Source: an uncultured Gemmatimonadota bacterium (lineage in GTDB: Bacteria > JAAXHH01). Taken from it: a stretch of DNA of 64,000 nucleotides. The notes below the pieces were generated by a model. That model did no database searches. It saw nothing but the letters and a program-made list of their open reading frames with translations, and was not told the DNA's origin. Both the position numbers and the translations under genes were made by a program. Positions 1 to 64,000 of this stretch are shown in pieces; within the stretch, counting starts at the first letter, position 1; every line of letters starts with the position of its first letter. The stretch is taken from positions 2,080,001-2,144,000 of the forward strand of contig OX638340.1 of the NCBI GenBank assembly GCA_951812955.1. The letters run 5' to 3'.

Positions 1-2057
1 TAGTAGAACACGTCATCCTGCTCTTCGTACATGCGCCGGATACCTTCTTCGATAATCACCGCCAGCTCGTACCCATAGGCCGGATCGTAGGCCAGCAGGT
101 TCGGCACCGGGTAGGCCAGCAGGTGGCTGTTTCCGTCCTGGTGCTGGAGCCCCTCGCCCGCCAGCGTGGTGCGGCCCGACGTTGCGCCGACGAGGAAACC
201 CTTGCAGCGCATGTCGCCCGCGGACCAGACCAGGTCGCCGACGCGCTGCAGCCCGAACATGGAATAGTAGATGAAGAAGGGGATGGTGTTGATGTCGTAG
301 GTGGCGTAGGCCGTTCCGGCGGCGATGAAGGATGACATGGCGCCAGCTTCCGAGATGCCCTCTTCCAGCAACTGGCCGTCCTTCGACTCGCGGTAGTACA
401 GGAGCGTTTCGCTGTCCACCGGGTCGTAGAGCTGTCCCACCGGGGAGTAGATGCCGGACTGCCGGAACAGGGCCTCCATGCCGAAGGTCCTCGCCTCGTC
501 GGGCACGATGGGTACGATGAGGTTCCCGATCTCCTTGTCCCGCATCAGGTCCGACAGGATATTGACGAAGGCCATGGTCGTCGACACCTGCCGGTCGGTC
601 CCCTCGTAGTACTTGCTGTACTTGTCCTGTTTCGGTACGCGCAGCGGCGTGAAGGTCGTTCTCCGTGACGGTACGTATCCGCCGAGTTCCCTGCGCCGTT
701 CGTGCAGGTATCGAATCTCCTCGCTGTCCTCGGACGGCTTGTAGAAGGGCACTTCGGCCACGTCTTCGTCGGAAATCGGGATCCGGAATCGGTCCCGGAA
801 GGCCAGCAGGTCGCTGTCTTCCATCTTCTTGATCTGGTGCGTGGCATTGGCTCCCTGCCCGCTGTCTCCCATTCCGTATCCCTTGATCGTCTTCATCAGG
901 ATGACCGTCGGCGCGCCTTCGGTTTCCACGGCCGCCTTGTAGGCATGGTAGACTTTGAGCGGATCGTGGCCCCCCCGCCGCAGGTGCTGCAGCTGGGAAT
1001 CGGAGAGATGCTCCACCATCTTCTTGAGATCGGGATGGACGCCGAAGAACTTGTTCCGGATATACTCGCCCGATGCCATGCTGTACTTCTGGTACTGGCC
1101 GTCCACCGTCTCGTGCATGCGGTTCACGAGGAGTCCGTCGCCGTCCTTCTCCAGGAGGGGATCCCAGTCGCTGCCCCAGATGCACTTGATCACGTTCCAT
1201 CCCGCGCCGCGGAAGATGGCTTCCAGTTCCTGGATGATCTTGTGGTTGCCCCGTACCGGACCGTCGAGCCGCTGCAGGTTGCAGTTGATGACGAAGACCA
1301 GGTTGTCGAGCTGTTCCAGGACCGGCACGGTGATAGCGCCGAGGGACTCGGGTTCGTCCATCTCTCCGTCGCCCATCATGACCCAGACCTTGGAATCGCT
1401 CGGTTTCTTGATCCCCCGGTTCTCCAGGTATTTCATGAAACGGGCCTGGTAGATGCCGGTGATGGCGCCGAGGCCCATGGATACCGTGGGGAATTCCCAG
1501 AAGTCCGGCATCAGCCATGGATGGGGATAAGAAGACAGGCCGGGCGGGTTCACCTCGTGGCGGAAGTTCTTGAGCTGATCTTCGGAGATGCGTCCTTCCA
1601 GGTAGGCTCGCGCGTAGATACCCGGCGCGGCGTGGCCCTGGACGAAAAGCAGGTCGCCCTCGTGGCTCCCGTTACGGTTGCGGAAGAAGTGGTTGAATCC
1701 CACCTCGTAGAGCGTCGCGGAAGACGCGAAGGTGGAGATGTGGCCGCCGATGGAACCATCGGCCCGGTTGGCCCGGACCACCATGGCCAGCGCGTTCCAG
1801 CGCACGATGTTCTTGATGCGCCGTTCCAGATCGCGGTCGCCGGGATAGGGGTCCTGCAGTTCTACGGGGATTGAGTTTACATAGGGCGTATTGGCTGAGA
1901 AAGGAAGGCGCACACCCGATTCGGCGGCGCGGGACTCCAGCGCCGCGAGAATGCGGCGAGTCCGCTCCGGGTCGCCCTGCTTAATGACGTACTCGATCGA
2001 TTCGAGCCACTCGTGGAGTTCCAGCGATGCTACATCGGGTTCCACGTCCGTTGTCAT
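1..2057 (-). CDS. aceE: Pyruvate dehydrogenase E1 component, homodimeric type (N-terminal ~685 aa; C-terminus outside window)
   Basis: Reverse translation from ATG at 2057-2055 gives MTTDVEPDVASLELHEWLESIEYVIKQGD..YVNSIPVELQDPYPGDRDLERRI..GGHISTFASSATLYEVGFNHFFR..LSSYPHPWLMPDFWEFPTVSMGLG, collinear with the E. coli AceE N-terminus. The same frame is still open at bases 3-59 (VIIEEGIRRMYEEQDDVFY, matching the AceE internal ERMYGEKQENVYYY region). Absent from the ORF track because there is no in-window stop; the track ORF 13..1518 is a wrong-frame shadow. Confidence 0.85.
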   Translation of the reverse strand, partial: MTTDVEPDVASLELHEWLESIEYVIKQGDPERTRRILAALESRAAESGVRLPFSANTPYVNSIPVELQDPYPGDRDLERRIKNIVRWNALAMVVRANRADGSIGGHISTFASSATLYEVGFNHFFRNRNGSHEGDLLFVQGHAAPGIYARAYLEGRISEDQLKNFRHEVNPPGLSSYPHPWLMPDFWEFPTVSMGLGAITGIYQARFMKYLENRGIKKPSDSKVWVMMGDGEMDEPESLGAITVPVLEQLDNLVFVINCNLQRLDGPVRGNHKIIQELEAIFRGAGWNVIKCIWGSDWDPLLEKDGDGLLVNRMHETVDGQYQKYSMASGEYIRNKFFGVHPDLKKMVEHLSDSQLQHLRRGGHDPLKVYHAYKAAVETEGAPTVILMKTIKGYGMGDSGQGANATHQIKKMEDSDLLAFRDRFRIPISDEDVAEVPFYKPSEDSEEIRYLHERRRELGGYVPSRRTTFTPLRVPKQDKYSKYYEGTDRQVSTTMAFVNILSDLMRDKEIGNLIVPIVPDEARTFGMEALFRQSGIYSPVGQLYDPVDSETLLYYRESKDGQLLEEGISEAGAMSSFIAAGTAYATYDINTIPFFIYYSMFGLQRVGDLVWSAGDMRCKGFLVGATSGRTTLAGEGLQHQDGNSHLLAYPVPNLLAYDPAYGYELAVIIEEGIRRMYEEQDDVFY

Positions 2058-2170
2058 CAAATTTCCCCTGGGTGCATCACGATCGGGCTTTCGCCCTTTA
2101 TCCATTCGAAAACATCGACACAAAATAGGGGCGTGGCAGGCCTTCTGTCAATCATTATATTGTTTGGGAG

Positions 2171-2310
2171 CGCGTCCCGGACCCCTTGCGGAAAGGCGTC
2201 CCGGACCCCTTCCCGGAAACGCGTCCGGGATGCCCCTGGCGCAGTGCCCGGAGTACCCTTGGCGCGGTGCCCGGAGTATGCTTCGGCGCAGTGCCCGGGA
2301 TTCCACCTGG
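2171..2310. repeat. Degenerate tandem direct repeats in the aceE / aldolase divergent intergenic region (2x gcgtcccggacccctt..cggaaa, 3x gcRgtgcccggRRt)
   Basis: Direct reading of 2171-2310; the repeats lie between two divergently transcribed genes. Confidence 0.6.
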
Positions 2311-2360
2311 AGAAGTGCGCAGGCAGTCCTCGAAGAGCGATGAAAACCTGGGAGGTTGGC

Positions 2361-3260
2361 ATGAGAAGCGACGGCTGGCACGGCATATTCACCATACCGC
2401 AGACGTCCTTTACAGAAGATGGCGCGCTGGACGAGGAGGGGCTGCGGAGGCAGATCGATTTCTGCGTGGAAGTGGGCGCCCACGGCGTCGTCTATCCCGT
2501 CATGGTGAGCGAGTTCTGGCTGCTGTCGGACGACGAGCGCAAACGGGTCGTAGACGTGGCCGTGGAACAGGTGGACGGCCGCATCCCCATGATCGCGGGT
2601 GTGGCGGGGGTGAGTACCGAAGTCGCCGTGACGTTCAGTTGCCACGCGCGCGAGGCCGGCGCCGACGGCGCGATCGCCCTGCCGCCCTACGTGCTCAAGC
2701 CCGGCCTGGACGGCCTGGTCGACTACTACCGGCAGGTCTCGAAGGCCGTGGGGAACCCAGTTTTCATCCAGAACTTCGATCCGCCCCTCGGATCCAGCCT
2801 TTCACCGGCATTCATCCGGGAGTTGCTGCTCGACATCCCGCACGTCAAGTACATCAAGGAAGAGATGATGCCCGCCGGTCATTCGGTGACGGCGCTGCTG
2901 GAGACCTGCGGGGACGAACTGCACGGCGTCTTCACCGGCTTCGGGGGACGCTGGTTCATCGACGAACTGAACCGCGGCGCGAGCGGCACCATGCCGGCCT
3001 GCGAGTTCACCGACGTGCTGGTCCGGCTCTACGAACGCTACCGGTCGGGCGACGTGGAAGGCGCAAGGGAGATCCATAACAGGCTCCTGCCCCTCATCAA
3101 CATCGAGAGCCTGCACGGCGTCATATTCTGCAAGGAGATCCTGAAGCGCCGCGGCCTGATCGCGTCGACGTACACGCGGGCCCCGGGGAAGCTGGACCGC
3201 CACGACCTCGCCGAAATCGACCGCCTCATCCGGGACGTGGGAGAACTGTTCCACGCCTAG
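2361..3260 (+). CDS. Dihydrodipicolinate synthase / N-acetylneuraminate lyase family class I aldolase (substrate unknown)
   Basis: ATG at 2361 with GGAGG 6 nt upstream. The 299-aa product (MRSDGWHGIFTIPQTSFTEDGALDEEGLRRQIDFCVEVGAHGVVYPVMVSEF..IAGVAG..GADGAIALPPY) fits the DapA-like TIM-barrel aldolase family. The track ORF start at 2013 lies in the repeat region and is unlikely. Confidence 0.7.
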   Translation: MRSDGWHGIFTIPQTSFTEDGALDEEGLRRQIDFCVEVGAHGVVYPVMVSEFWLLSDDERKRVVDVAVEQVDGRIPMIAGVAGVSTEVAVTFSCHAREAGADGAIALPPYVLKPGLDGLVDYYRQVSKAVGNPVFIQNFDPPLGSSLSPAFIRELLLDIPHVKYIKEEMMPAGHSVTALLETCGDELHGVFTGFGGRWFIDELNRGASGTMPACEFTDVLVRLYERYRSGDVEGAREIHNRLLPLINIESLHGVIFCKEILKRRGLIASTYTRAPGKLDRHDLAEIDRLIRDVGELFHA

Positions 3261-3330
3261 CGCGGGCGCAGGGAACGGCCATCGCGGGTTCCGACTCGCG
3301 CTTCGCGACCGACTCGCGTCCTGCGCCCCT

Positions 3331-3402
3331 TACGTCCACTCGTGCAGGGCATGTCCGCACGCAACGGCTTTTCAGCTACGCCCATTCGTGCAGGGCGTGT
3401 CC
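3331..3402. repeat. Two copies of a 26-bp sequence (tacgYccaYtcgtgcagggcRtgtcc), one inside the 3' end of the membrane-protein CDS and one just downstream
   Basis: 3331-3356 and 3377-3402 are 23/26 identical direct repeats spanning the stop of the 3376..5361 gene. Confidence 0.7.
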
Positions 3403-5361
3403 CTGGCCGGGAAACCAGATCCAGTCCACGACAAAACCCAGAAACACCCCCACGCTGTACCCCACGAGCACGCCCCAGGCAAAGGGCTGGGCCCGGCGGT
3501 AGATGGTCACCCCGCCGATCCGCATCAGCAGCATCTTGATCAGCCAGGCCAGGAACAGCGAGAACATGAGCAGGCGGGTCACGTCGGCGAAGGCCACGGT
3601 GAAGCCCACAGGTGCCAGGGGCCAGCCGGGAAACCGGTAGGTCAGGGTCGTCATGACCAGCATGATGACGCCGCCGAGAGCCATGAACAGGAACTCGGGC
3701 GGCTGTAGCTGGTCGGCGTTGCGGATCCACCGCACGATATCGTCGAAGTAGATCTCGTTGATGCCGCCGAAGGCGTCGCGCGTACCGAAGTTGTACGCGC
3801 CGATGGTCGTATTCCCGATGTAGATTGTGTACAGGACGGACGTCAGCATGCTGACAATGAAGGTGACGGTCATGAGGCCGAGAAGCCCCCGCTTGTCCAG
3901 TCGCAGGTCGGACAGTACCTTGTCGGACTGGGCGATGGTGCCGATCCCCATGCCCCGCCAGTTCCGGGCGTAGACGGATCCTAGGCCCAGGGTGGTCAGG
4001 CTCTGGGGATCGATGTTTCCCGAGCCGACGGTCAGTATGGTGAAATGGTGGGCGTTGACCGGAAGGTCCATGAAGGCCAGGCCTGTCTGTGCGATGATCC
4101 GTGCCGTGCCCAGGTACAGGATGAATAAGAACAACAGGTACACGGGCAGCATCTGCCAGGAAAGGCCCGATCCCACGAGCCAGGCCACCAGGTAGACCAG
4201 GCTGCCCGAGAATCCAAGCACGGCCACGCGATAGGACATCAACTCCGTGGCCGGACGCTCGCCGCCACGCAGGGCCTGCCGAAATACATCGGCGATCTGA
4301 GCGCGGGCAGTCCACAGGTGCCAGAATACGAATACGATGAATCCGCCGAAGAACTGGGCCTTGACCACAGCATTCACCCCCACCGGGCTGCCGGAATACT
4401 GGAGCCCGACGCGGTCCAGCAGGCCGCCTTCCAGCACGCCGCACAGGGCGAAGAACCAGAGGCTGAACGTGATCTCCAGCGGCGCCAGGAAAGCGAAGCA
4501 CAGGGCGTAGATGTTGACGCTGACCCTGATGGGATCGATGCCCTCCGCCAGGGTCATCGAACTCTGATAGAGCACGCCAATAGGTATGGGCGAAATGCCG
4601 CCCCAGAACGCGGCGATGTTCCAGATCATCAGGGCCAGGGCGGCGCCGAAGCCCACCTGGAACATGCGGTCGTACACGAAGCCGGGAAAGGTCCGTTCGG
4701 TCCGTTCGTCGTGCCGGATCAGGTCGACGGCCATCTGTACGAGGGGAAAGGAAAGCCGCTCGTGGGCCACCCAGGTCCTCCGCATGATGGTGGACATGCA
4801 TGCGCCCATGAAGAACAGCACGACGAAGAGGGTCAGCCACCAGAAGAGGGGCGGGAGCCAGGGCCCCCAGATGACGTTGCCGGCTCCTTCCGGGATTCCT
4901 TCGTAGAACCACACCAGCGTGTTGCCCTGGCCGCTGACCAGCAGCCAGTCCGGCAGATATTCGAAGAAGGTGGCCTCCCACTGGTTCTCAGGCCGCGCAA
5001 AATAATACGGCGTGGCGATGACCCCCATGAGATAAGCGACCAGGACCTTGCCCGGCACGAGGGAGGAAACGAACATCATCACGAAGACCAGGGCCAGCTC
5101 GCTTCCGCTCAGCACCCAGGCCGGTCTCCATGTTCTCAGCGCCGGGTTGACGATGAGCAGGAGGAAGAAGAAGGGGATCAGGACCGCGATGGGCAGGTGG
5201 GACATCGTCATGCGGGAGGACTGCACGAGGAAGGAGCCGAAGGGGACCCAGATGTTGATCAGGACAGCGAGGGCCAGACCCAGGACTACGGCGCGGCGGG
5301 ATATGCCGGCTGATCGCGATATACCGGGTCGCGGGATACCAATGCGCGGTTTGGTTGCCAT
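3376..5361 (-). CDS. Large polytopic inner-membrane protein of unknown function (~661 aa, >=12 predicted TM helices)
   Basis: Minus-strand ORF with many strongly hydrophobic segments (PIAVLIPFFFLLLIV.., LALVFVMMFVSSLV.., LFWWLTLFVVLFFMGA..). The overlapping ORF 3257..4981 in another frame is a GC-rich shadow. No family recognised. Confidence 0.55.
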   Translation of the reverse strand: MATKPRIGIPRPGISRSAGISRRAVVLGLALAVLINIWVPFGSFLVQSSRMTMSHLPIAVLIPFFFLLLIVNPALRTWRPAWVLSGSELALVFVMMFVSSLVPGKVLVAYLMGVIATPYYFARPENQWEATFFEYLPDWLLVSGQGNTLVWFYEGIPEGAGNVIWGPWLPPLFWWLTLFVVLFFMGACMSTIMRRTWVAHERLSFPLVQMAVDLIRHDERTERTFPGFVYDRMFQVGFGAALALMIWNIAAFWGGISPIPIGVLYQSSMTLAEGIDPIRVSVNIYALCFAFLAPLEITFSLWFFALCGVLEGGLLDRVGLQYSGSPVGVNAVVKAQFFGGFIVFVFWHLWTARAQIADVFRQALRGGERPATELMSYRVAVLGFSGSLVYLVAWLVGSGLSWQMLPVYLLFLFILYLGTARIIAQTGLAFMDLPVNAHHFTILTVGSGNIDPQSLTTLGLGSVYARNWRGMGIGTIAQSDKVLSDLRLDKRGLLGLMTVTFIVSMLTSVLYTIYIGNTTIGAYNFGTRDAFGGINEIYFDDIVRWIRNADQLQPPEFLFMALGGVIMLVMTTLTYRFPGWPLAPVGFTVAFADVTRLLMFSLFLAWLIKMLLMRIGGVTIYRRAQPFAWGVLVGYSVGVFLGFVVDWIWFPGQGHALHEWA

Positions 5362-5711
5362 GGTCTGGTACGCCGAAAGGACAAAGGAAACCGGTTTTTA
5401 GCGGTGAAAGGATTCCGGGTCTGTACGCTGAATTCAATATATCCGGTTCCCAACAGGCGGCACAACCCTAGATTTGGAACGCAAAGCCAAGGTCATGGTT
5501 TTTGCTTGAACCGGTGCTTCAACCTTTTTATATTGCTTTGTTCAAGAATGCAACGGCTCACTACGCTCGGGATGTATGCGTCTGATCGGGCCTCGCGGCA
5601 GTTCCGGGCCTTCCCATGTTAATCAGCGATGTCAAACGCGAAAGCGGCGAAATGCGCGGCTGCGAGGGTGCGGAACCGCCGGTTGCCGGATACCGACAGG
5701 GGTAGCAAGTC

Positions 5712-8700
5712 ATGTGGTCAAAGATAAAAACAGGGATCGGCATCACCATAGCACTGCTGATGTTGTCCTCGGTCACCATATTCCATCCCAAGGATATTAC
5801 CGAGAACATCCTGATGAAGCTGATCTCCCTGCCCGAACCCCAGGAGATTCAGCCCTTCCTTGGCCACGACCGTCCCCTCGAGGAGGCCCTGCGGGCGGTC
5901 AGCGCAGATTCGATCTCAAACACGGTAAAAACCCTCTCTTCCTATACTTCCCGCGTCGTGGGCTACGCCGGCGCCGATTCAGCCTACGAGTACCTGAAGG
6001 CCGAGTTTGAAGAGATCGGACTGGAGGACATCCGCACGGAGACGTTCCCGGTCACGGTGCCTATGGACAAGGGCTCGAAACTGACGGTGCTGGAGACAGG
6101 CGAGGTAATCCCGCTTCATGCCCTCTGGCCGAATCTCGTGCGCACGCCGACCACCCCCAGGGACGGCCTGACCGGCCCGATCGTCTACGGCGGCAAGGGG
6201 GAATTCGGCGAATTCAACGGGTACGACATCCAGGGCAGCGTCGTACTCATGGATTTCGACTCGCAGGACCGGTTCATCAACGCCCGGATGCTGGGCGCCA
6301 GCGCCATCGTATTCTTCGACAACGGACGGGTGACGCGGAGCGAAGCAGAACTCAAATTCATGGGGCTTCCGCTGAACGTACCCCGCTACTGGGTAGACAA
6401 GGCGCACGTACCCGGCCTGCTGGAACTTGCCGAATCCGGAACGAACCAGGTGAATGTCCAGGCCCGTATGGAATGGGAGGTCGTGGAAGGAAAGAACATC
6501 TTCGGCTGGATTCCCGGCCTTGACGAGGAAATGCCAAACGCCCGGGACGAGACCCGCACAAAATGGAAGGACTACACGATCGTCATCGAGTCCTACTATG
6601 ACGCCATGTCGGTGGTCCCGGGTCTGGCGCCCGGTGCGGAAAGCGCCACCGGCGTCGCCGCGCTGCTTGAGGTCGCCAGGGCGATGAAGCGGTACAGTCC
6701 CAAGTATTCGGTGGTCATCCTGGCCACGTCCGCTCATTTCATGGGACTGGAAGGGACGCACAACTGGTTGTACCGGCACGGCAGGGCGAGCAGTTACTTC
6801 ATGTCGAGAATCCCCGAGGAAGACAAGATCGATTTCGACATTTTCTTCGGGATCGATCTCTCAAGCCACGATTCCCGCATCGGAAGTTTCGCCTTCGGCA
6901 CCTTCGACAACGCGGCCTGGGCGACCAACCACTACATCAAGAACATCTTCGCGCCTTATTCGAGGAAATTCGCGGGCTACATCCAGGAGGCCTTCGGGGC
7001 CGGGGCGGACTCGGCCAGGTACGTCAACGCCATCGTGCCGCCGCAGCGAACCTGGAAGGACTTCATGCCCGTCAAGCTGGGGCTGGACAGCGAGGCCGTC
7101 ACGTACTTCGGCAAGAAGGGCATGTCCTTCGTCACACCGAACGGGACCCGTGGCCTGGTGGACACGCCCCAGGACCGATTCGAGTCGGTCAACATCGACA
7201 ATATCACCGAGCAGGCGCGTTCCCTCGCGGTCATGCTCGCCCGGGCCTCCACCGACGGCGAACTCTTCGAGGAGACCAAGCTCAAGATCCAGGACACGGC
7301 CCATGACATGGCGGGCACCGTTTATGAATTCGACCGGGACGTCAATTTCTTCGTCCCCAAGAAACCCATCCCCGGCGCGCTGGTCACCTACTTCAAGAGC
7401 CTGACCAATACGGGCGTGCGGGGCATCCTGATCAACAAGGCCGATTCCCTGGGCCGTTTCAACTTCCGTCCGCTGAAACAGCAGAAGGGTCCGATCAAGC
7501 TTCGGTCGTACGCCCTTGACGACGAGGGCGAGATCATCTACGCGCCGGACCTGGGCCAGGAAGGCGACAAGACCTTCCCCCTGAACGCGGCGAGCGGCGC
7601 AAACGAGAACACCACCCTCCAGATCGTTTTCCGCGCCAAGGCCCTCGACGTGTACGAGATCATCGACTCCCGTTACCTGACCGCGCTGGACCAGTTGACC
7701 GTCCTGGCGCAGAACGACGCCGAGCCCCAGTGGTACGGCCACAGTTACATTGAAAAGCAGAGCGGCTCGGAGGGTCGGACCGTGCCCGCGGCCGTCGTCT
7801 TCGCCAAGCCGGGCCAACACGTCAAGCTGCTCATGAGCACAAGCCTCTTCGGCGTCAAGTACCTGTTGACCAACGCGCCTGATTCCTTCCTGAAGGACCC
7901 CGTCGAGCCGGGCGAAGTGACTCTGGAACTCCTGGAACAGGCCCAGGGACAGGGCTACCCGATCGACCAGGGGCTGATCGTAAATCCGTCCTACCAGGGC
8001 ACGCGGGACATGTGGGTCGTGGACGACGTCCGGCTCAAGCAACTCGCGCGCTTCGGCGTGGAGAACCAGCGCATCGAGCAATTGCACGAACAGGCGCGCG
8101 TCACCCTCCTCGAGGCGGAGGAGCACCTCGCGAACAGGGAGTACGACGCCTTCATCTCCAAGTCGCGTGAGGCCTGGGGCCTCGAGGCGCGGGGCTACCC
8201 GGAGGTCAAGTCCACGGCGGACGACACGGTCAAGGGCGTGATCTTCTATTTCATCCTGCTCATCCCCTTTTCCTTCTTCATGGAACGTCTGGTCTTCGGT
8301 TTTCCGACGATCAACAAGCGGATCTTCGGTTTCTCCGTCTTCTTCATTGCGGTTTTTCTCGTGCTGCAGCTGGTACATCCCGCCTTCAAGCTCAGCACGT
8401 CGCCCTACGTCATCTTCCTGGCCTTCGTCATCTTCGCGCTGGGGACGACCGTGCTCATCATCGTCCTGTCGAAGTTCAACCAGGAAGTACAGAAGATCAA
8501 GCGCGCGCAGACCGGCATGCACGAGGCCGACATCGGCCGGTTGAGCGCCACGGCCGTAGCCCTGTCGCTGGGCGTTTCCAATCTGCGCAAGCGAAAGGTC
8601 CGCACGGCCCTCACGGCGGCCACCATCACGCTGCTCACTTTTACCGTGCTGTCCTTCACGTCCATCACGACGTCGCTGAGATACTACAAGCTGGAACGGT

Positions 8701-10340
8701 ACAACGAACCGACCTATGAAGGGACGCTGGTCCGGGACCGTAACTGGAAAGGGCTGCAGCCCTCCGTATACGATTATCTGAAGAGCACTTTCCAAGACAA
8801 GGCCACGCTGATACCCCGCGCCTGGTACATGTCCCAGGTCAAGGGTGAGAAGGGCTTCTTCGCCTTCTCGTCGCCCAGTTCGTCCCGCGAAAGCTACGTG
8901 AACAGCATCCTGGGACTGACGCCGGACGAGCCAAGGGCGACCGGGCTCGATGATTACCTCCTTGGGGGAAGATGGTTCCTGCCCGGCGAACGGGACGCCG
9001 TCATACTGCCCGACGACGTTGCAAGAGTGGTGGGCATCGCGCCGGAAGACGCTGGTTCCGCCTTCGTCGACATGTTCGGCATGCGGCTGCAGGTCGTCGG
9101 CGTGATCGATTCCCGCCGGTTCAACCAGCTCAAGGACCTGGACGACGAAAAGCTCACGCCCGTCGACCTGGTCCAGGAGAAAGGCAAGATCGCGCAGCGC
9201 ATCGGCGAGGACCCCCGCCTGCAGGCCGAATCCCCGCCTGAAGCCTTCATACACCTCGAATCCAATAACGTCATGATCCTGCCGTACGAGACGGTCATGG
9301 ACCTCGATGGAAAGACCTATTCGGTCGCCATCACCGACTTCCTGGACGAGAGCGGGCAGCCGAACCCCGATTTCGATCGCGATATCGAGGACTTCCTCTC
9401 GCGGGTCGCCATGACCATGTTCGTCGGCAAGGACGGTACCGTAAACGTATACAGTTCCATCGGTTCCACCTCCATCGGCGGCATCGGCAACTTCCTCATC
9501 CCCATCCTCGTCGCCGCCATGATCGTGCTGAACACCATGATGGGCGCGGTCCACGAACGCTTCCGGGAGATCGGCGTCTACAGCTCGGTCGGACTGGCGC
9601 CGAGCCATATCGCGGCGCTGTTCCTGGCGGAGTCCTCCGTCTTTGCCACGGTCGGCGCCGTACTGGGCTACCTGGGGGGACAGACCATCACCCTCGTACT
9701 GTCGAATTACGACATCCTCGCCGGTCTTTCGCTGAACTATTCCTCCCTGTCGGCCGTCTGGTCGGTCGTCGTGGTCATGGCCACGGTGTTCCTGTCGACG
9801 GCCTACCCGGCCAAGAGGGCGGCGGACATGGCCGTGCCTGACGTGGGCCGGGAATGGAAATTCCCCGAGCCCGATGGAGACGACTGGAGCTTCGATTTCC
9901 CCTTCACCATCGGAAGCGTCGAGGTACTGGGCATGTACGCCTATCTCACGCGGGTCTTCGAATCCTACGAGGAGGGTTCCCTGGGCGCGTTCGTCACGGA
10001 GAACGTCCGGTTGACCGCCGTGGAAGGCCCATCGGACCAACCCATGTACCACATCTCGATGATGACCTGGCTCGCGCCCTACGACCTGGGTATCAGCCAG
10101 AAGGTTTCTCTCAGTGCCGCGCCGGCGGAAAATGAAAAAGATCTCTACGCCGTGTGGGTGGACATCCACCGCGAGAGCGGCGACGTGGCGTCCTGGCAGC
10201 GCATTAACCGGCGCTTCCTGAGCGTGCTGCGCAAACGCTTCCTGGTCTGGCGCACCCTTTCCCAGGATCTCAAGAACGAATACGCGGCGACTGGGAGGGA
10301 AGCGACCAAAAAGACGCAAGAAGCGGAACTGCCCGTATGA
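5712..10340 (+). CDS. Fusion protein: N-terminal signal anchor + extracytoplasmic M28-family zinc peptidase (with PA-like insert) + linker region + three TM helices + FtsX/MacB-type permease module (1542 aa)
   Basis: N-terminal TM (GIGITIALLMLSSVTIF). M28-like metal-binding region (..ESATGVAALLEVARAMKRYSPKYSVVILATSAHFMGLEGTHNWL..). Mid-protein TMs (VIFYFILLIPFSFF.., IFGFSVFFIAVFLVLQLV.., VIFLAFVIFALGTTVLIIVL). FtsX-type signature TM1 (LRKRKVRTALTAATITLLTFTVLSF) followed by a ~300-aa periplasmic loop. Second FtsX motif (ERFREIGVYSSVGLAPSHIAALFLAESSVF) and three C-terminal TMs. The antisense ORF 6861..10319 is a shadow. Confidence 0.65.
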   Translation: MWSKIKTGIGITIALLMLSSVTIFHPKDITENILMKLISLPEPQEIQPFLGHDRPLEEALRAVSADSISNTVKTLSSYTSRVVGYAGADSAYEYLKAEFEEIGLEDIRTETFPVTVPMDKGSKLTVLETGEVIPLHALWPNLVRTPTTPRDGLTGPIVYGGKGEFGEFNGYDIQGSVVLMDFDSQDRFINARMLGASAIVFFDNGRVTRSEAELKFMGLPLNVPRYWVDKAHVPGLLELAESGTNQVNVQARMEWEVVEGKNIFGWIPGLDEEMPNARDETRTKWKDYTIVIESYYDAMSVVPGLAPGAESATGVAALLEVARAMKRYSPKYSVVILATSAHFMGLEGTHNWLYRHGRASSYFMSRIPEEDKIDFDIFFGIDLSSHDSRIGSFAFGTFDNAAWATNHYIKNIFAPYSRKFAGYIQEAFGAGADSARYVNAIVPPQRTWKDFMPVKLGLDSEAVTYFGKKGMSFVTPNGTRGLVDTPQDRFESVNIDNITEQARSLAVMLARASTDGELFEETKLKIQDTAHDMAGTVYEFDRDVNFFVPKKPIPGALVTYFKSLTNTGVRGILINKADSLGRFNFRPLKQQKGPIKLRSYALDDEGEIIYAPDLGQEGDKTFPLNAASGANENTTLQIVFRAKALDVYEIIDSRYLTALDQLTVLAQNDAEPQWYGHSYIEKQSGSEGRTVPAAVVFAKPGQHVKLLMSTSLFGVKYLLTNAPDSFLKDPVEPGEVTLELLEQAQGQGYPIDQGLIVNPSYQGTRDMWVVDDVRLKQLARFGVENQRIEQLHEQARVTLLEAEEHLANREYDAFISKSREAWGLEARGYPEVKSTADDTVKGVIFYFILLIPFSFFMERLVFGFPTINKRIFGFSVFFIAVFLVLQLVHPAFKLSTSPYVIFLAFVIFALGTTVLIIVLSKFNQEVQKIKRAQTGMHEADIGRLSATAVALSLGVSNLRKRKVRTALTAATITLLTFTVLSFTSITTSLRYYKLERYNEPTYEGTLVRDRNWKGLQPSVYDYLKSTFQDKATLIPRAWYMSQVKGEKGFFAFSSPSSSRESYVNSILGLTPDEPRATGLDDYLLGGRWFLPGERDAVILPDDVARVVGIAPEDAGSAFVDMFGMRLQVVGVIDSRRFNQLKDLDDEKLTPVDLVQEKGKIAQRIGEDPRLQAESPPEAFIHLESNNVMILPYETVMDLDGKTYSVAITDFLDESGQPNPDFDRDIEDFLSRVAMTMFVGKDGTVNVYSSIGSTSIGGIGNFLIPILVAAMIVLNTMMGAVHERFREIGVYSSVGLAPSHIAALFLAESSVFATVGAVLGYLGGQTITLVLSNYDILAGLSLNYSSLSAVWSVVVVMATVFLSTAYPAKRAADMAVPDVGREWKFPEPDGDDWSFDFPFTIGSVEVLGMYAYLTRVFESYEEGSLGAFVTENVRLTAVEGPSDQPMYHISMMTWLAPYDLGISQKVSLSAAPAENEKDLYAVWVDIHRESGDVASWQRINRRFLSVLRKRFLVWRTLSQDLKNEYAATGREATKKTQEAELPV

Positions 10341-11245
10341 AGTTCGCCTTCTGCAACGAGATGTTCCGGGACGTGCCCCTCCGGCAGATCTTCCGCACCG
10401 CCGCGGAAATCGGCTACGACGGCGTGGAGATCGCCCCGTTTACGGTGGCCTCTTCGGTGAACCAGGTCGGTCCGGACACACGGAAGGCGATCCGCGACGA
10501 CGCAGCGGAATTCGGACTGGAGATCACGGGACTCCACTGGCTCCTGCTCAGTCCGGAAGGCCTTTATCTGAACCACCCCGACGACGGCATCCGGTACTGC
10601 ACCCGGCTGTATCTCTGCGACCTGATCAAATTCTGCGGTGACATTGGGGGCCGGGTCATGGTGGCCGGGTCACCGAAGCAGCGCGACGTGCTGCCGGACC
10701 AGACCTACGAGGCGACCTGGGAACGGACCCGTCAGGCATACCTGGAATGCCTGCCCGCGGCGGAGGAACACGGGGTGACCATCTGCCTCGAGCCCCTGGA
10801 CAGCGCCCAGACCAATTTCATCAACACCCCAGCCGAAGCCGCCCGGATGGTCCGGGAGATCGATCATCCGAATTTCCGCATGATCATCGACGTGCGGGCG
10901 ACCCTGTGCCAGGGTCTGGACGCAGCCGCGGCCATTCACGAGCATAAGGACGATATGGCCTACGTCCACTTCAACGACGCCAGCGGCAACGGCCCGGGTT
11001 TCGGAGAAACCGATTTCACGCCCATTCTGCAGGCGCTTCGAGACACCGGATACGAAGGGTACGGTTCGGTGGAGGTGTTCGACTATTCCTACGGAGCGGA
11101 GCACATCGCCAGGAAGAGCCTCGAGACGTTGAAGACGGCCTGGGCGGCAACGGACGCTGCGGAAGAGGGGGCGGCGACGGACGCGGCGGGTGAGCGCGCG
11201 ACCGGGCCGGATCAGGACGCGGCGGAAGAGGGGGCGGCCCGTTGA
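10337..11245 (+). CDS. Sugar phosphate isomerase/epimerase (xylose-isomerase-like TIM barrel) with Ala/Glu/Asp-rich C-terminal tail
   Basis: MKFAFCNEMFRDVPLRQIFRTAAEIGYDGVEIAP.. is typical of the AP-endonuclease-2/xylose isomerase-like family. The C-terminal 35 aa are low-complexity (AATDAAEEGAATDAAGERATGPDQDAAEEGAAR), produced by the duplicated 17-mer gcggaagagggggcggc. Start overlaps the stop of the upstream giant gene (ATGA). Confidence 0.7.
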   Translation: MKFAFCNEMFRDVPLRQIFRTAAEIGYDGVEIAPFTVASSVNQVGPDTRKAIRDDAAEFGLEITGLHWLLLSPEGLYLNHPDDGIRYCTRLYLCDLIKFCGDIGGRVMVAGSPKQRDVLPDQTYEATWERTRQAYLECLPAAEEHGVTICLEPLDSAQTNFINTPAEAARMVREIDHPNFRMIIDVRATLCQGLDAAAAIHEHKDDMAYVHFNDASGNGPGFGETDFTPILQALRDTGYEGYGSVEVFDYSYGAEHIARKSLETLKTAWAATDAAEEGAATDAAGERATGPDQDAAEEGAAR

Positions 11246-11775
11246 AACAACAGGTCCTCGATAAGGACGGTATCGACCGGGCAGTGTCCCGTATCGCCCG
11301 CCAGATCCTGGAACGCAACAAGGGCGCGTCCGGCATCGTCATCGTCGGCATCCAGCGGCGTGGAGACTGGATCGCGCGGCGGCTGGCCGGCGCCATATGC
11401 GAGGCGGAAGACACGGCCGTTCCGGTCGGCGTACTGGACATCAACCTGTACCGGGACGACCTCCAGGTCCGCGCGGACTACCCCGTCGTCCGCACCACGG
11501 ACATCCCTTTCGACATCGAAGGGCGCACTGTCATCCTGGTCGACGATGTCCTCTACACCGGCCGAACCATCCGGGCAGCGCTGGACGAATTGAAGGATTT
11601 CGGCAGGGCACGGCGCATCGAGCTCGCCGTTCTAATCGAACGGGAGGGCAGGGAACTTCCCATCCAGGCGGATTACGTGGGTGAGCATATCGAAGTCGGC
11701 GCCGGCAGGACCGTGGTGGTGCACGTCCATGAGCTGGACCGGGACGACAACGTCGCGGTGGAGGAGGCGGTGTGA
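11242..11775 (+). CDS. pyrR: Bifunctional pyrimidine operon regulator / uracil phosphoribosyltransferase PyrR
   Basis: 177 aa (MKQQVLDKDGIDRAVSRIARQILERNKG..VILVDDVLYTGRTIRAALDEL..) with the PRTase-type phosphoribosyl-binding motif. The track start is a TTG that overlaps the upstream stop codon. Confidence 0.8.
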   Translation: MKQQVLDKDGIDRAVSRIARQILERNKGASGIVIVGIQRRGDWIARRLAGAICEAEDTAVPVGVLDINLYRDDLQVRADYPVVRTTDIPFDIEGRTVILVDDVLYTGRTIRAALDELKDFGRARRIELAVLIEREGRELPIQADYVGEHIEVGAGRTVVVHVHELDRDDNVAVEEAV

Positions 11776-12731
11776 TGAGTGAAGATCATCTATACGCGCT
11801 GCGCCACCGGCACCTGATCGGCCTCGAGGACTACTCCCATGCTGAAATCCGCCTTATCCTGGATACGGCGGACTCCTTCAAGGAAGTGATCCGGCGGCCC
11901 ATACGCAAGGTACCCGCCCTGCGGGGGAAGAACGTCGTCAACCTCTTCTTCGAATCGAGCACCCGCACGCGGCTGTCCTTCGAACTGGCCGAGAAGCAGC
12001 TCTCTGCGGACACACTGAATTTCGCTTCCACCGGCAGCAGCGTTTCCAAGGGAGAATCCCTGGGCGACACGGCGCGGAACATAGAGGCCATGCAGGTGGA
12101 CTGCGTGGTGGTGCGTCATGCCGCGGCGGGCGCACCCCTTTTCCTTTCGCAGTGCCTGTCGAACGCGGTCGTCATCAACGCGGGCGACGGCGCCCACGAA
12201 CATCCCACACAGGGCCTGCTGGACCTCTTGACCATGCGGGACGCGCTGGGCGGACTGGAAGGCCTGAAGGTCGTGCTCGTCGGCGACATCGCCCACAGCC
12301 GGGTGGCGCGATCCAACATATGGGGACTCCGGAAAATGGGCGCCCGCGTCGTCGTCTGCGGTCCGCCCACGCTGATCCCCGTCGACATCGAAGATATGGG
12401 CGTGGAGGTATGCTACCGGGTCGAGGACGCCCTCCGCGACGCCGACGTGGTCTACGCCCTGCGGATACAGCTTGAAAGACAGCACGAAGCCTTCTTCCCT
12501 TCGCTCCGCGAATACACACGGTTGTTCGGCATCGACCCCGAACGGCTGGAACTCGCGAAGCCCGGCGCCGTCGTCATGCATCCCGGACCCATCAACCGCG
12601 GCGTGGAACTCGACAGCCGGGTGGCGGACAGCGGCAGGTCGGTCATCCTGGACCAGGTGACCAATGGGGTCGCCGTTCGCATGGCGGTCCTCTATCTCCT
12701 CAACGGCGGAGGCGAGCGCGATGCGGCCTGA
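11775..12731 (+). CDS. pyrB: Aspartate carbamoyltransferase catalytic subunit
   Basis: STRTRLSFE carbamoyl-phosphate-binding motif and the HPTQ motif; length ~318 aa. ATG at 11775, immediately after a GTG at 11772, and overlaps the pyrR stop. Confidence 0.9.
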   Translation: MSEDHLYALRHRHLIGLEDYSHAEIRLILDTADSFKEVIRRPIRKVPALRGKNVVNLFFESSTRTRLSFELAEKQLSADTLNFASTGSSVSKGESLGDTARNIEAMQVDCVVVRHAAAGAPLFLSQCLSNAVVINAGDGAHEHPTQGLLDLLTMRDALGGLEGLKVVLVGDIAHSRVARSNIWGLRKMGARVVVCGPPTLIPVDIEDMGVEVCYRVEDALRDADVVYALRIQLERQHEAFFPSLREYTRLFGIDPERLELAKPGAVVMHPGPINRGVELDSRVADSGRSVILDQVTNGVAVRMAVLYLLNGGGERDAA

Positions 12732-14046
12732 CGGACCGGATACATCCGGAAGCGCGGGGATCACGGAGATCCGCAACGGACGCATCATCGATCCCGCTTC
12801 CGGCCGTGACGAACAGGGCGATCTCTGGATCCGCGAGGGAAGGATCGTCGATCGGCCCGCGGACGGCGATGCAAAGGGCGCCACCGTCATTGACGCTACC
12901 GGCCAACTCGTCCTGCCCGGTCTGGTCGATATGCACGTCCACCTCTGCGAACCCGGATACGAATACAGGGAAACCCTTGAAAGCGGGGCGCTCGCGGCCG
13001 TCGCGGGCGGCATCACCGGCGTGGCGTGTATGCCGGATACCGATCCGGTCGTCGACGACGCGCCCGCCGTGAGATTCGTTCGAGCCCGGGCAGCCGGAGC
13101 GGCGGCGAAGGTTTATCCTATTGCCGCGCTCACGGCCGGAAGAGCGGGAGAACGCCTGACCGAAATAGGCGAACTGGCCGAGGCTGGCGCCGTGGCGCTG
13201 TCCGAAGCGGACCGGTCCATCCGGAATCCAGCCATCCTGCGGCGCGCCTTCGAATACGGCCGGATGTTCGACCTGCCCATCATCGTGCACTGCGAAGACC
13301 CGTCGCTCTCCGCCGGCGGCGTCATGCACGAAGGAAGCCACGCAACCCGGCTGGGCCTGAAGGGCATACCCTCCATCGCGGAAGAAACCGTCGTGGCAAG
13401 GGACCTCATGCTGGCGGAGTGGACGGGCGGGCGGATCCACATCACCCAGGCCAGTACGGCCGTGACGGCCGGTCTCATAAGAGCGGCTAAGCAGCGGGGC
13501 GTCAACGTGACCGCCGATGTCAGTCCTCACCACCTGGCGCTGACCGATGAAGCGCTGTCCACGTTCGATACCCATCTGAAAACCAACCCGCCCCTCAGGA
13601 GCAAGGCGGACGTCGACGCGCTCCGGGAGGGCCTGGCGGACGGGACCATCGACGCCATCGCATCGGATCACACGCCGCGGTCCGTGGACGAAAAGAACAC
13701 GGAGTTCCAGGAAGCGCTGTCAGGCGCCACGGGTCTTGAAACCATGCTGGCCGTCGTGTTTACCGAGATGGTCGGACCCGGCCTGCTGACCCTGAACGAC
13801 GCGGTGAGGGTCATGTCCACGTCCCCCGCGGGAATACTGGGGATTGAAGGCGGCAGCCTGTCTTCCGGCGCTCCGGCCGACCTCACCCTCTTCGACCCGG
13901 ATGGAACCTGGACCGTGGACCCCGCGTCCTTTAAATCAAGATCCGCCAATACGCCTTTCGCTGGCCGCGAACTGAAAGGAAGCGTAACGGTAACCATCGT
14001 CGGCGGCCAGGTAAGATACCGGCGCGATGGTCCCGAATCATCTTGA
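12721..14046 (+). CDS. pyrC: Dihydroorotase (multimeric, allantoinase-like type)
   Basis: ..LVLPGLVDMHVHLCEPGYEYRETLESGALAAVAGGITGV.. metal-binding HxH and cyclic amidohydrolase fold. ATG at 12721 overlaps the pyrB stop by 11 nt, consistent with a pyrR-pyrB-pyrC operon. Confidence 0.85.
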   Translation: MRPDGPDTSGSAGITEIRNGRIIDPASGRDEQGDLWIREGRIVDRPADGDAKGATVIDATGQLVLPGLVDMHVHLCEPGYEYRETLESGALAAVAGGITGVACMPDTDPVVDDAPAVRFVRARAAGAAAKVYPIAALTAGRAGERLTEIGELAEAGAVALSEADRSIRNPAILRRAFEYGRMFDLPIIVHCEDPSLSAGGVMHEGSHATRLGLKGIPSIAEETVVARDLMLAEWTGGRIHITQASTAVTAGLIRAAKQRGVNVTADVSPHHLALTDEALSTFDTHLKTNPPLRSKADVDALREGLADGTIDAIASDHTPRSVDEKNTEFQEALSGATGLETMLAVVFTEMVGPGLLTLNDAVRVMSTSPAGILGIEGGSLSSGAPADLTLFDPDGTWTVDPASFKSRSANTPFAGRELKGSVTVTIVGGQVRYRRDGPESS

Positions 14047-14177
14047 CTGTGAGGCGTCAATTACGTAGATTTAAACGTCTGTGTTATTTTGATTTCACCG
14101 GAATCGCTCATTAAAATGCGTACCCATGGCAGGCCTCGAAGATGCGCAGTCGACGTACCTGTCGAAAGGAGTCTCTA

Positions 14178-15377
14178 ATGTTATTCAGGAAAGTTGGCAT
14201 CTGCGTTTTGTTTGCCCTCGGGTTCGCCATGCTGGTACCCGTCGCGGCCGACGCGCAGAAAATCGAACTACGTTCCGCGAAAATCTACATCCGCGAAACA
14301 CCGCCCCAGTGGGACAAGGCCATGGAACTGCTCGAGACCGCATTGGAAAAGGATCCGGGCAACAACGACGCCCACTATCTCCTCGGGCTAATTCATTACT
14401 ACCAGGGAAATTTCGACCTGATGTTCCATAATTGGAAAGCGGTTACCTTTGACGATCTGGACAGGCAAGACAAAAGCCGGTACAGGGATACCCTGACCTC
14501 GATGATCCGCAGGAACTACGAGACGGCCACGCGAAACTATGAACAAGGTGTATTCGCGGAAGCGGCCGTTTACTACAGTCGTTCCGTCGACGCGACCTCG
14601 ATGCTGCAGGACATGTTGCGATCAACAGGCAAGAATGATGATGCAAAGACCGCCGACGAGCTGGATCCCGCCAAGCAACAGGGCTACCTGTACTGGGGTT
14701 ACGCCGCCCTGGCCGCGGAAGATTATGAAGATGCCGGGATGGCGCTGGAGACACTTCTCGAATCGGACCCGAACAAGTTCGAAGCCTGGGACGGCCTGGT
14801 CAACGTGTACTTCAACACACAAAACTGGGACAAGGTGATCACGGCCTCCGACAAGGTCATCGGTTTGTCTGAAGAAGTGGATCTCAACGCCTTCCTCATC
14901 ATGCGCAACGCCTATTTCGCACAAGCCGACACGGCCGGTGTGATCTCGTCGTACGAGCGGGCGATCGCAGCGTTTCCGGAAGAAAAGTCGCTGTACCGGG
15001 ACGTCAGTTCGATCCATGTCACCCGGAGCAACCTGGGTATGGCGATCGAAGTGCTGGAAAGGGGACACGCCGCCCTTCCCGAGGACATCGATTTGCTGAG
15101 TTACCTGGGAACCCACTATTACAACAAGGCGTTGTCCGATCGGGATGCCGGAAACAGTGAAGCCGCCCTGTCGGCGTTTCAGGGTTCGGTGGACAGCATG
15201 AACAAACTATTGGTGCTGCAGCCGAATAACATCGAAGCCTACGATGTACTCGGCGATGCCTATATCGGACTGGCCAGCATCGAAACCGACGAGGCCAAGA
15301 AAATGGAGTTGTTTACCAAGGGAGAAGCATACCAGAAGAAGAAACTGGAACTGATCACTTCGGGAGACGGCATGTAG
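14178..15377 (+). CDS. Secreted tetratricopeptide-repeat (TPR) protein
   Basis: ATG at 14178 preceded by AAGGAG. Signal peptide (MLFRKVGICVLFALGFAMLVPVAADA) and multiple TPR-like helical repeats (AHYLLGLIHYYQGNFD.., GYLYWGYAALAAEDYEDA..). Confidence 0.65.
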   Translation: MLFRKVGICVLFALGFAMLVPVAADAQKIELRSAKIYIRETPPQWDKAMELLETALEKDPGNNDAHYLLGLIHYYQGNFDLMFHNWKAVTFDDLDRQDKSRYRDTLTSMIRRNYETATRNYEQGVFAEAAVYYSRSVDATSMLQDMLRSTGKNDDAKTADELDPAKQQGYLYWGYAALAAEDYEDAGMALETLLESDPNKFEAWDGLVNVYFNTQNWDKVITASDKVIGLSEEVDLNAFLIMRNAYFAQADTAGVISSYERAIAAFPEEKSLYRDVSSIHVTRSNLGMAIEVLERGHAALPEDIDLLSYLGTHYYNKALSDRDAGNSEAALSAFQGSVDSMNKLLVLQPNNIEAYDVLGDAYIGLASIETDEAKKMELFTKGEAYQKKKLELITSGDGM

Positions 15378-15430
15378 ATCCCGGGGATGGTCCCCGGCGG
15401 TCGAACAAGCGGCAAAAGCAACTGGTTCTG

Positions 15431-15467
15431 GAGAGGATTCCGGGGGTTCCCGGAATCCTCTTTTGAT
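15431..15467 (+). terminator. Rho-independent terminator-like hairpin after the TPR gene
   Basis: gagaggattccggg-ggtt-cccggaatcctctt gives a 13-14-bp GC-rich stem and 4-nt loop, followed by ttttgatt. Confidence 0.5.
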
Positions 15468-15694
15468 TCGACCAATTTGATTGACACCCCTATGGCTACC
15501 TCCTATACTACCGTTGCCTTTGTCCCATGTCCTTCAGTCGAACAGTCCGATCGATCCTGGACAGGACGACGTGTTTCAGGCTCATGAGACGGTTCCTGGA
15601 CACGGGATCGCACGTTTGCATACCGGTATCCGCGTACCGCGATCCACATTTCCGGACCTTCATGCCATTCGCCTTGCCAATATGGGCGCCGACC

Positions 15695-16192
15695 ATGCGA
15701 TTTGATTTTCCAATATATAAGCCGTGCCATGTTGCGGCGATCGTTCTCTGCCTTGTGTTCGGCATGTTTGCCGGGGGCTGCGGTCTATTTACATCGGCGA
15801 GAAACGTACCCGCCGCGACGCCGGAGGCTCAACCCGAAGTGTCGGAGACCGATGATGTAACACCGGGACCGGAAACCGGGCTGTCCGGTGATCCGGCCGA
15901 ACCGGCCGCCGAGACCTCGACGGCCACTCCTGTTGCGGAACCCACCGAGGGATACAGGGTCCAGCTCTATTCGTTTACGAACCGCGAGGCGGCCGAAGCC
16001 GCGTTAGAGCGGGTGAAGCGAACGCTGGAGGAGTGGTCTTACGGTGTTTACCTGCAAGAAGAAACCGGAAGCTTCAAGGTCCGCGTGGGTGACTTCGTAG
16101 AGAAGGCAGATGCCGACTTATTGCGAGACTGGTTCAGAGACAAGGGCTTTGTCGATGCCTGGACAGCCAGTACGCTGGTTCGTGCGCCCTGA
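15695..16192 (+). CDS. SPOR-domain lipoprotein (peptidoglycan-binding, sporulation-related repeat)
   Basis: Lipoprotein signal (..VAAIVLCLVFGMFAGGCG) and an Ala/Glu/Pro-rich linker. C-terminal ..YRVQLYSFTNREAAEAALERVK..FKVRVGDFVEKADADLL.. matches the SPOR fold pattern. Start chosen at ATG 15695; the track ORF begins at 15527. Confidence 0.55.
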   Translation: MRFDFPIYKPCHVAAIVLCLVFGMFAGGCGLFTSARNVPAATPEAQPEVSETDDVTPGPETGLSGDPAEPAAETSTATPVAEPTEGYRVQLYSFTNREAAEAALERVKRTLEEWSYGVYLQEETGSFKVRVGDFVEKADADLLRDWFRDKGFVDAWTASTLVRAP

Positions 16193-16263
16193 CGAATAGA
16201 CCCGAACAACATACGTTCCGGATTTCAAAGGGAATACCTCCGCTCCGAAGGGAACACCTCCAT

Positions 16264-17448
16264 ATGTCCGCGCGTCATGATTCCTATGCCCCCCTGGATC
16301 CAGGCCGGCGTGTCCTCATGGGACCCGGTCCGAGCGACATGCATCCGAGGGTCTACCAGGCCATGGGCGCTCCGCTTACGGGACACCTGGACCCCTATTT
16401 CATCGGGGTCATGGACGATATCAAGGCGTTGCTTCGTTACGCATTCCAGACCCGGAACGACATGACGCTCGCGATCTCCGCCACCGGTTCGGCCGGCATG
16501 GAGACCTGTATCTGCAATCTCGTCGAGCCGGGAGACGAAGTGCTCATCTGCGTGGGCGGCGTCTTCGGAGACCGCATGGCCCAGATGGTCGAGCGCCACG
16601 GAGGCCGGCTGATTCGACTCGAAAGCGAACCCGGTCAGCCGTTTACGCCGGAACAGCTAAGGAACGCGCTGACAGGCTGCCAGCCTAAACTCGTGGGCCT
16701 GGTACACGCGGAAACGTCCACGGGCGTGTTGCAGCCCCTCGAGGAGATCATCGCCGTCATCCACGAGCACGACGCCCTCGTCCTGGTCGACACCGTGGCG
16801 TCCCTGGGCGGAACGCCGGTCAAGGTCGACGAATGGGGCATCGACGTCTGCTATACCGGCAGCCAGAAATGCCTGAGCGCCCCGCCGGGTCTGGCGCCCC
16901 TTACGTTCAATGACCGCGCGCTGGAGGCGATTGCCTCGCGCAAGACACCAGTAGACAGCTGGTACCTGGACCTCTCCTTGATCAACGCATACTGGGACGG
17001 CGACCGGGTCTATCACCATACCGCGCCCGTGAGCCTGTTCTACGCGTTGCGGGAAGCCCTCGTCCTCATCCACGAGGAGGGTCTGGAGGACGGCCACCTC
17101 CGGCATGTGCTGAATTACGAGGCGTTCCGGGCCGGGATCGACGCCATGGGCCTCGCGTTCTTCGTCGATCCGCCCCACCGCGCCCCGACCATCAACCCCG
17201 TCCTGGCCCCGGAGGGTATCGACGAAGCAGGGGTTCGGCGCCGCTTGCTCGAGGAATACGGACTCGAACTCGGTGGCGGCCTCGGCGCGTTGAAGGGCAA
17301 GGCCTGGCGGGTGGGGCTCATGGGACAGTCCTCCCAGCGGGACCATGTCATGTTATGCCTGGGCGCCCTCGAACAGGCCCTGCTGACGGAAGGCCACGAA
17401 GCAGCGGGCAGCGGTGTGGCTGCGGCGAGCGCTGTTTACGCCGGGTAG
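16264..17448 (+). CDS. Class-V aminotransferase (serine-pyruvate / alanine-glyoxylate aminotransferase family)
   Basis: 394 aa. ..ISATGSAGMETCICNL.., and ..DVCYTGSQKCLSAPPGLAPLTF.. (PLP-lysine region) are typical of the AGXT/SPT family. Confidence 0.8.
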   Translation: MSARHDSYAPLDPGRRVLMGPGPSDMHPRVYQAMGAPLTGHLDPYFIGVMDDIKALLRYAFQTRNDMTLAISATGSAGMETCICNLVEPGDEVLICVGGVFGDRMAQMVERHGGRLIRLESEPGQPFTPEQLRNALTGCQPKLVGLVHAETSTGVLQPLEEIIAVIHEHDALVLVDTVASLGGTPVKVDEWGIDVCYTGSQKCLSAPPGLAPLTFNDRALEAIASRKTPVDSWYLDLSLINAYWDGDRVYHHTAPVSLFYALREALVLIHEEGLEDGHLRHVLNYEAFRAGIDAMGLAFFVDPPHRAPTINPVLAPEGIDEAGVRRRLLEEYGLELGGGLGALKGKAWRVGLMGQSSQRDHVMLCLGALEQALLTEGHEAAGSGVAAASAVYAG

Positions 17449-17511
17449 ACTTAGATTGACCGTTTGACCATTCATCATTACCTGACATCCTGGTAGCTGC
17501 CGGAGGAGCAA

Positions 17512-17835
17512 ATGTATTTCGTAGAAGAAGAAAACTTGTCCACAAAATCGATCGCCCCGGGCGTAAGTATCGCCGTAGCGGGAGGCGACAAGGCCCAGAT
17601 GTCCTTCGTCACGCTCTCGCCTGGATCGCAGGTACCCTTGCACGATCATCCCCACGAACAGTTGGGTGTCGTGCTGGAAGGTGAATTCGTCATGGTCATC
17701 GGCGAAGAAAGCCGGACCATCAGACCGGGCGACAAATACGTGATTCCCGGCGGGGTCCGGCATGGCGTGACCGAGGTCATGGTCAAGTCCGTCGCCCTGG
17801 ACATATTCAGTCCACCCCGGGAGGATTACGCCTAA
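17512..17835 (+). CDS. Cupin-domain protein
   Basis: 107 aa with GGAGG upstream. ..PGSQVPLHDHPHEQLGVVLEGEF..IPGGVRHGV.. carries the two cupin metal-binding motifs. Confidence 0.7.
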   Translation: MYFVEEENLSTKSIAPGVSIAVAGGDKAQMSFVTLSPGSQVPLHDHPHEQLGVVLEGEFVMVIGEESRTIRPGDKYVIPGGVRHGVTEVMVKSVALDIFSPPREDYA

Positions 17836-17853
17836 GCGAACATTGCCATTGTC

Positions 17854-17936
17854 CGCGTCGCCCGGTCCGTTCGCGTTACCTGGTCCGATCGCGTCGCCCG
17901 GTTCGTTCGCGTTACCCGGTCCGATCGCGTCGCAGG
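17854..17936. repeat. Two tandem copies of a 36-bp unit (cgcgtcgcccggtYcgttcgcgttaccYggtccgat) plus a partial third copy, immediately upstream of the creatininase-family gene
   Basis: Direct reading of 17854-17936 in the cupin / creatininase intergenic spacer. Confidence 0.7.
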
Positions 17937-17957
17937 CCAACCAGTCAGGAGTCTTCC

Positions 17958-18707
17958 ATGTCCGATGCACTACCCCACGACCGGCCCGTACAGCTATGGA
18001 AAATGACCCGCAGGCAGTTCCGCGAGGGAATACACGACGGCAACCTCAGGGGAGCGATAATCCCCACGGGCAGCACCGAACAGCATAACGAACACCTGGA
18101 GATGTCCCACGACACCGCCAGCGCCGTACACGTGTCCGAGCGTGCGGCGCAGATGCTCTACCCGGAGGTCGTGGTCACCACGCCGCTGGCCATCGGCGTG
18201 TCTGAGCACTGGATGGACCACAAGGGCACGCTGACGACACGGCCCGAGATCTTCACGGAACTCCTCTACGACGTGGCCGACAGCATGAAAAGAGGTGGGA
18301 TCAACCATATCCTGGCGGTCAACGGACACGCCGGGAACGCCGGTCCCGTCATAAACGTGCTGGAGGATATCAAATCCCGCCTAGGGATCAATTTCGCATT
18401 CTGCAGCTATTGGGAAGCCTACACGCCGGAAATCGTCGAGAAGTACATGGAATCGAAGAATTGTCCCGGCCACGCCAGCGAGTTCGAGACGTCCTTCGCC
18501 TACTCGGCTTTCCCCCGGCACGTCCACTGGGAAGGCGTCGATTACGATTCGGCCAGGCTGTCCATCTCCCAGGCCGACCGGGCCGCACAGGATCGCGAGT
18601 TCCACCACGAAGCCAAACTCGCCGACGCCGTGAAGGGACAGGGCATGATCGACGCGGCGGTCGACTGGGTCGCGGCCAGGATGAATGCGATGATCGAGGG
18701 CGCCTGA
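17958..18707 (+). CDS. Creatininase-family amidohydrolase
   Basis: ..GAIIPTGSTEQHNEHLEMSHDT.. matches the creatininase-family GSxEQHG motif; 249 aa; AGGAG upstream. Confidence 0.75.
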   Translation: MSDALPHDRPVQLWKMTRRQFREGIHDGNLRGAIIPTGSTEQHNEHLEMSHDTASAVHVSERAAQMLYPEVVVTTPLAIGVSEHWMDHKGTLTTRPEIFTELLYDVADSMKRGGINHILAVNGHAGNAGPVINVLEDIKSRLGINFAFCSYWEAYTPEIVEKYMESKNCPGHASEFETSFAYSAFPRHVHWEGVDYDSARLSISQADRAAQDREFHHEAKLADAVKGQGMIDAAVDWVAARMNAMIEGA

Positions 18708-18710
18708 CCC

Positions 18711-19472
18711 GTGTCTGACGAAACCCAACCCATCATCGCGTTTGAGAATGTAAGCAAGTGGTTCGGGACTTTCCAGGTCCTGCGGGACATCGATCTGCGC
18801 ATCGGCGACGGTGAGTGCATCGTCATCTGCGGCCCGTCCGGCTCGGGGAAGTCCACGCTGATACGCTGCATGAACCGCCTTGAAACACATGACCGGGGCG
18901 TGGTCCGCGTAGAAGGCGTTGAGCTGGGACCGGGCGAGCGGCTTCCCCGCGAACTGCGCGGCAAAATCGGCATGGTCTTCCAGAGTTTCAACCTTTTCCC
19001 GCACATGACGGTCCTGCGCAACCTGTCGCTCGCCCCCATGCGCAACCTGGGGATGGATAAAGAAAGGGCGGAACAAACCGCCCTGGCCTATCTCGAGCGC
19101 GTGCACATCGGCGAACAGGCCGAGAAGTACCCCGACCAGCTCTCCGGCGGCCAGCAGCAGCGAGTGGCGATCGCCCGCGCGCTTTGCATGAAGCCCGATA
19201 TCCTGCTCTTCGACGAACCCACGTCCTCCCTCGACCCGGAAATGATCCGCGAGGTCCTGGACGTGATCTACGAACTCACCGACGACGGCATCACCATGGT
19301 CTGCGTGACCCACGAAATGGGTTTCGCCCGCAAGGTATCCGACCGGGTCATCTTCATGGACCACGGCGAAATCGTCGAGAGCGCCGCGCCGGACGAGTTC
19401 TTCGACGCGCCCCGGGAAGAAAGAACCCGGGCCTTCCTCAACCAGATCCTCCATTACGAGGCTTCGGCGTGA
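18711..19472 (+). CDS. Polar amino-acid ABC transporter ATP-binding protein (GlnQ/ArtP-like)
   Basis: Walker A (GPSGSGKST), signature [15 protein letters not shown], Walker B ([12 protein letters not shown]), H-loop (VTHEMGFA). GTG start. Confidence 0.9.
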
Positions 19473-20266
19473 TCAGCCCATTAAGCGGGCCATGGGTCAA
19501 GCGTGTCCTGTCGAACTGGATACAGCCGGCGGCCATGGCCGGCATCCTCGTCTTCGCGGTCATGCGAGGCGCGGAGAACATCAACTACCGGTGGCAATGG
19601 TACCGCGTGGACGACTTTCTGTTCACGTCCGAGCAGGGCGCCTGGTCCGCCGGCCCCCTGGTACAAGGCCTGTTCGTCACCCTCGAAATATCGGTCCTGA
19701 GCCTTTTCCTGACCCTTGTCATCGGACTCGCGGCCGCGCTCCTGCGCCTGTCGTCTTCGGTGATCGGACGCGGTCTCGCCCGCGGGTACCTGGAGCTTAT
19801 CCGCAACACCCCCTTGCTGATCCAGCTTTATGTGATGTATTTCGTCCTCGGACCCATTCTCGGGTGGGGACAGATCACCACGGCGATCGCTTGTCTCGCC
19901 GCGTTCCAGGGCGCATACACTTCCGAGATCTTCCGGGCCGGCCTGCGCGCTATCCCCCGGGGGCAGATCGAAGCGGGTGACAGCCTGGGACTGTCGCGCA
20001 TCGACAACTACCGGTACGTCATCCTGCCGCAGGTGCTCCGCCACATGCTGCCGCCGCTTACCAACGAGGCGGTCTCCCTCGTGAAGAACTCCTCGATCGT
20101 CAGCGTCATCGCCATCTTCGATCTAACCACGCAGGGCCGCAACCTCATCGCGGATACTTTTCTGACTTTCGAGATCTGGCTGACCGTGGCCGCGATCTAC
20201 CTGGTCGTGACCCTGGCGCTTTCGACCGCGGCGGCCATGGCCGAACGGCGAAGGGCGGGCGCCTGA
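19469..20266 (+). CDS. Amino-acid ABC transporter permease (HisM/GlnP family)
   Basis: Multi-TM permease with EAA-loop region (..[37 protein letters not shown]..). GTG start overlaps the ATPase stop; the track ORF 19184.. is over-extended in this frame. Confidence 0.8.
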
Positions 20267-21165
20267 TGTCGACGACCGGTCACATAGTGAGCCGATTCAG
20301 GCCCACCCGGCTCGACGGGATCCTGCTGGCCGTGCTGATTGTGGTGGCCGCCTGGCTGTGGTACCGCTCGGCCATCGGCGTGGCGTACCGTTGGGACTGG
20401 GCCCAAGCGCTGTCGACCGTCTTCGCCTCAGGCGAGTCCGGCGACACGCCCTTCTTTCTGACGGGGATCTACGCGACCCTGCGCCTCAGCGCCTGGGGGG
20501 CGGTGCTCGCCACCATTATGGGGGTATTGATCGGCGTGGGGAGATACTCGGGGGTACGCGCCCTGCGCGTGTTCTGCGGGACCTATATCCAGATCCTCCG
20601 GAACATCCCGCCGCTGGTGTTTATCTTCATCTTCTACTTCTTCATCAGCAGCCAGTTGATGCCCCTGCTGGGCCTGGACGCCCTGTTCAACCGGCCCGCC
20701 GAGGATGCGTCGGGATGGCAGCGCTTCCTCTTCGGTCCCCCGGCGCTCTGGGAGAACCTGATCTCCGGCGTGCTGTGCATCTCCTTCATCAGCGCCGCAT
20801 ACATAGCGGAAGTCGTCCGCGCCGGTCTCGCCGCCATACCCCGGGGTCAGTGGGAAGCCGGGGAAAGCCTGGGTATTCCGTTACTGGACCGCTACCGGTT
20901 CGTCATCTTTCCCCAGGCGCTGGCGCGCATCGCGCCGCCGCTCACGGGCCAGTACATCTCCCTGGTGAAGGACTCTTCCATCGTCTCGCTGATCTCCGTC
21001 CAGGAACTGACCTTCGTCGGATCGGAGATTGCCAATTCGAGCGGGCTGCTCTTCGAGGTCTGGCTGTTGGTGGCCTTCGTGTATTTCCTGCTCTGCCTGT
21101 CCCTGTCCATCCTGCTCAGGCAGGTGGAACGGCGCATGACCCGGCACTTCCACCAGTTTGCCTAG
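20266..21165 (+). CDS. Amino-acid ABC transporter permease (second subunit)
   Basis: ATG overlaps the previous stop. ..AEVVRAGLAAIPRGQWEAGESLGIPLLDRYRFVIFPQ.. EAA loop; about 6 TM. Confidence 0.8.
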   Translation: MSTTGHIVSRFRPTRLDGILLAVLIVVAAWLWYRSAIGVAYRWDWAQALSTVFASGESGDTPFFLTGIYATLRLSAWGAVLATIMGVLIGVGRYSGVRALRVFCGTYIQILRNIPPLVFIFIFYFFISSQLMPLLGLDALFNRPAEDASGWQRFLFGPPALWENLISGVLCISFISAAYIAEVVRAGLAAIPRGQWEAGESLGIPLLDRYRFVIFPQALARIAPPLTGQYISLVKDSSIVSLISVQELTFVGSEIANSSGLLFEVWLLVAFVYFLLCLSLSILLRQVERRMTRHFHQFA

Positions 21166-21172
21166 GACTGGC

Positions 21173-22630
21173 CTAGCGGCGGCGGTTTTCCGCGTCGATC
21201 CCGCCGCGCAACGGATCGAAGACCTTTTTCACGGTCTCGAACTGATCCTCGACCGCAGAGGGCCTGCCCAGCAACCGGTCGCTGACCATGCGCGCCGCCA
21301 CCGTGGCGTAGGCGTTGCCCCGGCCCGTGAAACCGGCAACGATGTGGACGCCCGGCGTTTCCGTCTCGCCCACAAATGGGCTGCTGTCGTAGGAGAAGCC
21401 CATGACGCCGCCCCAGCGGTGGGAGCGCCCGAGCGCGGCAAGGTGGGGGAAGGTGCTGTTGAATGACCGGTCGTTCGATCGTTGTACCGCCCGGGTGGGT
21501 CTTTCTTTGTAACCCCTGTAAGTCCGGATCTGCCGGCCCCTGCGCCTCAGGAAATGAAATCCCCGTTCGGCGCGGATATGGTGATTGCGCCCACCGCCGA
21601 AGAGCAGCCGGCCGCCTTCGCCTGGTCCGTCGTGCAACTGGCGCCAGAATTCCCACCCGTCGTTGGCGTAGAAGACGCCATTGAACAGCCGTTCTGAAAC
21701 GGGTTCCGTCGTGAAGACCTGTCCGCGTTGAGGAATGATGCGCCGTTCGTACCGGGCATCGAGCTGGGGCGTGTACGCGTTCATCCCCAGCAGCACGTGC
21801 TGCGTCCTGATCCTTCCGCCCGGTGTCTGGACCACGAGGCCGCCGGGTGATGAAACGCCCGAGCCGGCCCTTGAAACCGACGAGACGCCGCGTCCACCCG
21901 CGTCTCCGCGTCCACCCGCGTCTCCACGTCCATTCCCGTCCGCTCCGCGCCGCGCGATTGAGGTGACGGGCGTGTTTTCAAAGAACAGGACGCCCAGTCC
22001 GCTAGCGGCGCTGGCGAGGCCGCGCACGTACTTGACCGGGTGGAGTTCGCCGTCGAACTTGTTCCACAGGGCGCCGGCGAGCTGGGGGCTGCGCTTGATG
22101 CCGTATAGTCTGTCCTCGTCCAGGTACTCCACGTCGAAACCATCTTCCTGGAGAAGGTTGTATGATCGGACGATCCGTTCCAGGGGATCCGCGTGAGAAC
22201 CGCGGTCCGGCCGCTTCATCGCCATCACGTAGCTGCCGTGCCGGTAGTAGTCGCACTGTATTTTGTACTTCTCCATGAGACCGGCCATCAGATCATGATT
22301 CTCGAGGGCGATCCGCCACGCCTCCCCGGCCATCCTCCTGCCGTCCGCTCCGTACAGATCCGTCAATTCTTCCACGGCCTCGACGTAGTACTCATGGGTA
22401 CCGGCCAGCATGAACCCCCCGTTACGGCCCGTGGCGCCCGAGGCGACCTCGCGCCGTTCGAGCACGGCCACGCGCGCTCCGCCCTCGGCCAGGAACAGGG
22501 CGCCGGTCACCCCCGTCACGCCGCCGCCGATCACCACGACGTCCACATCGAGTTCGCCCGACAGGGGCCCCGAAGGTGTGTAAGGCATGTCCAGCCAGTA
22601 GGAGTCACGGATCATGGAGAGGTTCACCAA
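21173..22630 (-). CDS. FAD-dependent oxidoreductase (DAO / glycine-oxidase-like family) with low-complexity insertions
   Basis: Rossmann dinucleotide motif VVVIGGGVTGVTGALFLAEGGARVAVLER near the N-terminus and a DAO-like C-terminus (GVHIVAGFTGRGNAYATVAARMV). The track start is a TTG at 22630; an ATG (MIRDSYWLDMPY..) lies at 22615. Contains a Gly/Arg/Asp repeat insert and an Arg-rich odd-composition stretch (see findings). Confidence 0.65.
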   Translation of the reverse strand: MVNLSMIRDSYWLDMPYTPSGPLSGELDVDVVVIGGGVTGVTGALFLAEGGARVAVLERREVASGATGRNGGFMLAGTHEYYVEAVEELTDLYGADGRRMAGEAWRIALENHDLMAGLMEKYKIQCDYYRHGSYVMAMKRPDRGSHADPLERIVRSYNLLQEDGFDVEYLDEDRLYGIKRSPQLAGALWNKFDGELHPVKYVRGLASAASGLGVLFFENTPVTSIARRGADGNGRGDAGGRGDAGGRGVSSVSRAGSGVSSPGGLVVQTPGGRIRTQHVLLGMNAYTPQLDARYERRIIPQRGQVFTTEPVSERLFNGVFYANDGWEFWRQLHDGPGEGGRLLFGGGRNHHIRAERGFHFLRRRGRQIRTYRGYKERPTRAVQRSNDRSFNSTFPHLAALGRSHRWGGVMGFSYDSSPFVGETETPGVHIVAGFTGRGNAYATVAARMVSDRLLGRPSAVEDQFETVKKVFDPLRGGIDAENRRR

Positions 22631-23012
22631 TCTTGGATATTGCTTTCAAAAAAGGCCATAGTGGACTTAATCTGTTGGTTTTTTACGAGATTTCTGACTG
22701 ATTTCCGACTGTTATAGGATAAGGTGTAGTATTCTCCTGCGTCAAGGGCACGACATCGAATGGACCGTCCATGTGGCGTCGGATTGTTTATAGTTGTCAT
22801 AATCTATTGTAAACCACAAAAGTATTCCACTAAGTTTAAGTAAATACCCGGTTTTATCAATGCCAAGGAAGTTAAGAGAACTCAGACATGTCAAAGAGTT
22901 TGCAGGACGTTCAACAACCATGGTTTTAACAGCGAGGTTGTTTGGGGTCAGGTGCGATGAGCGTACTTGATTTTCCCGGCGGAATAGATGGCCGCGATGA
23001 GGAGTAAATCCG
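22631..23012. other. AT-rich (~42% GC) divergent intergenic island between the oxidoreductase and a small coiled-coil gene; probable promoter region, possible unannotated small RNA
   Basis: Composition contrasts sharply with the ~64% GC flanks; includes short direct repeats (gatttctgactgatttccgactg). Confidence 0.4.
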
Positions 23013-23309
23013 TTGGTTCGTAGACCATGGATGGACGTGACAATCAAGGCCGCGCTGATTGGCGCCGCAGTTCTGGTATATCTGGACCTGAAGGCCGAGA
23101 TCAGATCCGTACGGGTCGACCTGGGAACCAGGATCGACAGGTTGGAAACCAGGATGGGAACCAGGATCGGCAGGTTGGAAACCAGGATGGACAGGTTGGA
23201 AACCAAGGTGGACGGGTTGGAAACCAAAATCGACGAAGTACGGGGACATTTCAGGTTCGAAATGACCGAGCCAAACGAAAATCCGCCTCCCACGGACGTG
23301 AATCAATAG
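23013..23309 (+). CDS. Small membrane-anchored coiled-coil protein with internal 11-residue repeats (unknown function)
   Basis: TTG at 23013 is preceded by GAGGAG 8 nt upstream; an alternative ATG lies at 23031. N-terminal hydrophobic helix (VTIKAALIGAAVLVYL), then GTRIDRLETRM / GTRIGRLETRM / DRLETKVDGLETKIDEV repeats encoded by 33-bp DNA tandem repeats (23120-23230). Minus-strand ORFs here are shadows of the repeats. Confidence 0.45.
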   Translation: MVRRPWMDVTIKAALIGAAVLVYLDLKAEIRSVRVDLGTRIDRLETRMGTRIGRLETRMDRLETKVDGLETKIDEVRGHFRFEMTEPNENPPPTDVNQ

Positions 23310-23361
23310 CCTTCCTCAACCGGAGAAACCGGGGAATCGCAACAGGCTCGTCGACCCCGTC

Positions 23362-24279
23362 TCACACCTCCAGGACGGCGGCCAGGGTCTCCCCTTCATG
23401 CACGCGGTTGTAAGTCCGCAGGACCAGCACGTGACCGGACTGCGTGCACACGATTTCGTCCCGCCGGTCGCCCAGCAAGTCGGTGACCACGCCGAAAACG
23501 TCTCCCGGCGCGACGCGGTCCATCAGTTCCACCCAGGGCTCGAAGAACCCTGAGAACGGCGACGGATAGTTTAATTGGATATGGCCGGCCCCTTCCCGGT
23601 CGTCTTCCACCGTATGAATGATCCTCGATGGCGGCTGGTCCCGCTCGATCATGCCCAGCACGCCCATGACGTTAAGGCAACCTTCGTAGTACTGTTCAAC
23701 CCCCTCGGGATCGCAGTCCCCGGCACCCAACCATTCCGAGTAGATCGCAGGTATGCGGGCGTCGCGTGCTATGGACAGCGTGCGGCCGTCGTGGCCCGCG
23801 TACGTACCCCAGACGATCGGCATGTTGAAGGCCCGGGCCATCTCGCGCTGGGTCTCAAGGACCCCGGCATCGGGATGCAGCATGTACCCCACCGTCGGAT
23901 AGAACCTCGATATGAGCCCACCGCTGTGCAGATCAATCAGGTAGTCGGCCTCGCGGATCATTGCGCTTACCGCGTGGGCCACGCGCTCGGTGATGGTGCC
24001 GTCCTCCCGGCCCGGGCACGTGCGGGCCAGATCCAGGCCGTCCTCGGCGGTTCGCTGCCCGCGCCAGTACGCCGCCTCGTTGACGACGGGCACCAGGGTG
24101 ATGCTTCCCCGTAGATCATCGGGGTCCAGGGCATCTTTCAGGCGCCGGATGGTCCACATGGATTCGAATTCGTCGCCGTGGACGCCTCCGAGTATGAGCA
24201 GTTTCGGTCCGAGCGCCTTTCCTTTGATTGTGATGGACTTCAGCGTGACGGGGCCTGACATCTCGACGGGGCCTGACAT
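23362..24279 (-). CDS. Succinylglutamate desuccinylase / aspartoacylase family zinc hydrolase (AstE/AspA, M14-like)
   Basis: ..LLILGGVHGDEFESMW.. and ..LIDLHSGG.. zinc-ligand motifs. The N-terminus reads MSGPVEMSGPV because of an 18-bp tandem duplication; the true start may be the second Met (24264). Confidence 0.7.
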   Translation of the reverse strand: MSGPVEMSGPVTLKSITIKGKALGPKLLILGGVHGDEFESMWTIRRLKDALDPDDLRGSITLVPVVNEAAYWRGQRTAEDGLDLARTCPGREDGTITERVAHAVSAMIREADYLIDLHSGGLISRFYPTVGYMLHPDAGVLETQREMARAFNMPIVWGTYAGHDGRTLSIARDARIPAIYSEWLGAGDCDPEGVEQYYEGCLNVMGVLGMIERDQPPSRIIHTVEDDREGAGHIQLNYPSPFSGFFEPWVELMDRVAPGDVFGVVTDLLGDRRDEIVCTQSGHVLVLRTYNRVHEGETLAAVLEV

Positions 24280-24283
24280 GATG
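24248..24283. repeat. 18-bp tandem duplication (gacggggcctgacatNNN x2) spanning the start codon of the AstE/AspA-like gene
   Basis: Direct reading of 24248-24283; duplicates the MSGPV N-terminal codons. Confidence 0.7.
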
Positions 24284-24487
24284 TTCTCCTTGATTTATAT
24301 TCCCGGATATCCGGATTTAGTATCTACAGCATCTTCCCAGAATAGTTCTGTTTCAAAAACGGAGAAGGTCCGAACACAACGACTTGCGCATCGGGTGGAA
24401 ACTCGCCCGTAGCTGCGCGGAGGAATATACCGGCTCGGGCGGGACGGATCAAGCGATGCACGCCGGCCGTACCAAACTGGAGAGGCC

Positions 24488-27220
24488 ATGATCTCGATCC
24501 CCCTCGAGTTCTCCCATGATACCACGCGGAACCCGAAGTGCTGGCCCGTGACCCGCGGCGTCCCCATACTCGAAGGCGCGCTCCTCGCTACGGATGGACT
24601 GCACGTCGTGCATCCCGGCGGCGTCCGGCTTCCCGCCCAGTTCCGGGTACTCGGCCGATGGCCGGACGGATCGGTGAAGTGGGTGCTCGTGGATTTCCAG
24701 GCGGATGCCGACCCATCGGGCAGGGTGGTATATACCCTGACCGATGAAGCGGCCGGGTGTACGGGCGACCTTCCAGCGCCGCCACCCACCAATACCGTGC
24801 GGATCACAGAAACAGACCAGGACCTCCACGTGGTTACGGGTGCGCTGAGTTTCAAGATAAGCCGCCACCAATACGGACTTTTCCATTCCGTGTCGTTCGC
24901 CCACGCCCCGGATGAAACGCCCAACCGGGCGAACCCGATCCCCGGCCAAGGTGGCGACGCCTGGGTACGGATCAGCGAAGGCGCCTCCGACGGGAGTCTG
25001 AAACGCCGGCTGTACGGTCCGGGCGGCCACTGCCGGGCATCCCTGGCCGGTGACTCCTACGAGGTGACGGTCGAGGAACATGGCCCAATGCGCGCCGTCA
25101 TCCGGATGGAGAGCGCCCTGGAAGCCGACATCCCCATGCACCATTACGCCGGGTACAGGCCGGTGCGTTGTATAACCCGGATTCACGCCTATGCAGGCCA
25201 CGCCTTGGTCCGGATTCTGCAGACCCACGTCTTTACCTGCAATCCACGGGAAGTGGAAATCGAAGACCTGGCCCTGAATGTTCCCGCCCCCTGCGCCGGA
25301 ACCGGTCTTGGCTACGCTTTCGGACTGTATGGGGTCGAGGCGGGAACGCTCGATTCGGATGAACTGCTGAAAATCGCCCAGAAGAAAGATGACTTGGTGC
25401 AGGTATCCCGCGGTCGACCAGGATGTGAAACCACGATCGCGGAGGGCGAAACCTGCGAAGGCTGGGCGACGCTCGGAGACGGGATATCTGGAGTAGGCGT
25501 CGCCTGCCGGAACATGGCGGAGGAGCATCCGCGGGCCATCGAAGCCACCGGTGACGGCCGTGTTACCCTGTACGCGCGCCACGACCCGGATGGCGCCCGC
25601 CTGTCCCTGGCACGTTACTCCGAAGAGGTCTCATGGCACGAAGGAGAAGGGGTATATGCCGACGGTACGGGCATAGCGAAGACCTCCGAGTTCTTCGTAC
25701 AATACTTCGAGGAAGATCGACGGGACAAGGGGGAGAATACGCAGCGGGACGAGGCGATTGAAATACTCCGATGCGCCCTGTCGCAACCCCACGTATCGGT
25801 TCCACCGGCGTGGATGGCCCGATGCGAGGCCGCGGGTGGATTCGCGGTCCCAAGTTTCCCGGAAGCTGGCGACCGGGTTGACCAAGGGAACCCGACAGAG
25901 GGTGACCAGTCAGGCCCTGAAGCGTGTAATCAAGCGGACTCTAAACCGGGCGGTAGAGTGGCCCTGAAAGTGGGCGACCAGGCGGATCCGAGAGCGGAGC
26001 GGAAACGGGGAGGAGCGGCCGATCCTGAGATCCTGCCAGCCGCGGACCGCATGCTGACGGGCTTTGCCGACTGGCTCGCACGAAACGTCCAGCTTGGACG
26101 CTGGTACGGGTACCTGGACTACGGGGACGTGCGCGCTACCTGGGATGAAGAGGAAGATGAGTGGATGGACCGGGGCCGCTGGGGCTGGTGCAACAGCGAG
26201 TGGGACCCCCGCCACGCGATCTGGATACAGTACCTGCGCACCGGCGACCCGCACTACTTCAGCCTGGGCGAAGCCATGACCCGCCACTCCATGGACGTAG
26301 ACACGTGCCACTGGCATCCCTTCAGGCCCTACATGGTTGGTGGCGGCTACCGCCATGGGGTTGGCCACTTCAGCGACGAGCCCTGCGCTTCCCATACCTT
26401 CATCGACAACTGGATGGACCACTACCATCTGACCGGAGATGGCAGGACCCTGGAAGTCCTTCGCGAAGCGGGCGGGTTCTTCCTGCGGTACAGGTGGACC
26501 GAGGAGCCATCCTTCAGTTTCAGCTTGCGGTCCATTGCTAATGTATTGCGCGGACTGCTTTACGTATATGACGCCACCGGCGAGGAACGCTTCCTGCGGC
26601 GGGCGGAGGAAGTGTATACCATTATCGCAAGAGGACAGAATAATGACGGGAGCTGGCACAAGCGCTTCCAGATCGCGACCCCAGACCGGCTTCCGCAACG
26701 GCTTCCCTACGGCATGGCGACGGAAGGCACTACGCTGGCGGTCGAAATGGGTACGGCCGCGCCCTTCACAGACGACGAGTACAGGGGACTTGGCGGCCCC
26801 TTCACCCGGTTGATCCGCGACCTTCCGTACGAGGAGCAGAAGGGGTACCAGACCCACTACCTGATGGTCGGACTGGAACTGATGCACCGGATAACCGGCC
26901 GCGCTGATGTCGCCGAGACCTATGTGCGGGGAGTGGACTGGTTCTGCGGCTTTCCCGAAACCTTCGCGACCGACCGGCCATTGAAGGAACATTACGGCGG
27001 CATCCTCTGCCGTCACCTGGGCTACGCCTATCGCCTGACGGGGGACAGCAGCTACCTGGAAACCGGCATGAAGATCCTGGAATTGCTTATCAATGCGCAG
27101 GACTGGAGCGACGATCCCCGGAAGCGCGGATCCGTGGGCATGAGTCCCATGCACCTTAGCTTGTTGTTCTTCGGGGTGCCGAGTTTTCTTACCGAACTAC
27201 GTGGAATAGACCATTGTTGA
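24488..27220 (+). CDS. Large (910 aa) hypothetical protein, no signal peptide detected; C-terminal half Trp/His-rich, possibly an alpha/alpha-toroid glycan-active domain
   Basis: Continuous ORF with even GC-type codon usage on the plus strand; the opposite-strand ORFs 24449..25582 and 25910..27154 are shadows. Motifs such as WYGYLDYGDVRATWDEEEDEWMDRGRWGWCNSEWDPRHAIW and HWHPFRPYMVGGGYRHGVGHF. No family assigned with confidence. Confidence 0.5.
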   Translation: MISIPLEFSHDTTRNPKCWPVTRGVPILEGALLATDGLHVVHPGGVRLPAQFRVLGRWPDGSVKWVLVDFQADADPSGRVVYTLTDEAAGCTGDLPAPPPTNTVRITETDQDLHVVTGALSFKISRHQYGLFHSVSFAHAPDETPNRANPIPGQGGDAWVRISEGASDGSLKRRLYGPGGHCRASLAGDSYEVTVEEHGPMRAVIRMESALEADIPMHHYAGYRPVRCITRIHAYAGHALVRILQTHVFTCNPREVEIEDLALNVPAPCAGTGLGYAFGLYGVEAGTLDSDELLKIAQKKDDLVQVSRGRPGCETTIAEGETCEGWATLGDGISGVGVACRNMAEEHPRAIEATGDGRVTLYARHDPDGARLSLARYSEEVSWHEGEGVYADGTGIAKTSEFFVQYFEEDRRDKGENTQRDEAIEILRCALSQPHVSVPPAWMARCEAAGGFAVPSFPEAGDRVDQGNPTEGDQSGPEACNQADSKPGGRVALKVGDQADPRAERKRGGAADPEILPAADRMLTGFADWLARNVQLGRWYGYLDYGDVRATWDEEEDEWMDRGRWGWCNSEWDPRHAIWIQYLRTGDPHYFSLGEAMTRHSMDVDTCHWHPFRPYMVGGGYRHGVGHFSDEPCASHTFIDNWMDHYHLTGDGRTLEVLREAGGFFLRYRWTEEPSFSFSLRSIANVLRGLLYVYDATGEERFLRRAEEVYTIIARGQNNDGSWHKRFQIATPDRLPQRLPYGMATEGTTLAVEMGTAAPFTDDEYRGLGGPFTRLIRDLPYEEQKGYQTHYLMVGLELMHRITGRADVAETYVRGVDWFCGFPETFATDRPLKEHYGGILCRHLGYAYRLTGDSSYLETGMKILELLINAQDWSDDPRKRGSVGMSPMHLSLLFFGVPSFLTELRGIDHC

Positions 27221-27293
27221 TTCCCGGCCTATTGGTTACCTTGAAAACAACTCCCCTTCGTTCGTCGGTAAAGCGAATCGACGATTCCACATC

Positions 27294-29768
27294 TTGATTC
27301 GTCCACGGAGGCGCCACGTGTACGTCCATCTGCTCCTGACGATCGCCGCACTATCGCTGAGCCTCCCCGGCCATTCCCAAGCCCAGGTCGTCCTTCCGGA
27401 ATCGGGCGCAGCCGTTGAGAACCTCTCCGCCCTCGACACGGGCAAATCACTCTATCAACAGGCACGCTTCGACGCAGCCCTTGAACGCCTTCGGCAGGCG
27501 GTGCGCGAGGACGGGAGATCTGCTCACGCCCGTTATTGGCTCGGTATGGCCTGGTTTGCCCTTGGAAACATTGACGAAGCATTGAAAGCGTTCAGACGGG
27601 CCGTCCAATTGGACAAGAATTGGGCGCCTGGCCACGTCGGTATGGGTATGGTTTACATGAGCCTGGCCAACAGGCGCCTGGATGCTCGTAGAGCCTTTCG
27701 AAAGGCCGTCGAGGCGGATCCTGAAAACACGGACGTTCAGTACAACCTGGGCATGACCTACATGGACCAGGAACGCACAGGCCAGTTGATTGGCAGTGAC
27801 CGTGACGGCAGGAAGTATTTCCTGCAAGCCGTAGCACTGGATCCTTCCCACCCGGACGCTTACTTCCAACTAGGCCGATGTTATGACAGTCCTGAGGTAC
27901 CGGAGAGTGACAAGGCGATCTCTGCTTACATCAGACAATACCGTGTCAATCCCAATCACAGCGAGGCGTTGCTGCGCTTTGCCAACGCAAGCCATCGCTC
28001 CGAACGATACGATCTGGGCGCCGAGGAACTCAGAGCACTCGTCCGGGACTTGGGAGATGACACGCCGGACAGGATCCACGCCATGCTTTCCCAGTTCGAG
28101 GTGCTGGCACTCGGATCAGACCAGCAGTACGATCGACTTCAGAAGGCGCTGGAGTCCTACATCTCACAGTTGGACGCCGATGAACAGGAAGTGTACAGGG
28201 ATTTGACTCATGTCGCCCCGCCGGACGAACTGAAAGCCTGGGAAGCCGCATCCGGACCGGAACGCGACGCGTTCTGGCAGGCCTTCTGGAACGAGCGGGA
28301 CGCCAACCCGGCCACGATCGAAAACGAACGGTTGGTGGAGCACTACAGACGTGTAATGCACGCCCGGATCCATTTTTCGGAGAAGCGATACCCCTACGAC
28401 CGCCGTGGTGAGATTTACGTGAGATACGGTCCGCCGGATGACCGGCGTCGTTTCGTGGTCAGGGCGAACGAGGACCCGTATAAGTCATTCCAGTCTTCCG
28501 ATGACCCGGCGGTGGACGCAATCCGGGAACAGAACCTTCAATTCGGCTACCAGTTGCAGGTCAATCGTGGCGAAGTGTCGAAAATCCTGGATAGCGATAA
28601 GGCAAAACGACTTGGATTCGGGACGGAGACAATGGCTGATGAGCTATCTGCTAAGTCGTTGGATCAGATTTTAGCAGAAATGGCAGTAAAACAGAGAAGA
28701 GAGATGGGATCCTTGTTTATTGCAGAGAGCTGGGTGTACGTACCACATAGACTGGAACTGTTCTTCGTCGACCAGATGGGTGGCGGCCGATACGACTATC
28801 CCTTGGAAACCCTGACCATTGATGAAAGCAGCGGTTTGACAACACTTCCCGGTATGGCGAGTAGCCAGGATATGAACCACCCCCGTCGCCTAGCTTCTGC
28901 ACTTATCGCAAGCAGTCCCACAGACTACCGACACGACTTTGGCGGAGATCCTCTCGAATACGCTTTCGACGCCGTCTCCTTCCGCGGGGACGGCGGCGTT
29001 ACGGAGGTGGATCTCTCCTACAGTATTCCCGTCTGGCAGTTCGGCGACATCACCGACGACAAGGGCGACCGGACCTGGCTGGACAACCAGGTTACCCTTC
29101 GTGACTCGATCCACACGCCTGCCTTCTCCCGCAAGTTCCGGTTTGGACCCGTTGCCCGGCCCGAACGGCAACTGGGGAGCCAGGTGTTTCAGGGAGCCGC
29201 GTTCACGCTGGCAGCGAATCTGGTTATGCCTGCCGGTACTTTCGCGGTTGCTGTGGAAATGCGGGACGAAGCCACGCAGCGAATTGGCGTTTACAAAAAA
29301 CCGGTATCCATCTCAGACTACCGCGGCAGCGGCCTGCTCATCAGCGATCTCAAGCTATCGACGGGAATCACGCCTGCAACGACGGCGGGGCCCTTCGTGC
29401 GCAAGGGACTGAATGTCGTGCCCAATCCCGGACGGCTTTACGCTCGGGGGCAGTTAGTTTACGTGTATTACGAGGTGTACAACCTGGATATGGACGAGGG
29501 CGGCCGCACTTCCTACGAGACGCTCTACGAAATCACGCCGCTGGGCATGCCCGCACTGAGGAATCGCCGGGCCAGAAGGCCGGACGACATCCAGACGGTG
29601 ATGTCGTTCTTCGAGGGCGAGGGGAGTTCATCGGAAGAGGCTGAATACACAGCCCTGGACACCACGGATCTCGAGGCCGGGGAGTATGTATTGACGGTGA
29701 CGCTGACGGACCGCGGCGCGGACAGGTCCGTCACCAGGTCGGTCAACTTTATGGTGGTAGTGCAGTAG
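27294..29768 (+). CDS. Secreted TPR + GWxTD-domain protein (824 aa)
   Basis: Signal peptide (VYVHLLLTIAALSLSLPGHSQAQ). N-terminal TPR repeats (ARYWLGMAWFALGNIDEAL.., NLGMTYMDQE..). Central region ..ERDAFWQAFWNERDANPATIENERLVEHYRRVMHARIHFSEKRYPYDRRGEIYVRYGPPDD.. matches the GWxTD domain pattern (aromatic-x-T/R-D followed by IY..YGPP). Confidence 0.65.
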   Translation: MIRPRRRHVYVHLLLTIAALSLSLPGHSQAQVVLPESGAAVENLSALDTGKSLYQQARFDAALERLRQAVREDGRSAHARYWLGMAWFALGNIDEALKAFRRAVQLDKNWAPGHVGMGMVYMSLANRRLDARRAFRKAVEADPENTDVQYNLGMTYMDQERTGQLIGSDRDGRKYFLQAVALDPSHPDAYFQLGRCYDSPEVPESDKAISAYIRQYRVNPNHSEALLRFANASHRSERYDLGAEELRALVRDLGDDTPDRIHAMLSQFEVLALGSDQQYDRLQKALESYISQLDADEQEVYRDLTHVAPPDELKAWEAASGPERDAFWQAFWNERDANPATIENERLVEHYRRVMHARIHFSEKRYPYDRRGEIYVRYGPPDDRRRFVVRANEDPYKSFQSSDDPAVDAIREQNLQFGYQLQVNRGEVSKILDSDKAKRLGFGTETMADELSAKSLDQILAEMAVKQRREMGSLFIAESWVYVPHRLELFFVDQMGGGRYDYPLETLTIDESSGLTTLPGMASSQDMNHPRRLASALIASSPTDYRHDFGGDPLEYAFDAVSFRGDGGVTEVDLSYSIPVWQFGDITDDKGDRTWLDNQVTLRDSIHTPAFSRKFRFGPVARPERQLGSQVFQGAAFTLAANLVMPAGTFAVAVEMRDEATQRIGVYKKPVSISDYRGSGLLISDLKLSTGITPATTAGPFVRKGLNVVPNPGRLYARGQLVYVYYEVYNLDMDEGGRTSYETLYEITPLGMPALRNRRARRPDDIQTVMSFFEGEGSSSEEAEYTALDTTDLEAGEYVLTVTLTDRGADRSVTRSVNFMVVVQ

Positions 29769-29925
29769 AGAAGTGAGTTTTCCGATATGCTGCGGGAAGC
29801 GTACCTTTACAATGAATCGCACTGGATTAGCGGGAAGCGACCCCATCAGCGAATCGTGAAGGATCAGCGAATCGCCTGAATAAAGTAAGGCGCGTCAGAA
29901 TATGGGCAACGGCCCGCCGTTCCCG

Positions 29926-32613
29926 CTAGTCCTGCATTTCGACGGACTTCCCGTCACCCGCTGCCAACTCAAGCGTCGAATCGAACACCGCCTCGCCCGA
30001 ATCTCCCAGTCGCAGCCGCGATAGCGCAAGCGCGCCGTGCAGGACGCTCAACTCGGCCTGCAGTCCTTCCCCGACACGCGACACAACGCACACGCCCCAC
30101 GCGAATCCGGTCGACCAGAAGTATCTGCCCGACCGGGCGGTCAAGGTCATGGTCTTCGTGACCGCCGAGTAGTTAAAACCGGTCAACGCAAGGTGGGCGG
30201 CCCAGGCGGCCATGGCCCGGGCGTAGTGATGGCCGCACTCGGCCTCGTCGAAGGGGTTCCTCCTCCGTCCGTCGTACCGATCGCGGATGTCCTGGATGCA
30301 CGAAATGCCCTCGTCCGCCATGCCCTCGTAGATCATGCCGATGGCGGCGGTGTATTCAAAACCGGTCATGACTTCGGTGAAGTACGAGAAGGGATTTTCG
30401 GGCCGGTCCTTCGGGTAGGACGCCATGAGCAGGGCCGATTCGTCGCCGAGGACGTAGGAGCGCATAACGTTCGTGTGCGCGTGGAAGTCCTCGAGCCGGT
30501 TGTACTTCAGGATGCTCTGCAGCGAACTACGGACTTTGCCGGAATCCGCGAGGTATCCCAGGCCACAGACATGGGCCATGTACTGGCCGACGAGCTGGTC
30601 CACCAGGCAGCCGGAACCGAGTTGGTAATCCGGATTTCCCAGATCCTTCGGCCCCATCCCCACCGTCAGGCCTTCCGCTACATCCTCCGCCCGCTCGGGC
30701 GCACGGATCTCGTGTTCGTAGTACTCCCCGTTGAAGAGGTTCGCGTCGGTCCAGGTGCGGCCGCGCTCGTATAGGTCCCGGCATTCCCGCGCGAAGTCGC
30801 CGTCCTCCAGATAGCGGGCCATTTCCTCCGCGGCCCGGAGGGCGCCCAGGTACCAGAACTCCATCTGGGGATTCGGACCGAAGTATTCGACGTCCATGGT
30901 ATTGTGCTGGCAGCCTTCCATCACGCCGTCGCAGTCGGCGTCCCACCCGCCGGGTATCCAGCAGAACGCCAGCGCCTTCTTGACCCCCGGCCATAGCGCT
31001 CGAAGCTGCTCGTCGTCACCCGACAGCTGCCAGTCCCGGTACATCTTCATTACGCAACCCATCTGGCCGTCGGCCGCCGCGCGATTGAAGTTGCGGGCCC
31101 GGGCCAGCGGCAGCCAGACGCGGAAGCTCATCAGGCCGTTCTCGTCGGTGGCGTGGGCAAATTCCACCTCGCGCATGGTCTGCGTCAGGTCGCCGAAGAG
31201 GAAGGCCGTGGACTGCTCGTAGTTCCATACGTGGGTGCAGGAACCCAGGCAGCACCCCGCCTCGTCGTGGCATCCCTCCCAGCCGTAGAAGCGGCCATCG
31301 GGCGTGCGGAAGCAGGTCTGGCTCCGCAGCGTGCTCAGGTTGAACAATGCCGCCTCCTTGACCACCTCCGGCAGGTCCGATCCGCAGAACGCCTCGACGA
31401 ACCGGAGCGTATTCACTTCCAGGCTTTCCAGATCGGGCACGACTTGCTCCACCACGTCCCAGGCGTCCTCGAACCGCGTCGTATAGTAGTTCCCGATCCG
31501 GTCTCCCGTGTCACAGCAGTCGTCGCCGCCCGCGCAGCAGTCACTGTTGTCGTCGCAACAGTCGTCGCTGCTGTCGTCCCCGTCCTCGCAACAGCCCTCA
31601 TCGCTCTCGCAATCGTCCGGACCGCCGTCACAACAGGCGTTTTCTTCGGTGGTCTCCGTATCACCGCCGACTGGCAGGTCTTCCTTCGTCGCCGGTGTCC
31701 ACGTGTACCGGTTGGGGAAATGCCAGGCCAGAACGAAGGTCACGCTTGCCGTTTTTTCCGGCGGCAGGTCGACCCGGGTCGCCAGGGAGGCGATGGGGCG
31801 GTTGTTGTTGCCGGCGTCCCGGTCCGAGAGCATGCCGTCCGCGCTGAAATCGTCCCAGAAGTCGAGTAGCGGGGTACCCCAGCGGTCGTCGCGCCAGGCA
31901 GTCCGGTAGCTGACCGTCTCCGCCGTGGTCGCCAGCGCCATCGTGCCCCACTGCGCGGCCTGACGGTCCACGCCCTTCGATGACATGAAGAGTCCGCGGT
32001 ACCCATCGCCGGCGCGGTAGCGATTGGTGTTCTCGGCACAGCTTCCATCCGTGCCGTCCATGCCGATGAAATTGGGTATCGAGCCGCATACGGCGGCCGA
32101 GACAGGGACATCGGTCCGGTTGGTCAGCACGTACCGGAACACAGCCACGGGCAGACCGCTGCGGTCGGCGTCGCATGGCACGAGGGGATTGAAGGCCTCC
32201 AGCCGTACTTCGACTGGCACCTCGTCGTCGGAAAGGTGGACCTGGCCGAAGGGGTAGGCCGCGTCTAATGCGCATCGGGCAAACCGCGGCAAGCCGTGGT
32301 TGGCGGCGGGACTTCCGCTGGCGCCTTCGTACTCGAAGTATTCGAGGGGTCCCTCGAGCAGACGCGTTACGGCATCGCCGCCCTCAGGCCGGGCGTACAA
32401 CGTGAAGGACGGGGGGCTCCGGGTGTCCCGGCCCGGTATGAATCCCTTGGCCGGCCGGTTCATCAATTCCCAATCTCGAAGGTCGCCCCGTCCGCCCAGT
32501 GAAACCGTACCCGTGCCGATCCCCCCGAGCGGCAAGGCGATTCGCGAGAGATGATCCTGGTCGTAATGATGTAGAACGGGCCACGTCATGGGTATTCGTC
32601 CCTTCTGAATCAC
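29926..32613 (-). CDS. Glycoside hydrolase family 116-like protein (GBA2-type beta-glucosidase/glucosylceramidase fold) with a Cys/Asp-rich insertion
   Basis: N-terminal ..LPLGGIGTGTVSLGGRGDLRDWELMN.. is typical of the GBA2/GH116 N-terminal beta-sandwich. The C-terminal (alpha/alpha)6-type region includes ..GWEGCHDEAGCCLGSCTHVWNYEQSTAF... 895 aa; the overlapping plus-strand ORFs are shadows. Confidence 0.65.
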   Translation of the reverse strand: MIQKGRIPMTWPVLHHYDQDHLSRIALPLGGIGTGTVSLGGRGDLRDWELMNRPAKGFIPGRDTRSPPSFTLYARPEGGDAVTRLLEGPLEYFEYEGASGSPAANHGLPRFARCALDAAYPFGQVHLSDDEVPVEVRLEAFNPLVPCDADRSGLPVAVFRYVLTNRTDVPVSAAVCGSIPNFIGMDGTDGSCAENTNRYRAGDGYRGLFMSSKGVDRQAAQWGTMALATTAETVSYRTAWRDDRWGTPLLDFWDDFSADGMLSDRDAGNNNRPIASLATRVDLPPEKTASVTFVLAWHFPNRYTWTPATKEDLPVGGDTETTEENACCDGGPDDCESDEGCCEDGDDSSDDCCDDNSDCCAGGDDCCDTGDRIGNYYTTRFEDAWDVVEQVVPDLESLEVNTLRFVEAFCGSDLPEVVKEAALFNLSTLRSQTCFRTPDGRFYGWEGCHDEAGCCLGSCTHVWNYEQSTAFLFGDLTQTMREVEFAHATDENGLMSFRVWLPLARARNFNRAAADGQMGCVMKMYRDWQLSGDDEQLRALWPGVKKALAFCWIPGGWDADCDGVMEGCQHNTMDVEYFGPNPQMEFWYLGALRAAEEMARYLEDGDFARECRDLYERGRTWTDANLFNGEYYEHEIRAPERAEDVAEGLTVGMGPKDLGNPDYQLGSGCLVDQLVGQYMAHVCGLGYLADSGKVRSSLQSILKYNRLEDFHAHTNVMRSYVLGDESALLMASYPKDRPENPFSYFTEVMTGFEYTAAIGMIYEGMADEGISCIQDIRDRYDGRRRNPFDEAECGHHYARAMAAWAAHLALTGFNYSAVTKTMTLTARSGRYFWSTGFAWGVCVVSRVGEGLQAELSVLHGALALSRLRLGDSGEAVFDSTLELAAGDGKSVEMQD

Positions 32614-32692
32614 AGTTGAAATCGAATAGCGGTTCGAGTTCGCACAGGCTGATTGTTCGAAGTTTCGTGCGGGATCCGGTCTCGCTCCGGAT

Positions 32693-34087
32693 CTACCTGC
32701 CCGCGGAAACCCGGCTCGACGAATCCCGCACCGGCTGATGGCGTCGCCGGTAATCCCGGAGCGCCGCCATCACCTTCGGAGAGAGCACCAGGGCCGAGAT
32801 CATGGTGGGAATGGCCATCAGGGCGAACGTGCCGTCTATCAGGCTGATTGCGGCATCCAGCGAAGAGACCGACGCGAGGATGACGCATCCCACGTAGAAA
32901 TAGTTGTACAGAAACTGGTACCTGGCTCCGATCAGGAATCCAAGGCACTTGGTACCATAATAGGAATAGGTGAAAATCGTACTCGCGCTGAAGAAGACCA
33001 CGCAGATGATCAGCATGTACGAACCGAAGCCCGGCATGGCGGATTCAAAGGCGTTTGACGTCAGCGTCACACCGTTGTCCGTTGTCGTCTGCCATACCCC
33101 GGTTATCATGATCACGAGCGCCGTGCAGGTACACACGATCATCGTGTCGATGACGGGCTCCAGCATGGCCACCATACCCTCCCGCGACGGTTCCTTGGTC
33201 TTCGTCGCGCCATGTACGAGGGACTCGGTTCCGATCCCCGCCTCGTTCGAGAATGCGGCCCGGCGCACGCCGGTGATGATGACCGCGCCCACGGCGCCGC
33301 CCGCCGCGGCTTCTCCAGTGAAGGCGTCGGTGATGATCAGCATCATGTACTGTGGAACGTCGCCTATGTTGAGCACGATGATCCAGAGGGCGCAGAACAT
33401 GTACAGGATCACCATGGCGGGAACGACGCGCGAGGCGACGTCGGCGATCCGGGTGATGCCGCCGAAGATGATGGTTCCCAGGATCAGTACCAGCACGATG
33501 CCGGCGGTGAGATCGAACCAGAAGTGATCTTCGCCCACCACGCCCATGGGTACGAAGATCACGTCGCGGATGATCTGCACCAGCTGGTTGACCTGGAACA
33601 GCGGCAGGCATCCTATTACGCCGACGACGGCGAAGAAGACGGCCAGCGGCTTCCAATGCCGGCCCAGTCCTTCCCGGACGACGTACATGGGTCCGCCCTG
33701 CGTTTTCCCGGCGCTGTCCTGCCCCCGGTACATGATCGCCAGGGAACAGGTAAAGAACTTGGTCGCGATACCGACGAGGGCGCTGACCCACATCCAGAAC
33801 ATGGCACCGGGCCCACCGACCGCGATGGCGACGGCCACACCGGAGATGTTGCCCATGCCGATGGTGGCCGCCAGCGCGCTGACCATCGCCTGAAAATGGG
33901 TAATGTCGCCGGTTTCGTTCGGGTCGTCGTATTTCCCGCGGATGATCTCGATCGCATGCTTGAAGTATCGGAACGGCATGAAGCGGGAGTATAGGAGAAG
34001 GAACAGCCCGCCGCCGATGAGCAGGTACAACAGGTACGACCAGGCAGTATCTGCGAACAGGACGATACCCCGTTCCACAAAATCCAT
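32693..34087 (-). CDS. Alanine/glycine:cation symporter (AGCS family) amino-acid carrier
   Basis: 464 aa, about 11 TM. ..FQAMVSALAATIGMGNISGVAVAIAVGGPGAMFWMW.., and ..SNEAGIGTESLVHGAT.. are typical of AGCS (TC 2.A.25). Confidence 0.8.
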   Translation of the reverse strand: MDFVERGIVLFADTAWSYLLYLLIGGGLFLLLYSRFMPFRYFKHAIEIIRGKYDDPNETGDITHFQAMVSALAATIGMGNISGVAVAIAVGGPGAMFWMWVSALVGIATKFFTCSLAIMYRGQDSAGKTQGGPMYVVREGLGRHWKPLAVFFAVVGVIGCLPLFQVNQLVQIIRDVIFVPMGVVGEDHFWFDLTAGIVLVLILGTIIFGGITRIADVASRVVPAMVILYMFCALWIIVLNIGDVPQYMMLIITDAFTGEAAAGGAVGAVIITGVRRAAFSNEAGIGTESLVHGATKTKEPSREGMVAMLEPVIDTMIVCTCTALVIMITGVWQTTTDNGVTLTSNAFESAMPGFGSYMLIICVVFFSASTIFTYSYYGTKCLGFLIGARYQFLYNYFYVGCVILASVSSLDAAISLIDGTFALMAIPTMISALVLSPKVMAALRDYRRRHQPVRDSSSRVSAGR

Positions 34088-34138
34088 GAATCGCCTCCTC
34101 TGTGGCGCGCTGCAATGATTAAAGGCTGTCTGTCGAAC

Positions 34139-35404
34139 CTATTTCTTGGTGAAGACCAGGGTCCCGCTGTTGAGCTGGGAGGTGTCCGGAACGTTGGCGG
34201 CGACGACCACTTCGCTGCGGGGTACCAGGAACACGGTATCGTTCCGCTTAACGGCCTGGAGGCCGGCGCTGTTCAACGCGACCGGCGCGTTGTAGTGGAC
34301 CAGCACACGCGTCCCGGGCGGTATCCGGGACCAGCGGCGGACCTGCCTGCCGTGCTTTATCGTGCCTCTCGGAAAAATGTAATAGGTGTCGGACCGCTTG
34401 TAGGCGGGACCGGCGATGTCGAAGGCCGTCGTCCCCTGTTCGATTACGGGCACGGTGGCTGTGACCGACTTGACGTCTTCGGTGCGATCGCGGTTGAGAA
34501 AGACCACGGTTCCGACCGGGATCCGGTCCCAGTTCCTGATCTGGTTCCCGCGCATGACCGTGCCGTTCGGAAAGCGGTAAACCGTCGTGGCTTCGTTATA
34601 TTCGCCCCGGGCGATACGCCAGGCCGAGTTGCGGCGGGTTATTACGTTTTCGGACAACTGGGCGACTTCGGCGTCGTACCTTCCACGGTCGACCAGGCGT
34701 ACTCTGGCGATATCGATGTCGGGATCGGGTATCAGCCGACCAGCACGCACATCCGGGTCGTAAAGTATACTGTTGCGCGGATCCTTCGAATCCAGCCCCG
34801 CCCTCGCCCGGCTGAAGTTAAACACCCCGGGATCCTTCTTGCGTCCGCGGTGGGGCCGCTTTACCCATTGGTTCGGCCTGCCATAGGCGACGCGGTAATG
34901 CTCCAGCACGTGGTGATCGGGTATCTTGTACACCCGCTGCATCACCTCGATCAGCCACTTGAGGGACTCGTACTGGGACGCGGTAAATGGGTCGTTATGG
35001 TACCCCACCAGTTCGATACCGATGGAATGACTGCTGATGTCCCTCAGCCCGTTCCACATGCTCAGGCCCGCATGATGCGAACGATACTGCTTGTTCAAAA
35101 TCCGATAAATGGTCCCGTTCCGGGCGACCAGGTAGTTGGAATGTCCCCTGCGGGAAAGCGTTCTCAGCGCGCTTCTCAGGCCCGATTCCGTGCTGTGCAA
35201 TACGACAAAGCGCGTGGATTTCCGGCGGCGTTTCTTGAAGGACCGGGGCAGGTGTTTCTGATAGTCTACAATCCTGGGGGTCGCCTGGTCTGCCTCGAGG
35301 ACTTCAGGTTCCAGGGAAACCGGCCAGAGCAGGGCCAGGCAGATGAGCCAGACCGGTGCATGGACCAGCGCGTGGTATCTGTACTTGTTTGGGATCAGGG
35401 CCAT
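34139..35404 (-). CDS. N-acetylmuramoyl-L-alanine amidase (amidase_2/PGRP domain) with two C-terminal SH3-like/beta repeat modules
   Basis: N-terminal TM/signal. ..TRFVVLHSTESGLRSALRTLSRRGHSNYLVARNGTIYRIL.. resembles the AmpD/AmiD amidase_2 core. Duplicated modules (RFPNGTVMRGNQIRNWDRIPVGTVVFL / IFPRGTIKHGRQVRRWSRIPPGTRVLV). Confidence 0.6.
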   Translation of the reverse strand: MALIPNKYRYHALVHAPVWLICLALLWPVSLEPEVLEADQATPRIVDYQKHLPRSFKKRRRKSTRFVVLHSTESGLRSALRTLSRRGHSNYLVARNGTIYRILNKQYRSHHAGLSMWNGLRDISSHSIGIELVGYHNDPFTASQYESLKWLIEVMQRVYKIPDHHVLEHYRVAYGRPNQWVKRPHRGRKKDPGVFNFSRARAGLDSKDPRNSILYDPDVRAGRLIPDPDIDIARVRLVDRGRYDAEVAQLSENVITRRNSAWRIARGEYNEATTVYRFPNGTVMRGNQIRNWDRIPVGTVVFLNRDRTEDVKSVTATVPVIEQGTTAFDIAGPAYKRSDTYYIFPRGTIKHGRQVRRWSRIPPGTRVLVHYNAPVALNSAGLQAVKRNDTVFLVPRSEVVVAANVPDTSQLNSGTLVFTKK

Positions 35405-35499
35405 CGTGTGAGTATGTTAATGCACATACTTTAATTTTTGTACTGCTTTTTACAATACCACTACTCAGGCGAAGCAACCCGTCGACTGGGCAAGGTCCG

Positions 35500-36633
35500 C
35501 TACCAGTTCGTAAAGGATCCATCCTCGCGCTGCAGCGTGTGGCCCCGGGCCGGGCGGTACGGAAGACGTTTCGCCGCATCTTCGTCGAATTCCAACCCCA
35601 GCCCCGGACGGCCGGGCGGAAGCAGATATCCTTCCTTCCATTCGACCTGGACGGGAAAGATCTCCGGGAGCATGCCCGGCAGTATAGGCAATTCCTGCAC
35701 GGCGAAGTTCGATGACGCGAGGCTCAGGTGCAGGCAGGCCGCCGTGGACACGGGGCCAAGCGGGTTGTGCGGCGCCAGGTCGATGTAGTGGGTCTCGCAC
35801 CAGCCCGCGACCTTACGCGCCTCGGTCAGTCCGCCCACGAGGCATAGGTCTACCCGGGCGTAGTTGATCAGGTCTTCCTCGATCAGTTCCCGGAATTCCC
35901 ACTTGCTGGTGAAGTGCTCGCCGACGCCGAGCGGCACGGCAACGTGCTGTCTGAGCATCCGGTAGGACGACTTGTTCTCGGAACGCAGGGGGTCTTCGAT
36001 GAAAAAGGGCCGGAAGGATTCGACGGCACGGCAGAAGGCGATCGCATCGGGTGGATCAAGACGGGTATGGACATCGCAGATCAGTTCGACGTCGTCGCCC
36101 AGGGCTTCTCTTAGCGCCTTGAACTGCGCGATGCCCTCGCGCACCGCCCTTGTGGGCTCCAATACCTCGCCTTCGTGGGGCAGCCCCCAGCGGATGAACT
36201 TCCATCCGTCTTCCACCCTGCCCTGCGCCTGGCTGACCAGTTCCTCGGAAGGGCCGTCGCCGCCGCAATGCGTATAGCAGACCACCTTGTCCCGGCACCT
36301 GCCGCCGAGCAACTCGTAAACGGGAACGCCGAGCGCTTTACCGTGGATATCCCAGAGGGCGATGTCGATAGCGCTGACCGCGGCGGACAGGGCGTGGGCG
36401 CCGGGGAAAAAACCGCCGCGGAACATCACCTGCCACAGGTGTTCCCTGCGGATCGGATCCTGGCCGACGAACCGGTCCCGGAGGGCGAGGACGATCTCCC
36501 GGACGGCCAACTCGCACCAGGTCAGGCCGCTTTCACCGATCCCGTAGATACCTTCGTCCGTCTCCACCTTGACGAAAAGGTAGTTTCGGTTTCCACCCCA
36601 GACCGGGAAGACTTTAATGTCGGAAATGCGCAT
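35500..36633 (-). CDS. Enolase-superfamily sugar-acid dehydratase (galactonate/mannonate dehydratase-like, MR/MLE family)
   Basis: MRISDIKVFPVWGGNRNYLFVKVETDEGIYGIGESG.. N-terminal capping domain followed by a TIM-barrel with metal-ligand acidic residues; 377 aa. Confidence 0.75.
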   Translation of the reverse strand: MRISDIKVFPVWGGNRNYLFVKVETDEGIYGIGESGLTWCELAVREIVLALRDRFVGQDPIRREHLWQVMFRGGFFPGAHALSAAVSAIDIALWDIHGKALGVPVYELLGGRCRDKVVCYTHCGGDGPSEELVSQAQGRVEDGWKFIRWGLPHEGEVLEPTRAVREGIAQFKALREALGDDVELICDVHTRLDPPDAIAFCRAVESFRPFFIEDPLRSENKSSYRMLRQHVAVPLGVGEHFTSKWEFRELIEEDLINYARVDLCLVGGLTEARKVAGWCETHYIDLAPHNPLGPVSTAACLHLSLASSNFAVQELPILPGMLPEIFPVQVEWKEGYLLPPGRPGLGLEFDEDAAKRLPYRPARGHTLQREDGSFTNW

Positions 36634-36715
36634 GGGTATCGCAGGCTCCCAAGCCGTGCCGGAAGCCTGCCGGTTATTCCTTGCCGGGAACCTGCTCCCT
36701 GTGCCTTGCCGAAGC

Positions 36716-37288
36716 CTACTCCTCGGGCTCGAAGTCCAGGGAAGCGGAATTCATGCAGTACCTGAGTCCCGTGGGCTTCGGTCCGTCGGTAAATACGTGG
36801 CCCAGGTGGGAATCGCATCGCTTGCACAACACCTCGGTGCGGACCATGCCGAAACTGCGATCCGTTTTCTCGTCGATGTTCTCGTCGGCGACCGGCTCGT
36901 AGAAACTGGGCCAGCCCGTGCCCGAATTGAACTTGGTCCTGGACGAGAAGAGCGGCGTTCCGCAACCGATACACTTGTAGATACCGTCTTCGTAGTGCCT
37001 GTCGTATTTGCCGGAAAAGGCCCGTTCCGTGCCATTCTCCCGGGCAATGGCGTACTGCTGGTCGGTGAGTCGCTCTTTCCATTCTTCTTCGGTCCTGACT
37101 ACTTTTTCCACCGTAACAGCTCCTTTCTTCGTTCCGTCGGAAGCGACCTCGACGATGGTCACTTTCTCTGCGGGGCCGGACTTGCCCTGTGCCGCTGCTT
37201 CGTCCTGTTTCGCCATGCCCGAATCGCACGCGGCAATGAAAACGAACGCGGCTACGAACGCGACTACGTTTACAATCATTCTGTACAT
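36716..37288 (-). CDS. msrB: Peptide-methionine (R)-S-oxide reductase MsrB, lipoprotein/secreted form
   Basis: Lipoprotein signal (..[10 protein letters not shown]). SelR domain with two CxxC pairs (CIGCGTPLF .. [16 protein letters not shown]) and [10 protein letters not shown]. Confidence 0.85.
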
Positions 37289-37421
37289 GACACCACCTCC
37301 CGGTCAACGAAGGTACATCTGCAGGCCGGGGCCAGTCGCGACCGGCAGAAACCGGCCGGTACGGACAGACGCAGGCAGGGGCCGGCATGGTCCGACAGAA
37401 ACCGGCCGGTGCGGACCGGCG

Positions 37422-38723
37422 CTATCCGGTTCCCGTCTCCTGCATGAGCGCCGCCTCGGTCGTGGAAATTCCAGGGACGGGGAAACCTTTGCATAGATCC
37501 CTGACCTCGTCATGGATCGACGAAAGTGCTTCGTCGTTTCCGTGGTTCTCGATCGCCCTGTCGATCCACCCGGCGATCATCTTCATTTCGGGTTCCATCA
37601 TACCCCGCGTCGTGGCCGCCGGCGTACCTATACGGATCCCGCTCGGGCTGAATGGCGATCTCGTATCGTAGGGTACCGTGTTCTTGTTCACGGTCAGCCC
37701 GGCCTTGTCGAGGGCGGTTTCGGCATCTTTTCCTATGATGCCCTTGCTGGTCAGATCCACCAGCACGAGATGGTTGTCGGTCCCGCCGGAAACGAGATCG
37801 AAACCATGCCCGATCAGCGATTCGGCCAGGGTCTTCGCATTGTCCACGATCTGGCGGGCGTAGTCCTTGAACTCCGGCTGCATGGCCTCCTTGAAGGTCA
37901 GCGCTTTGGCGGCCGTGATATGATCGTGGGGGCCGCCTTGAAGTCCGGGGAATACGGCCCGGTCGATATCCTTCGCGTATTTCTTATGGCACATGATGAT
38001 CGCGCTGCGCGGACCGCGCAGCGTCTTGTGCGTCGTTGTCGTAACCACGTCGGTGAAGGGCAATGGACTGGGATGGACGCCGCCCACGATGAGACCCGAT
38101 ATATGGGAAATATCCGCCATGGGAATGGCTCCGGCCTCGTCGGCGATGGACTTGAAGGCCTCGAAGTCGAACTGGCGCGGATAGGCCGTGGCACCCGAGA
38201 TGATCAACTTCGGACGGTGTTCGAGGGCCAGATCGCGGACCTCGTCCATGTCGATGCGGCCCGAATCCTTTCGAACCCCGTAGGAAACCACGTTATAGGA
38301 CTTGCCGGAGTAGTTGACATGCAGCCCGTGGGTCAGGTGGCCGCCCTGGTCGAGTTTCATGCCCATGATCGTGTCGCCGTAGTCCAGCAGGCCGAACATG
38401 ACTGCGGTATTGGCCGGACTGCCCGAATAGCACTGGACGTTTACGTGCTCGGCGCCGAAGAGTTCCTTCGCCCGCCTGCGGGCCAGGTTTTCGATCTTGT
38501 CGATGTATTGCTGGCCGCCATAGTACCGCTTGCCCGGATACCCCTCCGAGTACTTGTTGGTCAGCACGGAGCCCATGGCTTCCAGGATGGCCGGCGAAAC
38601 ATAGTTCTCCGACGGGATGAGTTCAATGCCGTCCCGCTGCCGTTCGCGCTCGGCGATCAACAGGTCGTACAGCACTTCGTCTCGTTGCCTTACGGCGGAA
38701 AACTCCTGCATGATCGACTCCAT
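37422..38723 (-). CDS. glyA: Serine hydroxymethyltransferase
   Basis: ..LIPSENYVSPAILEAMGSVLTNKYSEGYPGKRYYGG.. and the PLP-lysine region ..VVTTTTHKTLRGPRSAIIM... The track start is a TTG at 38738; the ATG (MESIMQEF) at 38723 is preferred. Confidence 0.9.
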   Translation of the reverse strand: MESIMQEFSAVRQRDEVLYDLLIAERERQRDGIELIPSENYVSPAILEAMGSVLTNKYSEGYPGKRYYGGQQYIDKIENLARRRAKELFGAEHVNVQCYSGSPANTAVMFGLLDYGDTIMGMKLDQGGHLTHGLHVNYSGKSYNVVSYGVRKDSGRIDMDEVRDLALEHRPKLIISGATAYPRQFDFEAFKSIADEAGAIPMADISHISGLIVGGVHPSPLPFTDVVTTTTHKTLRGPRSAIIMCHKKYAKDIDRAVFPGLQGGPHDHITAAKALTFKEAMQPEFKDYARQIVDNAKTLAESLIGHGFDLVSGGTDNHLVLVDLTSKGIIGKDAETALDKAGLTVNKNTVPYDTRSPFSPSGIRIGTPAATTRGMMEPEMKMIAGWIDRAIENHGNDEALSSIHDEVRDLCKGFPVPGISTTEAALMQETGTG

Positions 38724-39116
38724 GTCACGGTCCACCAAAAACCCTGCGGCCTACGGATTCATGGTAAGAAATCCGAAAGAGACTCGCAAGCAAAAAGGGA
38801 CGGGATTGCCCTGGTCCGGCGCAGTTGACAGGGTGCGTTTCCTCAGTGCATTCGGGTGCAGTCCGAACGATGAGACATGAATCGATCAGCTGGATTTCAA
38901 AGATGGGTTGATCTCGAATGAAAGCACAACGGAGACCATATTGCTGAAATTCAATTCGAGATATTCGCGTAGTTCTACACTATATTACATACATCATGCT
39001 CCATCAGTGGCCACGCTAAGACATCTCCGGTGAGCGTCGGTCGGCACATATTTGTTGGAAGACGTCATTGCTTTTATATTTGGGGTATGTCATCAACCCA
39101 CCGCGAAGGAGTCGAA

Positions 39117-39323
39117 ATGTCAGGACAAGATCCACTGGAAGTACCATCGACCCGGTGGGACTTCCTCGTCGAACGCCTGAACAAGATCGACAACCGTCTC
39201 TCTTCCCTCGAAAATGCCCAGAAACATGTCGCAACGAAGATGTGGGTCGTCGGAACCGGGCTGACGACCATCGTCGTTCTCACCGGACTGATCATCAACC
39301 TGCTCAATTACCTCAAGCCCTGA
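39117..39323 (+). CDS. Small (68 aa) coiled-coil protein with C-terminal TM helix (DUF1640 / XhlA-like architecture)
   Basis: ATG at 39117 with AAGGAG 5 nt upstream. MSGQDPLEVPSTRWDFLVERLNKIDNRLSSLENAQKHVATKMWVVGTGLTTIVVLTGLIINLLNYLKP. Sits in an AT-rich (~45% GC) spacer. Confidence 0.5.
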   Translation: MSGQDPLEVPSTRWDFLVERLNKIDNRLSSLENAQKHVATKMWVVGTGLTTIVVLTGLIINLLNYLKP

Positions 39324-39339
39324 TCCGCGCTTCGAAACT

Positions 39340-40824
39340 TTATTTCTGCAGCATGCCCGCGGCGCTGACGACGAAGGCCGATAGAAGCACCACCGTGGAG
39401 ACGACCCCGAGGACGAGCATGGCGGGCCGGGTCCGGTAGGCCGGAGGCAATTTGAAATTCAGGTAGACCGCCGCGAAGCAGACCAGGCCCACGCCCATGT
39501 TGGTCGCCAGAAGGGCAACGATCTGCGTGATCAGGTCGAAGGTGATGTCGCTCCAGATCGCCACGGAGGATGAGATGAAGAACCAGATCACGATGAAAGC
39601 CTGCAGCTTGCGGTAGGAATAAGACGCGAAACGCGGCCAGACTGCCGTGAGGAACTCGTGGGCGAACCGGGTCAAGGCTTCCGGTATGGTAGCCAGCGTA
39701 CCCCAGAGAGCCGCGAGAATGGCCACGTAGTACACCGGGATAAGGGCGGCGTGGATCTGCGCCCAGATGGAAGACTGTCTCGTAAGTAGGTCCCACGCGT
39801 TGCCGGGAAGGATCGTCTGCCGCGGGTAAAGCACGACCGCGCCCGCGATCATGAAGGCGGCCGTGACGATGAAGAGCACGAGCGCCCCCATGGATACGTC
39901 CCACTTGAGGGGTGAGAGCAGTACGCGCATGCGCTTCACCTGGGATGGATCCTCCCTAAGGTAGTTGATCTTCAGCGTGCCGTCAATCCGGTCGCCAAGC
40001 CGCTTCATTACCGGGTTTCCAGTCAGGCCCCAGCCCCGGTGAGCTACCCAGCCGGAATAGGCCAGGTAAGTACTCAGCGTGCCCCCCACGTAGCCGAACA
40101 CCGTGACCAGGTTCAGGAAGTAATCGTTCCGCGCGGCCGACGGCGCCCAGTCGGGGGCTGCGGGCAGGTTCCCGATGGACAGCGTTCCGAAGAGGATGGC
40201 GCCGATACTCGGCCAGACGATGATCGTGGCCACGATCGTGCCGGTCACCAGGATGCCGCAGATGATGATCTGCTGCTTTTCGAGGATGTCGTAGGAGGTA
40301 AGCAGGCTCAGGCCGATGGCCAGTCCCAGGAACACCGTGGTAACCAGGTTCTCCCAGAACGTATCCGTCGGGCCCACAGGCAGCGAATCCGTGAAGATAT
40401 GGACAACGAGATTCCCGCAGGGCTTGGCGACTGCCGTCAAGGCGATGCTCAGGGCGAGCAGTTCGATGGTCAACAGCGTCAGGATGAACCAGCCCCTGGG
40501 ACCGGGCAACTTCGCCAGCATGCGGCCGAAAGGTTGGCCGCTCACCGCCGTAAACCGCCCCAGCAGGTACGTCACCGCAACGCCCTTGACGAGCACGCTC
40601 AGCAGGATCAGCCAAAGCAGGCCGTATTCGGCCCAGGCGCCAACGCCGGTGACCAGAATGGTCTCCCCCGCGCCTACCGCCATGGACGCCACCAGCGCGG
40701 CGGGCCCGAAGAAGCCCAGCATATGCTTGAACTTCTTCCAGGACCACGGTTCCGTGTAGACGCCGGTGGGCTCAGGTATGGACAGTATTTCGGAGGATCC
40801 GGCCGATTCTTCGTCTTTGTTCAT
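39340..40824 (-). CDS. Polytopic membrane transporter, distant NRAMP/APC-superfamily-like (about 11-12 TM)
   Basis: ..FFGPAALVASMAVGAGETILVTGVGAWAEYGLLW.. resembles the NRAMP first-TM metal-binding region; Gly-rich TMs throughout. The track start is a TTG at 40848; an ATG (MNKDEESAG) lies at 40824. Family call is tentative. Confidence 0.45.
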   Translation of the reverse strand: MNKDEESAGSSEILSIPEPTGVYTEPWSWKKFKHMLGFFGPAALVASMAVGAGETILVTGVGAWAEYGLLWLILLSVLVKGVAVTYLLGRFTAVSGQPFGRMLAKLPGPRGWFILTLLTIELLALSIALTAVAKPCGNLVVHIFTDSLPVGPTDTFWENLVTTVFLGLAIGLSLLTSYDILEKQQIIICGILVTGTIVATIIVWPSIGAILFGTLSIGNLPAAPDWAPSAARNDYFLNLVTVFGYVGGTLSTYLAYSGWVAHRGWGLTGNPVMKRLGDRIDGTLKINYLREDPSQVKRMRVLLSPLKWDVSMGALVLFIVTAAFMIAGAVVLYPRQTILPGNAWDLLTRQSSIWAQIHAALIPVYYVAILAALWGTLATIPEALTRFAHEFLTAVWPRFASYSYRKLQAFIVIWFFISSSVAIWSDITFDLITQIVALLATNMGVGLVCFAAVYLNFKLPPAYRTRPAMLVLGVVSTVVLLSAFVVSAAGMLQK

Positions 40825-41088
40825 GGAAATGAAATGATAAGAACACAAAGCCGTTACATCAAGTGTTTATACTGGCACTGGATTTTCCGACCGGCCGGAA
40901 CGCACAACAGGTTATGAAGACCGCCATGCGGAACCTGCATTACCCGTACATTCCGGTTCATAAATCCCTGTTTCGACTGGACTGCTCGTTGTATAATCAT
41001 CCCATAACCACTACGTACTGAGACTCGGATAGCCCCATGTCAATCCGGGTGTTTTCAGATCCTGATCCGGCTGAAGAAAGGAAGCCAA

Positions 41089-42654
41089 TTGATGGACGCC
41101 CTTCTTAAATCGAAATCCAATGAAGCCGATCGGTCGTCAGCCAGCTCCGGAGACCGGGAAGCCCTGACCCGTAGATCCTTTCTCAAGCAGGCGGCTTTCG
41201 TGGCCGCGGCGATGGCCGCCCCCTTTCCCGTGCTGGCGGATCCCTACGCACCGCAGTCCAGGAGCGCTGCGGCGGCCGGCGTGCGTCCGGTCCGCGTCTC
41301 CGGCCGCGTGCTTTCAGGCAGGGCGGGTCTGGGCGGCGTCGCGGTAACGGACGGACTGTCCGTCACCGCCACCGACTCGGAAGGTCGATTCGAGCTCGTG
41401 TCCAACACGATTCAGTCCTTCGTATCGATCTCAACGCCCAACGGCTACGCGTTGGAGCAGAATCCAAGCGGCATTGCCTCGTTCTACCGGCCGATCATGC
41501 CGGACGACTCCGGAGAGATGGCTGTCAGCTTCGATCTCGCGGAACTGGACGGATCGGACGAACGCCACGGATTTCTGGTGCTCGCCGACCCGCAGACCCA
41601 GGACGCCTACGAAATGGGACTCTTCCACGCGGAGACCGTGCCGGACGTCAAGGAGACCTCCGCCGCGCTGGCCGGCCGCCGGCTCTTCGGCGTGGGCTGC
41701 GGAGACATCATGTTCGACGATCTGACCCTGTACCCCGAGTACGAGCGGGGCGTGCTTCGCATGGGCATGCCCTTCTTCCAGGTCGTCGGCAACCATGACC
41801 TGGACTTCGGGCCGACCGACGACGGATCCGTCCGCACGTTCTGCCGACACTTCGGCCCCAACTACTATTCCTTCGATCGCGGAGAAATCCACTACATCGT
41901 GCTGGACAACGTGTTCTGGCACGGAGAAGGATACATCGGGTACGTGACCGACGACCAGCTCAACTGGGTAACCCAGGACCTCGCCCTGGTCGAGACCGGC
42001 AGGACCGTGGTGGTCTTCAATCATATTCCCCAGTATACCACCCGTCATATCAGAACCGGGGTCGACAGCCCGTCCATTTCGTCCACGACTGTGAACCGCG
42101 AGCGTATGTACCGCCTCCTGGAACCCTACAAGACCCACGTGTTCTCCGGCCACGTGCACGAGCACGAGCATATCTTCGAGGGCGGGATACACGAGATCGT
42201 TCAGGGCACGGTCTGTGGCGCCTGGTGGAGCGGCCCCATCTGCTGGGACGGCACGCCCAACGGTTATGGCGTCTACGAGGTCGACGGATCGGATATCCGC
42301 TGGCGGTACAAGTCCACGGGCTTGCCCGAAGACCACCAGATGCGGGTCTACCTCCGGGGCAGCGATCCCGGAGCGCCGGACGAGATCGTTGCCAATGTCT
42401 GGGACTGGGATCCCGAATGGCGCGTCGTCTGGTACGAAGACGGCATGCGGAGAGGCGCCATGGCCAGACGTCCCGGCACCGATCCGCTGGCGGAATCCCT
42501 GCACAGAGGGGCCGACCTGCCCGAACGCCGGCCCTGGGTGGAACCGGTGATCACGAATCACCTGTTCTACGCGCCGGTTTCGACCCAGGCCCGGAAGGTG
42601 GTGGTCGAAGCGACGGACCGCTTTGGCCGGACTTATGCATCCGAACTGATCTGA
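41089..42654 (+). CDS. Tat-secreted calcineurin-like metallophosphoesterase with N-terminal carboxypeptidase-regulatory-like beta domain
   Basis: Twin-arginine motif TRRSFLKQAAFVAAAMAAP. ..RVSGRVLSGRAGLGGVAVTD..ATDSEGRFEL.. (CarboxypepD_reg-like). Phosphoesterase motifs GCGDIMFDD, VVGNHD, GHVHEHEH. Confidence 0.75.
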   Translation: MMDALLKSKSNEADRSSASSGDREALTRRSFLKQAAFVAAAMAAPFPVLADPYAPQSRSAAAAGVRPVRVSGRVLSGRAGLGGVAVTDGLSVTATDSEGRFELVSNTIQSFVSISTPNGYALEQNPSGIASFYRPIMPDDSGEMAVSFDLAELDGSDERHGFLVLADPQTQDAYEMGLFHAETVPDVKETSAALAGRRLFGVGCGDIMFDDLTLYPEYERGVLRMGMPFFQVVGNHDLDFGPTDDGSVRTFCRHFGPNYYSFDRGEIHYIVLDNVFWHGEGYIGYVTDDQLNWVTQDLALVETGRTVVVFNHIPQYTTRHIRTGVDSPSISSTTVNRERMYRLLEPYKTHVFSGHVHEHEHIFEGGIHEIVQGTVCGAWWSGPICWDGTPNGYGVYEVDGSDIRWRYKSTGLPEDHQMRVYLRGSDPGAPDEIVANVWDWDPEWRVVWYEDGMRRGAMARRPGTDPLAESLHRGADLPERRPWVEPVITNHLFYAPVSTQARKVVVEATDRFGRTYASELI

Positions 42655-42735
42655 GGCCGGTCCAAGACCGACTCCGAGGCATCCGAACTGATCTGAGGCC
42701 GGTCCAAGACCGACTCCGAGGCGTCCGAAACTCAC
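42639..42735. repeat. Tandem duplication of a 42-bp unit (atccgaactgatctgaggccggtccaagaccgactccgaggc) covering the last codons and stop of the phosphoesterase gene
   Basis: Copies at 42639-42680 and 42681-42722, plus a partial third copy. Confidence 0.75.
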
Positions 42736-42812
42736 GGTGAAAACGAAGAACGGGTCATGAAGAGTCAACCATTCCCGGCAGAACGACACCGCCGGATAAA
42801 AGGGAGAACAAC

Positions 42813-43772
42813 ATGGCGAACGACGGCCTGATAAGCCCCTTCGACATCGATGACGAGGGATACTTCTGGCTCAAGGGCAATCTGCATTCCCACACGACCA
42901 ATTCCGACGGGAAGCCGTCACCCCAGGAACGGCTGGACGGGTACGTCAACCAGGGATACGATTTCCTGTGTATTTCCGATCACTACACCATAACCAGGAT
43001 CGACACGGTCAGCGCGCCGGACGATTTCGTCCTGGTGCAGGGTGCGGAGATCCATCCTGAGAACCCCTTTGGCGGCCAGACCCACCACTTCCTGGCCTAC
43101 AACATCGACGAAGACATGGATTCGAAGCGCATGCCGCCGCAGCACGTCATAGACGAGGTGCGCCGGCAGGGCGGCTCGATCTGGCTCGCCCATCCCCACT
43201 GGAGTTCGGTCAACATCCTCCGGGATACCCTGCCCCTTCACGGCCTGGCAGGCATCGAAGTCTTCAACACCACTTGCCGGTGCGCCGGACGCGGCGAGTC
43301 CTCCGTACACTGGGACGACTGGATGGACCTGCTGGGAAGGCCGATTCCAGCGCTCTCCAACGACGACTCCCACGCCCTCGAGTCGGAAAACCGGGATACC
43401 TACGGGGGCTGGAACATGGTGAAGGTCAAAGAACGCACGGCGAAGGCGATCATCGACGCGCTGGAAAGAGGCTGTGCGTACGTCAGTTCCGGACCCGAGA
43501 TCCGGGACATCCAGTTGCACCGCGTCGACGATATGGGTGATGGGAAACAGGTCGTGGAGGCGAGTATCCGGTGTTCAGAGGCGCAGAGCATTCTCGCCGT
43601 GTTCGATTCCCATGGTACGGAGTTTCGGGACCGGACAGGCCATGGAAAAACCTTCGAAGATGCCACGTTTACGCTGCGGCCCAATGTACGGTGGGTAAGA
43701 TTCGAGATCATCGCCCCGGACGGCACGAAGGCCTGGTCGAATCCCATGGATCTGGCGAAAGTCGGTCGGTGA
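42813..43772 (+). CDS. PHP-domain metal-dependent phosphoesterase (CehA/McbA-like)
   Basis: ..LKGNLHSHTTNSDGKPSPQERL.. matches the PHP HxH..SDG motif. ..ISDHYTI.. and ..AHPHW.. add further metal ligands; 319 aa. Confidence 0.7.
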   Translation: MANDGLISPFDIDDEGYFWLKGNLHSHTTNSDGKPSPQERLDGYVNQGYDFLCISDHYTITRIDTVSAPDDFVLVQGAEIHPENPFGGQTHHFLAYNIDEDMDSKRMPPQHVIDEVRRQGGSIWLAHPHWSSVNILRDTLPLHGLAGIEVFNTTCRCAGRGESSVHWDDWMDLLGRPIPALSNDDSHALESENRDTYGGWNMVKVKERTAKAIIDALERGCAYVSSGPEIRDIQLHRVDDMGDGKQVVEASIRCSEAQSILAVFDSHGTEFRDRTGHGKTFEDATFTLRPNVRWVRFEIIAPDGTKAWSNPMDLAKVGR

Positions 43773-43890
43773 TACCGCCGCGGACCGCTACAGTGGGCGT
43801 TCAGAACTCGGAGGTCGAATCCCATGGATCTGGCGAAAGTCGGTCGGTGATACCGCCGCGGACCGGCACGGTGGGCGTTCAGGACTCGGA
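43737..43890. repeat. Tandem duplication of a 77-bp unit covering the last 12 codons and stop of the PHP gene plus 38 bp downstream
   Basis: Unit 1 at 43737-43813 and unit 2 at 43814-43890, about 93% identical; the second copy re-encodes ..SNPMDLAKVGR-stop. Confidence 0.75.
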
Positions 43891-43946
43891 GACTGCCGTC
43901 CCGCGTGTTGGAGGGCGTCTGCGGTCGGCCGATGGCCGATTCGAAG

Positions 43947-45581
43947 CTACGGAAGGTCCTGCCGAAGCATGACCTCGGTGAGAACGACGGCCGATGTCGA
44001 CGCATTGTCATCGTAGTAGGTAACGAAGCGCTTCGTCTCATGGGCGTCGTAGGGGGCGAGGTTCTGCGCCCACCGGAAGCCGATGGTCTGGAACATCAGC
44101 CGTGCCCTGACTACGATTCCCTGCACACCCGGCCGCGCGGCGACGCGGTACTGGACCCTGTCGCTTCCGGCCTGGAAATCCCCATCTTCCCGCGCCGCTC
44201 CATGCACCATGATTGCGGCTTCGGCGCTCTCCTTGTCGAACCCCTCGGGCAGCAGGCGGTTGTCCTTGGCGTAGGTGACGGCCGATAGCAGGCCCGTGGT
44301 AACTCCACCTGACCCGTCCGCGATGATCGGCTCATAAATCTGTACCTGGCCGGGGTCGTCGATCACTTGGTAATGCGGCTCGAAGCGGCTACCGTCCGCG
44401 TCGTTGTCGTTACCCTTAATGCTCCCGTCGGGAAGCATGGCACCGGATTCAAACACCACGTCCCCGCCGTCATCACGAACCTCGAGGTGGATCCAGGCCC
44501 TTCGCGACGGATAGGCCGTCGGCAGCTTGTGGCCCGCCAGGTTCGACACTTTAAGATCGATAACGTATTGGTTCTCCGCGCGGGAGACTGCCAGCACCTC
44601 CAATTGAGCTGTCGCAGTCTGCAAGTGCTCCCGCGTCGCCTCGGCGGCGCGCTGAAGATCGCTTGACGGCGCGGTGACCAGCAGCTCGTCCCGATACCTG
44701 TCCAGCAAACGCAACATAAACTCGTTGCCGCCGCGAAACACATGGCGCGAGACATTCTCCCTGTACTCCCCGAGCACCGAGGAGATGGGGGCCGATGAGG
44801 TCTCCGGCATGTGGCAGGACTGGCAGCTTTCGGTCGCCGAAAAGGCGCTGTGTCGCCATTCCAGGTAGGGCGTCTGCTCCGGGAAACGGGCTGTTTCTCG
44901 CCCTTCCGCGTCCAAACTTGTCGTGAACAGGGTGTGGCAGGTCGCGCACAGTTCCGATTCCTGCAGATGCGCGGATGAATCCGGTGTGAAACCGGTGGCG
45001 GACTGCATGATCCGGCGCCGCCCGTCGTCCACGTCGAAGGGCCCGAAGATCTGAGGGTCGGTGCCTGTGCTTGAACGGATCACGAAGTTCCCATCGAAAC
45101 TCGATTCCTCGCCGAAATTGTCGGGCCGGATCTGATGGCAGGTGGTGCAGGACACCCCATCGAGGGCCAACATGGCGCGCTCGTCGCCCTGCCGCGCGGC
45201 TTCCAGGTGTGCGAACACTTCTCCCAGTCCGCCGTTTTCCTTCGCCAGCACACGCGCCATGGGCATATGGCAGGTCGAGCAGGTGTCCTCGATCTCTGCC
45301 CGGGCGTCCGGATGGTCGGTCACTTCCCGGCGTACGGATGCCTGCCAGTAGGGATCCCGCGCCGAATGCGCCATGACGGAACCGCGCCATACGTGCCCGA
45401 TGGAGACGTCCGTTCCGTCCGGACCGGTTATATTGCTGTGACAGGCGATGCACTGGTCCGAAGTGACGAACGTGCTTTGATCCCCGGACTGCGCCTCGAC
45501 CGATGCGCACGCGAGCCAGGCGAAGGCGAGCGGCGCCAGCGTGAGGCACGTCAGCAACCGCCCCGTGTAGTTACCAGCCAT
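43947..45581 (-). CDS. Secreted pentaheme c-type cytochrome
   Basis: Signal peptide (..LAPLAFAWLACASVEA). Five CxxCH motifs (CIACH, CSTCH, CTTCH, CATCH, CQSCH). 544 aa. Overlaps the upstream gene by 11 nt. Confidence 0.8.
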   Translation of the reverse strand: MAGNYTGRLLTCLTLAPLAFAWLACASVEAQSGDQSTFVTSDQCIACHSNITGPDGTDVSIGHVWRGSVMAHSARDPYWQASVRREVTDHPDARAEIEDTCSTCHMPMARVLAKENGGLGEVFAHLEAARQGDERAMLALDGVSCTTCHQIRPDNFGEESSFDGNFVIRSSTGTDPQIFGPFDVDDGRRRIMQSATGFTPDSSAHLQESELCATCHTLFTTSLDAEGRETARFPEQTPYLEWRHSAFSATESCQSCHMPETSSAPISSVLGEYRENVSRHVFRGGNEFMLRLLDRYRDELLVTAPSSDLQRAAEATREHLQTATAQLEVLAVSRAENQYVIDLKVSNLAGHKLPTAYPSRRAWIHLEVRDDGGDVVFESGAMLPDGSIKGNDNDADGSRFEPHYQVIDDPGQVQIYEPIIADGSGGVTTGLLSAVTYAKDNRLLPEGFDKESAEAAIMVHGAAREDGDFQAGSDRVQYRVAARPGVQGIVVRARLMFQTIGFRWAQNLAPYDAHETKRFVTYYDDNASTSAVVLTEVMLRQDLP

Positions 45582-46692
45582 CGCGGAAACCTCCGTCGAA
45601 CCAGTCCCACAACAGGTACATGACGATCTGCGGTTTACGGCTTAACTTCCTGGCGACCGGAACCCGCAACCCCACGTTGAGCAGAATGTGCTGGCGCGTG
45701 TTGAGCGAGACCTGCAGTTGAGGCACGAGGTCCATCGCGACACCGGAACCGGAATCAAGTTCGCGCCAAGCCAGGACCTCGACCATGGGACTCCAGGCCC
45801 GGCCGAACTCGCCATCCGTGAAGGTCCTGCCGATCAGCGCCCTTATGGCTACTTCATCCTCCACGGAGCCGCTCACGGCGAATTCACCCAGCGCCTGGGC
45901 CTGGAAAAAGGCGTCTCCGGGCATAAGCTGTACGATGGCCAGGTAAGGCTCCAGTTTCGTGGAGCCCGTACCGAAGCCGTTTTCTTCGTCGCCGGATGGC
46001 AAGATGACTTCGCCGCCTATACTGAAGGCATGACCACGCCCCAAGTCGTGGTACAGGGCATACTTGTAGCCAAGCGCCAGGTCCCCGAAGCCCAGGTTGG
46101 TCCCGTCGTCCCGCTCAGAATCGCGCCTGCCGAACGGGACCTTCACTTCGATCATGCCCCGGGGGCCGAACCGCTTCTCGTATACCGGCTCGATGATAAC
46201 GGCCTTGCTGTCGTCCGTGTCCAGCGTCAGATTGAATACCGTCTCGTCTTCGGGAAAGGCTTTCTCGGTAAACAGGGGCTTTGGAACGTTGAATTCGCCG
46301 CGTGGCCAGTTCTTGTTCGTGCAGAAGGTGCGGACATTGCCGAGGATAGCGTAGATTTCCTCGTCCGTGAGGGCATCCCCGAATGCGGGCATCATGCGGT
46401 CGAAGGCCCGCACCGGTCCCCCTTCATGGATCACGGCGTGCCAGTCGGGGTCGGGTTCGCGGGAAGCGAATTCGCAGTCCGTAAAGTCCGGAAGTTCCAG
46501 TGCAAACCCGCGCTCTTCGAGCGGACTTCCTCTTCCGTCCGATCCGTGACAGGCCGCGCAGGCCTGTTCATAGAGCTTTGCTCCGTCGAGCTTCGCCCCG
46601 ACGAGCTGGTCGGCGAAGGTGGAACGCTCCACAAACAGACCGTAAAGACTAAACAGTACCACTAAGCATTTGCAGCTATATCGCATATCCAC
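45571..46692 (-). CDS. Monoheme cytochrome c domain fused to an outer-membrane beta-barrel-like domain (transporter / MetA-pathway-like family)
   Basis: Signal peptide, then ..KLYEQACAACHGSDGRGSP.. (CxxCH plus a distal Met region ..RMMPAF..). The ~250-aa C-terminal domain has alternating-hydrophobic beta-strand patterns, a G.GD motif (NLGFGDLALGYKYALY) shared with the two downstream OMP paralogs, and a C-terminal aromatic (..FRDGW). Confidence 0.6.
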   Translation of the reverse strand: MDMRYSCKCLVVLFSLYGLFVERSTFADQLVGAKLDGAKLYEQACAACHGSDGRGSPLEERGFALELPDFTDCEFASREPDPDWHAVIHEGGPVRAFDRMMPAFGDALTDEEIYAILGNVRTFCTNKNWPRGEFNVPKPLFTEKAFPEDETVFNLTLDTDDSKAVIIEPVYEKRFGPRGMIEVKVPFGRRDSERDDGTNLGFGDLALGYKYALYHDLGRGHAFSIGGEVILPSGDEENGFGTGSTKLEPYLAIVQLMPGDAFFQAQALGEFAVSGSVEDEVAIRALIGRTFTDGEFGRAWSPMVEVLAWRELDSGSGVAMDLVPQLQVSLNTRQHILLNVGLRVPVARKLSRKPQIVMYLLWDWFDGGFRDGW

Positions 46693-46858
46693 GCCGGATC
46701 CCGCGCCATCGGGAGCCGCACTGGCCGGACTGGCCGGACTACGCCTGGCACGCTACGAACCGACCGGCCGGAAGGGCTTTCCGCGCTACCGTTGACGCGT
46801 TGATTGTAACTGTGTGTTAAATTAGACGGTTTTAGGAGAGGTTTCCTGCGATTCGAAT

Positions 46859-47308
46859 TCAGACCACCCGCTCGATCCGAACGCGCTTCACCCCTTCCCT
46901 GCGTATGCGGTAACACACTGCGATGAAATCATCGGCGTCGCCAACCATCCGGGCGAAGAGATTCACCGCGACGGGGCCGTCCGGCATATTTGGCCGGCCG
47001 TCCCTGCCGTAGAACCAGCACAGTTCGGTGATCCCGTCCAGCCACCCGTGCATGCGTCCTGGCTCCAGCCTGAAGTAGCAAATGTCACCGGGCAAGGTGC
47101 GGCTTGTCAGGTTCTCGGGCGGGATGACGATGTCCTTAGACAGGAAGTAAGCGATCTCGCTGCCCGAGTACACGGCGTGGATGCCCTCTTCCTCCAGGGG
47201 CAGCGCGTCCCAGACAGCCTGGCAGGTCTTCGGCGCCTCGTCCTCAAGCAACTCGGCAACTACCGAAACGCCTTCTTCGACAAAGGTCAAACGGATCCTA
47301 CGGGCCAT
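46859..47308 (-). CDS. Small cytoplasmic protein, DUF3830-like (cyclophilin-like fold family), unknown function
   Basis: 149 aa (MARRIRLTFVEEGVSVVAELLEDEAPKTCQAVWDALPLEEEGIHAVYSGSEIAYF..). Family recollection only. Confidence 0.4.
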   Translation of the reverse strand: MARRIRLTFVEEGVSVVAELLEDEAPKTCQAVWDALPLEEEGIHAVYSGSEIAYFLSKDIVIPPENLTSRTLPGDICYFRLEPGRMHGWLDGITELCWFYGRDGRPNMPDGPVAVNLFARMVGDADDFIAVCYRIRREGVKRVRIERVV

Positions 47309-47361
47309 GGCTTACTTTCAGATTCGCTTGCGTGGTCTTGATATAGCCAATCGAAATTGAA

Positions 47362-48171
47362 CTACAACTTCATGAATATCCCGATGTCCCAGGCCGACGC
47401 ATCCAGCAGATTGTGCGCACCCGTGTATTTCGTCACGCCCGCGGTAATCCCCGCGTCGGACGTGATGTAGAAATTGAGCTCCGGACCGAATGACACGTAC
47501 TGCTGGTCGTTTCGGGTCCACTCGCCATCCGACTTTCCCAGGGCTTTCACACCGCGAATCCAGCCGGAGAACCCGACTCGCTCGCCAGCCATGAAACCCG
47601 CTTCGAGAGCGTACCTCAGTTCGTCGGAGTAATCGCTTTCACGATTATTGAAGCCGATTTCGGCTTTCAGGTAGCCCGGTGTCGGCCACAGGGAACGACC
47701 GACCTGGAGCGAGAATAACTGGTTGAATTCACCATCGCCGGTGAACAGGCCGATTTCCTGGTCGGTATAGGAATCTCCCAGCGGCAATCCCGCCATGACC
47801 TGAATGCTCACGACCGTGGGCCCGCTGGTGAGCAACCCAATCCTGGCGCCAAGCTCCCAGTCCCCCGTACCCGTCTTGGTGTCGGACCCGTGCCTGTCTT
47901 CACTGATACGCTGATAAAAGGGAATGTACCCTACAAGTGTCAACCGGTCTACAAGGCCGAATTCACCATACAGGCTGGTCGTATATCTGCTCAGATCCGT
48001 TATGTCTACCCTGTCTCCGGACGGCTCGAAATACGAATTGCTCTTAATAAACTGCTCGTTCAGCTTGAAATAGCCCTTGCCCTGGGGATGGGTCCATCCA
48101 CCGGCGAATACCGTGGATACCTGGAGGATGAACCCCGCGAGCAAGGCGCCGGCATAGATGAGTTTGGACAT
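47362..48171 (-). CDS. Outer-membrane beta-barrel protein (paralog 1)
   Basis: Signal peptide (..LQVSTVFAGG). Alternating-pattern strands, GTGDWELGARIGLL motif, and a C-terminal ..GIFMKL typical of OMP termini; 269 aa. Confidence 0.55.
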   Translation of the reverse strand: MSKLIYAGALLAGFILQVSTVFAGGWTHPQGKGYFKLNEQFIKSNSYFEPSGDRVDITDLSRYTTSLYGEFGLVDRLTLVGYIPFYQRISEDRHGSDTKTGTGDWELGARIGLLTSGPTVVSIQVMAGLPLGDSYTDQEIGLFTGDGEFNQLFSLQVGRSLWPTPGYLKAEIGFNNRESDYSDELRYALEAGFMAGERVGFSGWIRGVKALGKSDGEWTRNDQQYVSFGPELNFYITSDAGITAGVTKYTGAHNLLDASAWDIGIFMKL

Positions 48172-48210
48172 GGCACACTCCCCTTAACGGATGCCGAACA
48201 GCAATATCTT

Positions 48211-49035
48211 CTACAGTTTCAGAAACAGCCCGAATTCCCAGGCTGGCGCGTCCAGCATGCTATGAGCCCGGGTGAATTTCGACATGCTGGCGGTAATTCC
48301 CGCATTAGGCGTAACATAGAAATCGACCTGGGGGCCGAAGGACAGGTACTCGATTTCGTAACGCGAACGGAATTCATCATCCGCTTTGCCGAGGACTTCG
48401 ATCCCGCGGAGCCAGACCGATACGCCCAACCTTTCAGCGACCGTGTAACCGGCTTCGAGACTATACCGAAGTTCATCGGAATAGTCGTCAATAGGATCGT
48501 CGTCGCCCTGTCTATTGTTATACCCGATTTCGGCTTTCAGGTAGCCGGGTACCGGGTAGAGTGAATGGCCCACCTGGAGCGAGAAGTGCTGGTTGAATTC
48601 GCCGTCGCCGGTCCAGAGGACGACACCCTGGTCTGATTCTCCCAACGGCAATCCCGCCAGGGCTTGCAGGCTGACCACCGTGGGGCCCTGTGCCAGAATA
48701 CCGATCCTGACCCCTATGTCCCAGTCGCCAATGCCTGAAGTCGAATCGAAGCCTTCGGCATCCACGCTGAACTTCGAATAAAACGGCATGTAGCCCACAA
48801 GAGTCACCCGGTCGAGCAAGCCGAATTCACCGTAAAGGCTCGTCGTATTGCCGCTTACGGTCGGTATCTCGGTTTTGGACCCGGTTGCCAGGAACAGTGA
48901 TTCGGCGCGCACGAACTGCTGGCTTAGTTTAAAGTACCCCTTGCCCTTCGGCTGAGTCCATCCGCCTGCGTGGGCAAGAGTTGAATAGCAGATCAACGCG
49001 GCTGTCATCAATGTGGCTGCTATGAACCTGTTCAC
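48211..49035 (-). CDS. Outer-membrane beta-barrel protein (paralog 2, ~55-60% identical to paralog 1)
   Basis: Signal peptide (..YSTLAHAGG) and the same motif set (GIGDWDIGVRIGIL .. GLFLKL); 274 aa; tandem paralog of the gene at 47362..48171. Confidence 0.55.
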   Translation of the reverse strand: MNRFIAATLMTAALICYSTLAHAGGWTQPKGKGYFKLSQQFVRAESLFLATGSKTEIPTVSGNTTSLYGEFGLLDRVTLVGYMPFYSKFSVDAEGFDSTSGIGDWDIGVRIGILAQGPTVVSLQALAGLPLGESDQGVVLWTGDGEFNQHFSLQVGHSLYPVPGYLKAEIGYNNRQGDDDPIDDYSDELRYSLEAGYTVAERLGVSVWLRGIEVLGKADDEFRSRYEIEYLSFGPQVDFYVTPNAGITASMSKFTRAHSMLDAPAWEFGLFLKL

Positions 49036-49061
49036 CTCATGCTCCTTTGTGATTCAGTTGC

Positions 49062-51452
49062 TCAAAATGATCCACTGCCGAGTGGCATATTCACAAACGC
49101 GCAATGAAGAATGACATTGCTGTAGGAGTCAATCGTCTCGCCCGCACGGGGTGTGAAGGTACTTGTAAAACTGCGGCTGCCTGTGACGTTCCCAAAATGC
49201 CTGGCGCCAGTAGGAGCGGGACCGCTACGCCAATTGATAGAGGCACTGGTGTATAGAAACAAATGTGCAGCAATCCCGCCTCCAGTGTTCATTCCGGTTA
49301 TGGTCAGTTTGAGTCGACCGCCGGAGACTTCTTCGAAGGTCACGGACCCGGCGGTGCTCGGATAGCTGCTCGTACCGGAAATTGAAGCAGTACGGCTTCT
49401 CAACATCGGTGGAGGCGGCGGAGGCTCGGTCACCGTCAACGACGCCGTACCGGACTTGCCGTCCACCTCTGCTGTTATCGTCGTGGATCCGGCATTCCGT
49501 GCCCTGGCCAGTCCCGTGGTGCTTATGGTCGCAACCGACGTGTTGCTGCTCGTCCACGTAAAAGTCTTCCCGGTAATCTCCATGTTGTTCGAGTCATAGG
49601 CTGTCGCAGTGAATCGTTGCGTCTCGCCTTCTTCGATCGAACGGGAAGATGGAGACACGGCAACCCGGTCAACTACGGGGGGTGGAGGCGGAGGTTCCGT
49701 CACCCTTAACGTCGCTGTGCCGGATACGCCGTCGACGGTTGCCGAGATCGTCGTGGAACCTGCATCCAGGCCCCTCGCCAACCCAGTTACACTTATCGTG
49801 GCTACCGTCTCATCAGAACTTGACCACGTAAACGTCTTGCCCGTTATCTCGGAATTGTCCGACGTGTGGGCGGTGGCAGAAAACCGCCGGGTCTCACCCT
49901 CCTCGATTGACGCTGAGGAGGGACTCACTGTCACGGTTGCGACCATCGGTGGTGGTGGCGGAGGTGGTTCGGTCACTGTGAGCGTCGCCGTGCCGGATAC
50001 TCCATCAGTCGTCGCCGTGATCATCGCTTCGCCCATTCCGACACCAGTCGCCAGGCCGTTCGCGTCGACCGTCGCCACCATGTCATCCGAACTCGACCAT
50101 GTAAACTCCACGTCCGGGATTTCCATCCCGTCCGACGTCATTGCCATCGCCGCGAACTGCTGCGTCGCGCCTACCTCGATCGTCGCTTCAAGTGGACTCA
50201 CTGACACCGTCGATACCACCGGCTCGGGTGGCGGTGGTTCGGTCACTGTGAGCGTCGCCGTGCCGGATACTTCGTCAGTCGTCGCCGTGATCATCGTTTC
50301 GCCCGTTCCGACACCGGTCGCCAGGCCATTCGCGTCGACCGTCGCAACCATCTCGTCAGAACTCGACCACGTAAACTCCGCGTCCGGGATTTCCATCCCG
50401 TCCGACGTCATTGCCATCGCCGCGAACTGCTGCGTCGCGCCTTCTTCGATCGTGGCTTCCGATGGACTCACTGTCACGGTTGCTACAACTGGCTCTACTG
50501 GCTCGGGTGGAGGCGGTTCGGTCACCGTCAGTGTCGCCATGCCGGATACACTGTCCGCGGTAGCCGTGATCATCGCCTCGCCTGCTCCTACACCACTCGC
50601 CAGGCCGTTCGCGTCGACCGTCGCCACCATCTCGTCAGAACTCGACCACGTAATCTCCGCGTCCGGGATATCCATCTCGTCCGATGTCGAAGCCATCGCC
50701 GCGAACTGCTGCGTCGCGCCTACCTCGATCATCGCTTCAGGTGGACTCACCGACACAGTCGATACCACCGGATCGGGAGGCGGAAGTTCGGCTACGTTAA
50801 TGGTAACCGGCGAACTCGCTATACCGTCCGCCGTGGCGCGGACCGTTGCCGTACCCGCTGCGACTGCCGTGGCAACGCCGGCCGATGTAATGGTCACTTT
50901 GCTGGTATCGCTGCTCGCCCATGAGAAACTGACACCTTCGCGAATGGCGCCTCCAGACGTCCGGGCCGTCGCCGTGAAGGTCACCATTTCCCCAACCATC
51001 AGCTCCTGGGTCGAGGAAGGAGAGATCGTGACCCGGGCCACGGCGGCCTGGGTGACCGTGATCGTCACCGGTTCGCTCACGATGCCGTTTCCCGTCGCTC
51101 TGATGGTCGCCGTACCAACACTTACCGCGGTTGCCCGTCCACCGGCACTGATGGTTACTACGGCGGTATTACTGCTGGACCAGGTATAATTGACACCGCT
51201 TATTACGGCGCCGTCGGAAGCCTTGGCGGTCGCAGCCAACTGTTGTGTTCTGCCCACTTCCAGAGACACCATGTTCGGACTCACTTCGATGCGAGAGACC
51301 GTCGGTGCGGGGGGAGGTGTCGGCGTCGGTGTGGGTGTTGTCGGCTCGGCCGGTCTGGTCGGGGAGGAGTCCCCACCGCCGCACCCGACATTCAGCAATG
51401 CGCTTGAAACCGCTATCATGATGAGACCGGTAGCAATCGACCTGAATGACAT
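49062..51452 (-). CDS. Cell-surface lipoprotein with nine tandem bacterial Ig-like (Big_2) domains and a distinct C-terminal domain
   Basis: Lipobox (..ALLNVGCGG) and a Pro/Thr-rich linker. Nine ~85-aa repeats of the form (V)SxSPxxxxIEVGxTQQFxAxAxTSDG..ITxxxFTWSSSDxxVATVDANGLATGVGxGExxITAT..GVSGTATLTVTEPPPP. The DNA repeats span about 49300-51100; the antisense ORF 49609..51189 is a shadow. Confidence 0.75.
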   Translation of the reverse strand: MSFRSIATGLIMIAVSSALLNVGCGGGDSSPTRPAEPTTPTPTPTPPPAPTVSRIEVSPNMVSLEVGRTQQLAATAKASDGAVISGVNYTWSSSNTAVVTISAGGRATAVSVGTATIRATGNGIVSEPVTITVTQAAVARVTISPSSTQELMVGEMVTFTATARTSGGAIREGVSFSWASSDTSKVTITSAGVATAVAAGTATVRATADGIASSPVTINVAELPPPDPVVSTVSVSPPEAMIEVGATQQFAAMASTSDEMDIPDAEITWSSSDEMVATVDANGLASGVGAGEAMITATADSVSGMATLTVTEPPPPEPVEPVVATVTVSPSEATIEEGATQQFAAMAMTSDGMEIPDAEFTWSSSDEMVATVDANGLATGVGTGETMITATTDEVSGTATLTVTEPPPPEPVVSTVSVSPLEATIEVGATQQFAAMAMTSDGMEIPDVEFTWSSSDDMVATVDANGLATGVGMGEAMITATTDGVSGTATLTVTEPPPPPPPMVATVTVSPSSASIEEGETRRFSATAHTSDNSEITGKTFTWSSSDETVATISVTGLARGLDAGSTTISATVDGVSGTATLRVTEPPPPPPVVDRVAVSPSSRSIEEGETQRFTATAYDSNNMEITGKTFTWTSSNTSVATISTTGLARARNAGSTTITAEVDGKSGTASLTVTEPPPPPPMLRSRTASISGTSSYPSTAGSVTFEEVSGGRLKLTITGMNTGGGIAAHLFLYTSASINWRSGPAPTGARHFGNVTGSRSFTSTFTPRAGETIDSYSNVILHCAFVNMPLGSGSF

Positions 51453-51578
51453 ACATCCTCCCGGTTTAACGATGGGCGAATCGCGTATTGTAGTTCCTCA
51501 TTGGGCAACCAAATACGTCGGAAAGTCCATCAATGGGTCATTCCACTAACTGGTCATTCCACTTGAACCCTGTGATTT

Positions 51579-54500
51579 TCACTTCCCGTTCCCGTTCCAG
51601 CGTCCTCTGCCGTTGCGTTTCCTTCCATTCATTTCCACCTGTTTCCATCCGCTTTCACCGCTGTGTACGGGAGCACCGGCCAGTCGGACGCGCTTCGCGT
51701 CGATCGATTCGCGCAGCGTTTTCAGCAACTCATCCGAGGGCCTGACGCGGAAATCACTCCCTGCCCTGACGCCGATCTCACTCTGATCTGCTGTAGACAC
51801 TTCTAGCACTACGTCGCAATTCCCCGGGTAAGTCTCCAGCACGTGTTTGATCGATACGAGGTTCTCATCCGCTACCTGTTCGTGCTCCATGGTCACCACG
51901 ACGGACCGCGCCAGCCGGTCCCGCGCATCCGTCAGTGAAATGATCTCGGAAGCGATGACCTTGTTGTCCTCTTCTTTTTTCGACAGGTGTCCATGTACGA
52001 GGACCAGCGAGTCGATCGTCACGAGTTCGCGATGCAGTGCGTACGGTTCCGAAAAGACGAGCACCTCACCCGAACCGGAGAAGTCTTCGAGCGTTACGAA
52101 GGCCATGGTCTTGCCGTTTCGATCCACGATGGGCTTGATTTCGGTCACGATACCACCGACCACGACGGTGTCCTGCCGGCCGTTTGCGTGGTCGAGGCGC
52201 CGCATTTCCGCCGTCGTAAAGGCCCGAATGTCTTCCTCGTATTCCTTCAGCGGATGCCCCGTCACATAAAATCCCAGCAGTTCCTTCTCGAGGCCCAGTT
52301 CCTGGCTTGCCGGCCAACGGGGGACGAGCGGCAGCACCGGCTTGTGTACTTCCAGATTCGCACCCGCTCCCATCCCGTCGAGGTCGAAAAGGGAGGTCTG
52401 TCCCTTCTCCCTGTCGTTCTGACGGGTCTGCGCCCCTTCAATGACCGTGTCGAGCACTTCCATGAGCTGTGCCCGGTGCCCCTCGAGGCTGTCGCAGGCG
52501 CCGGCCTGGATCAGGCTTTCGAGCACCCGCTTGTTTACCAGCCGCAGATCGATGTGCTCGCAAAGTCCGTACACATCTTCGAAGCGTCCATGTTCCTTCC
52601 TCGCCTCGACGATGGATTCCACCGCGGCCTGGCCCACGTTCTTGATCGCACAGAGCCCGAATCGGATGGAATCTCCTTCGACGACGAAGGTCTTGTCGCT
52701 TCTGTTGACATCGGGCGGCAGCACGTCGATGCCCATTTTCCTGCATTCGTTGATCAACACGACGATTTCTTCGGTATTCGACATCGTGTTGGACAGCAGT
52801 GCGGCCATGAACTGTACCGGGTAGTGCACCTTCAGGTAAGCTTCCTGGAAGGCGAGGACGGCATAGCCCGCCGAATGGCTCTTGTTGAACGCGTAACCGC
52901 CGAAGTATTCGATCAATCCAAACACTTCCTCCGCGATATCCTTCTCGATGCCGTTCTCAACCGCGCCATCGACGAAATTCCGACGTTCTTCGGCCATGAC
53001 TTCGGGCTGCTTCTTGGCCATGGCCTTCCTAAGGAAATCGGCCCGTCCCAGGGTGTAGCCCGCCATGTCGCGGGCGATCTGCATCGCCTGCTCCTGGTAG
53101 ACGATGAGCCCGAAGGTTTCCTTGAGTGCCGTCTCCATCACGGCGTGGTGATACGTAACCTTCTTGCGGCCGTGCTTCCGGTCGATGTAGTCGTCCACGA
53201 CACCGCCGTTCAGGGGTCCCGGCCTGCAGAGCGCGTTCATGGCGATCAGGTCATCGACGCCGTCCGGCCGCAGGCGACGGAGGAATTCGTGCAGCCAGCC
53301 GCTATGGAACTGGAAAATCCCGGTCGTTTCTCCCCGCCGGAACAGGTCGAGGGTCTTCGGATCATCCAGGGGGATATCATCCAGCTCGATCTCGTCGCCC
53401 GTCGTGTCTTTGATCATCGCGATGGCGTCCTGGATGACAGAAAGGTTCTGCAGTCCCAGGAAGTCCATCTTCGGCAGCCCGATGTCCTCCATGAGCTCGC
53501 CGGGATACTGGGTAACGATCGTATCCTTGTTACTGGGCTTGTACAGCGGCACGTAGTCGGTCAGTTCGCCCGGCGTGATCACGACGCCGGCCGCGTGGAC
53601 CGAGGCGTGGCGCGCAAGACCTTCGAGGGTCTTCGCGTACTGGATCAACTGGCCGTCCGTACCGCCGCCGTCGGCCATCTGGCGAAGTTCCGGGACCTGG
53701 TCTATGGCCCGGTCGAGGGTGATCTTCAATTCGGTCGGAACCAGCTTGGCCACGCGATCCACGTCGCCGTAGGACATGCCGAGGACGCGGCCCACGTCAC
53801 GGATCGCCGCCTTCGCGCCCATGGTGCCGAAGGTGATGATCTGGGCTACGCTGTTCTTGCCGTATTTCTCCACCACGTAGTTGATGACCTTGTCCCGTTC
53901 ACGGTCCGCAAGGTCGATGTCGATATCGGGCATGCTGACGCGCTCGGGATTCAGGAAGCGTTCGAAAAGCAGACCATAGCTGATGGGGTCGATATTCGTG
54001 ATGCCCAGCACGTAGGCGACCATGCATCCGAGGCCCGATCCCCTCGTCATGAGCGGGATACCCTGCTCCGCGGCAAAACGGGCGATATCTTCGACGATGA
54101 GGAAGTAGCTGGGATAGCCCATCTGGTTGATTACCCCGAGTTCGTATTCGAGGCGGGCCTTCAACTCGGGGGTGACGGTGTCGTAACGCGCCTCCATCCC
54201 GTCGAAAGACAGCTTGCGCAGGTACGCGTCCGCACTGTCATAGTCCTCCGGCAACGGGAAGTGGGGAAACTTGAAATTGCCCATTTCCATTTCAAATTCA
54301 ATGGACTCGGCGATGGATACGGTGTTTGCCAGGGCGCCGGAAACATGGCCGAACAACTGGCCCATCTCGTCCGCGTTCTTGAAGTAGAGCGAATCCGTGG
54401 CAAACCTGAGCCGCTTGGGGTCGTTCAGTTCCTTCCCGGTCTGGATGCAGACCAGTACGTCCTGGGCGGGCGCGTCGTCCCGTCTGAGGTAGTGGGCGTC

Positions 54501-55124
54501 GTTGGTCGCGACGATGGGGAGGTCGAACTCCCGGGAGAAATCGATCATCGCGTTGTTGATGGGCTTGTCGAAATCCAGTCCGTGATCCTGAATCTCCAGG
54601 TAGAAGTTGGATCCGAAGATCTCCTTGAGCTGCCGGCACTTCGTCCGCGCCTGGTCTATCTGGCCGTCCACCACCAGGTTGGCGAGCGGTCCCTTGGCGC
54701 AGGCGGACAGGGCGACCAGCCCCTCGCTGTGCTTTTCCAGCAATTCCATGTCCACGCGCGGCTTGTAGTAGAAACCCTCGAGATATCCCGCGGAGGTGAG
54801 CTTCATCAGGTTCCGGTAACCGGTCGCGTTCTGCGCTAGCACGACGAAGTGGGTCGTCTGGTCGGCGCGCTCGCCGCCCCGTACCGGACGTTTTTCCTTC
54901 CGGCTGCCCGGCGCCAGATACAACTCGCAGCCGATGATCGGCGTCAGTCCCGCGGCCGTGACGGTCTTGTAGAATTCCACGGCGCCGAACATGTTCCCAT
55001 GATCGGTCATGGCTATGGCGGGCATGCCAAAGGCTTTGGCGGTATCGGCGAGATCCTCGATTCGGCTTGCGCCGTCGAGCAGGCTGTAGTGGGTATGGTT
55101 GTGCAGATGAACGAACGAGGACAC
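51579..55124 (-). CDS. dnaE: DNA polymerase III alpha subunit
   Basis: MSSFVHLHNHTHYSLLDGASRIEDL.. PHP N-terminal domain, then polymerase core and OB fold; 1181 aa. The antisense 950-aa ORF 51987..54839 is a shadow. Confidence 0.95.
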   Translation of the reverse strand: MSSFVHLHNHTHYSLLDGASRIEDLADTAKAFGMPAIAMTDHGNMFGAVEFYKTVTAAGLTPIIGCELYLAPGSRKEKRPVRGGERADQTTHFVVLAQNATGYRNLMKLTSAGYLEGFYYKPRVDMELLEKHSEGLVALSACAKGPLANLVVDGQIDQARTKCRQLKEIFGSNFYLEIQDHGLDFDKPINNAMIDFSREFDLPIVATNDAHYLRRDDAPAQDVLVCIQTGKELNDPKRLRFATDSLYFKNADEMGQLFGHVSGALANTVSIAESIEFEMEMGNFKFPHFPLPEDYDSADAYLRKLSFDGMEARYDTVTPELKARLEYELGVINQMGYPSYFLIVEDIARFAAEQGIPLMTRGSGLGCMVAYVLGITNIDPISYGLLFERFLNPERVSMPDIDIDLADRERDKVINYVVEKYGKNSVAQIITFGTMGAKAAIRDVGRVLGMSYGDVDRVAKLVPTELKITLDRAIDQVPELRQMADGGGTDGQLIQYAKTLEGLARHASVHAAGVVITPGELTDYVPLYKPSNKDTIVTQYPGELMEDIGLPKMDFLGLQNLSVIQDAIAMIKDTTGDEIELDDIPLDDPKTLDLFRRGETTGIFQFHSGWLHEFLRRLRPDGVDDLIAMNALCRPGPLNGGVVDDYIDRKHGRKKVTYHHAVMETALKETFGLIVYQEQAMQIARDMAGYTLGRADFLRKAMAKKQPEVMAEERRNFVDGAVENGIEKDIAEEVFGLIEYFGGYAFNKSHSAGYAVLAFQEAYLKVHYPVQFMAALLSNTMSNTEEIVVLINECRKMGIDVLPPDVNRSDKTFVVEGDSIRFGLCAIKNVGQAAVESIVEARKEHGRFEDVYGLCEHIDLRLVNKRVLESLIQAGACDSLEGHRAQLMEVLDTVIEGAQTRQNDREKGQTSLFDLDGMGAGANLEVHKPVLPLVPRWPASQELGLEKELLGFYVTGHPLKEYEEDIRAFTTAEMRRLDHANGRQDTVVVGGIVTEIKPIVDRNGKTMAFVTLEDFSGSGEVLVFSEPYALHRELVTIDSLVLVHGHLSKKEEDNKVIASEIISLTDARDRLARSVVVTMEHEQVADENLVSIKHVLETYPGNCDVVLEVSTADQSEIGVRAGSDFRVRPSDELLKTLRESIDAKRVRLAGAPVHSGESGWKQVEMNGRKRNGRGRWNGNGK

Positions 55125-55377
55125 GGGGGTCGTCCTTAGGACAGTTTCAACGGGCTGCCCTTCATGAAAGGGCGGGACGCTGGCGATGAGGAAAAGACCG
55201 GCGATGTGATGCGGAACTGAATATAAAGGTTAACATAGCAAAAATAGGTTGATATGAGCCATTGGCGCAAGGTATTTTACGTTTTTTTCGGACGGCTGCG
55301 ATCACGGTCCGTACGACGTGGAAAGAAACCGGTTCAACCGGCTGTTTGACCCGCGTAACGGGATTTGGAAGATCGCT

Positions 55378-57006
55378 ATGAACCGCATCATCGTACTCGA
55401 TAAACTGGCCCGGGAAGGGCTCGACCGGCTCGAGCGGGCGGAAGGCGTAACGCACGACGTGCGCACCGGCCTCGGCGCTGAAGCCCTGCGCGAGACTTTG
55501 CTGGAATACGACGGCGCAATCTGCAGGAGCGAGGCGAAGCTCACGGCAGAGGTCCTGAGGGGCAACCGTCGACTCCGCGGCGTCGTCCGCGCGGGCGTGG
55601 GGACGGACAACATCGACCGGGATGCGGCGACCCGCCAGGGCATCGTGGTCATGAACACCCCGGCCGGGAACACGCTCAGCACGGCAGAACACACTTTTAC
55701 CCTCATCGCGGCCCTGTCGCGCAACATAGCGCCGGCGAACAGAAGTCTCATGGAAGGACGGTGGGACCGCGGCGCATTCACGGGAGTCCAGCTCGCCGGA
55801 AAGACCCTGGGCATCATCGGGATGGGACGCATCGGCCGGGAGGTCGCCGCGCGTGCGCAGGCCTTCGCCATGCGCGTCATCGGTTTCGACCCGTTCCTTT
55901 CGCCCGAACAGGCCGCCAAGTTGGGTGTGGAGTATGTAAACGACGTGCGAGACCTGCTGCCGGAGGTGGATTATCTGACCGTCCATACACCTCTCACACC
56001 GGAGACGCATCACCTGGTGAGCAACGAAGAAGTCGATCTGCTCAAACCCGGTGCGCGGCTGGTCAACTGCGCCCGCGGGGGCATTTACGACGAGGAAGCG
56101 CTGATCCGGGGTCTGGAGTCCGGGCAACTGGCCGGCGTAGCGCTGGACGTCTACGAGGAAGAACCCTGCGTGGACAGTCCGCTGTTCAACATGCCGGGCG
56201 TGCTGTGTACGCCCCATCTCGGCGCCAGCACGGAAGAGGCGCAGGCAGGCGTCGCCGTGGAAGCCGTCGACCTGCTGGTCAGTTTCCTGGTCTCGGGCGA
56301 AGTCCGCCACGCCGTGAACGCCGTCGCCATCGATTCGAACACGTTCCAGACGCTGGGCGGCTATCTCGACGTTGCCTACCGGTTGGGCATCCTGCTTTCC
56401 CAGTGGCACAGCGGAGGACCGCGCGCGTGCCGCCTTACCTACCGGGGGAAGGTGGTCGATGAGAATACGCGCCTGCTCACCTCCGCCTTCTGCGCGGGAT
56501 TGCTCGAACATGCGCTGGACGAAGAAGTCAACATCATCAACGGTGAGATGCTGCTCCGCGAACGGGGGATCCACCTGTCGGAAGAGACGCGGAGCGCGGG
56601 TGGATTTTTCACCTCGGCTATCAGTGCGGAGATAGACTGCGCCGACGAGACCTACCGGGCCGACGGTACGGTTTTCGGCAACAACATGCCCCGGTTGATC
56701 CGCCTGGGCGAACACCGCATGGAGGCGTACCTGGACGGCAACCTCCTGGTGTTCAGCCACAACGACGTGCCCGGTATCATCGGCGCCATTGGGGATACTT
56801 TCGGACGGTACAGGGTCAATATCGCCCAGATGGCCGTCGGAAGGCTGGGGAATACGCCCGGCGGCAAGGCAGTGGGCGTATTGAACCTGGACGACGTCCC
56901 GCCCCAGGCATCCATCGACGAGATCCTGCGGCATCCGGCCATCAACAACGCGCGGTTCATCCGGCTGCCTGCGCACGGGGAACTGCCTCCGTGGATGCCC
57001 GGATGA
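55378..57006 (+). CDS. serA: D-3-phosphoglycerate dehydrogenase with C-terminal ACT domain
   Basis: ATG at 55378 (MNRIIVLDKL..). NAD-binding GIIGMGRIGREVA. Catalytic ..NCARGG.. and ..TPHLGAST... ACT domain ..LLVFSHNDVPGIIGAIGDTFGRYRVNIAQM... Confidence 0.9.
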   Translation: MNRIIVLDKLAREGLDRLERAEGVTHDVRTGLGAEALRETLLEYDGAICRSEAKLTAEVLRGNRRLRGVVRAGVGTDNIDRDAATRQGIVVMNTPAGNTLSTAEHTFTLIAALSRNIAPANRSLMEGRWDRGAFTGVQLAGKTLGIIGMGRIGREVAARAQAFAMRVIGFDPFLSPEQAAKLGVEYVNDVRDLLPEVDYLTVHTPLTPETHHLVSNEEVDLLKPGARLVNCARGGIYDEEALIRGLESGQLAGVALDVYEEEPCVDSPLFNMPGVLCTPHLGASTEEAQAGVAVEAVDLLVSFLVSGEVRHAVNAVAIDSNTFQTLGGYLDVAYRLGILLSQWHSGGPRACRLTYRGKVVDENTRLLTSAFCAGLLEHALDEEVNIINGEMLLRERGIHLSEETRSAGGFFTSAISAEIDCADETYRADGTVFGNNMPRLIRLGEHRMEAYLDGNLLVFSHNDVPGIIGAIGDTFGRYRVNIAQMAVGRLGNTPGGKAVGVLNLDDVPPQASIDEILRHPAINNARFIRLPAHGELPPWMPG

Positions 57007-57181
57007 GCCATACAGCCAGAGGAACCGAACGCGGCGCGGCCGACAGCACGTCCGGCGGCTCGGCAACCGAACGCGGTGCGGCAACCGGCGCGGCCTACAG
57101 CGGTCCGCAGCGCGGCCGGCGGAACGTTTGAAGATAAACAGCGGTTTAAGGGAATACAGAGTCTATTCAGTTTGACATGGA

Positions 57182-57300
57182 AAGCGTACCAGGAAGCGCG
57201 TACCAGGAAGCGCGTACCTACGGACCGTCGCGCTTCTGAGCAGGCCGTCGCACTTCTAAGCAGGACGTCGCACTTTCGAGCAGGCCGTCGCACTTCTGAG
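57182..57300. repeat. Two adjacent intergenic tandem-repeat arrays between serA and pdxJ: 3x aagcgcgtaccagg-like 13-mers, then 4x ~20-bp units (caggccgtcgcacttctgag consensus)
   Basis: Direct reading of 57182-57219 and 57221-57300. The plus-strand ORF 57076..57306 is composed of these repeats and is probably not coding. Confidence 0.65.
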
Positions 57301-57371
57301 AATTGACGGCGGCGACCGTACCACGTACTGAACACACGACAATCAACGGTTACGTATCGGAGCTTGCACTC

Positions 57372-58133
57372 ATGACCAAACTCAGCGTCAACGTCAACAA
57401 GGTGGCCCTGTTGCGGAACACGCGCGTGCACGGCATACCCAGCGTGACCGGTGCGGCACGGACCGCGATCGAGGCCGGGGCCTACGGCATCACCGTGCAC
57501 CCCCGGCCCGACCAGCGGCACATCACGCCCGGCGACGTGGACGACCTGGCCGAAATGCTGAAAGTTTACCCGGAGATCGAGTACAATATCGAGGGCAATC
57601 CATTTCACCAGGTCATGGACATCGTCCGCAAGGTCCGCCCCACCCAGGCGACCCTGGTTCCCGACGATCCGGACGCTTTCACATCGGATCAAGGCTGGGA
57701 TGTGACGGCCAATGCCGAAAGACTGATACCGATCATCGCGGAATTGAAAGACCTTGGCTGCCGGGTCAGCCTGTTCATGGACGCGGATCTCGATCAGATC
57801 GAGCGCGTTCCTGACATCGGCGCAGACCGGATCGAGCTGTACACCGAACCCTATGCCGTGGCCTTTGCGGAAGGACCGGAACAGATGCAACCCGTACTGT
57901 CATCCTTCGCCAGGGCGGCGGAACGCGCCCACGAGATCGGCCTGGCCGTCAACGCCGGTCACGATCTCAACCTCGACAACCTGGCGGTGTTCTGCGGAAC
58001 GGTCCCGAACGTGCTCGAAGTCTCCATCGGCCACGCGCTGGTCGCCGACGCGCTGGATATGGGGTTGAAGAACGCCGTGGGGGCCTACCTGGGCGAACTT
58101 GAGAAAGCGGAAACGATTTCCACCAGTTCGTAA
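57372..58133 (+). CDS. pdxJ: Pyridoxine 5'-phosphate synthase
   Basis: MTKLSVNVNKVALLRNTRVHGIPSV..GAYGITVHPRPDQRHI.. is highly characteristic of PdxJ; 253 aa from ATG 57372. Confidence 0.9.
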   Translation: MTKLSVNVNKVALLRNTRVHGIPSVTGAARTAIEAGAYGITVHPRPDQRHITPGDVDDLAEMLKVYPEIEYNIEGNPFHQVMDIVRKVRPTQATLVPDDPDAFTSDQGWDVTANAERLIPIIAELKDLGCRVSLFMDADLDQIERVPDIGADRIELYTEPYAVAFAEGPEQMQPVLSSFARAAERAHEIGLAVNAGHDLNLDNLAVFCGTVPNVLEVSIGHALVADALDMGLKNAVGAYLGELEKAETISTSS

Positions 58134-58134
58134 A

Positions 58135-58260
58135 CACTTGAGCGATTCGAGTAACTTGAGTACTTGAGTACTTGAGTAGTTTGAGTAATAAAGTATTATG
58201 GAGTTTATTCTGAATGAGGAAGTTTGTACCGAACGAGATGTTTATACTAAACGAGTTCAT
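58135..58260. repeat. AT-rich intergenic spacer with tandem cttgagta-type 8-9-mers (4-5x) and three ~17-bp gaaYgagRWgtttRta repeats, upstream of the M16 peptidase pair
   Basis: Direct reading; GC content far below the window average. Confidence 0.55.
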
Positions 58261-58298
58261 CTGATTCACAAACACGATACCCCCTGGAGGTTGTTTAC

Positions 58299-59810
58299 AT
58301 GATAGTCCGATTGACGCGGTACTTCCCACTGGTTATCGCGATTCTTGCGTTGTCCGGCCCTGCGCAGGCCCAGGACCTGGCCGCATTTGAAAAGAACGTC
58401 ACGGAATTCACCCTCGACAACGGACTGACTTTCATCGTGGTGGAGAACCATGACGCCCCCGTCCTCACCGTCCTCACCTACGCGGACGTCGGCTCCGTGG
58501 ACGAGGTCAAGGGCATTACCGGCATGGCCCATGTCTTCGAGCACATGGCCTTCAAAGGCACGACGACCATCGGCGCAATGGACCTGGAATCCGAGTACGC
58601 GGCCATGCAGAAAGTGGACGAGATATTTGACGATCTCCGTAGCGAGCGGCACAAGGGCCACCAGGCCGACCCCGAGCGCCTGGCAAGCCTCGAACAGGAC
58701 TTCGAGGACGCCAAGAAGGCGGCCCGTGAATTTGCCGAGTCCAGCGCCATGGACGAAGCCATCGACAGGTCGGGCGGCACCGGCCTGAACGCGACCACCA
58801 GCCGGGATGCCACGAGGTATTTCTACAGCCTCCCTTCGAACAAGCTCGAGCTATTCTTCGCGTTGGAGTCGAGCCGCTTCCTCGACCCGGTGCTCCGTGA
58901 GTTCTTCGTCGAACGGGACGTGGTCATGGAAGAACGGCGGATGAGCGAAAGCAGTCCGACCGGACGCCTGGTGGAGGAGATGCTGAGTACCGCTTACAAG
59001 GCCCATCCCTATGGCGAGCCGACCCTGGGCCACATGTCGGACCTGGAATCAATGACCCGCACGGAGGCCATGGATTTCTTCAGACGGTATTACGGCGCCG
59101 ACAATCTGACGATCATCATCTCGGGCGACGCGGACCCCGCGCACGTCAAGGAACTGGCCCATGAGTATTTCGATCGCCTTCCGGCCGGGCCTCCCATAGA
59201 ACCGGTTGAAACGGTTGAACCCCCTCAACTGGCGGAGCGCCGCGTGATCATGGAGGACAAGTCACAGCCGGTGATATTGATGGGTTATCACAAGGTCGAC
59301 ATCAATCACGAAGACGACGTGGTCTTCAATGTACTGTCGGATATTATCGGAAGCGGTCGGACCAGCCGCCTGTACACGTCACTCGTCAAGGAACAGAAAA
59401 TCGCGGTCAACGCGTCTTCCTTTACGGACTTTCCTGGCAGCAAGTACCCCAACATGATGGTGTTCTTTGCCTTTCCCAGCAAGGATCATACCGCTGCGGA
59501 CACTGAGAAAGCCATCGAGGAAGAAATCGAACGCATCCGAAACGAAGAAGTTACCGAAGAGGAACTTTCCAGGGCAAAAGTGCGAGCCCGGGTAAACCTG
59601 ATCCGCCAGCTCGACTCCAATATGGGACTTGCGCTTCAAATGGCTTATTTTCATGTGCTTACGGGTGACTGGCGGGAACTCTTCCATAGTATAGACCAGA
59701 TCAGTGAAGTGACCGCCGAGGATATCAAGCGCGTTGCCAATCAGTACCTGGTTCCCAAGAACCGGACGGTGGCTTCAATCGTAACCTTGGAAGATGAATC
59801 TACGGAATAG
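58299..59810 (+). CDS. M16-family zinc metallopeptidase (pitrilysin-like), catalytic subunit, secreted
   Basis: GGAGG 8 nt upstream of the ATG. Signal peptide (..AILALSGPAQA). Inverted zinc motif HVFEHMAFKGT (HxxEH). 503 aa. Confidence 0.85.
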   Translation: MIVRLTRYFPLVIAILALSGPAQAQDLAAFEKNVTEFTLDNGLTFIVVENHDAPVLTVLTYADVGSVDEVKGITGMAHVFEHMAFKGTTTIGAMDLESEYAAMQKVDEIFDDLRSERHKGHQADPERLASLEQDFEDAKKAAREFAESSAMDEAIDRSGGTGLNATTSRDATRYFYSLPSNKLELFFALESSRFLDPVLREFFVERDVVMEERRMSESSPTGRLVEEMLSTAYKAHPYGEPTLGHMSDLESMTRTEAMDFFRRYYGADNLTIIISGDADPAHVKELAHEYFDRLPAGPPIEPVETVEPPQLAERRVIMEDKSQPVILMGYHKVDINHEDDVVFNVLSDIIGSGRTSRLYTSLVKEQKIAVNASSFTDFPGSKYPNMMVFFAFPSKDHTAADTEKAIEEEIERIRNEEVTEEELSRAKVRARVNLIRQLDSNMGLALQMAYFHVLTGDWRELFHSIDQISEVTAEDIKRVANQYLVPKNRTVASIVTLEDESTE

Positions 59811-59872
59811 ACACAAGACTGAAATCGCGGACGGCTCGATTGTCCCTGGCACTGAACACAGGAGTTGCACCC

Positions 59873-62011
59873 ATGCGCAGTACCCGTCTGAAAATCGCTA
59901 CACTTGCCCTGATGATGGCAGGAATGGTCCTCTCGGCCGTGCCGGCCGCGGCCCAGAAGGACTACCGGGAGCTGGAATTCCCACCGCTCAACGACATAGT
60001 AACGCCGACGCCAACCAGGGTCGTCCTGGATAACGGGATCATCCTGTACCTGGTGGAAGACCGCCGGCTGCCGATGATCAACCTGAGCGCGCGCATCGGC
60101 GTGGGCGCCGTCAACGAACCGGCGGACAAGACCGGCCTGGCAGGAATCACCGGCGCGGTAATGCGCACGGGTGGGTCGACGACCATGTCGGGCGACGAGA
60201 TCGATGAAACGCTGGAAGGTCTCGGGGCGGCCGTGGAGACAGGGATCGGGCCGGTTTCCGGGTCCGCCTTCATGTCGGTCCTGAAGGACAACGTAGACAC
60301 CGTACTGCCCATTCTCGCGGACGTGCTCATGAATCCAGCCTTTCCGGAAGACAAGATCGAACTGGAGAAGGTCACCGCGCGGTCATCGATTTCGCGACGA
60401 AACGACGATCCGACCAACATGGGATTCCGGGAATTCCGCAAGCTGATCTACGGGGCGGAGAGCGTGTACGCGCGGCAGACCGAATACGCCACGATCGATG
60501 CCATTACCCGGGATGACCTCGTGGCCTTTCACCAGGCCTGGTTGCATCCGGACAATACCATGCTCGGCGTGTGGGGTGATTTCGACACGGACGAGATGGT
60601 CGAGAAGATATCCGATGTCTTCGGAGGTTGGGAAAAGGCCGGGTTCAAGCGACCCGAGCTGCCCGGTGTCGACTATACCTTCGACAGTTCGGTCAACTAC
60701 ATCAAAAAAGACGATATCAACCAGAGCACGGTCGTCATCGGCCACATTGGCGGGCTGATGAACAATCCCGATTATTTCGCCCTGCGGGTCATGAACGACA
60801 TCCTCAGCGGGGGATTTTCCGGCAGGCTCTTCCGCAACGTGCGATCGGAACAGGGCCTGGCCTACGCGGTCTTCGGTATCTACAGCGCCAACTACACGTA
60901 CCCCGGCATATTCTACGTGGCCTGCATGACCAAATCGGAAACCACGGTGCAGGCGGCCCGATCCCTGCTGCACGAAGTGGAACGGATGAAGACGGATGAG
61001 ATCACGGAAGAAGAACTGAACCTGGCGAAGGACAGTTTCCTGAATTCCTTCGTTTTCAATTTCGATACCCGGCGCGAAATCATCAACCGGCAGATGACCT
61101 ACGAGTACTATGGTTATCCCCAGGATTTCCTCGAAAAAACCAAGACCGAGGTGGAGAAGGTCACGGTCGAGGACGTTCAGCGGGTGGCGCGCAAGTACCT
61201 GCAGCCGGACAAGGTGCGTATTGTCGTAGTCGGGAATGACGAGGACTTCGACGAGCCGCTGACGGTCCTTGGCGAAGTGAACGAGATCGACGTGACCATT
61301 GCCGTGCCTGCCATGGAAGCGCCGGAAGCCACCGAGGACGACATGGCCAGGGGCAGGGCGTTGCTCGAACGTTCCGTGGAAGCCCTGGGAGGCAAGGAAG
61401 CGCTTGCGGCGGTACAGGCCGTACACAGGACCGCGGAGGTTACCATCATCAGGCCCATGGGCGAGATGGCCATCGGCGTGGAAATGCTCGTTTCCTTTCC
61501 GGATAAGATGAAGACGACCATGCAGACTCCAATGGGTGATATCGAAATGGTAGTGAACGGCGAGCAGGCCTGGATGGTCGGCCCCATGGGCGATACGCAA
61601 CCCGTACCGCCCCAGCAGCGGGATTCGATGCGGGAGGAACTATGGCGGCTCCCCGTCTACCTGTACGGCAGGGTGGACGCGGAAGGGTTGATAGTTCAAC
61701 ATCTCGGACAGGAAGAGATCGAGGGCGCGGCCGTGGAAGCGCTACTCATTACGCCTCCGGGTTTTGACCCCTTCAGGCTCTACCTGGACGCGGAGACCAT
61801 GTTGCCGGTCAAGAAGGCGGGCAAGTCCATGACCCAGCAGGGACCCGTGGATGCGGAGACAGTGATGAGCGATTACCGCGAGGTCGGCGGCATCCAGTTT
61901 CCGTTCACGGAGACGAGTACGGAAAACGGGAATCCAAGCAGCGAGGCCACGACTCAGAACATCGAGATCAACCCTGAGTTGCCTGAGGACGCTTTTGCGG
62001 CGCCGGAATAA
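59873..62011 (+). CDS. M16-family peptidase partner subunit (no HxxEH motif) with ~250-aa C-terminal extension
   Basis: ATG at 59873 with AGGAG 8 nt upstream (the track TTG at 59840 is less likely). Signal peptide (..AGMVLSAVPAAAQ). M16 fold regions (..YLVEDRRLPMINLSARIGVGAVNE.., ..EQGLAYAVFGIYS..) without the zinc ligands; typical pairing with the upstream catalytic subunit. Confidence 0.75.
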   Translation: MRSTRLKIATLALMMAGMVLSAVPAAAQKDYRELEFPPLNDIVTPTPTRVVLDNGIILYLVEDRRLPMINLSARIGVGAVNEPADKTGLAGITGAVMRTGGSTTMSGDEIDETLEGLGAAVETGIGPVSGSAFMSVLKDNVDTVLPILADVLMNPAFPEDKIELEKVTARSSISRRNDDPTNMGFREFRKLIYGAESVYARQTEYATIDAITRDDLVAFHQAWLHPDNTMLGVWGDFDTDEMVEKISDVFGGWEKAGFKRPELPGVDYTFDSSVNYIKKDDINQSTVVIGHIGGLMNNPDYFALRVMNDILSGGFSGRLFRNVRSEQGLAYAVFGIYSANYTYPGIFYVACMTKSETTVQAARSLLHEVERMKTDEITEEELNLAKDSFLNSFVFNFDTRREIINRQMTYEYYGYPQDFLEKTKTEVEKVTVEDVQRVARKYLQPDKVRIVVVGNDEDFDEPLTVLGEVNEIDVTIAVPAMEAPEATEDDMARGRALLERSVEALGGKEALAAVQAVHRTAEVTIIRPMGEMAIGVEMLVSFPDKMKTTMQTPMGDIEMVVNGEQAWMVGPMGDTQPVPPQQRDSMREELWRLPVYLYGRVDAEGLIVQHLGQEEIEGAAVEALLITPPGFDPFRLYLDAETMLPVKKAGKSMTQQGPVDAETVMSDYREVGGIQFPFTETSTENGNPSSEATTQNIEINPELPEDAFAAPE

Positions 62012-62163
62012 ACGGATGCTGACGCGGCAACCTGGCGCAGCATGTTGTACAAAGCCCTGGTACAGAATGGCGCATACGAGCGTAGAAACAGCATGACGCC
62101 TTCGATGCGTCCGGTCAAACCGATGCAGGGAAGAGGACTGAACGTTTTGAAAAGGACAATCGG

Positions 62164-63096
62164 ATGTCCGCTGACATCAAGCACCTGATCGACTGGAAGT
62201 ACTGGGACGACGGCGAGGTCGTGGAGATCCTCGACCTGGCTCGGCGCGTCAAGCACTACCGCTGGGAGTACCAGGGCCATATGCAGGGCAATACGCTGGT
62301 CATGATCTTCCAGAAGACTTCCACGCGTACACGGGTGTCCTTCGAAGCTGGCATGACCGAAATGGGCGGACACGCCATCAACCTGGACTGGATGGCGACC
62401 AATTTCACGCTGAGCAAGGTCCGCTTCGAGACCCGGTACCTGGGCCGCAACGCGGCGATCATCATGGCCAGGTTGAAGGACAACAGGGACCTGATGGAGA
62501 TGGAAAAGGCTTCCACGGTACCGGTCATCAACGGGTGCTGCAACCTGTACCACCCCTGCCAGGCGCTGGCGGACGTGCTGACCATCGCGGAAGACCGTCC
62601 CGAGGGCGTCAAAGGCGCGCGGCTGACTTACATTGGCGTGTACAACAACGTGGTAAACTCGCTGGTCTCCATCGCCGCGCCGCTGGGCGTGCACCTGACG
62701 CTGGTCTGTCCGATCCGGGAGCCGGCCAGTGTGGATGAGGAAAGCCGCCAGAAGCTATTGAAACGGGGATTGCTCACGGAGACGCTGGACGCCGAGGCGG
62801 CGGTCGGGGAGGCCGACTACGTCTACACGGACACCTGGCTCGACATGGAATTGTATAACGATCCCGCCTACGCGGCAGAGAAGGAGAAACGGAGCGGGAT
62901 CATGATGCCCTACCAGATCAACCGTACCCTGCTCGGCGACAGCCGCGCGAAGATCATGCACGACATGCCCATCCACCCCGGCTACGAGATCGCCGAGGAC
63001 ATGGTCGAGCACGAGCGATCGATCATCTACGACCAGGCGGAGCACCGGCTGGACGCCCAGAAGGCCATCATGCTGAGGCTTCGGAACCGGTTGTAG
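62164..63096 (+). CDS. Ornithine carbamoyltransferase family protein (OTC-like; exact substrate unassigned)
   Basis: STRTRVSFE carbamoyl-phosphate motif, and HPCQALAD; C-terminal ..MHDMPIHPG.. in place of the canonical HCLP region. 310 aa. Confidence 0.75.
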   Translation: MSADIKHLIDWKYWDDGEVVEILDLARRVKHYRWEYQGHMQGNTLVMIFQKTSTRTRVSFEAGMTEMGGHAINLDWMATNFTLSKVRFETRYLGRNAAIIMARLKDNRDLMEMEKASTVPVINGCCNLYHPCQALADVLTIAEDRPEGVKGARLTYIGVYNNVVNSLVSIAAPLGVHLTLVCPIREPASVDEESRQKLLKRGLLTETLDAEAAVGEADYVYTDTWLDMELYNDPAYAAEKEKRSGIMMPYQINRTLLGDSRAKIMHDMPIHPGYEIAEDMVEHERSIIYDQAEHRLDAQKAIMLRLRNRL

Positions 63097-63153
63097 CTAC
63101 TTGGTAGCTTTATCGCCAGCTCACCGGGCCTCGCCGCTACACCCATTCGGCGT

Positions 63154-64000
63154 TTAAATCCCAGGCATCGCCAACACCACCAGTTCAGCCCTTTCCGACG
63201 CCCCTCCGATCGGCACGGCGATGTACTGTTTTCCACCCGTCATGTAGGTCATGGGATTCCCCGTCGCGTTTCCCGGCAGCGGTATTTCCGCGACGAGCTC
63301 TCCGTTATCCGGATCGAAGGCCCTCAGGAACGCCTCGGCGCTCTCCGAATCGTAGGTCATGGCGTTGCCGCGGTCCGACACCTTCCGGTCCAGCACGATC
63401 CCCATCTGCGCGGCGAAAAGCAGCGACTCGGTCAGCAGCGGGAAGGTCCGGCGGTCCCATCCCAGGGGCGGCAGGTCCAGACCGTCGAGGGCGGGATGAT
63501 TGCGGGGGCCGCTTCCCACGGGGCTCATCCACACGTGCTCGCCCGTGTTCAGGTCTATGGCGGTAATACGTCCGTAGGGCGGCTTGATCACCGGCAGGCC
63601 GTCCATGATGGTGGGACCGTAGGCGAACCGGCCGGTGTACGTGTACGGCGCGTCCTCCTCTTCCGACTGATTCACCGTCATGATGGTCGGCAGGCTGTAG
63701 GAAGGCACGTACAGCATGCCCGTTTCCGGGTTCACGGCCGCGCCCGACCAGCTCGCACCGCCCACCAGCCCGGGCACGGCAATCATGCCTTTCTCGGTCG
63801 GCGGCGTGAAAAGCGGACCGTAGTCGTACTCGGCGATCGCGTCCATGGCCGCCTGTCGCAGCTCGGGCGTGAAATCGACGAGATCGTCTTCCGTCAGGCC
63901 CTGGCGCTCGAAGGCCGCCGGCTTCGTGGGAAAGGGCTGCGTGGCCGAGGCAGATTCGCCGGGCACCGTGGAAGGCGGCGTTTCCCGCTCCTCGATCGGC
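63154..64000 (-). CDS. PQQ-dependent (quinoprotein) dehydrogenase, C-terminal beta-propeller part; N-terminus lies beyond the window end
   Basis: ..GGASWSGAAVNPETGMLYVPSYS.. and ..YGRITAIDLNTGEHVWMSPVG.. resemble the glucose/sorbosone PQQ-dehydrogenase C-terminal blades. The frame stays open from 63966 to 64000, so the track's GTG start is internal. Confidence 0.6.
   Translation of the reverse strand, partial: PIEERETPPSTVPGESASATQPFPTKPAAFERQGLTEDDLVDFTPELRQAAMDAIAEYDYGPLFTPPTEKGMIAVPGLVGGASWSGAAVNPETGMLYVPSYSLPTIMTVNQSEEEDAPYTYTGRFAYGPTIMDGLPVIKPPYGRITAIDLNTGEHVWMSPVGSGPRNHPALDGLDLPPLGWDRRTFPLLTESLLFAAQMGIVLDRKVSDRGNAMTYDSESAEAFLRAFDPDNGELVAEIPLPGNATGNPMTYMTGGKQYIAVPIGGASERAELVVLAMPGI

Follow-up and report, generated by a model that had tools for sequence, protein, structure and literature searches.

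Type VII ABC systems (MacB, LolCDE, FtsEX, and BceAB) are the model for passing the energy of cytoplasmic ATP to work in the periplasm, and, in every characterised case known to us, that work is done by a modest periplasmic domain or by a recruited partner. MacB (of MacAB-TolC), LolC/LolE, YtrF, HrtB, and YbbP have in common a four-helix FtsX-type module with a periplasmic core between TM1 and TM2 and an ERxREIG coupling helix, and peptides are among the known substrates of MacB-type pumps. Two unequal FtsX-type permeases are served by one ATPase in LolCDE (LolC and LolE with LolD) and, as unequal BceB halves, in BceAB, and FtsEX with EnvC, PcsB, or RipC brings an FtsX-type module together with a peptidase-family domain. 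The Acidobacterial duplicated orphan permeases (ADOP, TIGR03434) are FtsX-type permeases usually found without a neighbouring ATPase gene, and motor loss has been proposed for them. The protein described here, encoded in a 64-kb window (the whole stretch of DNA that was analysed), is a single, real eight-TM chain uniting a PA/M28-like module with a MacB/FtsX-type module, and it belongs to a large family so far uncharacterised.

The gene is one uninterrupted open frame on the plus strand (1542 codons and a stop), and hydropathy gives its product a count of eight TM helices. The features of the locus are as follows.

3376..5361, minus strand: divergent partner gene, encoding a 661-aa DUF6785 + DUF6784 polytopic membrane protein of the OPT/Yellow-Stripe transporter fold
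5362..5711, no strand: divergent intergenic region of 350 nt common to both genes, the presumed promoter region
5712..10340, plus strand: whole gene (1542 aa, eight TMs), encoding a PA/M28-like ectodomain, a MacB-type module, and a C-terminal cytoplasmic domain (ORF and translation; full-length homologues)
5724..5780, plus strand: N-terminal signal-anchor TM, aa 5-23 (hydropathy)
5844..7271, plus strand: periplasmic PA + M28-like module with a non-canonical metal site, aa ~45-520 (Pfam, PDB matches, family column counts)
7272..8237, plus strand: conserved extracytoplasmic extension, aa ~521-842 (many invariant residues)
8238..8465, plus strand: three extra TM helices preceding the FtsX module, aa 843-918 (hydropathy; helices in the AF2 model)
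8466..8666, plus strand: cytoplasmic amphipathic segment with an NLRKRKVR motif, then FtsX TM1, aa 919-985 (hydropathy, AF2 model)
8667..9473, plus strand: MacB-like periplasmic core domain, aa 986-1254
9474..9803, plus strand: FtsX TM2-TM4 with the invariant coupling-helix motif ERFREIGVYSSVGLAPSH, aa 1255-1364
9804..10337, plus strand: cytoplasmic C-terminal alpha+beta domain, aa ~1365-1542

The Pfam scan of the 1542-aa protein places FtsX at aa 1263-1372 (54.9 bits, cut-off 25.5) and Peptidase_M28 at aa 287-442 (35.7 bits, cut-off 21.3); PA at aa 154-206 scores marginally below its cut-off (21.4 against 23.9 bits), and PA matches are recorded for many homologues. The initial annotation, which joined an extracytoplasmic PA/M28-type module and a MacB/FtsX-type permease in one chain, is borne out by Pfam, an AF2 model of the C-terminal part, and structural matches; both are folded, conserved domains. 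Between them, the ~320-aa extension (aa ~521-842), apparently helical at its C-terminal end, gave no Pfam match (aa 440-863 searched) and no PDB sequence match; the region described as a ~300-aa linker does exist, but with so many invariant residues over aa ~520-842 it is more than a linker.

Homologues of 1541-1543 aa, 84-94% identical, align across 100% of their length, so that the fusion is neither a frameshift nor an assembly chimera, a possibility raised by the initial annotation. Full-length homologues span 40-94% identity, and more than 100 of them, from independent assemblies that include closed chromosomes, keep the same order and length; the complete genome OY762445.1 carries an orthologue of the large gene that is 98% identical, and in the family alignment conservation is unbroken across every domain junction. 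OZ241838.1 and OY843748.1 are further closed relatives, and Gemmatimonas MAGs (L068 and L085) also have the family. The architecture is present in at least 589 species-level genomes of Latescibacterota, Gemmatimonadota, and others, and the C-terminal domain has 1388 representatives at 50% identity, so this domain order is common, an outcome that the initial annotation had itself counted as a refutation, and the supposed rarity of the arrangement does not hold. It does appear to be undescribed: no specific family model was found for the whole architecture, and literature searches on DUF6785, on FtsX with M28 in Latescibacteria, and on orphan FtsX-like permeases returned nothing on it. Representatives of ~600 aa that resemble stand-alone proteins of FtsX plus the C-terminal domain were rejected as N-terminally truncated fragments or chimeras (P0328 begins within the cytoplasmic linker and P0429 carries a foreign N-terminus). 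One family member, of 2451 aa, has an N-terminal LysM domain and an NMB0315-like domain I.

The M28-like module has PDB sequence or profile matches to 2ek8, YwaD, AAP, nicalin, and TfR1, and its homology to M28 in fold and sequence is given by the Pfam score together with the family profile (E 4.7e-17 against 2ek8 and 9e-11 against YwaD); 2ek8 and YwaD, which are PA-containing M28 aminopeptidases, likewise have a PA insert within the M28 fold. With the zinc ligands numbered as in the Vibrio aminopeptidase (His97, Asp117, Glu152, Asp179, and His256), their equivalents are Y295, E310, F343, D382 (assigned by motif position), and S460, respectively, and the site as a whole (Y295, D297, E310, H342, F343, D382, and S460) follows the pattern YxD, E, HF, D, S instead of HxD, D, EE, D, H. 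Three of the five ligands of the co-catalytic zinc pair are replaced both here and throughout the family, where the equivalents of His97, Glu152, and His256 are Tyr or Phe, Phe, and Ser, and the place of the catalytic general base Glu151 is taken by H342, invariant in 121/121 close members and present in 83 of ~89 aligned distant ones. D297, E310, H342, and D382 are conserved in the family, and the Glu-Glu pair occurs in none of the 121 close and 94 distant sequences. The second PDB sequence match, behind 2ek8, is 2anp, an AAP entry that has His as residue 151. Because the canonical di-zinc site is replaced family-wide, the label of protease given in the initial annotation is doubtful on the evidence of these residues, while the strict conservation of the substituted site suggests a retained function of a different kind. 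Catalytic residues have likewise been lost in TfR1 (the transferrin receptor) and nicalin, both sequence matches and both non-peptidase M28 homologues in membrane proteins, and the inactive LytM domain of EnvC is also a peptidase-family domain without canonical metal ligands; compared with TfR1, nicalin, 2ek8, and YwaD, however, the present protein is bacterial, is fused to an ABC-type permease, and has a substituted site that is itself strictly conserved.

In the C-terminal half, hydropathy places the module helices at aa 967-985 (TM1), 1255-1273 (TM2), 1300-1320 (TM3), and 1346-1364 (TM4), with a periplasmic domain of 269 aa (aa 986-1254) between TM1 and TM2. Three features assign it to type VII: four TMs with a large extracytoplasmic domain of the MacB core fold between TM1 and TM2, an FtsX domain above the curated threshold, and an ERFREIG coupling helix of the ERxREIG type between TM2 and TM3. 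The four-TM arrangement is supported by the AF2 model (pLDDT 87.4), MacB_PCD is on record for several homologues, and the segment at aa 919-985 aligns to the MacB N-terminal TM region in profile and PDB comparison. ERFREIG aligns with the equivalent motif of YtrF and MacB, and E1282, R1283, E1286, I1287, G1294, and other coupling-helix residues are invariant across 35 to 81 sequences; the conserved loop motif had been recognised correctly, but it was said to precede three TMs, whereas it lies between TM2 and TM3 and two TMs follow. The best structural matches are MacB and other type VII permeases (LolC/LolE, YtrF, HrtB, and YbbP), with FtsEX chains among the matches, and the best sequence matches are likewise MacB and type VII permeases. 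Scores with the NCBIfam FtsX models fall well short of the cut-offs (NF038346, 18.1 against 250 bits; NF038347, 11 against 225 bits), as do those with the LolC/E models, and the earlier analogy with FtsEX and its hydrolase gives way to a MacB/LolC/YtrF-like module. Membership of the cell-division FtsX family was rejected on these scores and on the lack of a nearby ftsE-like gene; assignment to ADOP was rejected with a single FtsX domain in the chain and 21.4 bits against a cut-off of 622.3 for TIGR03434.

Compared with MacB, the protein lacks a fused ATPase, and none is adjacent in the window; it has ~960 additional N-terminal residues (signal anchor, PA/M28-like module, extension, and three TMs) and an additional ~175-aa cytoplasmic domain at the C-terminus, and neither a membrane-fusion protein nor a TolC-like gene, as in MacAB-TolC, is seen near it. 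From FtsEX it differs in its MacB-like periplasmic domain and in having no ftsE gene and no division-gene context, and from FtsEX with EnvC, PcsB, or RipC in that the peptidase-family domain is M28, not LytM/M23 or CHAP/NlpC, and is covalently fused, not recruited. ADOP proteins are similarly FtsX-type and without a neighbouring ATPase gene, but their chains contain two FtsX domains and lack an M28 module. The C-terminal domain had gone unremarked in the initial annotation; it is cytoplasmic, conserved, and present after TM4 in every member, and it has no Pfam or PDB match by sequence. Its fold is similar to helix-grip (Bet v 1/START) or KA1 lipid-binding modules, it is not an ATPase, and it might take up the surface for ATPase docking.

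As for the motor, the six-frame scan for Walker A and ABC signatures found a single ABC ATPase in the 64 kb, the glnQ-like gene at 18711..19472, and two BPD_transp_1 permease genes follow this gene in a close relative; the initial annotation, which gave the glnQ-like gene two permeases of its own, was right that no MacB/FtsE-type ATPase lies near. Neither such an ATPase nor a small FtsX-like permease is encoded in the window, and the 1542-aa chain contains neither a Walker A motif nor an ABC signature and, therefore, no energy source. Nevertheless, six related assemblies (L002/3, L019, L076, L083, L092, and L093) have the large gene in a tight cluster, all on one strand, with genes for a small FtsX-like permease and a MacB/LolD-type ATPase; in the L083 cluster the genes overlap by 4 nt or lie 18 nt apart. 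This runs counter to the description of the protein as self-contained. The linked permease has 214-228 aa and no periplasmic domain, and the six loci are scattered over distant clades of the family tree, the deepest included. The arrangement recalls LolCDE and BceAB in its two unequal FtsX-type permeases and one ATPase, but the partners here have ~1500 and ~220 aa, the latter almost without a periplasmic loop, and the pairing is read from gene order alone. The linkage is found in only 6 of ~75 informative loci, and within 10 kb of most loci, the window among them, there is no MacB-type ATPase. Gemmatimonadetes MAGs also have orthologues of the small permease and its ATPase by themselves at another locus, so the pair may be a housekeeping system that happens to be close by in some genomes. 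ATPases near the deep-branching loci L082 and L084 were rejected as partners, being those of binding-protein-dependent importers (BPD_transp_1, TOBE). The large protein is probably not self-contained: given the linkage in six related assemblies, it is no less likely to have a partner ATPase encoded at another locus than to have none at all.

The linkage to OPT-fold genes is much more constant than that to the ATPase, and is the most constant feature of the system: among the 70 loci having at least 5 kb on each flank, 67 have DUF6785 and/or a second family of ~680 aa within 10 kb, mainly on the same strand as the large gene and frequently abutting it. The divergent DUF6785/6784 gene 350 nt upstream, and with it the adjacency of OPT-fold transporter genes, had also escaped the initial annotation. 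Its product (3376..5361) has the OPT/YS1 membrane fold, resembling barley YS1 (7wsr) at only 11% identity; DUF6785 and DUF6784 alone match it, Pfam OPT (PF03169) does not, and DUF6785 found no match in the PDB by profile. The second neighbour family, paralogous and of ~660-680 aa, reaches 23.5-23.8 bits against 25.8 for Pfam OPT in L093 and L076. An in-frame fusion fragment of FtsX, C-terminal domain, and DUF6785 occurs in a single case (P0437), and distant DUF6785 proteins are found without a large-protein partner. OPT transporters are symporters that use proton coupling to carry oligopeptides, glutathione, and metal chelates (PMC9691689, PMC12831333, PMC9131082). In the shared region 5362..5711, one sigma-70-like match at 5506-5534 (plus strand) does not exceed those in shuffled sequences, no Rfam family was found, and promoter and terminator scans gave nothing beyond chance. 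In L002/3, L019, L076, and L092, that is, in 4 of the 6 ATPase-linked clusters, genes for a PqqD-like protein (of the peptide-binding type) and a conserved ~300-aa protein separate the OPT-like gene from that of the small permease; L083, L093, the large majority of loci, and the window lack both. Further genes that recur nearby (SurA-like, metallophosphatase-like, thioredoxin-like, and dehydrogenase) were set aside as clade-specific synteny with no shared theme, and no recurrent cell-wall genes were found in the family neighbourhoods.

Tentatively, and with less than even confidence, these data suggest that the protein is the larger subunit in an asymmetric ABC machine of type VII, which would cooperate with OPT-like transporters and probably act on peptides. 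The genes of the small permease and the ATPase would then lie elsewhere in the genome of the source organism, and the large and small permeases would form an asymmetric pair like LolC/LolE or the two BceB halves, as gene order alone suggests. ATP hydrolysis would shift the periplasmic core domain and the M28-like module along with it; this module may bind a peptide-like ligand, or process it non-canonically, and the adjacent OPT-like transporters would take that ligand, or products made from it, across the inner membrane. The real fusion, the invariant coupling helix, the operon link, the OPT link, and the P0437 fusion favour this explanation, and the peptide theme draws on the OPT family, the aminopeptidase-derived module, and the PqqD-like protein in 4/6 clusters; the absence of the small permease and ATPase from the window, the linkage at only 6 of ~75 loci, the separate occurrence of the pair, and a C-terminal domain that might take up the ATPase-docking surface speak against it. 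The substrate may also be something other than a peptide, as metal chelates and glutathione are likewise transported by the OPT superfamily (PMC9691689, PMC12831333).

A rather unlikely alternative is a complex independent of any ATPase, in which a motorless MacB-type module would be a scaffold or receptor subunit of OPT-like transporters, with the PA/M28-like module as a tethered ligand-binding domain and the lipid-binding-like C-terminal domain replacing the ATPase on the cytoplasmic side. This would agree with the absence of a MacB-type ATPase within 10 kb of most loci, the window among them, the far steadier OPT linkage, the additional cytoplasmic domain after TM4 in all members, and the in-frame DUF6785 fusion, and, as distant DUF6785 proteins function without the large protein, the latter could be an accessory; nevertheless, the invariant coupling-helix motif is hard to account for without a docking partner, and the tight small-permease/ATPase operons occur in six assemblies and in deep clades. 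It is improbable that the protein is an envelope-remodelling regulator in the style of FtsEX-EnvC, whose degenerate metallopeptidase domain, moved by the FtsX-type module, would activate or position a cell-wall enzyme: the metal ligands are degenerate yet the site is conserved, LysM and NMB0315-like domain I occur in the 2451-aa member, and FtsEX chains are among the structural matches, but the module is nearer to MacB, LolC, and YtrF than to FtsX (11-18 bits against 225-250 in NCBIfam), the constant neighbours are transporters and not cell-wall genes, and LysM is confined to one representative. The self-contained mechanotransmission protease of the initial annotation, in which the FtsX module of the same chain would drive an active M28 zinc peptidase and no separate ATPase would be needed, is very unlikely; the domain order matches that description, the window has no nearby ATPase, and D297, E310, H342, and D382 could make an altered single-metal site, but ligands and the catalytic Glu are replaced, with the Glu-Glu pair in 0 of the 121 close and 94 distant sequences, and the chain has no energy source while related operons contain partner ATPase genes. 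Export and maturation of a ribosomal peptide, with the PqqD-like and ~300-aa proteins acting on a precursor that the MacB-type machine would expel and the M28-like module trim or hold, is equally improbable: both genes are present in the four clusters named above and MacB-type pumps handle peptides, but the genes are missing from L083, L093, most loci, and the window, neither a precursor peptide nor a modifying enzyme was identified, and OPT-family proteins are, to our knowledge, importers in all cases. That the long frame is an artefact, a chimera or a frameshift-joined pair of genes, has practically no chance and is already refuted by the more than 100 homologues of the same order and length and the continuous conservation at the junctions.

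In this abundant family, which exceeds 1000 clusters at 50% identity, the permease is fused to an aminopeptidase-derived ectodomain of ~800 residues and to a lipid-binding-like cytoplasmic domain, and is linked genetically to OPT-fold transporters. These proteins could represent, although this is unlikely and speculative, a new class of envelope machine, in which a MacB-type module bearing a repurposed aminopeptidase-fold receptor would be physically coupled to OPT-fold secondary transporters, with a small-permease/ATPase motor or none, for the capture and uptake of peptides or chelates; if true, this class would combine primary with secondary transport, in Latescibacterota, Gemmatimonadota, and related phyla, in one hybrid system. 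More generally, the 'orphan' permease of one genome can have motor genes linked to it in relatives. If the parts act together, they would widen the known range of mechanotransmission systems and provide the first functional context for DUF6785/DUF6784 and bacterial OPT-like proteins, and they may partly explain how phyla that are little known and largely uncultured acquire peptides or chelates.

The giant gene at 5712..10340 (+) is one continuous open frame of 1542 codons in the window ORF translation, and its product contains eight transmembrane helices (TMs) by hydropathy, in a topology that agrees with the charge distribution.

Domains and topology of the giant protein
aa 5-23: N-terminal signal anchor (hydropathy)
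819 residues: ectodomain (topology and charge distribution)
aa 154-206: PA domain (Pfam, near-threshold)
aa 287-442: Peptidase_M28 domain (Pfam, 35.7 bits against a cut-off of 21.3)
aa 843-918: three TMs (hydropathy)
cytoplasmic segment with NLRKRKVR (topology and charge distribution)
aa 967-985, 1255-1273, 1300-1320 and 1346-1364: four TMs of the FtsX module (hydropathy)
269 residues: periplasmic domain of the FtsX module (topology and charge distribution)
aa 1263-1372: FtsX domain (Pfam, 54.9 bits against a cut-off of 25.5)
~175 residues: cytoplasmic tail (topology and charge distribution)

The Pfam matches to FtsX and M28, the hydropathy profile and an ATPase scan bear out the initial annotation of this ORF except in three small respects: hydropathy gives two, not three, TMs after the ERFREIG loop, the region taken for a linker is conserved, and the C-terminal domain (aa ~1365-1542) had been overlooked. 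In the NCBIfam search the MacB, LolC/E, ADOP, FtsX and aminopeptidase models all remained below threshold, and no curated family covered the protein. A 1152-aa antisense ORF (6861..10319, -) and several more long shadow ORFs lie within the gene; these are typical at ~62% G+C and should not be called genes.

The presumed rarity of this domain order was not sustained. Of the 633 clusters from the protein search, over 100 are full-length (about 1460-1620 aa), share the domain order and show 40-94% identity, with Latescibacteria, Gemmatimonadetes, Zixibacteria and Planctomycetes among the named sources. When each species was represented by one genome, at least 589 loci came to light, with two or three paralogues in several genomes and, among the matches listed, a top identity of 99% in a Gemmatimonadetes MAG; the C-domain alone retrieved 1388 representatives at 50% identity, in nearly all of which it is the C-terminal part of a 1450-3050-aa chain. 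Longer members gain Big_5 or LysM modules and keep M28 and FtsX; in three representatives (P0339, 2451 aa; P0325 and P0329, ~3000 aa), LysM with an NMB0315-like domain I, or Big_5 Ig-like domains, precede the M28-like module. Conservation runs unbroken over all domain junctions, and the fusion is genuine rather than chimeric. The earlier view that the architecture lacks a described family still stands, since literature searches found no paper on it and no specific family model was found.

The AlphaFold2 model of aa 850-1542 (81 sequences, pLDDT 87.4) has MacB as its best Foldseek match (E 1.3e-12), followed by LolCDE, the pneumococcal Spr0693-5 system, YtrEF, HrtBA, YbbAP, BceAB and FtsEX, and the coupling-helix motif ERFREIGVYSSVGLAPSH is nearly invariant across the family. 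The tail, of beta-alpha-beta4-alpha-alpha order, has no sequence match in Pfam or PDB, and among its structural matches of the right size, assigned from matched lengths and secondary-structure order rather than a residue map, are lipid- or hydrophobic-ligand-binding modules. A Walker A motif is missing as well, and the tail is not a hidden ATPase. As originally stated, no partner ATPase lies nearby: the sole ABC ATPase signature in the 64-kb window is that of the glnQ-like gene (18711..19472, +), part of a type I importer unrelated to the giant protein; in the related locus L001, two BPD_transp_1 permease genes follow it.

For the peptidase-like half, profile searches with the family gave matches to 2ek8, an M28 aminopeptidase that contains a PA domain (E 4.7e-17), to YwaD (E 9e-11) and to the Vibrio aminopeptidase, as well as to the non-catalytic M28 relatives nicalin and transferrin receptor.

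Active-site residues of the Vibrio aminopeptidase and their counterparts in the giant protein (from alignments, except Asp179, by motif position)
His97, metal ligand: Y295
Asp99, second shell: D297
Asp117, bridging metal ligand: E310
Glu151, catalytic base: H342
Glu152, metal ligand: F343
Asp179, metal ligand: D382
His256, metal ligand: S460

Among 121 close members, position 295 is Y in 53, F in 41 and H in 26, D297 and H342 are invariant (121/121 each), and E310 and F343 occur in 115 and 109, respectively; 94 more distant representatives keep the same pattern, none with the Glu-Glu pair. On these counts the canonical M28 di-zinc aminopeptidase site has been lost from the protein and its family, which is thus probably not a protease in the usual sense. 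The conservation of the substituted site argues for a retained role, which may lie in binding a ligand or in some other chemistry with a single metal.

Gene order was compared in 87 loci (86 related loci and the window). In 55 of them a DUF6785 gene, 380 aa or longer in 53, lies within 10 kb of the giant gene, often abutting it on the same strand. A second polytopic family of ~660-700 aa is encoded on the strand of the giant gene in 62, usually immediately downstream, and 59 of these have a copy of 550 aa or more. One or both families are present in 67 of the 70 loci whose flanks reach 5 kb or more on both sides. The second family is collinear with DUF6785 (hhalign E 8e-4 over 506 columns, ERLxFPL in both), and two of its members match Pfam OPT slightly below threshold (E 2e-5). 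In P0437, a 1035-aa contig fragment, the FtsX module, C-domain and DUF6785 share a single frame with a ~50-residue linker, which may reflect a true fusion of the genes or the loss of a stop codon. This gene order strongly supports a functional tie between the giant protein and OPT-fold transporters, which is very likely. Distant DUF6785 proteins stand alone in Poribacteria and Armatimonadota; therefore, the giant protein is not generally needed by the transporter. In L001, which encodes a giant protein of 91% identity, the DUF6785 and giant genes are separated by an insertion (5208..9353) of a pair of transposase genes (Transposase_mut, DDE_Tnp_1) and two small ones.

Downstream in the window, a 302-aa xylose-isomerase-like TIM-barrel gene (AP_endonuc_2; 10337..11245, +) overlaps the giant stop codon through ATGA, as in L001 and ~13 loci confined to this clade, and may be co-translated. 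It is followed directly by a pyrimidine run (11242..14046, +; PyrR-like phosphoribosyltransferase, aspartate carbamoyltransferase, dihydroorotase-like amidohydrolase) and a TPR protein (14142..15377), in a synteny kept in L001.

In six assemblies (L002/3, L019, L076, L083, L092 and L093), two further genes come after the giant and OPT-like genes in the same orientation, one for a small FtsX-like permease (214-228 aa, periplasmic loop of only ~40 residues) and one for a MacB/LolD-type ATPase (243-260 aa), with a 4-nt overlap and an 18-nt gap in L083. The fullest cluster, L092, comprises DUF6785, TPR, giant, OPT-like, ~300-aa protein, PqqD-like, small permease and ATPase genes. In four of the six, genes for a conserved ~300-aa protein without a Pfam match and for a PqqD-like (peptide-binding) protein separate the OPT-like gene from that of the small permease.

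Positions of the ~300-aa and PqqD-like pair
L002: 17586..18959
L019: ~8100..9498
L076: 16402..17753
L092: 14234..15532

The cluster loci are scattered over far-apart clades of a neighbour-joining tree, the deepest included, which suggests an old linkage, later dispersed. Against linkage, the permease and ATPase pair also occurs by itself, at a different locus, in Gemmatimonadetes MAGs. The pair is absent from the 64-kb window; coupling of the giant protein to an unlinked copy is plausible, with the balance slightly in its favour, and the giant protein is probably not self-contained. In the Gemmatimonadetes MAG loci L089-L091 (8195..11498), an orthologous pair directly follows a 583-aa PDZ/S41 (CtpB-like) peptidase gene and may form a separate protease-linked FtsX-type system.

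The reading that best accommodates these observations, in which the giant protein would act with the small permease, the ATPase and the OPT-like transporters, is tentative, falling a little short of even, and a peptide ligand, to which the OPT, M28 and PqqD theme points, is possible but somewhat more doubtful. It is unlikely that the giant protein serves as an ATPase-independent accessory or scaffold of those transporters, the tie to which is shared by the preferred reading, and improbable that it is an EnvC-like envelope regulator. The self-contained protease initially proposed is more improbable still, in view of the missing di-zinc site and the permease and ATPase genes of the six assemblies, and a system for peptide export and maturation fares no better. 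With its architecture, fold and family membership established, the giant protein is real and uncharacterised, though not rare, and its family is a kind of type VII ABC permease, marked by the unusual domains fused to it and by a transporter as conserved partner.

Follow-up and report, generated by a model that had tools for sequence, protein, structure and literature searches.

The AT-rich gap between a FAD oxidoreductase gene and a small coiled-coil gene in the 64-kb window (the whole stretch of DNA analysed, 64,000 nucleotides) is, as judged by comparison with related genomes, a promoter region in which the deletion of a toxin-antitoxin gene pair has left a scar. The small gene beside it encodes a protein that, by homology searches, is a member of an uncharacterised family of predicted membrane-anchored coiled-coil proteins confined to one group of uncultured marine bacteria. 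We assign a probability of about 0.6 to the joint reading that a compound regulatory spacer carrying a toxin-antitoxin deletion scar stands next to a single-helix, membrane-anchored coiled-coil protein under a shared motif. The spacer contains the following features:

22631-23012, no strand: intergenic spacer, AT-rich at 42.4% GC, separating the divergent DAO gene from the small coiled-coil gene
22677-22718, + strand: bipartite motif TTTACGAGA-N14-TCCGACT, with ACGAGA at 22685-22690 and CCGACT at 22705-22710, followed by an A/T-rich TAnnnT-like box
22689-22710, + strand: 11-bp direct repeat GATTTCTGACT / GATTTCCGACT inside the bipartite motif
22716-22745, - strand: sigma70-like promoter of the DAO gene, TTGACG (22745-22740), 18-nt spacer, TATCCT (22721-22716)
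22751-22781, no strand: imperfect inverted repeat with 15-nt arms, 73% complementary
22860-22883, + strand: hicA remnant, first 8 codons ATG CCA AGG AAG TTA AGA GAA CTC (MPRKLREL), equal to the HicA toxin gene start of L001, L010 and L011
22885-23012, + strand: stretch homologous to DNA downstream of hicB in L001, L010 and L011, now the leader of the coiled-coil gene

The lowest-GC 382-bp stretch of the window was located at 22593-22974 (41.6% GC, z = -4.9). The preliminary description had placed an AT-rich island in surroundings of about 64% GC; the island stands, whereas its background was set too high, the window mean being 60.9% GC with 62-72% reached only in the flanking genes. To the left of the spacer lies the FAD oxidoreductase gene on the - strand (DAO, 187 bits, Pfam), and to the right of the small gene lies an AstE/AspA-type desuccinylase gene, also on the - strand; both look functionally unrelated to the small protein, in agreement with what had been claimed for these metabolic neighbours. 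The suggestion that the spacer is foreign or regulatory DNA proved apt on both counts, with promoter elements present and a toxin-antitoxin cassette remnant that makes it foreign in part, toxin-antitoxin genes being a class generally regarded as mobile. The spacer would be a compound regulatory region and a place where type II toxin-antitoxin cassettes land and decay, and its low GC would arise because promoter DNA (about 35-41% GC) is joined to leftovers of the cassette, itself about 51% GC. A second GC dip, at 58104-58311, reaches the same depth over 200 bp; this 58.1-kb AT-rich dip was checked for a third such small gene and holds none.

Alignment with related genomes located the scar. Positions 22500-22884 of the window matched L001 4081-4464 with 88.6% identity, and positions 22878-23400 matched L001 4866-5366 with 90.8%, placing the deletion junction at 22878-22884. 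The junctions were identical in L010 and L011, and all three related genomes carry an intact hicAB at this point. The 401 bp absent from the window encode HicA, which scores 44.6 bits with Pfam HicA_toxin against a cutoff of 27, and a HicB-like protein of 78 aa (PHROG 'HicB-like', E = 9e-4). A tblastn search of the window detected no HicA or HicB beyond the 8 hicA codons and hence no intact HicAB; no reading frame for a toxin or an antitoxin is left in it, and the junction is spanned only by a 36-codon chimeric ORF. The 401 bp were probably lost between the short imperfect repeats GAACTC and GAACCC, which would have removed everything from hicA codon 9 through the end of hicB. By parsimony, a deletion here is favoured over an insertion in the others, because the remnant retains the hicA start together with its upstream region.

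A survey of 17 syntenic loci revealed that the cassette is polymorphic at this site. Full hicAB was present in six (L001, L008, L010, L011, L019 and L107), a hicA fragment with hicB in two, higB + higA + hicB in one and partial forms of that arrangement in two, a higB fragment alone in one, and a hicB fragment alone in two, while 3/17 carried no cassette trace. Relatives thus have either HicA with a HicB-like protein or HigB (72.8 bits) with an HTH_3 antitoxin (36.9 bits) exactly here, like known HicAB and HigBA type II modules. The window likewise keeps the first 8 hicA codons and the DNA upstream of them, but nothing functional is left. In related genomes hicAB, higBA, mixtures or fragments sit between the motif and the small gene, and the site offers a clear small example of cassettes arriving, swapping and decaying at one fixed chromosomal position. 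For annotation, the value lies in recognising an odd-looking AT-rich island as a probably ordinary promoter region with a toxin-antitoxin deletion scar.

The spacer is conserved unevenly. Its first ~136 bp were kept at 81-83% in two more distant species, and the remainder was replaced outright in other species. The left arm of the inverted repeat at 22751-22781 was kept in six related loci, and the repeat is a possible regulator site. A conserved spacer beside an absent or disrupted ORF, the pattern named beforehand as speaking against the preliminary description, is reversed here, the ORF being conserved and the spacer variable.

Two other accounts of the spacer and its cassettes were weighed against these data. 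A small RNA, which had been suggested for the spacer, or a riboswitch-like leader might explain both its composition and its conservation, given its length (382 bp) and the 81-83% block in the two more distant species. Rfam covariance models at gathering thresholds, however, gave 0 matches in the whole 64-kb window, a permissive Rfam scan of 22450-23450 returned only noise (E = 3.5 and 9.4), and the folding energies on both candidate strands did not differ from those of shuffled sequences (z = -0.42 and +1.07). The conserved blocks fall on promoter-like hexamers and the bipartite motif, and the replacement of the rest of the spacer in other species also speaks against such an RNA; we regard this account as very improbable, and the earlier suggestion is not upheld. 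The same low standing is given to the view that the small protein is a third component of the toxin-antitoxin module whose role was lost with the hicAB deletion. In its favour, most syntenic loci have hicB, whole or in part, immediately upstream of the small gene and in the same orientation, and the window allele, without hicAB, alone has substitutions at near-invariant positions. The gene is nevertheless present at the three syntenic loci without any cassette trace, no toxin-antitoxin genes adjoin its paralogues at three other genomic sites, and the gene stays constant while the cassette changes between hicAB and higBA; the data in hand point to independence of small gene and cassette, which makes such a role highly unlikely.

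Under the reading of a compound regulatory spacer, two back-to-back elements would lie next to DAO, a leftward sigma70-like promoter into DAO and the rightward motif ACGAGA-N14-CCGACT. The expectation of promoters in the spacer was borne out by this DAO promoter together with the putative bipartite promoter or operator motif. The GCGTCAAGG and AGGATA/AGAATA blocks were kept in most syntenic (A1) loci and not at paralogue loci. The element at 22716-22745 had been considered as the spacer's sole promoter; this was dropped, and both elements were retained, since the overlapping + strand motif recurs upstream of family genes at unrelated loci. The motif at 22677-22718 is the window's best weight-matrix match (47.4 bits, with a matrix trained without the window's own copy but on its orthologues). 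Across 492 kb, all 16 exact matches preceded a family gene in that gene's own orientation, and the same holds for 27 of the 37 matches with at most one mismatch. With a matrix built from the syntenic group only, the locus-wide top match fell within 300 nt upstream of the gene in 5/21 other loci, against a chance expectation of ~1.8% per locus. Many loci of subfamily C and some of subfamily B had no motif or a degenerate one. In the 64-kb window the exact motif occurs once and matches with up to two mismatches are fewer than expected by chance, and it was accordingly rejected as the lineage's housekeeping promoter. We read it as a putative promoter or operator of the coiled-coil gene family. 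In the window 328 nt, including the 36-codon chimeric ORF, separate it from the start codon, so the gene may be driven by a closer promoter that escaped recognition.

On metagenome contigs, the motif also precedes further N-terminal-helix coiled-coil proteins and a secreted nuclease. A metagenome scan with TTTACGAGAT-N13-CCGACT left, after rescoring, ~15 authentic-looking loci among the matches listed; most of the matches listed for the strict pattern were due to chance, in unrelated low-GC gut and soil contigs. The family would be expressed via this shared upstream motif, which may be an alternative-sigma-factor promoter or a transcription-activator site and would make these genes a small regulon, perhaps with other small membrane proteins.

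The small gene and the elements of its product are:

23013-23309, + strand: gene of the 98-aa coiled-coil protein, TTG start
23028-23090, + strand: hydrophobic N-terminal helix, codons 6-26, WMDVTIKAALIGAAVLVYLDL; conserved, marginal membrane anchor
23122-23234, + strand: two tandem arrays, 33 bp x 2.1 at 23122-23190 and 21 bp x 4.0 at 23150-23234
23208-23258, + strand: near-invariant C-terminal motif, codons 66-82, VDGLETKIDEVRGHFRF; family form IDRVETKVDEVRGYLKF
23259-23306, + strand: proline-rich acidic tail, predicted disordered

The 98-aa ORF is, on the pattern of substitution and synteny, a genuine conserved gene. The Shine-Dalgarno sequence GAGGAG reported before the TTG was confirmed at 23000-23005, seven nt upstream, and similarity to the window in distant orthologues starts at 23000-23012, which supports the TTG start at 23013. 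In hand-picked conserved blocks dN/dS was 0.10-0.30 with dS up to ~1, and the order DAO, gene, AstE, PcRGLX-like was kept; it is these ratios and this synteny that identify the gene as genuine, and 44 full-length relatives share invariant blocks. The 11-residue repeats encoded by DNA tandem repeats were likewise recovered, the 33-bp array with 97% matches and the 21-bp array with 84%, encoding two hendecads (GTRIDRLETRM / GTRIGRLETRM) followed by stalk heptads. The window allele departs from 13 close relatives by Y79H and L80F, both at near-invariant positions, and in codons 71-98 all six substitutions (6/6) relative to the closest relative, L010, are non-synonymous; the window's copy may therefore be under relaxed constraint.

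Members of the family have an N-terminal hydrophobic helix, a coiled-coil stalk whose length differs by steps of 7 and 11 residues, and the near-invariant motif DRVETKVDEVRGYLKF at the C-terminus. The window protein scored 129.7 bits against the family HMM and carries the C-terminal IDRVETK(V/I)DEVRGYL(K/R)F, with the deviations noted above, and the proline-rich tail. We found 43 loci in species-representative genomes, 2-4 per genome, with each subfamily at its own conserved site. Only ~16 clusters matched at E <= 1e-10 among 1.84 billion representatives, and all 17 short matches inspected contained the C-terminal motif or close variants of it. The member genomes are MAGs that carry the label Gemmatimonadetes or Latescibacterota, and the isolate names of some are sponge- or coral-like. 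Pfam holds no model for the family; searches of Pfam, NCBIfam, PHROGs and PADLOC gave sub-threshold generic coiled-coil matches only, and a PDB profile search returned compositional noise (troponin I, SNAP-25, designed coiled coils and the like, E >= 0.02). An unnamed, narrowly distributed family is thereby added to the catalogue of small bacterial membrane proteins, and its in-register stalk repeat variation, 17-residue near-invariant end and shared upstream motif make it experimentally approachable. None of these findings overturns current understanding.

The N-terminal TM helix of the preliminary description stands in part: a conserved hydrophobic helix is present, but as a membrane anchor it is marginal. 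Its strictly apolar run covers 12 residues (AALIGAAVLVYL) between K12 and D25, its Kyte-Doolittle 19-residue mean is 1.65 (the usual threshold is 1.6), and its simple additive Hessa score is unfavourable. With so short a segment flanked by K12 and D25, membrane insertion is not assured; the flanking charges indicate no clear topology, and two paralogous subfamilies have clearer hydrophobic segments of 19-20 residues. The AlphaFold monomer model consists of a single helix at residues 5-83 (block-mean pLDDT 89-95 over 11-70) and a disordered tail, consistent with a product that forms one long helix. In the syntenic group the distance from the hydrophobic helix to DEV was 22, 33, 36, 40, 43, 47, 50, 54 or 75 residues, each equal to 22 + 7a + 11b with b <= 1, and the stalk, probably a parallel coiled coil of heptads and hendecads, evolves in length as whole units of 7 and 11 residues are gained or lost in register. 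We infer that the N-terminal segment anchors the protein in the cytoplasmic membrane and probably mediates self-association, and that the C-terminal motif and proline-rich tail are a functional end contacting a conserved partner; membrane insertion, oligomerisation, partner binding and the action of the upstream motif are all deduced from sequence.

The protein was compared with known families of similar build. XhlA and DUF1640/CCDC90-like proteins are also small, with one membrane helix and a coiled coil, and the protein had been likened to them. The likeness did not hold up: the XhlA profile (PF10779) gave 16.4 bits against a Pfam gathering cutoff of 34.7 (E = 0.011, 26 residues), and DUF1640/CCDC90-like (PF07798) did not match the window protein at E <= 1, with 21.9 bits for a distant subfamily against a cutoff of 33.5. 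In both types the coiled coil precedes the membrane helix, whereas the order here is the opposite, and the studied protein lacks a phage or mitochondrial context. The best Pfam score belonged to DUF7310 (PF23991, an archaeal coiled-coil region; 25.1 bits at residues 50-79, below the cutoff of 40), for which a faint or weak precomputed match is listed on many relatives; the match covers 30 residues of generic coiled coil, with the N-terminal helix and C-terminal motif outside it.

The Bdr (KID-repeat) proteins of Borrelia are a small paralogous inner-membrane-associated family with short tandem repeats (PMC4370689, PMC10016077). No Bdr/KID-repeat family was among the Pfam matches of the window protein at E <= 1; KID/KIE-like tripeptides occur as a resemblance only (RID, RIG, KVD and KID in the window protein, KIDRVETKIDRVE in relatives). 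Both are small paralogous families with short K/R-I-D-rich tandem repeats, and Bdr copies also differ in repeat number. The Bdr anchor is C-terminal and that of the studied protein N-terminal; Bdr genes lie on Borrelia plasmids and prophages, the studied genes on the chromosome at fixed syntenic sites; and the invariant C-terminal motif and proline-rich tail of the studied family are not found in Bdr. YqjD, ElaB and YgaM (DUF883) are C-tail-anchored ribosome-inactivating proteins (bioRxiv 10.1101/2024.08.16.608256; PMC6389858). They and PspB resemble the studied protein by analogy only, being short and paralogous, with a single membrane helix and a helical part in the cytoplasm, under stress-regulator control in those systems. 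The anchor of the studied protein is at the other end from that of YqjD, ElaB and YgaM, and the sequences are not similar: no DUF883 match to the window protein appeared in the Pfam search, and PspB (TIGR02976) scored 13.3 bits against a curated cutoff of 51.7.

Three other accounts of the protein differ in how far they survive these data. That the protein is an envelope tether or spacer, with an inner-membrane anchor, a coiled coil across the periplasm and the C-terminal motif and tail on peptidoglycan or the outer membrane, like Braun's lipoprotein from the opposite side, would suit a rod-like single helix with a conserved end, in-register length changes and the lysine found among the last three residues in most members. 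The protein nevertheless contains zero cysteines and hence no signal peptide with the lipobox cysteine of Braun's lipoprotein (Lpp), and stalks of 18 to 99 residues among paralogues, with 73-92 aa copies in one genome, fit a fixed-distance ruler poorly; we consider a tether unlikely. Far less credible is an origin of the island as a prophage or lysis-cassette remnant, with the small protein as an XhlA/holin-associated or spanin-like lysis factor. The sub-threshold XhlA similarity, a PHROG 'hemolysin' family match (E = 0.0065) and the general build of a small membrane helix with a coiled coil agree with it, but all scores are under curated cutoffs, a search of 2.9 million viral contigs found no relatives, no phage genes flank the locus, and every syntenic relative examined, at dS up to ~1, has the same metabolic neighbourhood (DAO, AstE, PcRGLX-like). 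With the domain order of XhlA reversed as well, a lysis role is largely refuted already. The least probable account, with hardly any chance of being right, takes the ORF as a chance frame thrown up by the DNA tandem repeats, the repeat itself being the real feature. Long antisense ORFs do cross the repeats; they are inconsistently present, whereas the + frame is conserved with its start codon and Shine-Dalgarno sequence, the protein is preserved amid abundant synonymous change, and repeat-free 73-aa members retain both ends, so conservation refutes it.

The second small ORF of the window, at 39.1 kb, and the element upstream of it are:

38948-38989, + strand: related upstream element AATTCAATTCGAGATATTCGCGTAGTTCTACACTATATTACA, second-best motif match in the window (20.1 bits)
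39117-39323, + strand: second small ORF, 68 aa, coiled coil followed by a C-terminal TM helix; its own conserved lineage-specific family

The preliminary description had called this protein similar to the first. The two are not homologous by BLASTP (E = 8.6) or by the family HMM (no match at E <= 10), on which grounds common ancestry was rejected, and their domain orders are opposite, the 39.1-kb ORF sharing the tail-anchored order of YqjD, ElaB and YgaM; what remains of the claim is a conserved small lineage gene with a related upstream motif. The element lies ~130 nt before the ORF and was kept upstream of most fetched orthologues as TTCGAGA-N14-TATACTATATTACA, being weak in L057 and L058 and not kept in L053. 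Given the second-best motif match in this position, the link between both sites may be one of regulation rather than ancestry.

A wider and rather doubtful extension is that the motif marks an undescribed regulon, under an alternative sigma factor or response regulator, in this Gemmatimonadota/Latescibacterota-like branch. Its core output would be several families of tiny membrane proteins, each a single helix with a coiled-coil stalk of evolvable length and anchored either at the N-terminus or by the tail, together with secreted enzymes, a non-specific nuclease for one; its functional counterpart in E. coli would be the stress-induced YqjD/ElaB/YgaM set, with toxin-antitoxin cassettes repeatedly lodged in the long leader behind one such promoter. 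If the motif does define a regulon, it would be a first point of entry to the study of transcription control in a lineage of which we know no cultured members. What the 39.1-kb ORF has in common with the tail-anchored 69-aa protein of L025 is limited to 13 residues of coiled coil.

The spacer between the DAO-type FAD-oxidoreductase gene and the small coiled-coil gene (22631-23012) had a GC content of 42.4%, compared with a window mean of 60.9%, and the lowest-GC 382-bp stretch in the 64 kb started at 22593 (41.6%, z = -4.9). The AT-rich island of the preliminary description is thus real, while its ~64% GC background was an overestimate. The order DAO, spacer, small gene, AstE, PcRGLX-like was kept among relatives, with a spacer length of about 190 to 1108 bp. 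Two components account for the island: promoter DNA for two divergent genes, and the scar left by loss of a hicAB cassette at a recurrent site of toxin-antitoxin cassettes. The elements are as follows.

Left neighbour, - strand: DAO-type FAD oxidoreductase
22745-22716, - strand: sigma70-like promoter for DAO (TTGACG, 18-nt spacer, TATCCT)
Overlapping the DAO promoter, + strand: TTTACGAGA-N14-TCCGACT, then 1-3 nt, then an A/T-rich TAnnnT-like box
22860-22883: hicA remnant ATG CCA AGG AAG TTA AGA GAA CTC (MPRKLREL), still present in the window
23013-23309, + strand: small coiled-coil gene, TTG start, 98 aa, with GAGGAG 7 nt before the start
Right neighbour, - strand: AstE/AspA-type enzyme

Within the DAO gene, an 18-bp tandem repeat (21888-21940, - strand) encodes GRGDAGGRGDAGGRG; this insert contains repeated RGD tripeptides, and its length and sequence vary among relatives. 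A terminator-like hairpin with a T-run (23281-23297, - strand) lies within the small gene at its 3' end, a position suited to terminating the convergent AstE-type gene. A second, equally deep dip (58104-58311; 38% GC over 200 bp) is plain intergenic DNA between pdxJ-like and M16-like peptidase-like genes, both assigned by eye; it carries GAGTACTT x 4.6 as a tandem repeat, and neither a small coiled-coil ORF nor a motif match was found in it.

Alignments with three relatives' loci (L001, L010 and L011) revealed that window positions 22500-22884 and 22878-23400 flank a 401-bp segment missing from the window, which extends from hicA codon 9 through the end of a hicB-like gene. The missing segment matched HicA_toxin (44.6 bits; cutoff 27), and HicA's 78-aa partner matched a PHROG named HicB-like (E = 9e-4). 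The deletion junction fell within an imperfect 6-7-bp repeat (left GAACTC, right GAACCC). Cassette content was then surveyed by tblastn over 17 syntenic loci, that is, family members at the same site between DAO and AstE.

Cassette content at the syntenic loci
Full hicAB: 6/17
hicA fragment + hicB: 2/17
higB + higA + hicB: 1/17
Partial forms of higB + higA + hicB: 2/17
higB fragment alone: 1/17
hicB fragment alone: 2/17
No cassette content: 3/17

The cassettes had ~51% GC in host genomes of 61-64% GC. This mosaic marks the site as one at which toxin-antitoxin cassettes are gained, swapped and eroded, and the window shows a further decay event there. At the locus of the closest species representative (L010, 1677-1868), the hicA frame opens with ATA, not ATG, a start codon is absent from the few codons immediately upstream, and hicB is intact; at this locus the toxin may thus have lost its activity.

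The earlier reading of the spacer as foreign or regulatory DNA therefore holds for the promoter elements and the toxin-antitoxin scar. The small RNA that it might have harboured found no support: the Rfam search returned nothing, and neither the putative leader of 301 nt nor that of DAO folded better than shuffled controls (z = -0.42 and +1.07, respectively).

The first ~136 bp beside DAO were 81-83% conserved even in two more distant species. The DAO promoter blocks were present in most syntenic loci and missing at paralogue loci. At unrelated loci, genes of the other subfamilies also had the overlapping + strand motif (bipartite, ACGAGA-N14-CCGACT) ahead of them, in the gene's own orientation and mostly 80-220 nt from the start codon. 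When both strands of 492 kb were searched, a family gene in the same orientation followed every one of the 16 exact matches and 27 of the 37 one-mismatch matches. With a matrix built from the syntenic group only, 5/21 other loci had their locus-wide top match no more than 300 nt ahead of the gene (chance ~1.8% per locus), and two further strong sites each stood ahead of another small coiled-coil gene. Since many subfamily-C loci lack the motif, the association is strong, not universal. That the motif is simply the organism's general promoter type is ruled out by the window itself, which holds one exact copy, with looser matches below chance.

Where present, the cassettes lay between motif and small gene, giving a motif-to-start distance of 428-1041 nt; loci lacking a full cassette had distances of 139-268 nt (143 and 139 nt at two cassette-free loci, 268 nt at the higB-fragment locus), and the window 328 nt. 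The conserved boxes are alike (TTACGAG and TTCCGAC, 20 nt apart), and in the syntenic group a third copy lies between them with an 11-bp period. Such geometry would fit either an alternative-sigma promoter or tandem activator sites. We infer that the family is probably controlled via this shared upstream motif, whichever of the two it may be.

The small gene itself was as first described in its Shine-Dalgarno sequence and its 33-bp tandem repeats, the latter detected by Tandem Repeats Finder at 23122-23190 (33 bp x 2.1 copies, 97%) together with a 21-bp array x 4 at 23150-23234. Outside this gene, the window has longer tandem repeats at 49963-50791 (270 bp x 3.0, 84%), 43735-43891 (78 bp x 2.0, 94%) and 42637-42729 (42 bp x 2.2, 98%). 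A search of 5.8 billion proteins returned 44 full-length relatives (67-129 aa), named only 'hypothetical protein' and from Gemmatimonadetes/Gemmatimonadota MAGs. When each species was represented by one genome, scanning gave 43 family loci, 2-4 per genome, all 43 in MAGs labelled Gemmatimonadetes, Candidatus Latescibacterota or just 'bacterium'; going by the names alone, several isolates (APA, IRC, Plut, SB06xx) look sponge- or coral-derived. Orthologue pairs had a dN/dS of 0.10-0.30 in hand-picked conserved blocks, at synonymous divergence up to about 1. The subfamilies differ in N-terminal helices and repeat types and have the C-terminal motif in common; each occupies its own conserved chromosomal position amid unrelated metabolic genes, with no neighbour common between subfamilies. 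Downstream of a paralogue adjoining PhyH genes, locus L006 carries BREX genes (BrxB, BrxC-like; 5702-10222) where L007 has a NAGLU-type glycosidase (5249-8035), which places a second family locus next to a defence island that varies between genomes.

Against 1.84 billion cluster representatives, ~16 clusters matched at E <= 1e-10, all 17 short matches inspected had the C-terminal motif or close variants, and ~500 weaker matches resembled generic coiled coil, judged by lengths and match positions only. None of the curated libraries claimed the protein: NCBIfam, PHROGs, PADLOC and PDB profiles gave noise, the best Pfam score was DUF7310 (25.1 bits vs a 40-bit cutoff), and the proposed XhlA type scored 16.4 bits against a cutoff of 34.7. 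The viral contigs searched held no relative. The closest analogues are the Borrelia Bdr proteins (PMC4370689, PMC10016077) and small stress-regulon membrane proteins such as YqjD/ElaB/YgaM and PspB (PMC6389858, bioRxiv 10.1101/2024.08.16.608256); the protein failed the membership test for each known family. The family to which it does belong is small, undescribed and restricted to one lineage, and its members are single-helix coiled-coil proteins.

In the family alignment, the N-terminal block PWMDVTIKAALIGAAVLxYLDLKAEIR and the C-terminal block IDRVETKVDEVRGYLKF are invariant, the latter followed by a proline-rich acidic tail, and the number of RIDRVEx-type units between them varies. AlphaFold, with this alignment as input, predicted an uninterrupted helix from residue 5 to residue 83 (block-mean pLDDT 89-95 over residues 11-70) and a disordered tail. 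The N-terminal hydrophobic helix is present; as a transmembrane helix it is borderline in hydropathy, its strictly apolar run between K12 and D25 being only 12 residues long. Hydrophobic positions recur at heptad (3-4) and hendecad (3-4-4) spacing. Members of the syntenic group have 22, 33, 36, 40, 43, 47, 50, 54 or 75 residues between the hydrophobic helix and the C-terminal motif's DEV, and every increment over 22 consisted of sevens and at most one eleven (such integers make up ~28% of the range), so length changes by units that preserve the coiled-coil register. The stalk, 18 to 99 residues across the whole family, is evolvable, and the C-terminal motif is near-invariant. Membrane anchoring, oligomerisation and partner binding would be plausible properties of such a protein.

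The window's allele reads GHFRF vs GYLRF in 13/13 close relatives (codons 79-80, 23247-23252), at positions where Y79 and L80 are kept in at least 90% of the family, and ends NQ vs KQ in 13/13 (codon 97, 23301-23303). Compared with L010, codons 1-70 carried 0 non-synonymous and 3 synonymous differences, and codons 71-98 carried 6 and 0, a pattern of either relaxed constraint or adaptive change in counts too small to separate them.

A second small ORF (39117-39323, + strand, 68 aa) had been linked to the first by possible common ancestry. The two proteins are not homologous by BLASTP (E = 8.6) or by the family HMM (no match at E <= 10), and the second has the opposite domain order, its coiled coil preceding a strong C-terminal TM helix. 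It belongs to its own conserved family (56 relatives, 60-100% identity, same lineage) in fixed synteny adjoining a serine hydroxymethyltransferase gene. The second-best family-motif match among 128,000 window positions (20.1 bits; next independent match 10.3) lay ~130 nt upstream of this ORF, at 38948-38989. This element, kept at most orthologous loci fetched as TTCGAGA-N14-TATACTATATTACA, resembles the first family's motif, with a -10-like TATACT in place of CCGACT. At locus L025 (3134-4318), three small coiled-coil membrane genes stand in tandem behind one full motif: a 69-aa tail-anchored protein comparable to the 39.1-kb ORF product, then two family genes, 122-aa subfamily-A-like (EIRSVRT repeats) and 115-aa subfamily-B. 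The link between the two sites may thus be one of regulation, not ancestry, which both arrangements suggest.

Scanning metagenomes with a stringent version of the motif gave mostly noise, and sites were rescored. Among the matches listed, those that looked authentic included further family members (L107, L118 and L142). A further subfamily stood behind the motif at L166 (1490-1912), L169 (4708-4975) and L176 (about 880-1245, - strand), also among the matches listed; its proteins share the family's build, with a hydrophobic helix at the N-terminus (MELAQLLITPGTLL.AFIFF), ELKEE/EMR-type repeats in varying number, and MHDMNGRLGRVEGLLR as the conserved end. The family HMM picked them up only weakly (E = 9e-6). 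Other matches listed placed the motif ahead of a secreted non-specific endonuclease (Endonuclease_NS, 85 bits) on other marine metagenome contigs of about 50-55% GC, at L092 7332(-), L105 4856(+), L103 1177(-) and L151 8699(+), with motif scores of 38-44 bits ~140 nt upstream.

Follow-up and report, generated by a model that had tools for sequence, protein, structure and literature searches.

Short tandem duplications in gene tails and spacers of an uncultured Latescibacterota lineage

Duplicated tails of two adjacent genes

We analysed a 64-kb stretch of DNA, referred to below as the window, in which a metallophosphoesterase gene (MetallophosN/MetallophosC, 41089-42654, + strand), identified by its ORF and Pfam matches, is followed by the gene of a PHP-like / CehA-McbA-type metallohydrolase (42813-43772, + strand). 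The second gene was assigned from its ORF and the names of its homologues; Pfam-A gave no match for it, and an exact look-up of the window's protein returned no record. A convergent multihaem cytochrome gene (43947-45581, - strand) bounds the next spacer.

The phosphoesterase protein ends in YASELI. TRF and a repeat search of the window revealed at this gene end a perfect 42-bp unit present 2.2 times (42637-42729), made of GCA TCC GAA CTG ATC TGA followed by 24 nt of spacer and re-copying the last 5 codons with the stop. Copy 1 (42637-42678, + strand) spans 18 nt of the gene tail, TGA included, and the 24 spacer nucleotides; copy 2 (42679-42720, + strand) is a non-coding echo, 100% identical to copy 1, and is followed by a partial third copy, GCGTCCGAA (42721-42729, + strand). 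Copy 2 is in frame, its TGA lying 14 codons past the first. A preliminary description of this DNA had recognised the tandem arrangement and the 42-bp unit, but had counted about 8 codons in it and given other limits and another copy number.

The 42-bp repeat is common to three close genomes, the window, L102 and L103, and is missing in the next species, represented by L001 and seven other contigs. In L001, which has a single copy, GCATCCGAA and GCGTCCGAA already stand 42 nt apart as an 8/9 microhomology pair, GCGTCCGAA being its 3' arm. L102 carries an extra perfect 11-nt duplication nested within copy 2. In both L102 and L103 the gene tail reads GTC and the echo ATC; in the window the two copies agree on ATC and share a derived A. 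The copies have evolved in concert, as VNTR-like repeats do, and an exchange between tail and echo altered the C-terminus of the phosphoesterase from V to I.

The tail of the PHP-like gene is re-copied in a 78-bp unit present 2.0 times (43735-43890, TRF and repeat search), with 74 of 78 positions identical (95%). The unit comprises the last 11 full codons, the TGA and 40 nt of flank; a twofold tandem duplication had been reported here before, but with a 77-bp unit and other counts of codons and flanking nucleotides. Copy 1 (43735-43812, + strand) holds 38 nt of gene tail, with the TGA, and 40 nt of spacer, while copy 2 (43813-43890, + strand) is the non-coding echo of the tail, again in frame, with a second TGA 26 codons past the first. 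The four mismatches between the copies (C/G, T/C, A/G and A/G) are all found in the non-coding half, downstream of the stop. The spacer half of copy 2 is identical to the single copy of L102 and agrees with L001 at the four differing sites; copy 1 has four derived substitutions, all in its spacer half.

The second 78-bp copy is missing in L102, a scaffold of the same species (97.74% nt identity), and also in L103 and all eight contigs of the L001 species. Four differences in 78 positions exceed the expectation for a unit that originated after the 2.3% split from L102; the duplication may predate that split and have disappeared from L102, or it may have been made by error-prone synthesis. Because the junction shows only about 1 nt of microhomology, classical direct-repeat slippage is not demonstrated for this unit. 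Junction-specific patterns of both repeats gave no match in JGI metagenome contigs; that of the 78-bp unit was absent from every other data set searched as well, and its junction is therefore without independent confirmation.

The spacer between the PHP-like and cytochrome genes is also a site of gene-content change, where L003 carries three additional genes on an insertion of 4.7 kb. We considered this insertion as a possible mobile element and rejected that reading, since it has neither mobility genes nor direct or inverted repeats at its flanks. The tail of the cytochrome gene is itself tandemly duplicated in L005 (21 nt x2.1) and in L011 (38-nt offset).

Further repeats in the window and across the lineage

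At the 5' end of the AstE-like gene (23362-24279), where a duplication had also been described, two exact 15-mers were indeed found 18 nt apart. They mark an 18-bp in-frame duplication of the ATG and 5 codons (24247-24282, - strand), and a Shine-Dalgarno sequence precedes the upstream ATG. The protein begins MSGPVEMSGPVT and its relatives begin MSGPVK/E; the start duplication adds six N-terminal residues (MSGPVE). The duplications had been said to leave the ORF unchanged each time, which holds for the phosphoesterase, PHP-like and DUF6785 genes but not for this one. The 18-bp duplication is also present in the independent scaffold L084 and is missing in L081-L083.

The same tandem pattern had been claimed at 3331-3402 (- strand). 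The repeat proved not to be tandem: the tail of the DUF6785 gene (3377-3402) is echoed out of frame, at an offset of 46 nt, by 26 diverged nucleotides (3331-3356, 88% identical). This echo is an old, decayed duplication. The copies follow one another head to tail without intervening sequence in the 42-bp, 78-bp and 18-bp duplications, but not in this echo. A similar echo of the DUF6785 tail, with a 49-nt offset, occurs in L086-L089 and in neither L085 nor L090, and another lineage shows the echo in its NCBI, Logan and ENA assemblies.

Other repeats of the window lie between genes. A 50-bp duplication of the same kind (x1.9, 37321-37420, no strand assigned) is also present in L102; exactly one 50-nt unit is missing from L103, and L001 is shorter by 35 nt at this site. 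Tandem repeats were further detected between the cupin and creatininase genes (36 bp, or 18 bp, 17854-17933), upstream of pdxJ (two adjacent repeats, 14 bp x2.5 and 20 bp x3.8, 57184-57300) and in the divergent region upstream of the DHDPS gene (23/24 bp, 2171-2318). When the window was compared with L102, 5-6 of the 7 indels of at least 6 nt fell in tandem repeats.

Altogether the window contains 12 repeats of such strength per 64 kb, versus 0.45 in Markov-2 shuffles, which indicates that they are not due to chance. The density across the clade is 16.8 per 100 kb, compared with 3.5 in GC-matched Latescibacterota and with none in 100 kb of E. coli K-12; tandem duplications are about 5-9 times commoner in the lineage than in its relatives. 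The preliminary description had anticipated a recurrent slippage-type process making short tandem duplications, a density above that of a typical chromosome and polymorphism between close relatives, and each of these was borne out, the last on comparison with L102, L103 and L001. The lineage consists of Latescibacterota MAGs of ~3.5-3.9 Mb, and the names of related assemblies suggest an association with sponges.

Gene tails are re-copied elsewhere in the lineage as well. L005 has repeats of 33 nt x3.1, 33 nt x2.1 and 21 nt x2.1, each including a stop codon, and several of its events show 3-7 nt of microhomology; in L006 the tails of the PHP-like gene and of the phosphoesterase gene are both echoed, and other echoes are carried by L011 and L017. 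The same gene tails have been duplicated independently in other lineages and other assemblies.

Position of the repeats relative to gene ends

In 532 kb of the clade, 9 of 380 stop codons (2.4%) lay inside tandem repeats, as against 4.8% of intergenic positions and 0.5% of start codons. Since stops are found in repeats less often than intergenic positions, gene ends are not targeted, and the earlier idea of a process acting at gene boundaries does not hold in this limited sample. A geometric model of ORF-neutral placement predicts 3.7-4.3 repeats straddling a stop, versus 8 observed, a number that includes the two that prompted the question; about a twofold excess is left. Three central genes, taken as a possible hot spot, contained 5 of 27 TRF-detected events versus 3.6 expected, which is not significant. 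An apparent coincidence of unit ends with stop codons was likewise rejected: it is explained in the old echoes by quicker decay of the spacer half, and the three perfect cases of L005 are not significant.

The periods of the repeats were also compared. Within genes they are divisible by 3 in 49 of 52 cases. All five recent repeats straddling a stop (42, 78, 33, 33 and 21) have periods divisible by 3 as well, which the neutral model does not predict (P about 0.004, calculated post hoc on small numbers). The older echoes have periods that are not divisible by 3 (23, 29, 38, 46, 55 and 67), and recent repeats confined to intergenic DNA show no bias (4 of 9). An excess of periods divisible by 3 among repeats classed as intergenic stems in part from small genes missed by the gene caller.

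Origin of the duplications

We regard these repeats, with a probability of about 0.8, as ordinary locus-specific, copy-number-variable (VNTR-like) tandem duplications arising via slippage during replication, microhomology-mediated duplication or unequal exchange. Any of these processes would create tandem copies anywhere in the genome. Duplications within genes would survive only if in frame and those disturbing a start would mostly be purged, while those falling in spacers or carrying a stop codon along would keep the ORF intact and persist. Because spacers are short (median ~95 nt), a unit of 40-80 nt must very often span the end of a gene. Established arrays would continue to expand, contract and homogenise. 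Re-copied gene tails complete with stops look designed, yet they would be survivors of duplications in a compact genome, and such features call for caution.

Unequal recombination with a diverged strain, in which a misaligned homologous exchange would have left the 78-bp repeat as its scar and each copy would stem from a different allele, is unlikely. It would account for the agreement of the spacer half of copy 2 with L102, and with L001 at the four copy-differing sites, for the presence in copy 1 of CGCTACAG, partly like the L002 and L006 alleles, for the microhomology of about 1 nt and for copies differing by 5% when the strains differ by 2.3%. However, only four sites are informative and copy 1 equals no sampled allele exactly, and the perfect 42-, 33-, 21- and 11-nt duplications need no second allele. 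Such an exchange would moreover be a variant of the main mechanism and not a different kind of feature.

It is improbable, in our estimation, that the clade has a heritable, lineage-specific mutator state producing tandem duplications (due, for instance, to loss or alteration of a factor in replication or repair) and in addition preferentially retains in-frame re-copies of gene tails. If so, read-through into a retained echo would give back the native C-terminus and end at a second stop, and retention in frame would explain the periods of all five recent repeats straddling a stop.

Selection of the echoes as functional elements, either in-frame back-up terminators after read-through or regulatory or RNA elements, is quite improbable. 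Both echoes are in frame and open to the second TGA, the predicted read-through products would keep an ASELI or SNPMDLAKVGR tail, and the periods of the five recent cases would suit such a role. Yet the echoes are not conserved, being absent from the nearest species and, for the 78-bp unit, within the same species, and neither the periods of the older echoes nor those of recent intergenic repeats follow the rule. Scanned at the Rfam gathering cut-offs, the whole window yielded no family. A promoter and terminator scan of 42400-44100 gave nothing in the repeats or spacers, the single terminator-like site of this region lying within the PHP-like gene and matching shuffle expectation. RNA folds of the units and of the spacers were no stabler than shuffles (z-scores -1.0 to +1.4), indicating that no RNA structure is involved. 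The motif CCGGTCCG, present in several units, was not enriched (11 observed versus 8.9 expected).

An artefact of assembly or polishing, in which strain variants or mis-joined reads would have been strung together as tandem copies that no cell contains, is highly improbable. The source is indeed a MAG (a 3.81-Mb contig), the 78-bp copies differ at four sites, at three of which copy 1 (GCTACAG) partly resembles L002 (GGTACAG) and L006 (GGCACAG), and the 78-bp junction was found in no other data set. Against this, the 42-bp repeat recurs in L102 and L103, both assembled independently and from other samples, the AstE duplication occurs in an independent scaffold, and the DUF6785 echo in assemblies of another lineage from three sources. 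The same class of event is seen in many relatives, whose record names point to different assemblers, and units of 42-78 nt are far below long-read length.

Hardly any credence can be given to target-site duplications or leftover att sites of mobile elements, the insertion/excision remnants proposed earlier: the L003 insertion in the PHP-cytochrome spacer and a 470-bp segment (38870-39339) present or absent across relatives would be compatible with them, but unit lengths all differ (11, 18, 21, 23, 33, 42, 50 and 78), sister strains have exact, clean single-copy sites, the L003 insertion lacks flanking repeats, units are not dispersed, and no inverted repeats were found. Searches of the window and of precomputed annotations for its relatives revealed no transposase, integrase, reverse transcriptase or tRNA, nor was there an RVT family among precomputed Pfam hits within +-10 kb. 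ARAGORN detected no tRNA or tmRNA in the window, and hence no att-type site is involved. In blastn-short searches, six units matched the window and 103 loci at orthologous positions only; together with the lack of a Rfam family, this led us to reject a dispersed intergenic family (MIRU, REP or MITE).

The repeats were also compared with known systems. Bacterial VNTR loci, minisatellites that lie between genes or in frame within them, serve for MLVA typing in Mycobacterium, Yersinia, Bacillus and others. The present repeats resemble them in their locus-specific units of 10-100 bp, strain-variable copy number, placement between genes or in frame within them, and copies evolving in concert; they differ in having mostly 2-3 copies, as young duplications and not long arrays, and in their high density throughout a whole uncultured clade. 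Mycobacterial MIRUs, a single dispersed sequence family at many loci, are likewise tandem spacer units of 40-100 bp overlapping stop or start codons of flanking genes, whereas the units described here match only their own orthologous locus. A near-identical copy of a gene 3' end just downstream also recalls the template and variable repeats of diversity-generating retroelements, which we rejected since no reverse transcriptase is nearby and the mismatches are not adenine-specific and lie outside the ORF.

Microhomology-mediated tandem duplications are frequent and reversible, are favoured by long GC-rich microhomology, and are depleted or in frame where harmful (PMC8639346). Like these and slippage duplications of S. 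pombe and E. coli (PMC8639346), the present repeats are head-to-tail copies of tens of bases, quickly gained and lost between close strains and depleted or in frame inside genes, and the single-copy ancestor of the 42-bp unit has flanking short GC-rich microhomology. Unlike them, the 78-bp unit is almost without microhomology, the duplications have reached fixation, or nearly so, in natural lineages and are not subclonal, and the excess is lineage-wide.

The several-fold excess of tandem repeats over GC-matched relatives would be of specialist interest, and the strain-variable loci could be used to type these bacteria, which are uncultured and apparently associated with sponges. Short tandem duplications can also edit protein ends, as happened at the C-terminus of the phosphoesterase and the N-terminus of the AstE-like protein. 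At 39118-39323 we noted a 68-aa coiled-coil/TM ORF missed by the gene caller, whose orthologues have 21-nt in-frame repeats.

Two gene-tail duplications and their distribution among relatives

Two tandem duplications that re-copy gene tails were called concordantly in the window by TRF and by an independent repeat finder. The first, a 42-bp unit present 2.2 times (42637-42729) with two identical full copies, begins 18 nt before the end of a phosphoesterase gene (MetallophosN/MetallophosC, 41089-42654) and consists of ASELI, the TGA stop and 24 nt of spacer. The second, a 78-bp unit present twice (43735-43890, copies identical at 74/78 positions), begins 38 nt before the end of a PHP-like gene (42813-43772) and consists of SNPMDLAKVGR, TGA and 40 nt of spacer. 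As 42 and 78 are multiples of three, each echo (the downstream non-coding re-copy of a gene tail) continues the reading frame without interruption to a second TGA. The PHP-like gene gave no Pfam-A match at E<=0.001 and its protein has no identical sequence on record; NCBI names the homologues either CehA/McbA family metallohydrolase or PHP domain-containing protein, and amino-acid identity is 62-95% across the retrieved genomes, mostly Latescibacterota.

The preliminary description had listed four cases of one kind. The 42- and 78-bp tandem duplications are real; the other two differ in kind. At the AstE-like gene (23362-24279, minus strand), an 18-bp in-frame duplication covers the start codon and five codons; since a Shine-Dalgarno sequence precedes the upstream ATG, the protein is longer and begins MSGPVEMSGPVT. 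This duplication is also present in L084, a scaffold assembled independently from a different sample, and is missing in three more distant relatives. The 3331/3377 pair was rejected as a tandem repeat: it is a 26-nt echo, now diverged, of the tail of the DUF6785 gene, offset by 46 nt.

With the PHP-like protein as query, 80 loci were found in Latescibacterota MAGs, 19 of which (L001-L019) show 82-95% amino-acid identity and belong to genomes of ~3.5-3.9 Mb; bin names in the record titles suggest a sponge origin for several. Two relatives closer than L001 (88.9% nucleotide identity to the window) were reached via cluster members: L102 (97.74% over window 33398-55592) and L103 (94.4%). The possibility raised earlier that the duplications are polymorphic was borne out by comparison with these relatives. 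The 78-bp duplication occurs in the window alone, with a single copy in L102, L001 and seven further contigs of the L001 species, and L103 carries in its place a threefold ~18-nt repeat of its own in the spacer between the PHP-like and cytochrome genes. The 42-bp duplication, shared by the window, L102 and L103 and missing from the L001 species, is the older of the two.

In L001, which has a single copy of the 42-bp unit, GCATCCGAA and GCGTCCGAA are already spaced 42 nt apart, an arrangement on which slippage would be expected to act. Changes in the array have continued: L102 has a perfect 11-nt duplication nested in copy 2, and in both L102 and L103 the gene tail reads GTC and the echo ATC, while in the window both copies read ATC and share a derived A. 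This suggests that the array contracted and re-expanded, or that one copy converted the other. The next-to-last codon of the phosphoesterase gene (42649-42651; echo 42691-42693) is GTC/GTT (V) in L102, L103 and L001 and ATC (I) in the window; the gene seems to have received this residue from the non-coding echo (V to I). A 50-bp intergenic duplication at 37321 is common to the window and L102; L103 has exactly one 50-nt unit fewer, and L001 is 35 nt shorter. Between the window and L102, 5-6 of the 7 indels of at least 6 nt sit in tandem repeats.

Comparable tail duplications have arisen independently in relatives. L005 contains three perfect duplications, each with a stop codon inside: 33 x3.1, 33 x2.1 and 21 x2.1 (L005 1943-2044, 6394-6463 and 11032-11076), the 21-nt one at the cytochrome gene facing the PHP-like gene. 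Echoes were found at the PHP and phosphoesterase tails in L006, at the cytochrome tail in L011 and at the phosphoesterase tail in L017. The DUF6785 tail is echoed at a 49-nt offset in the L086-L089 lineage, L085 and L090 being without it. Overall, the last 15 nt of a gene re-occur within 250 nt downstream in 8/279 genes of the clade (the close Latescibacterota lineage of the window) against 3/560 in more distant Latescibacterota.

Origin of the duplications

The best fit is a process in which tandem copies would be generated by replication slippage or microhomology-mediated tandem duplication, arrays would then expand, contract and convert between copies, and selection would retain only duplications that leave ORFs intact. 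Work in S. pombe, in which earlier E. coli studies are cited, supports this picture: microhomology tandem duplications are frequent and reversible, long GC-rich microhomology favours them strongly, and at harmful positions they are depleted or in frame (PMC8639346).

The 78-bp event leaves some room for other origins. Its microhomology is ~1 nt, and the four differences between its copies are clustered in one copy; the event may instead be an unequal exchange in which a diverged allele took part, or a duplication that is older and has since been lost in L102, whose single copy is identical in its spacer half to copy 2 of the window. No second, independent occurrence of the junction was found by exact look-up of the PHP-like protein or by a junction-pattern search of JGI metagenome contigs. 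A diversity-generating retroelement was rejected because the mismatches lie outside the ORF and are not adenine-specific, and a dispersed repeat family because the units match their own orthologous loci only.

Neither the window nor the precomputed annotations of the relatives showed a transposase, integrase or reverse transcriptase. The window yielded no Rfam family or tRNA, and the repeats and spacers contained no terminator-like sites and no folds more stable than those of shuffles. In L003, the PHP-cytochrome spacer is the exact site of a 4.7-kb insertion (L003 10961-15668) of three genes, which code for an unknown protein of 846 aa, a 335-aa ORF and a membrane ORF of 346 aa. Neither repeats at its flanks nor mobility genes were seen.

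Position of repeats relative to gene ends

The preliminary description had proposed that duplications arise at gene boundaries. Over 532 kb of the clade, with genes called by our own codon-usage caller and TRF repeats of period >=9 and score >=50, 2.4% of stop codons (9/380) lie inside tandem repeats, against 4.8% of intergenic positions (spacers up to 400 nt); for start codons the value is 0.5%. Gene ends are not targeted by tandem duplication. When the 38 non-intragenic repeats were placed at ORF-neutral positions only, 3.7-4.3 were predicted to contain a stop codon against 8 observed, these 8 including both that had led to the flagging. Geometry would account for the rest: as the ancestral PHP-cytochrome spacer measured ~96 nt between convergent stops, most neutral placements of a 78-nt unit contain a stop. 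The feature is real and its mechanism ordinary, and the gene-boundary reading is unsupported.

Among intragenic repeats, 49/52 have a period divisible by three, the signature of a selective filter. The five recent repeats containing a stop (identity >=95%; periods 42, 78, 33, 33 and 21) are also all divisible by three (post hoc P ~0.004, small n), so that each echo lies in the frame of its gene and is closed by a second stop. The bias is not seen in older echoes or in intergenic-only repeats, and the neutral model leaves the periods of these five unexplained.

Repeat density and other repeat-bearing loci

The part that merits follow-up is solely the clade-wide richness in tandem repeats. The 64-kb window contains 12, compared with 0.45 per 64 kb in its Markov-2 shuffles and 0 in 100 kb of E. 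coli K-12. The density is 16.8 per 100 kb in the clade and 3.5 per 100 kb in GC-matched distant Latescibacterota, and the excess holds in coding (10.9 vs 1.3 per 100 kb) and non-coding DNA (7.1 vs 0.8 per 10 kb). Assembly technology is an unlikely cause, since many genomes of the distant group are complete-chromosome assemblies and share their record type with the close genomes.

Several other loci bear repeats. A 470-bp lower-GC segment (38870-39339), missing from L102 and L001, contains a small ORF of ~68 aa (ATG 39118 to TGA 39323) that has a coiled-coil region and is hydrophobic towards the C-terminus. This ORF has orthologues in L103 and L005; the L005 copy has its tail and stop duplicated (33 nt x2.1), and in L011 and L013 a 21-nt unit that matches CGCCTGAACAAGATCGACAAC of the window ORF is repeated in tandem and in frame. 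A putative small ORF at 23013-23309 (repeat 23122-23234), with weak coiled-coil Pfam matches (DUF7310, HSBP1), is composed of repeats of 33 and 21 nt, with periods of 11 and 7 residues; in L081 the corresponding position is taken by an HTH_3 gene. The gene of a Big_2 (Ig-like) repeat protein (49062-51452, repeat 49963-50791) contains 270-bp coding repeats in numbers that differ from one close relative to another, the protein being 796 aa long in the window, 793 in L102 and 618 in L103; in L001 (16610-18231) six copies are 100% identical, indicating a very recent expansion. Finally, a block of 23/24-nt tandem repeats (2171-2318), in the divergent region between pyruvate-dehydrogenase E1-like and DHDPS genes, is partly conserved in L085-L091 (85-92% over 30-55 nt), hence older than the other repeats, and is possibly regulatory.
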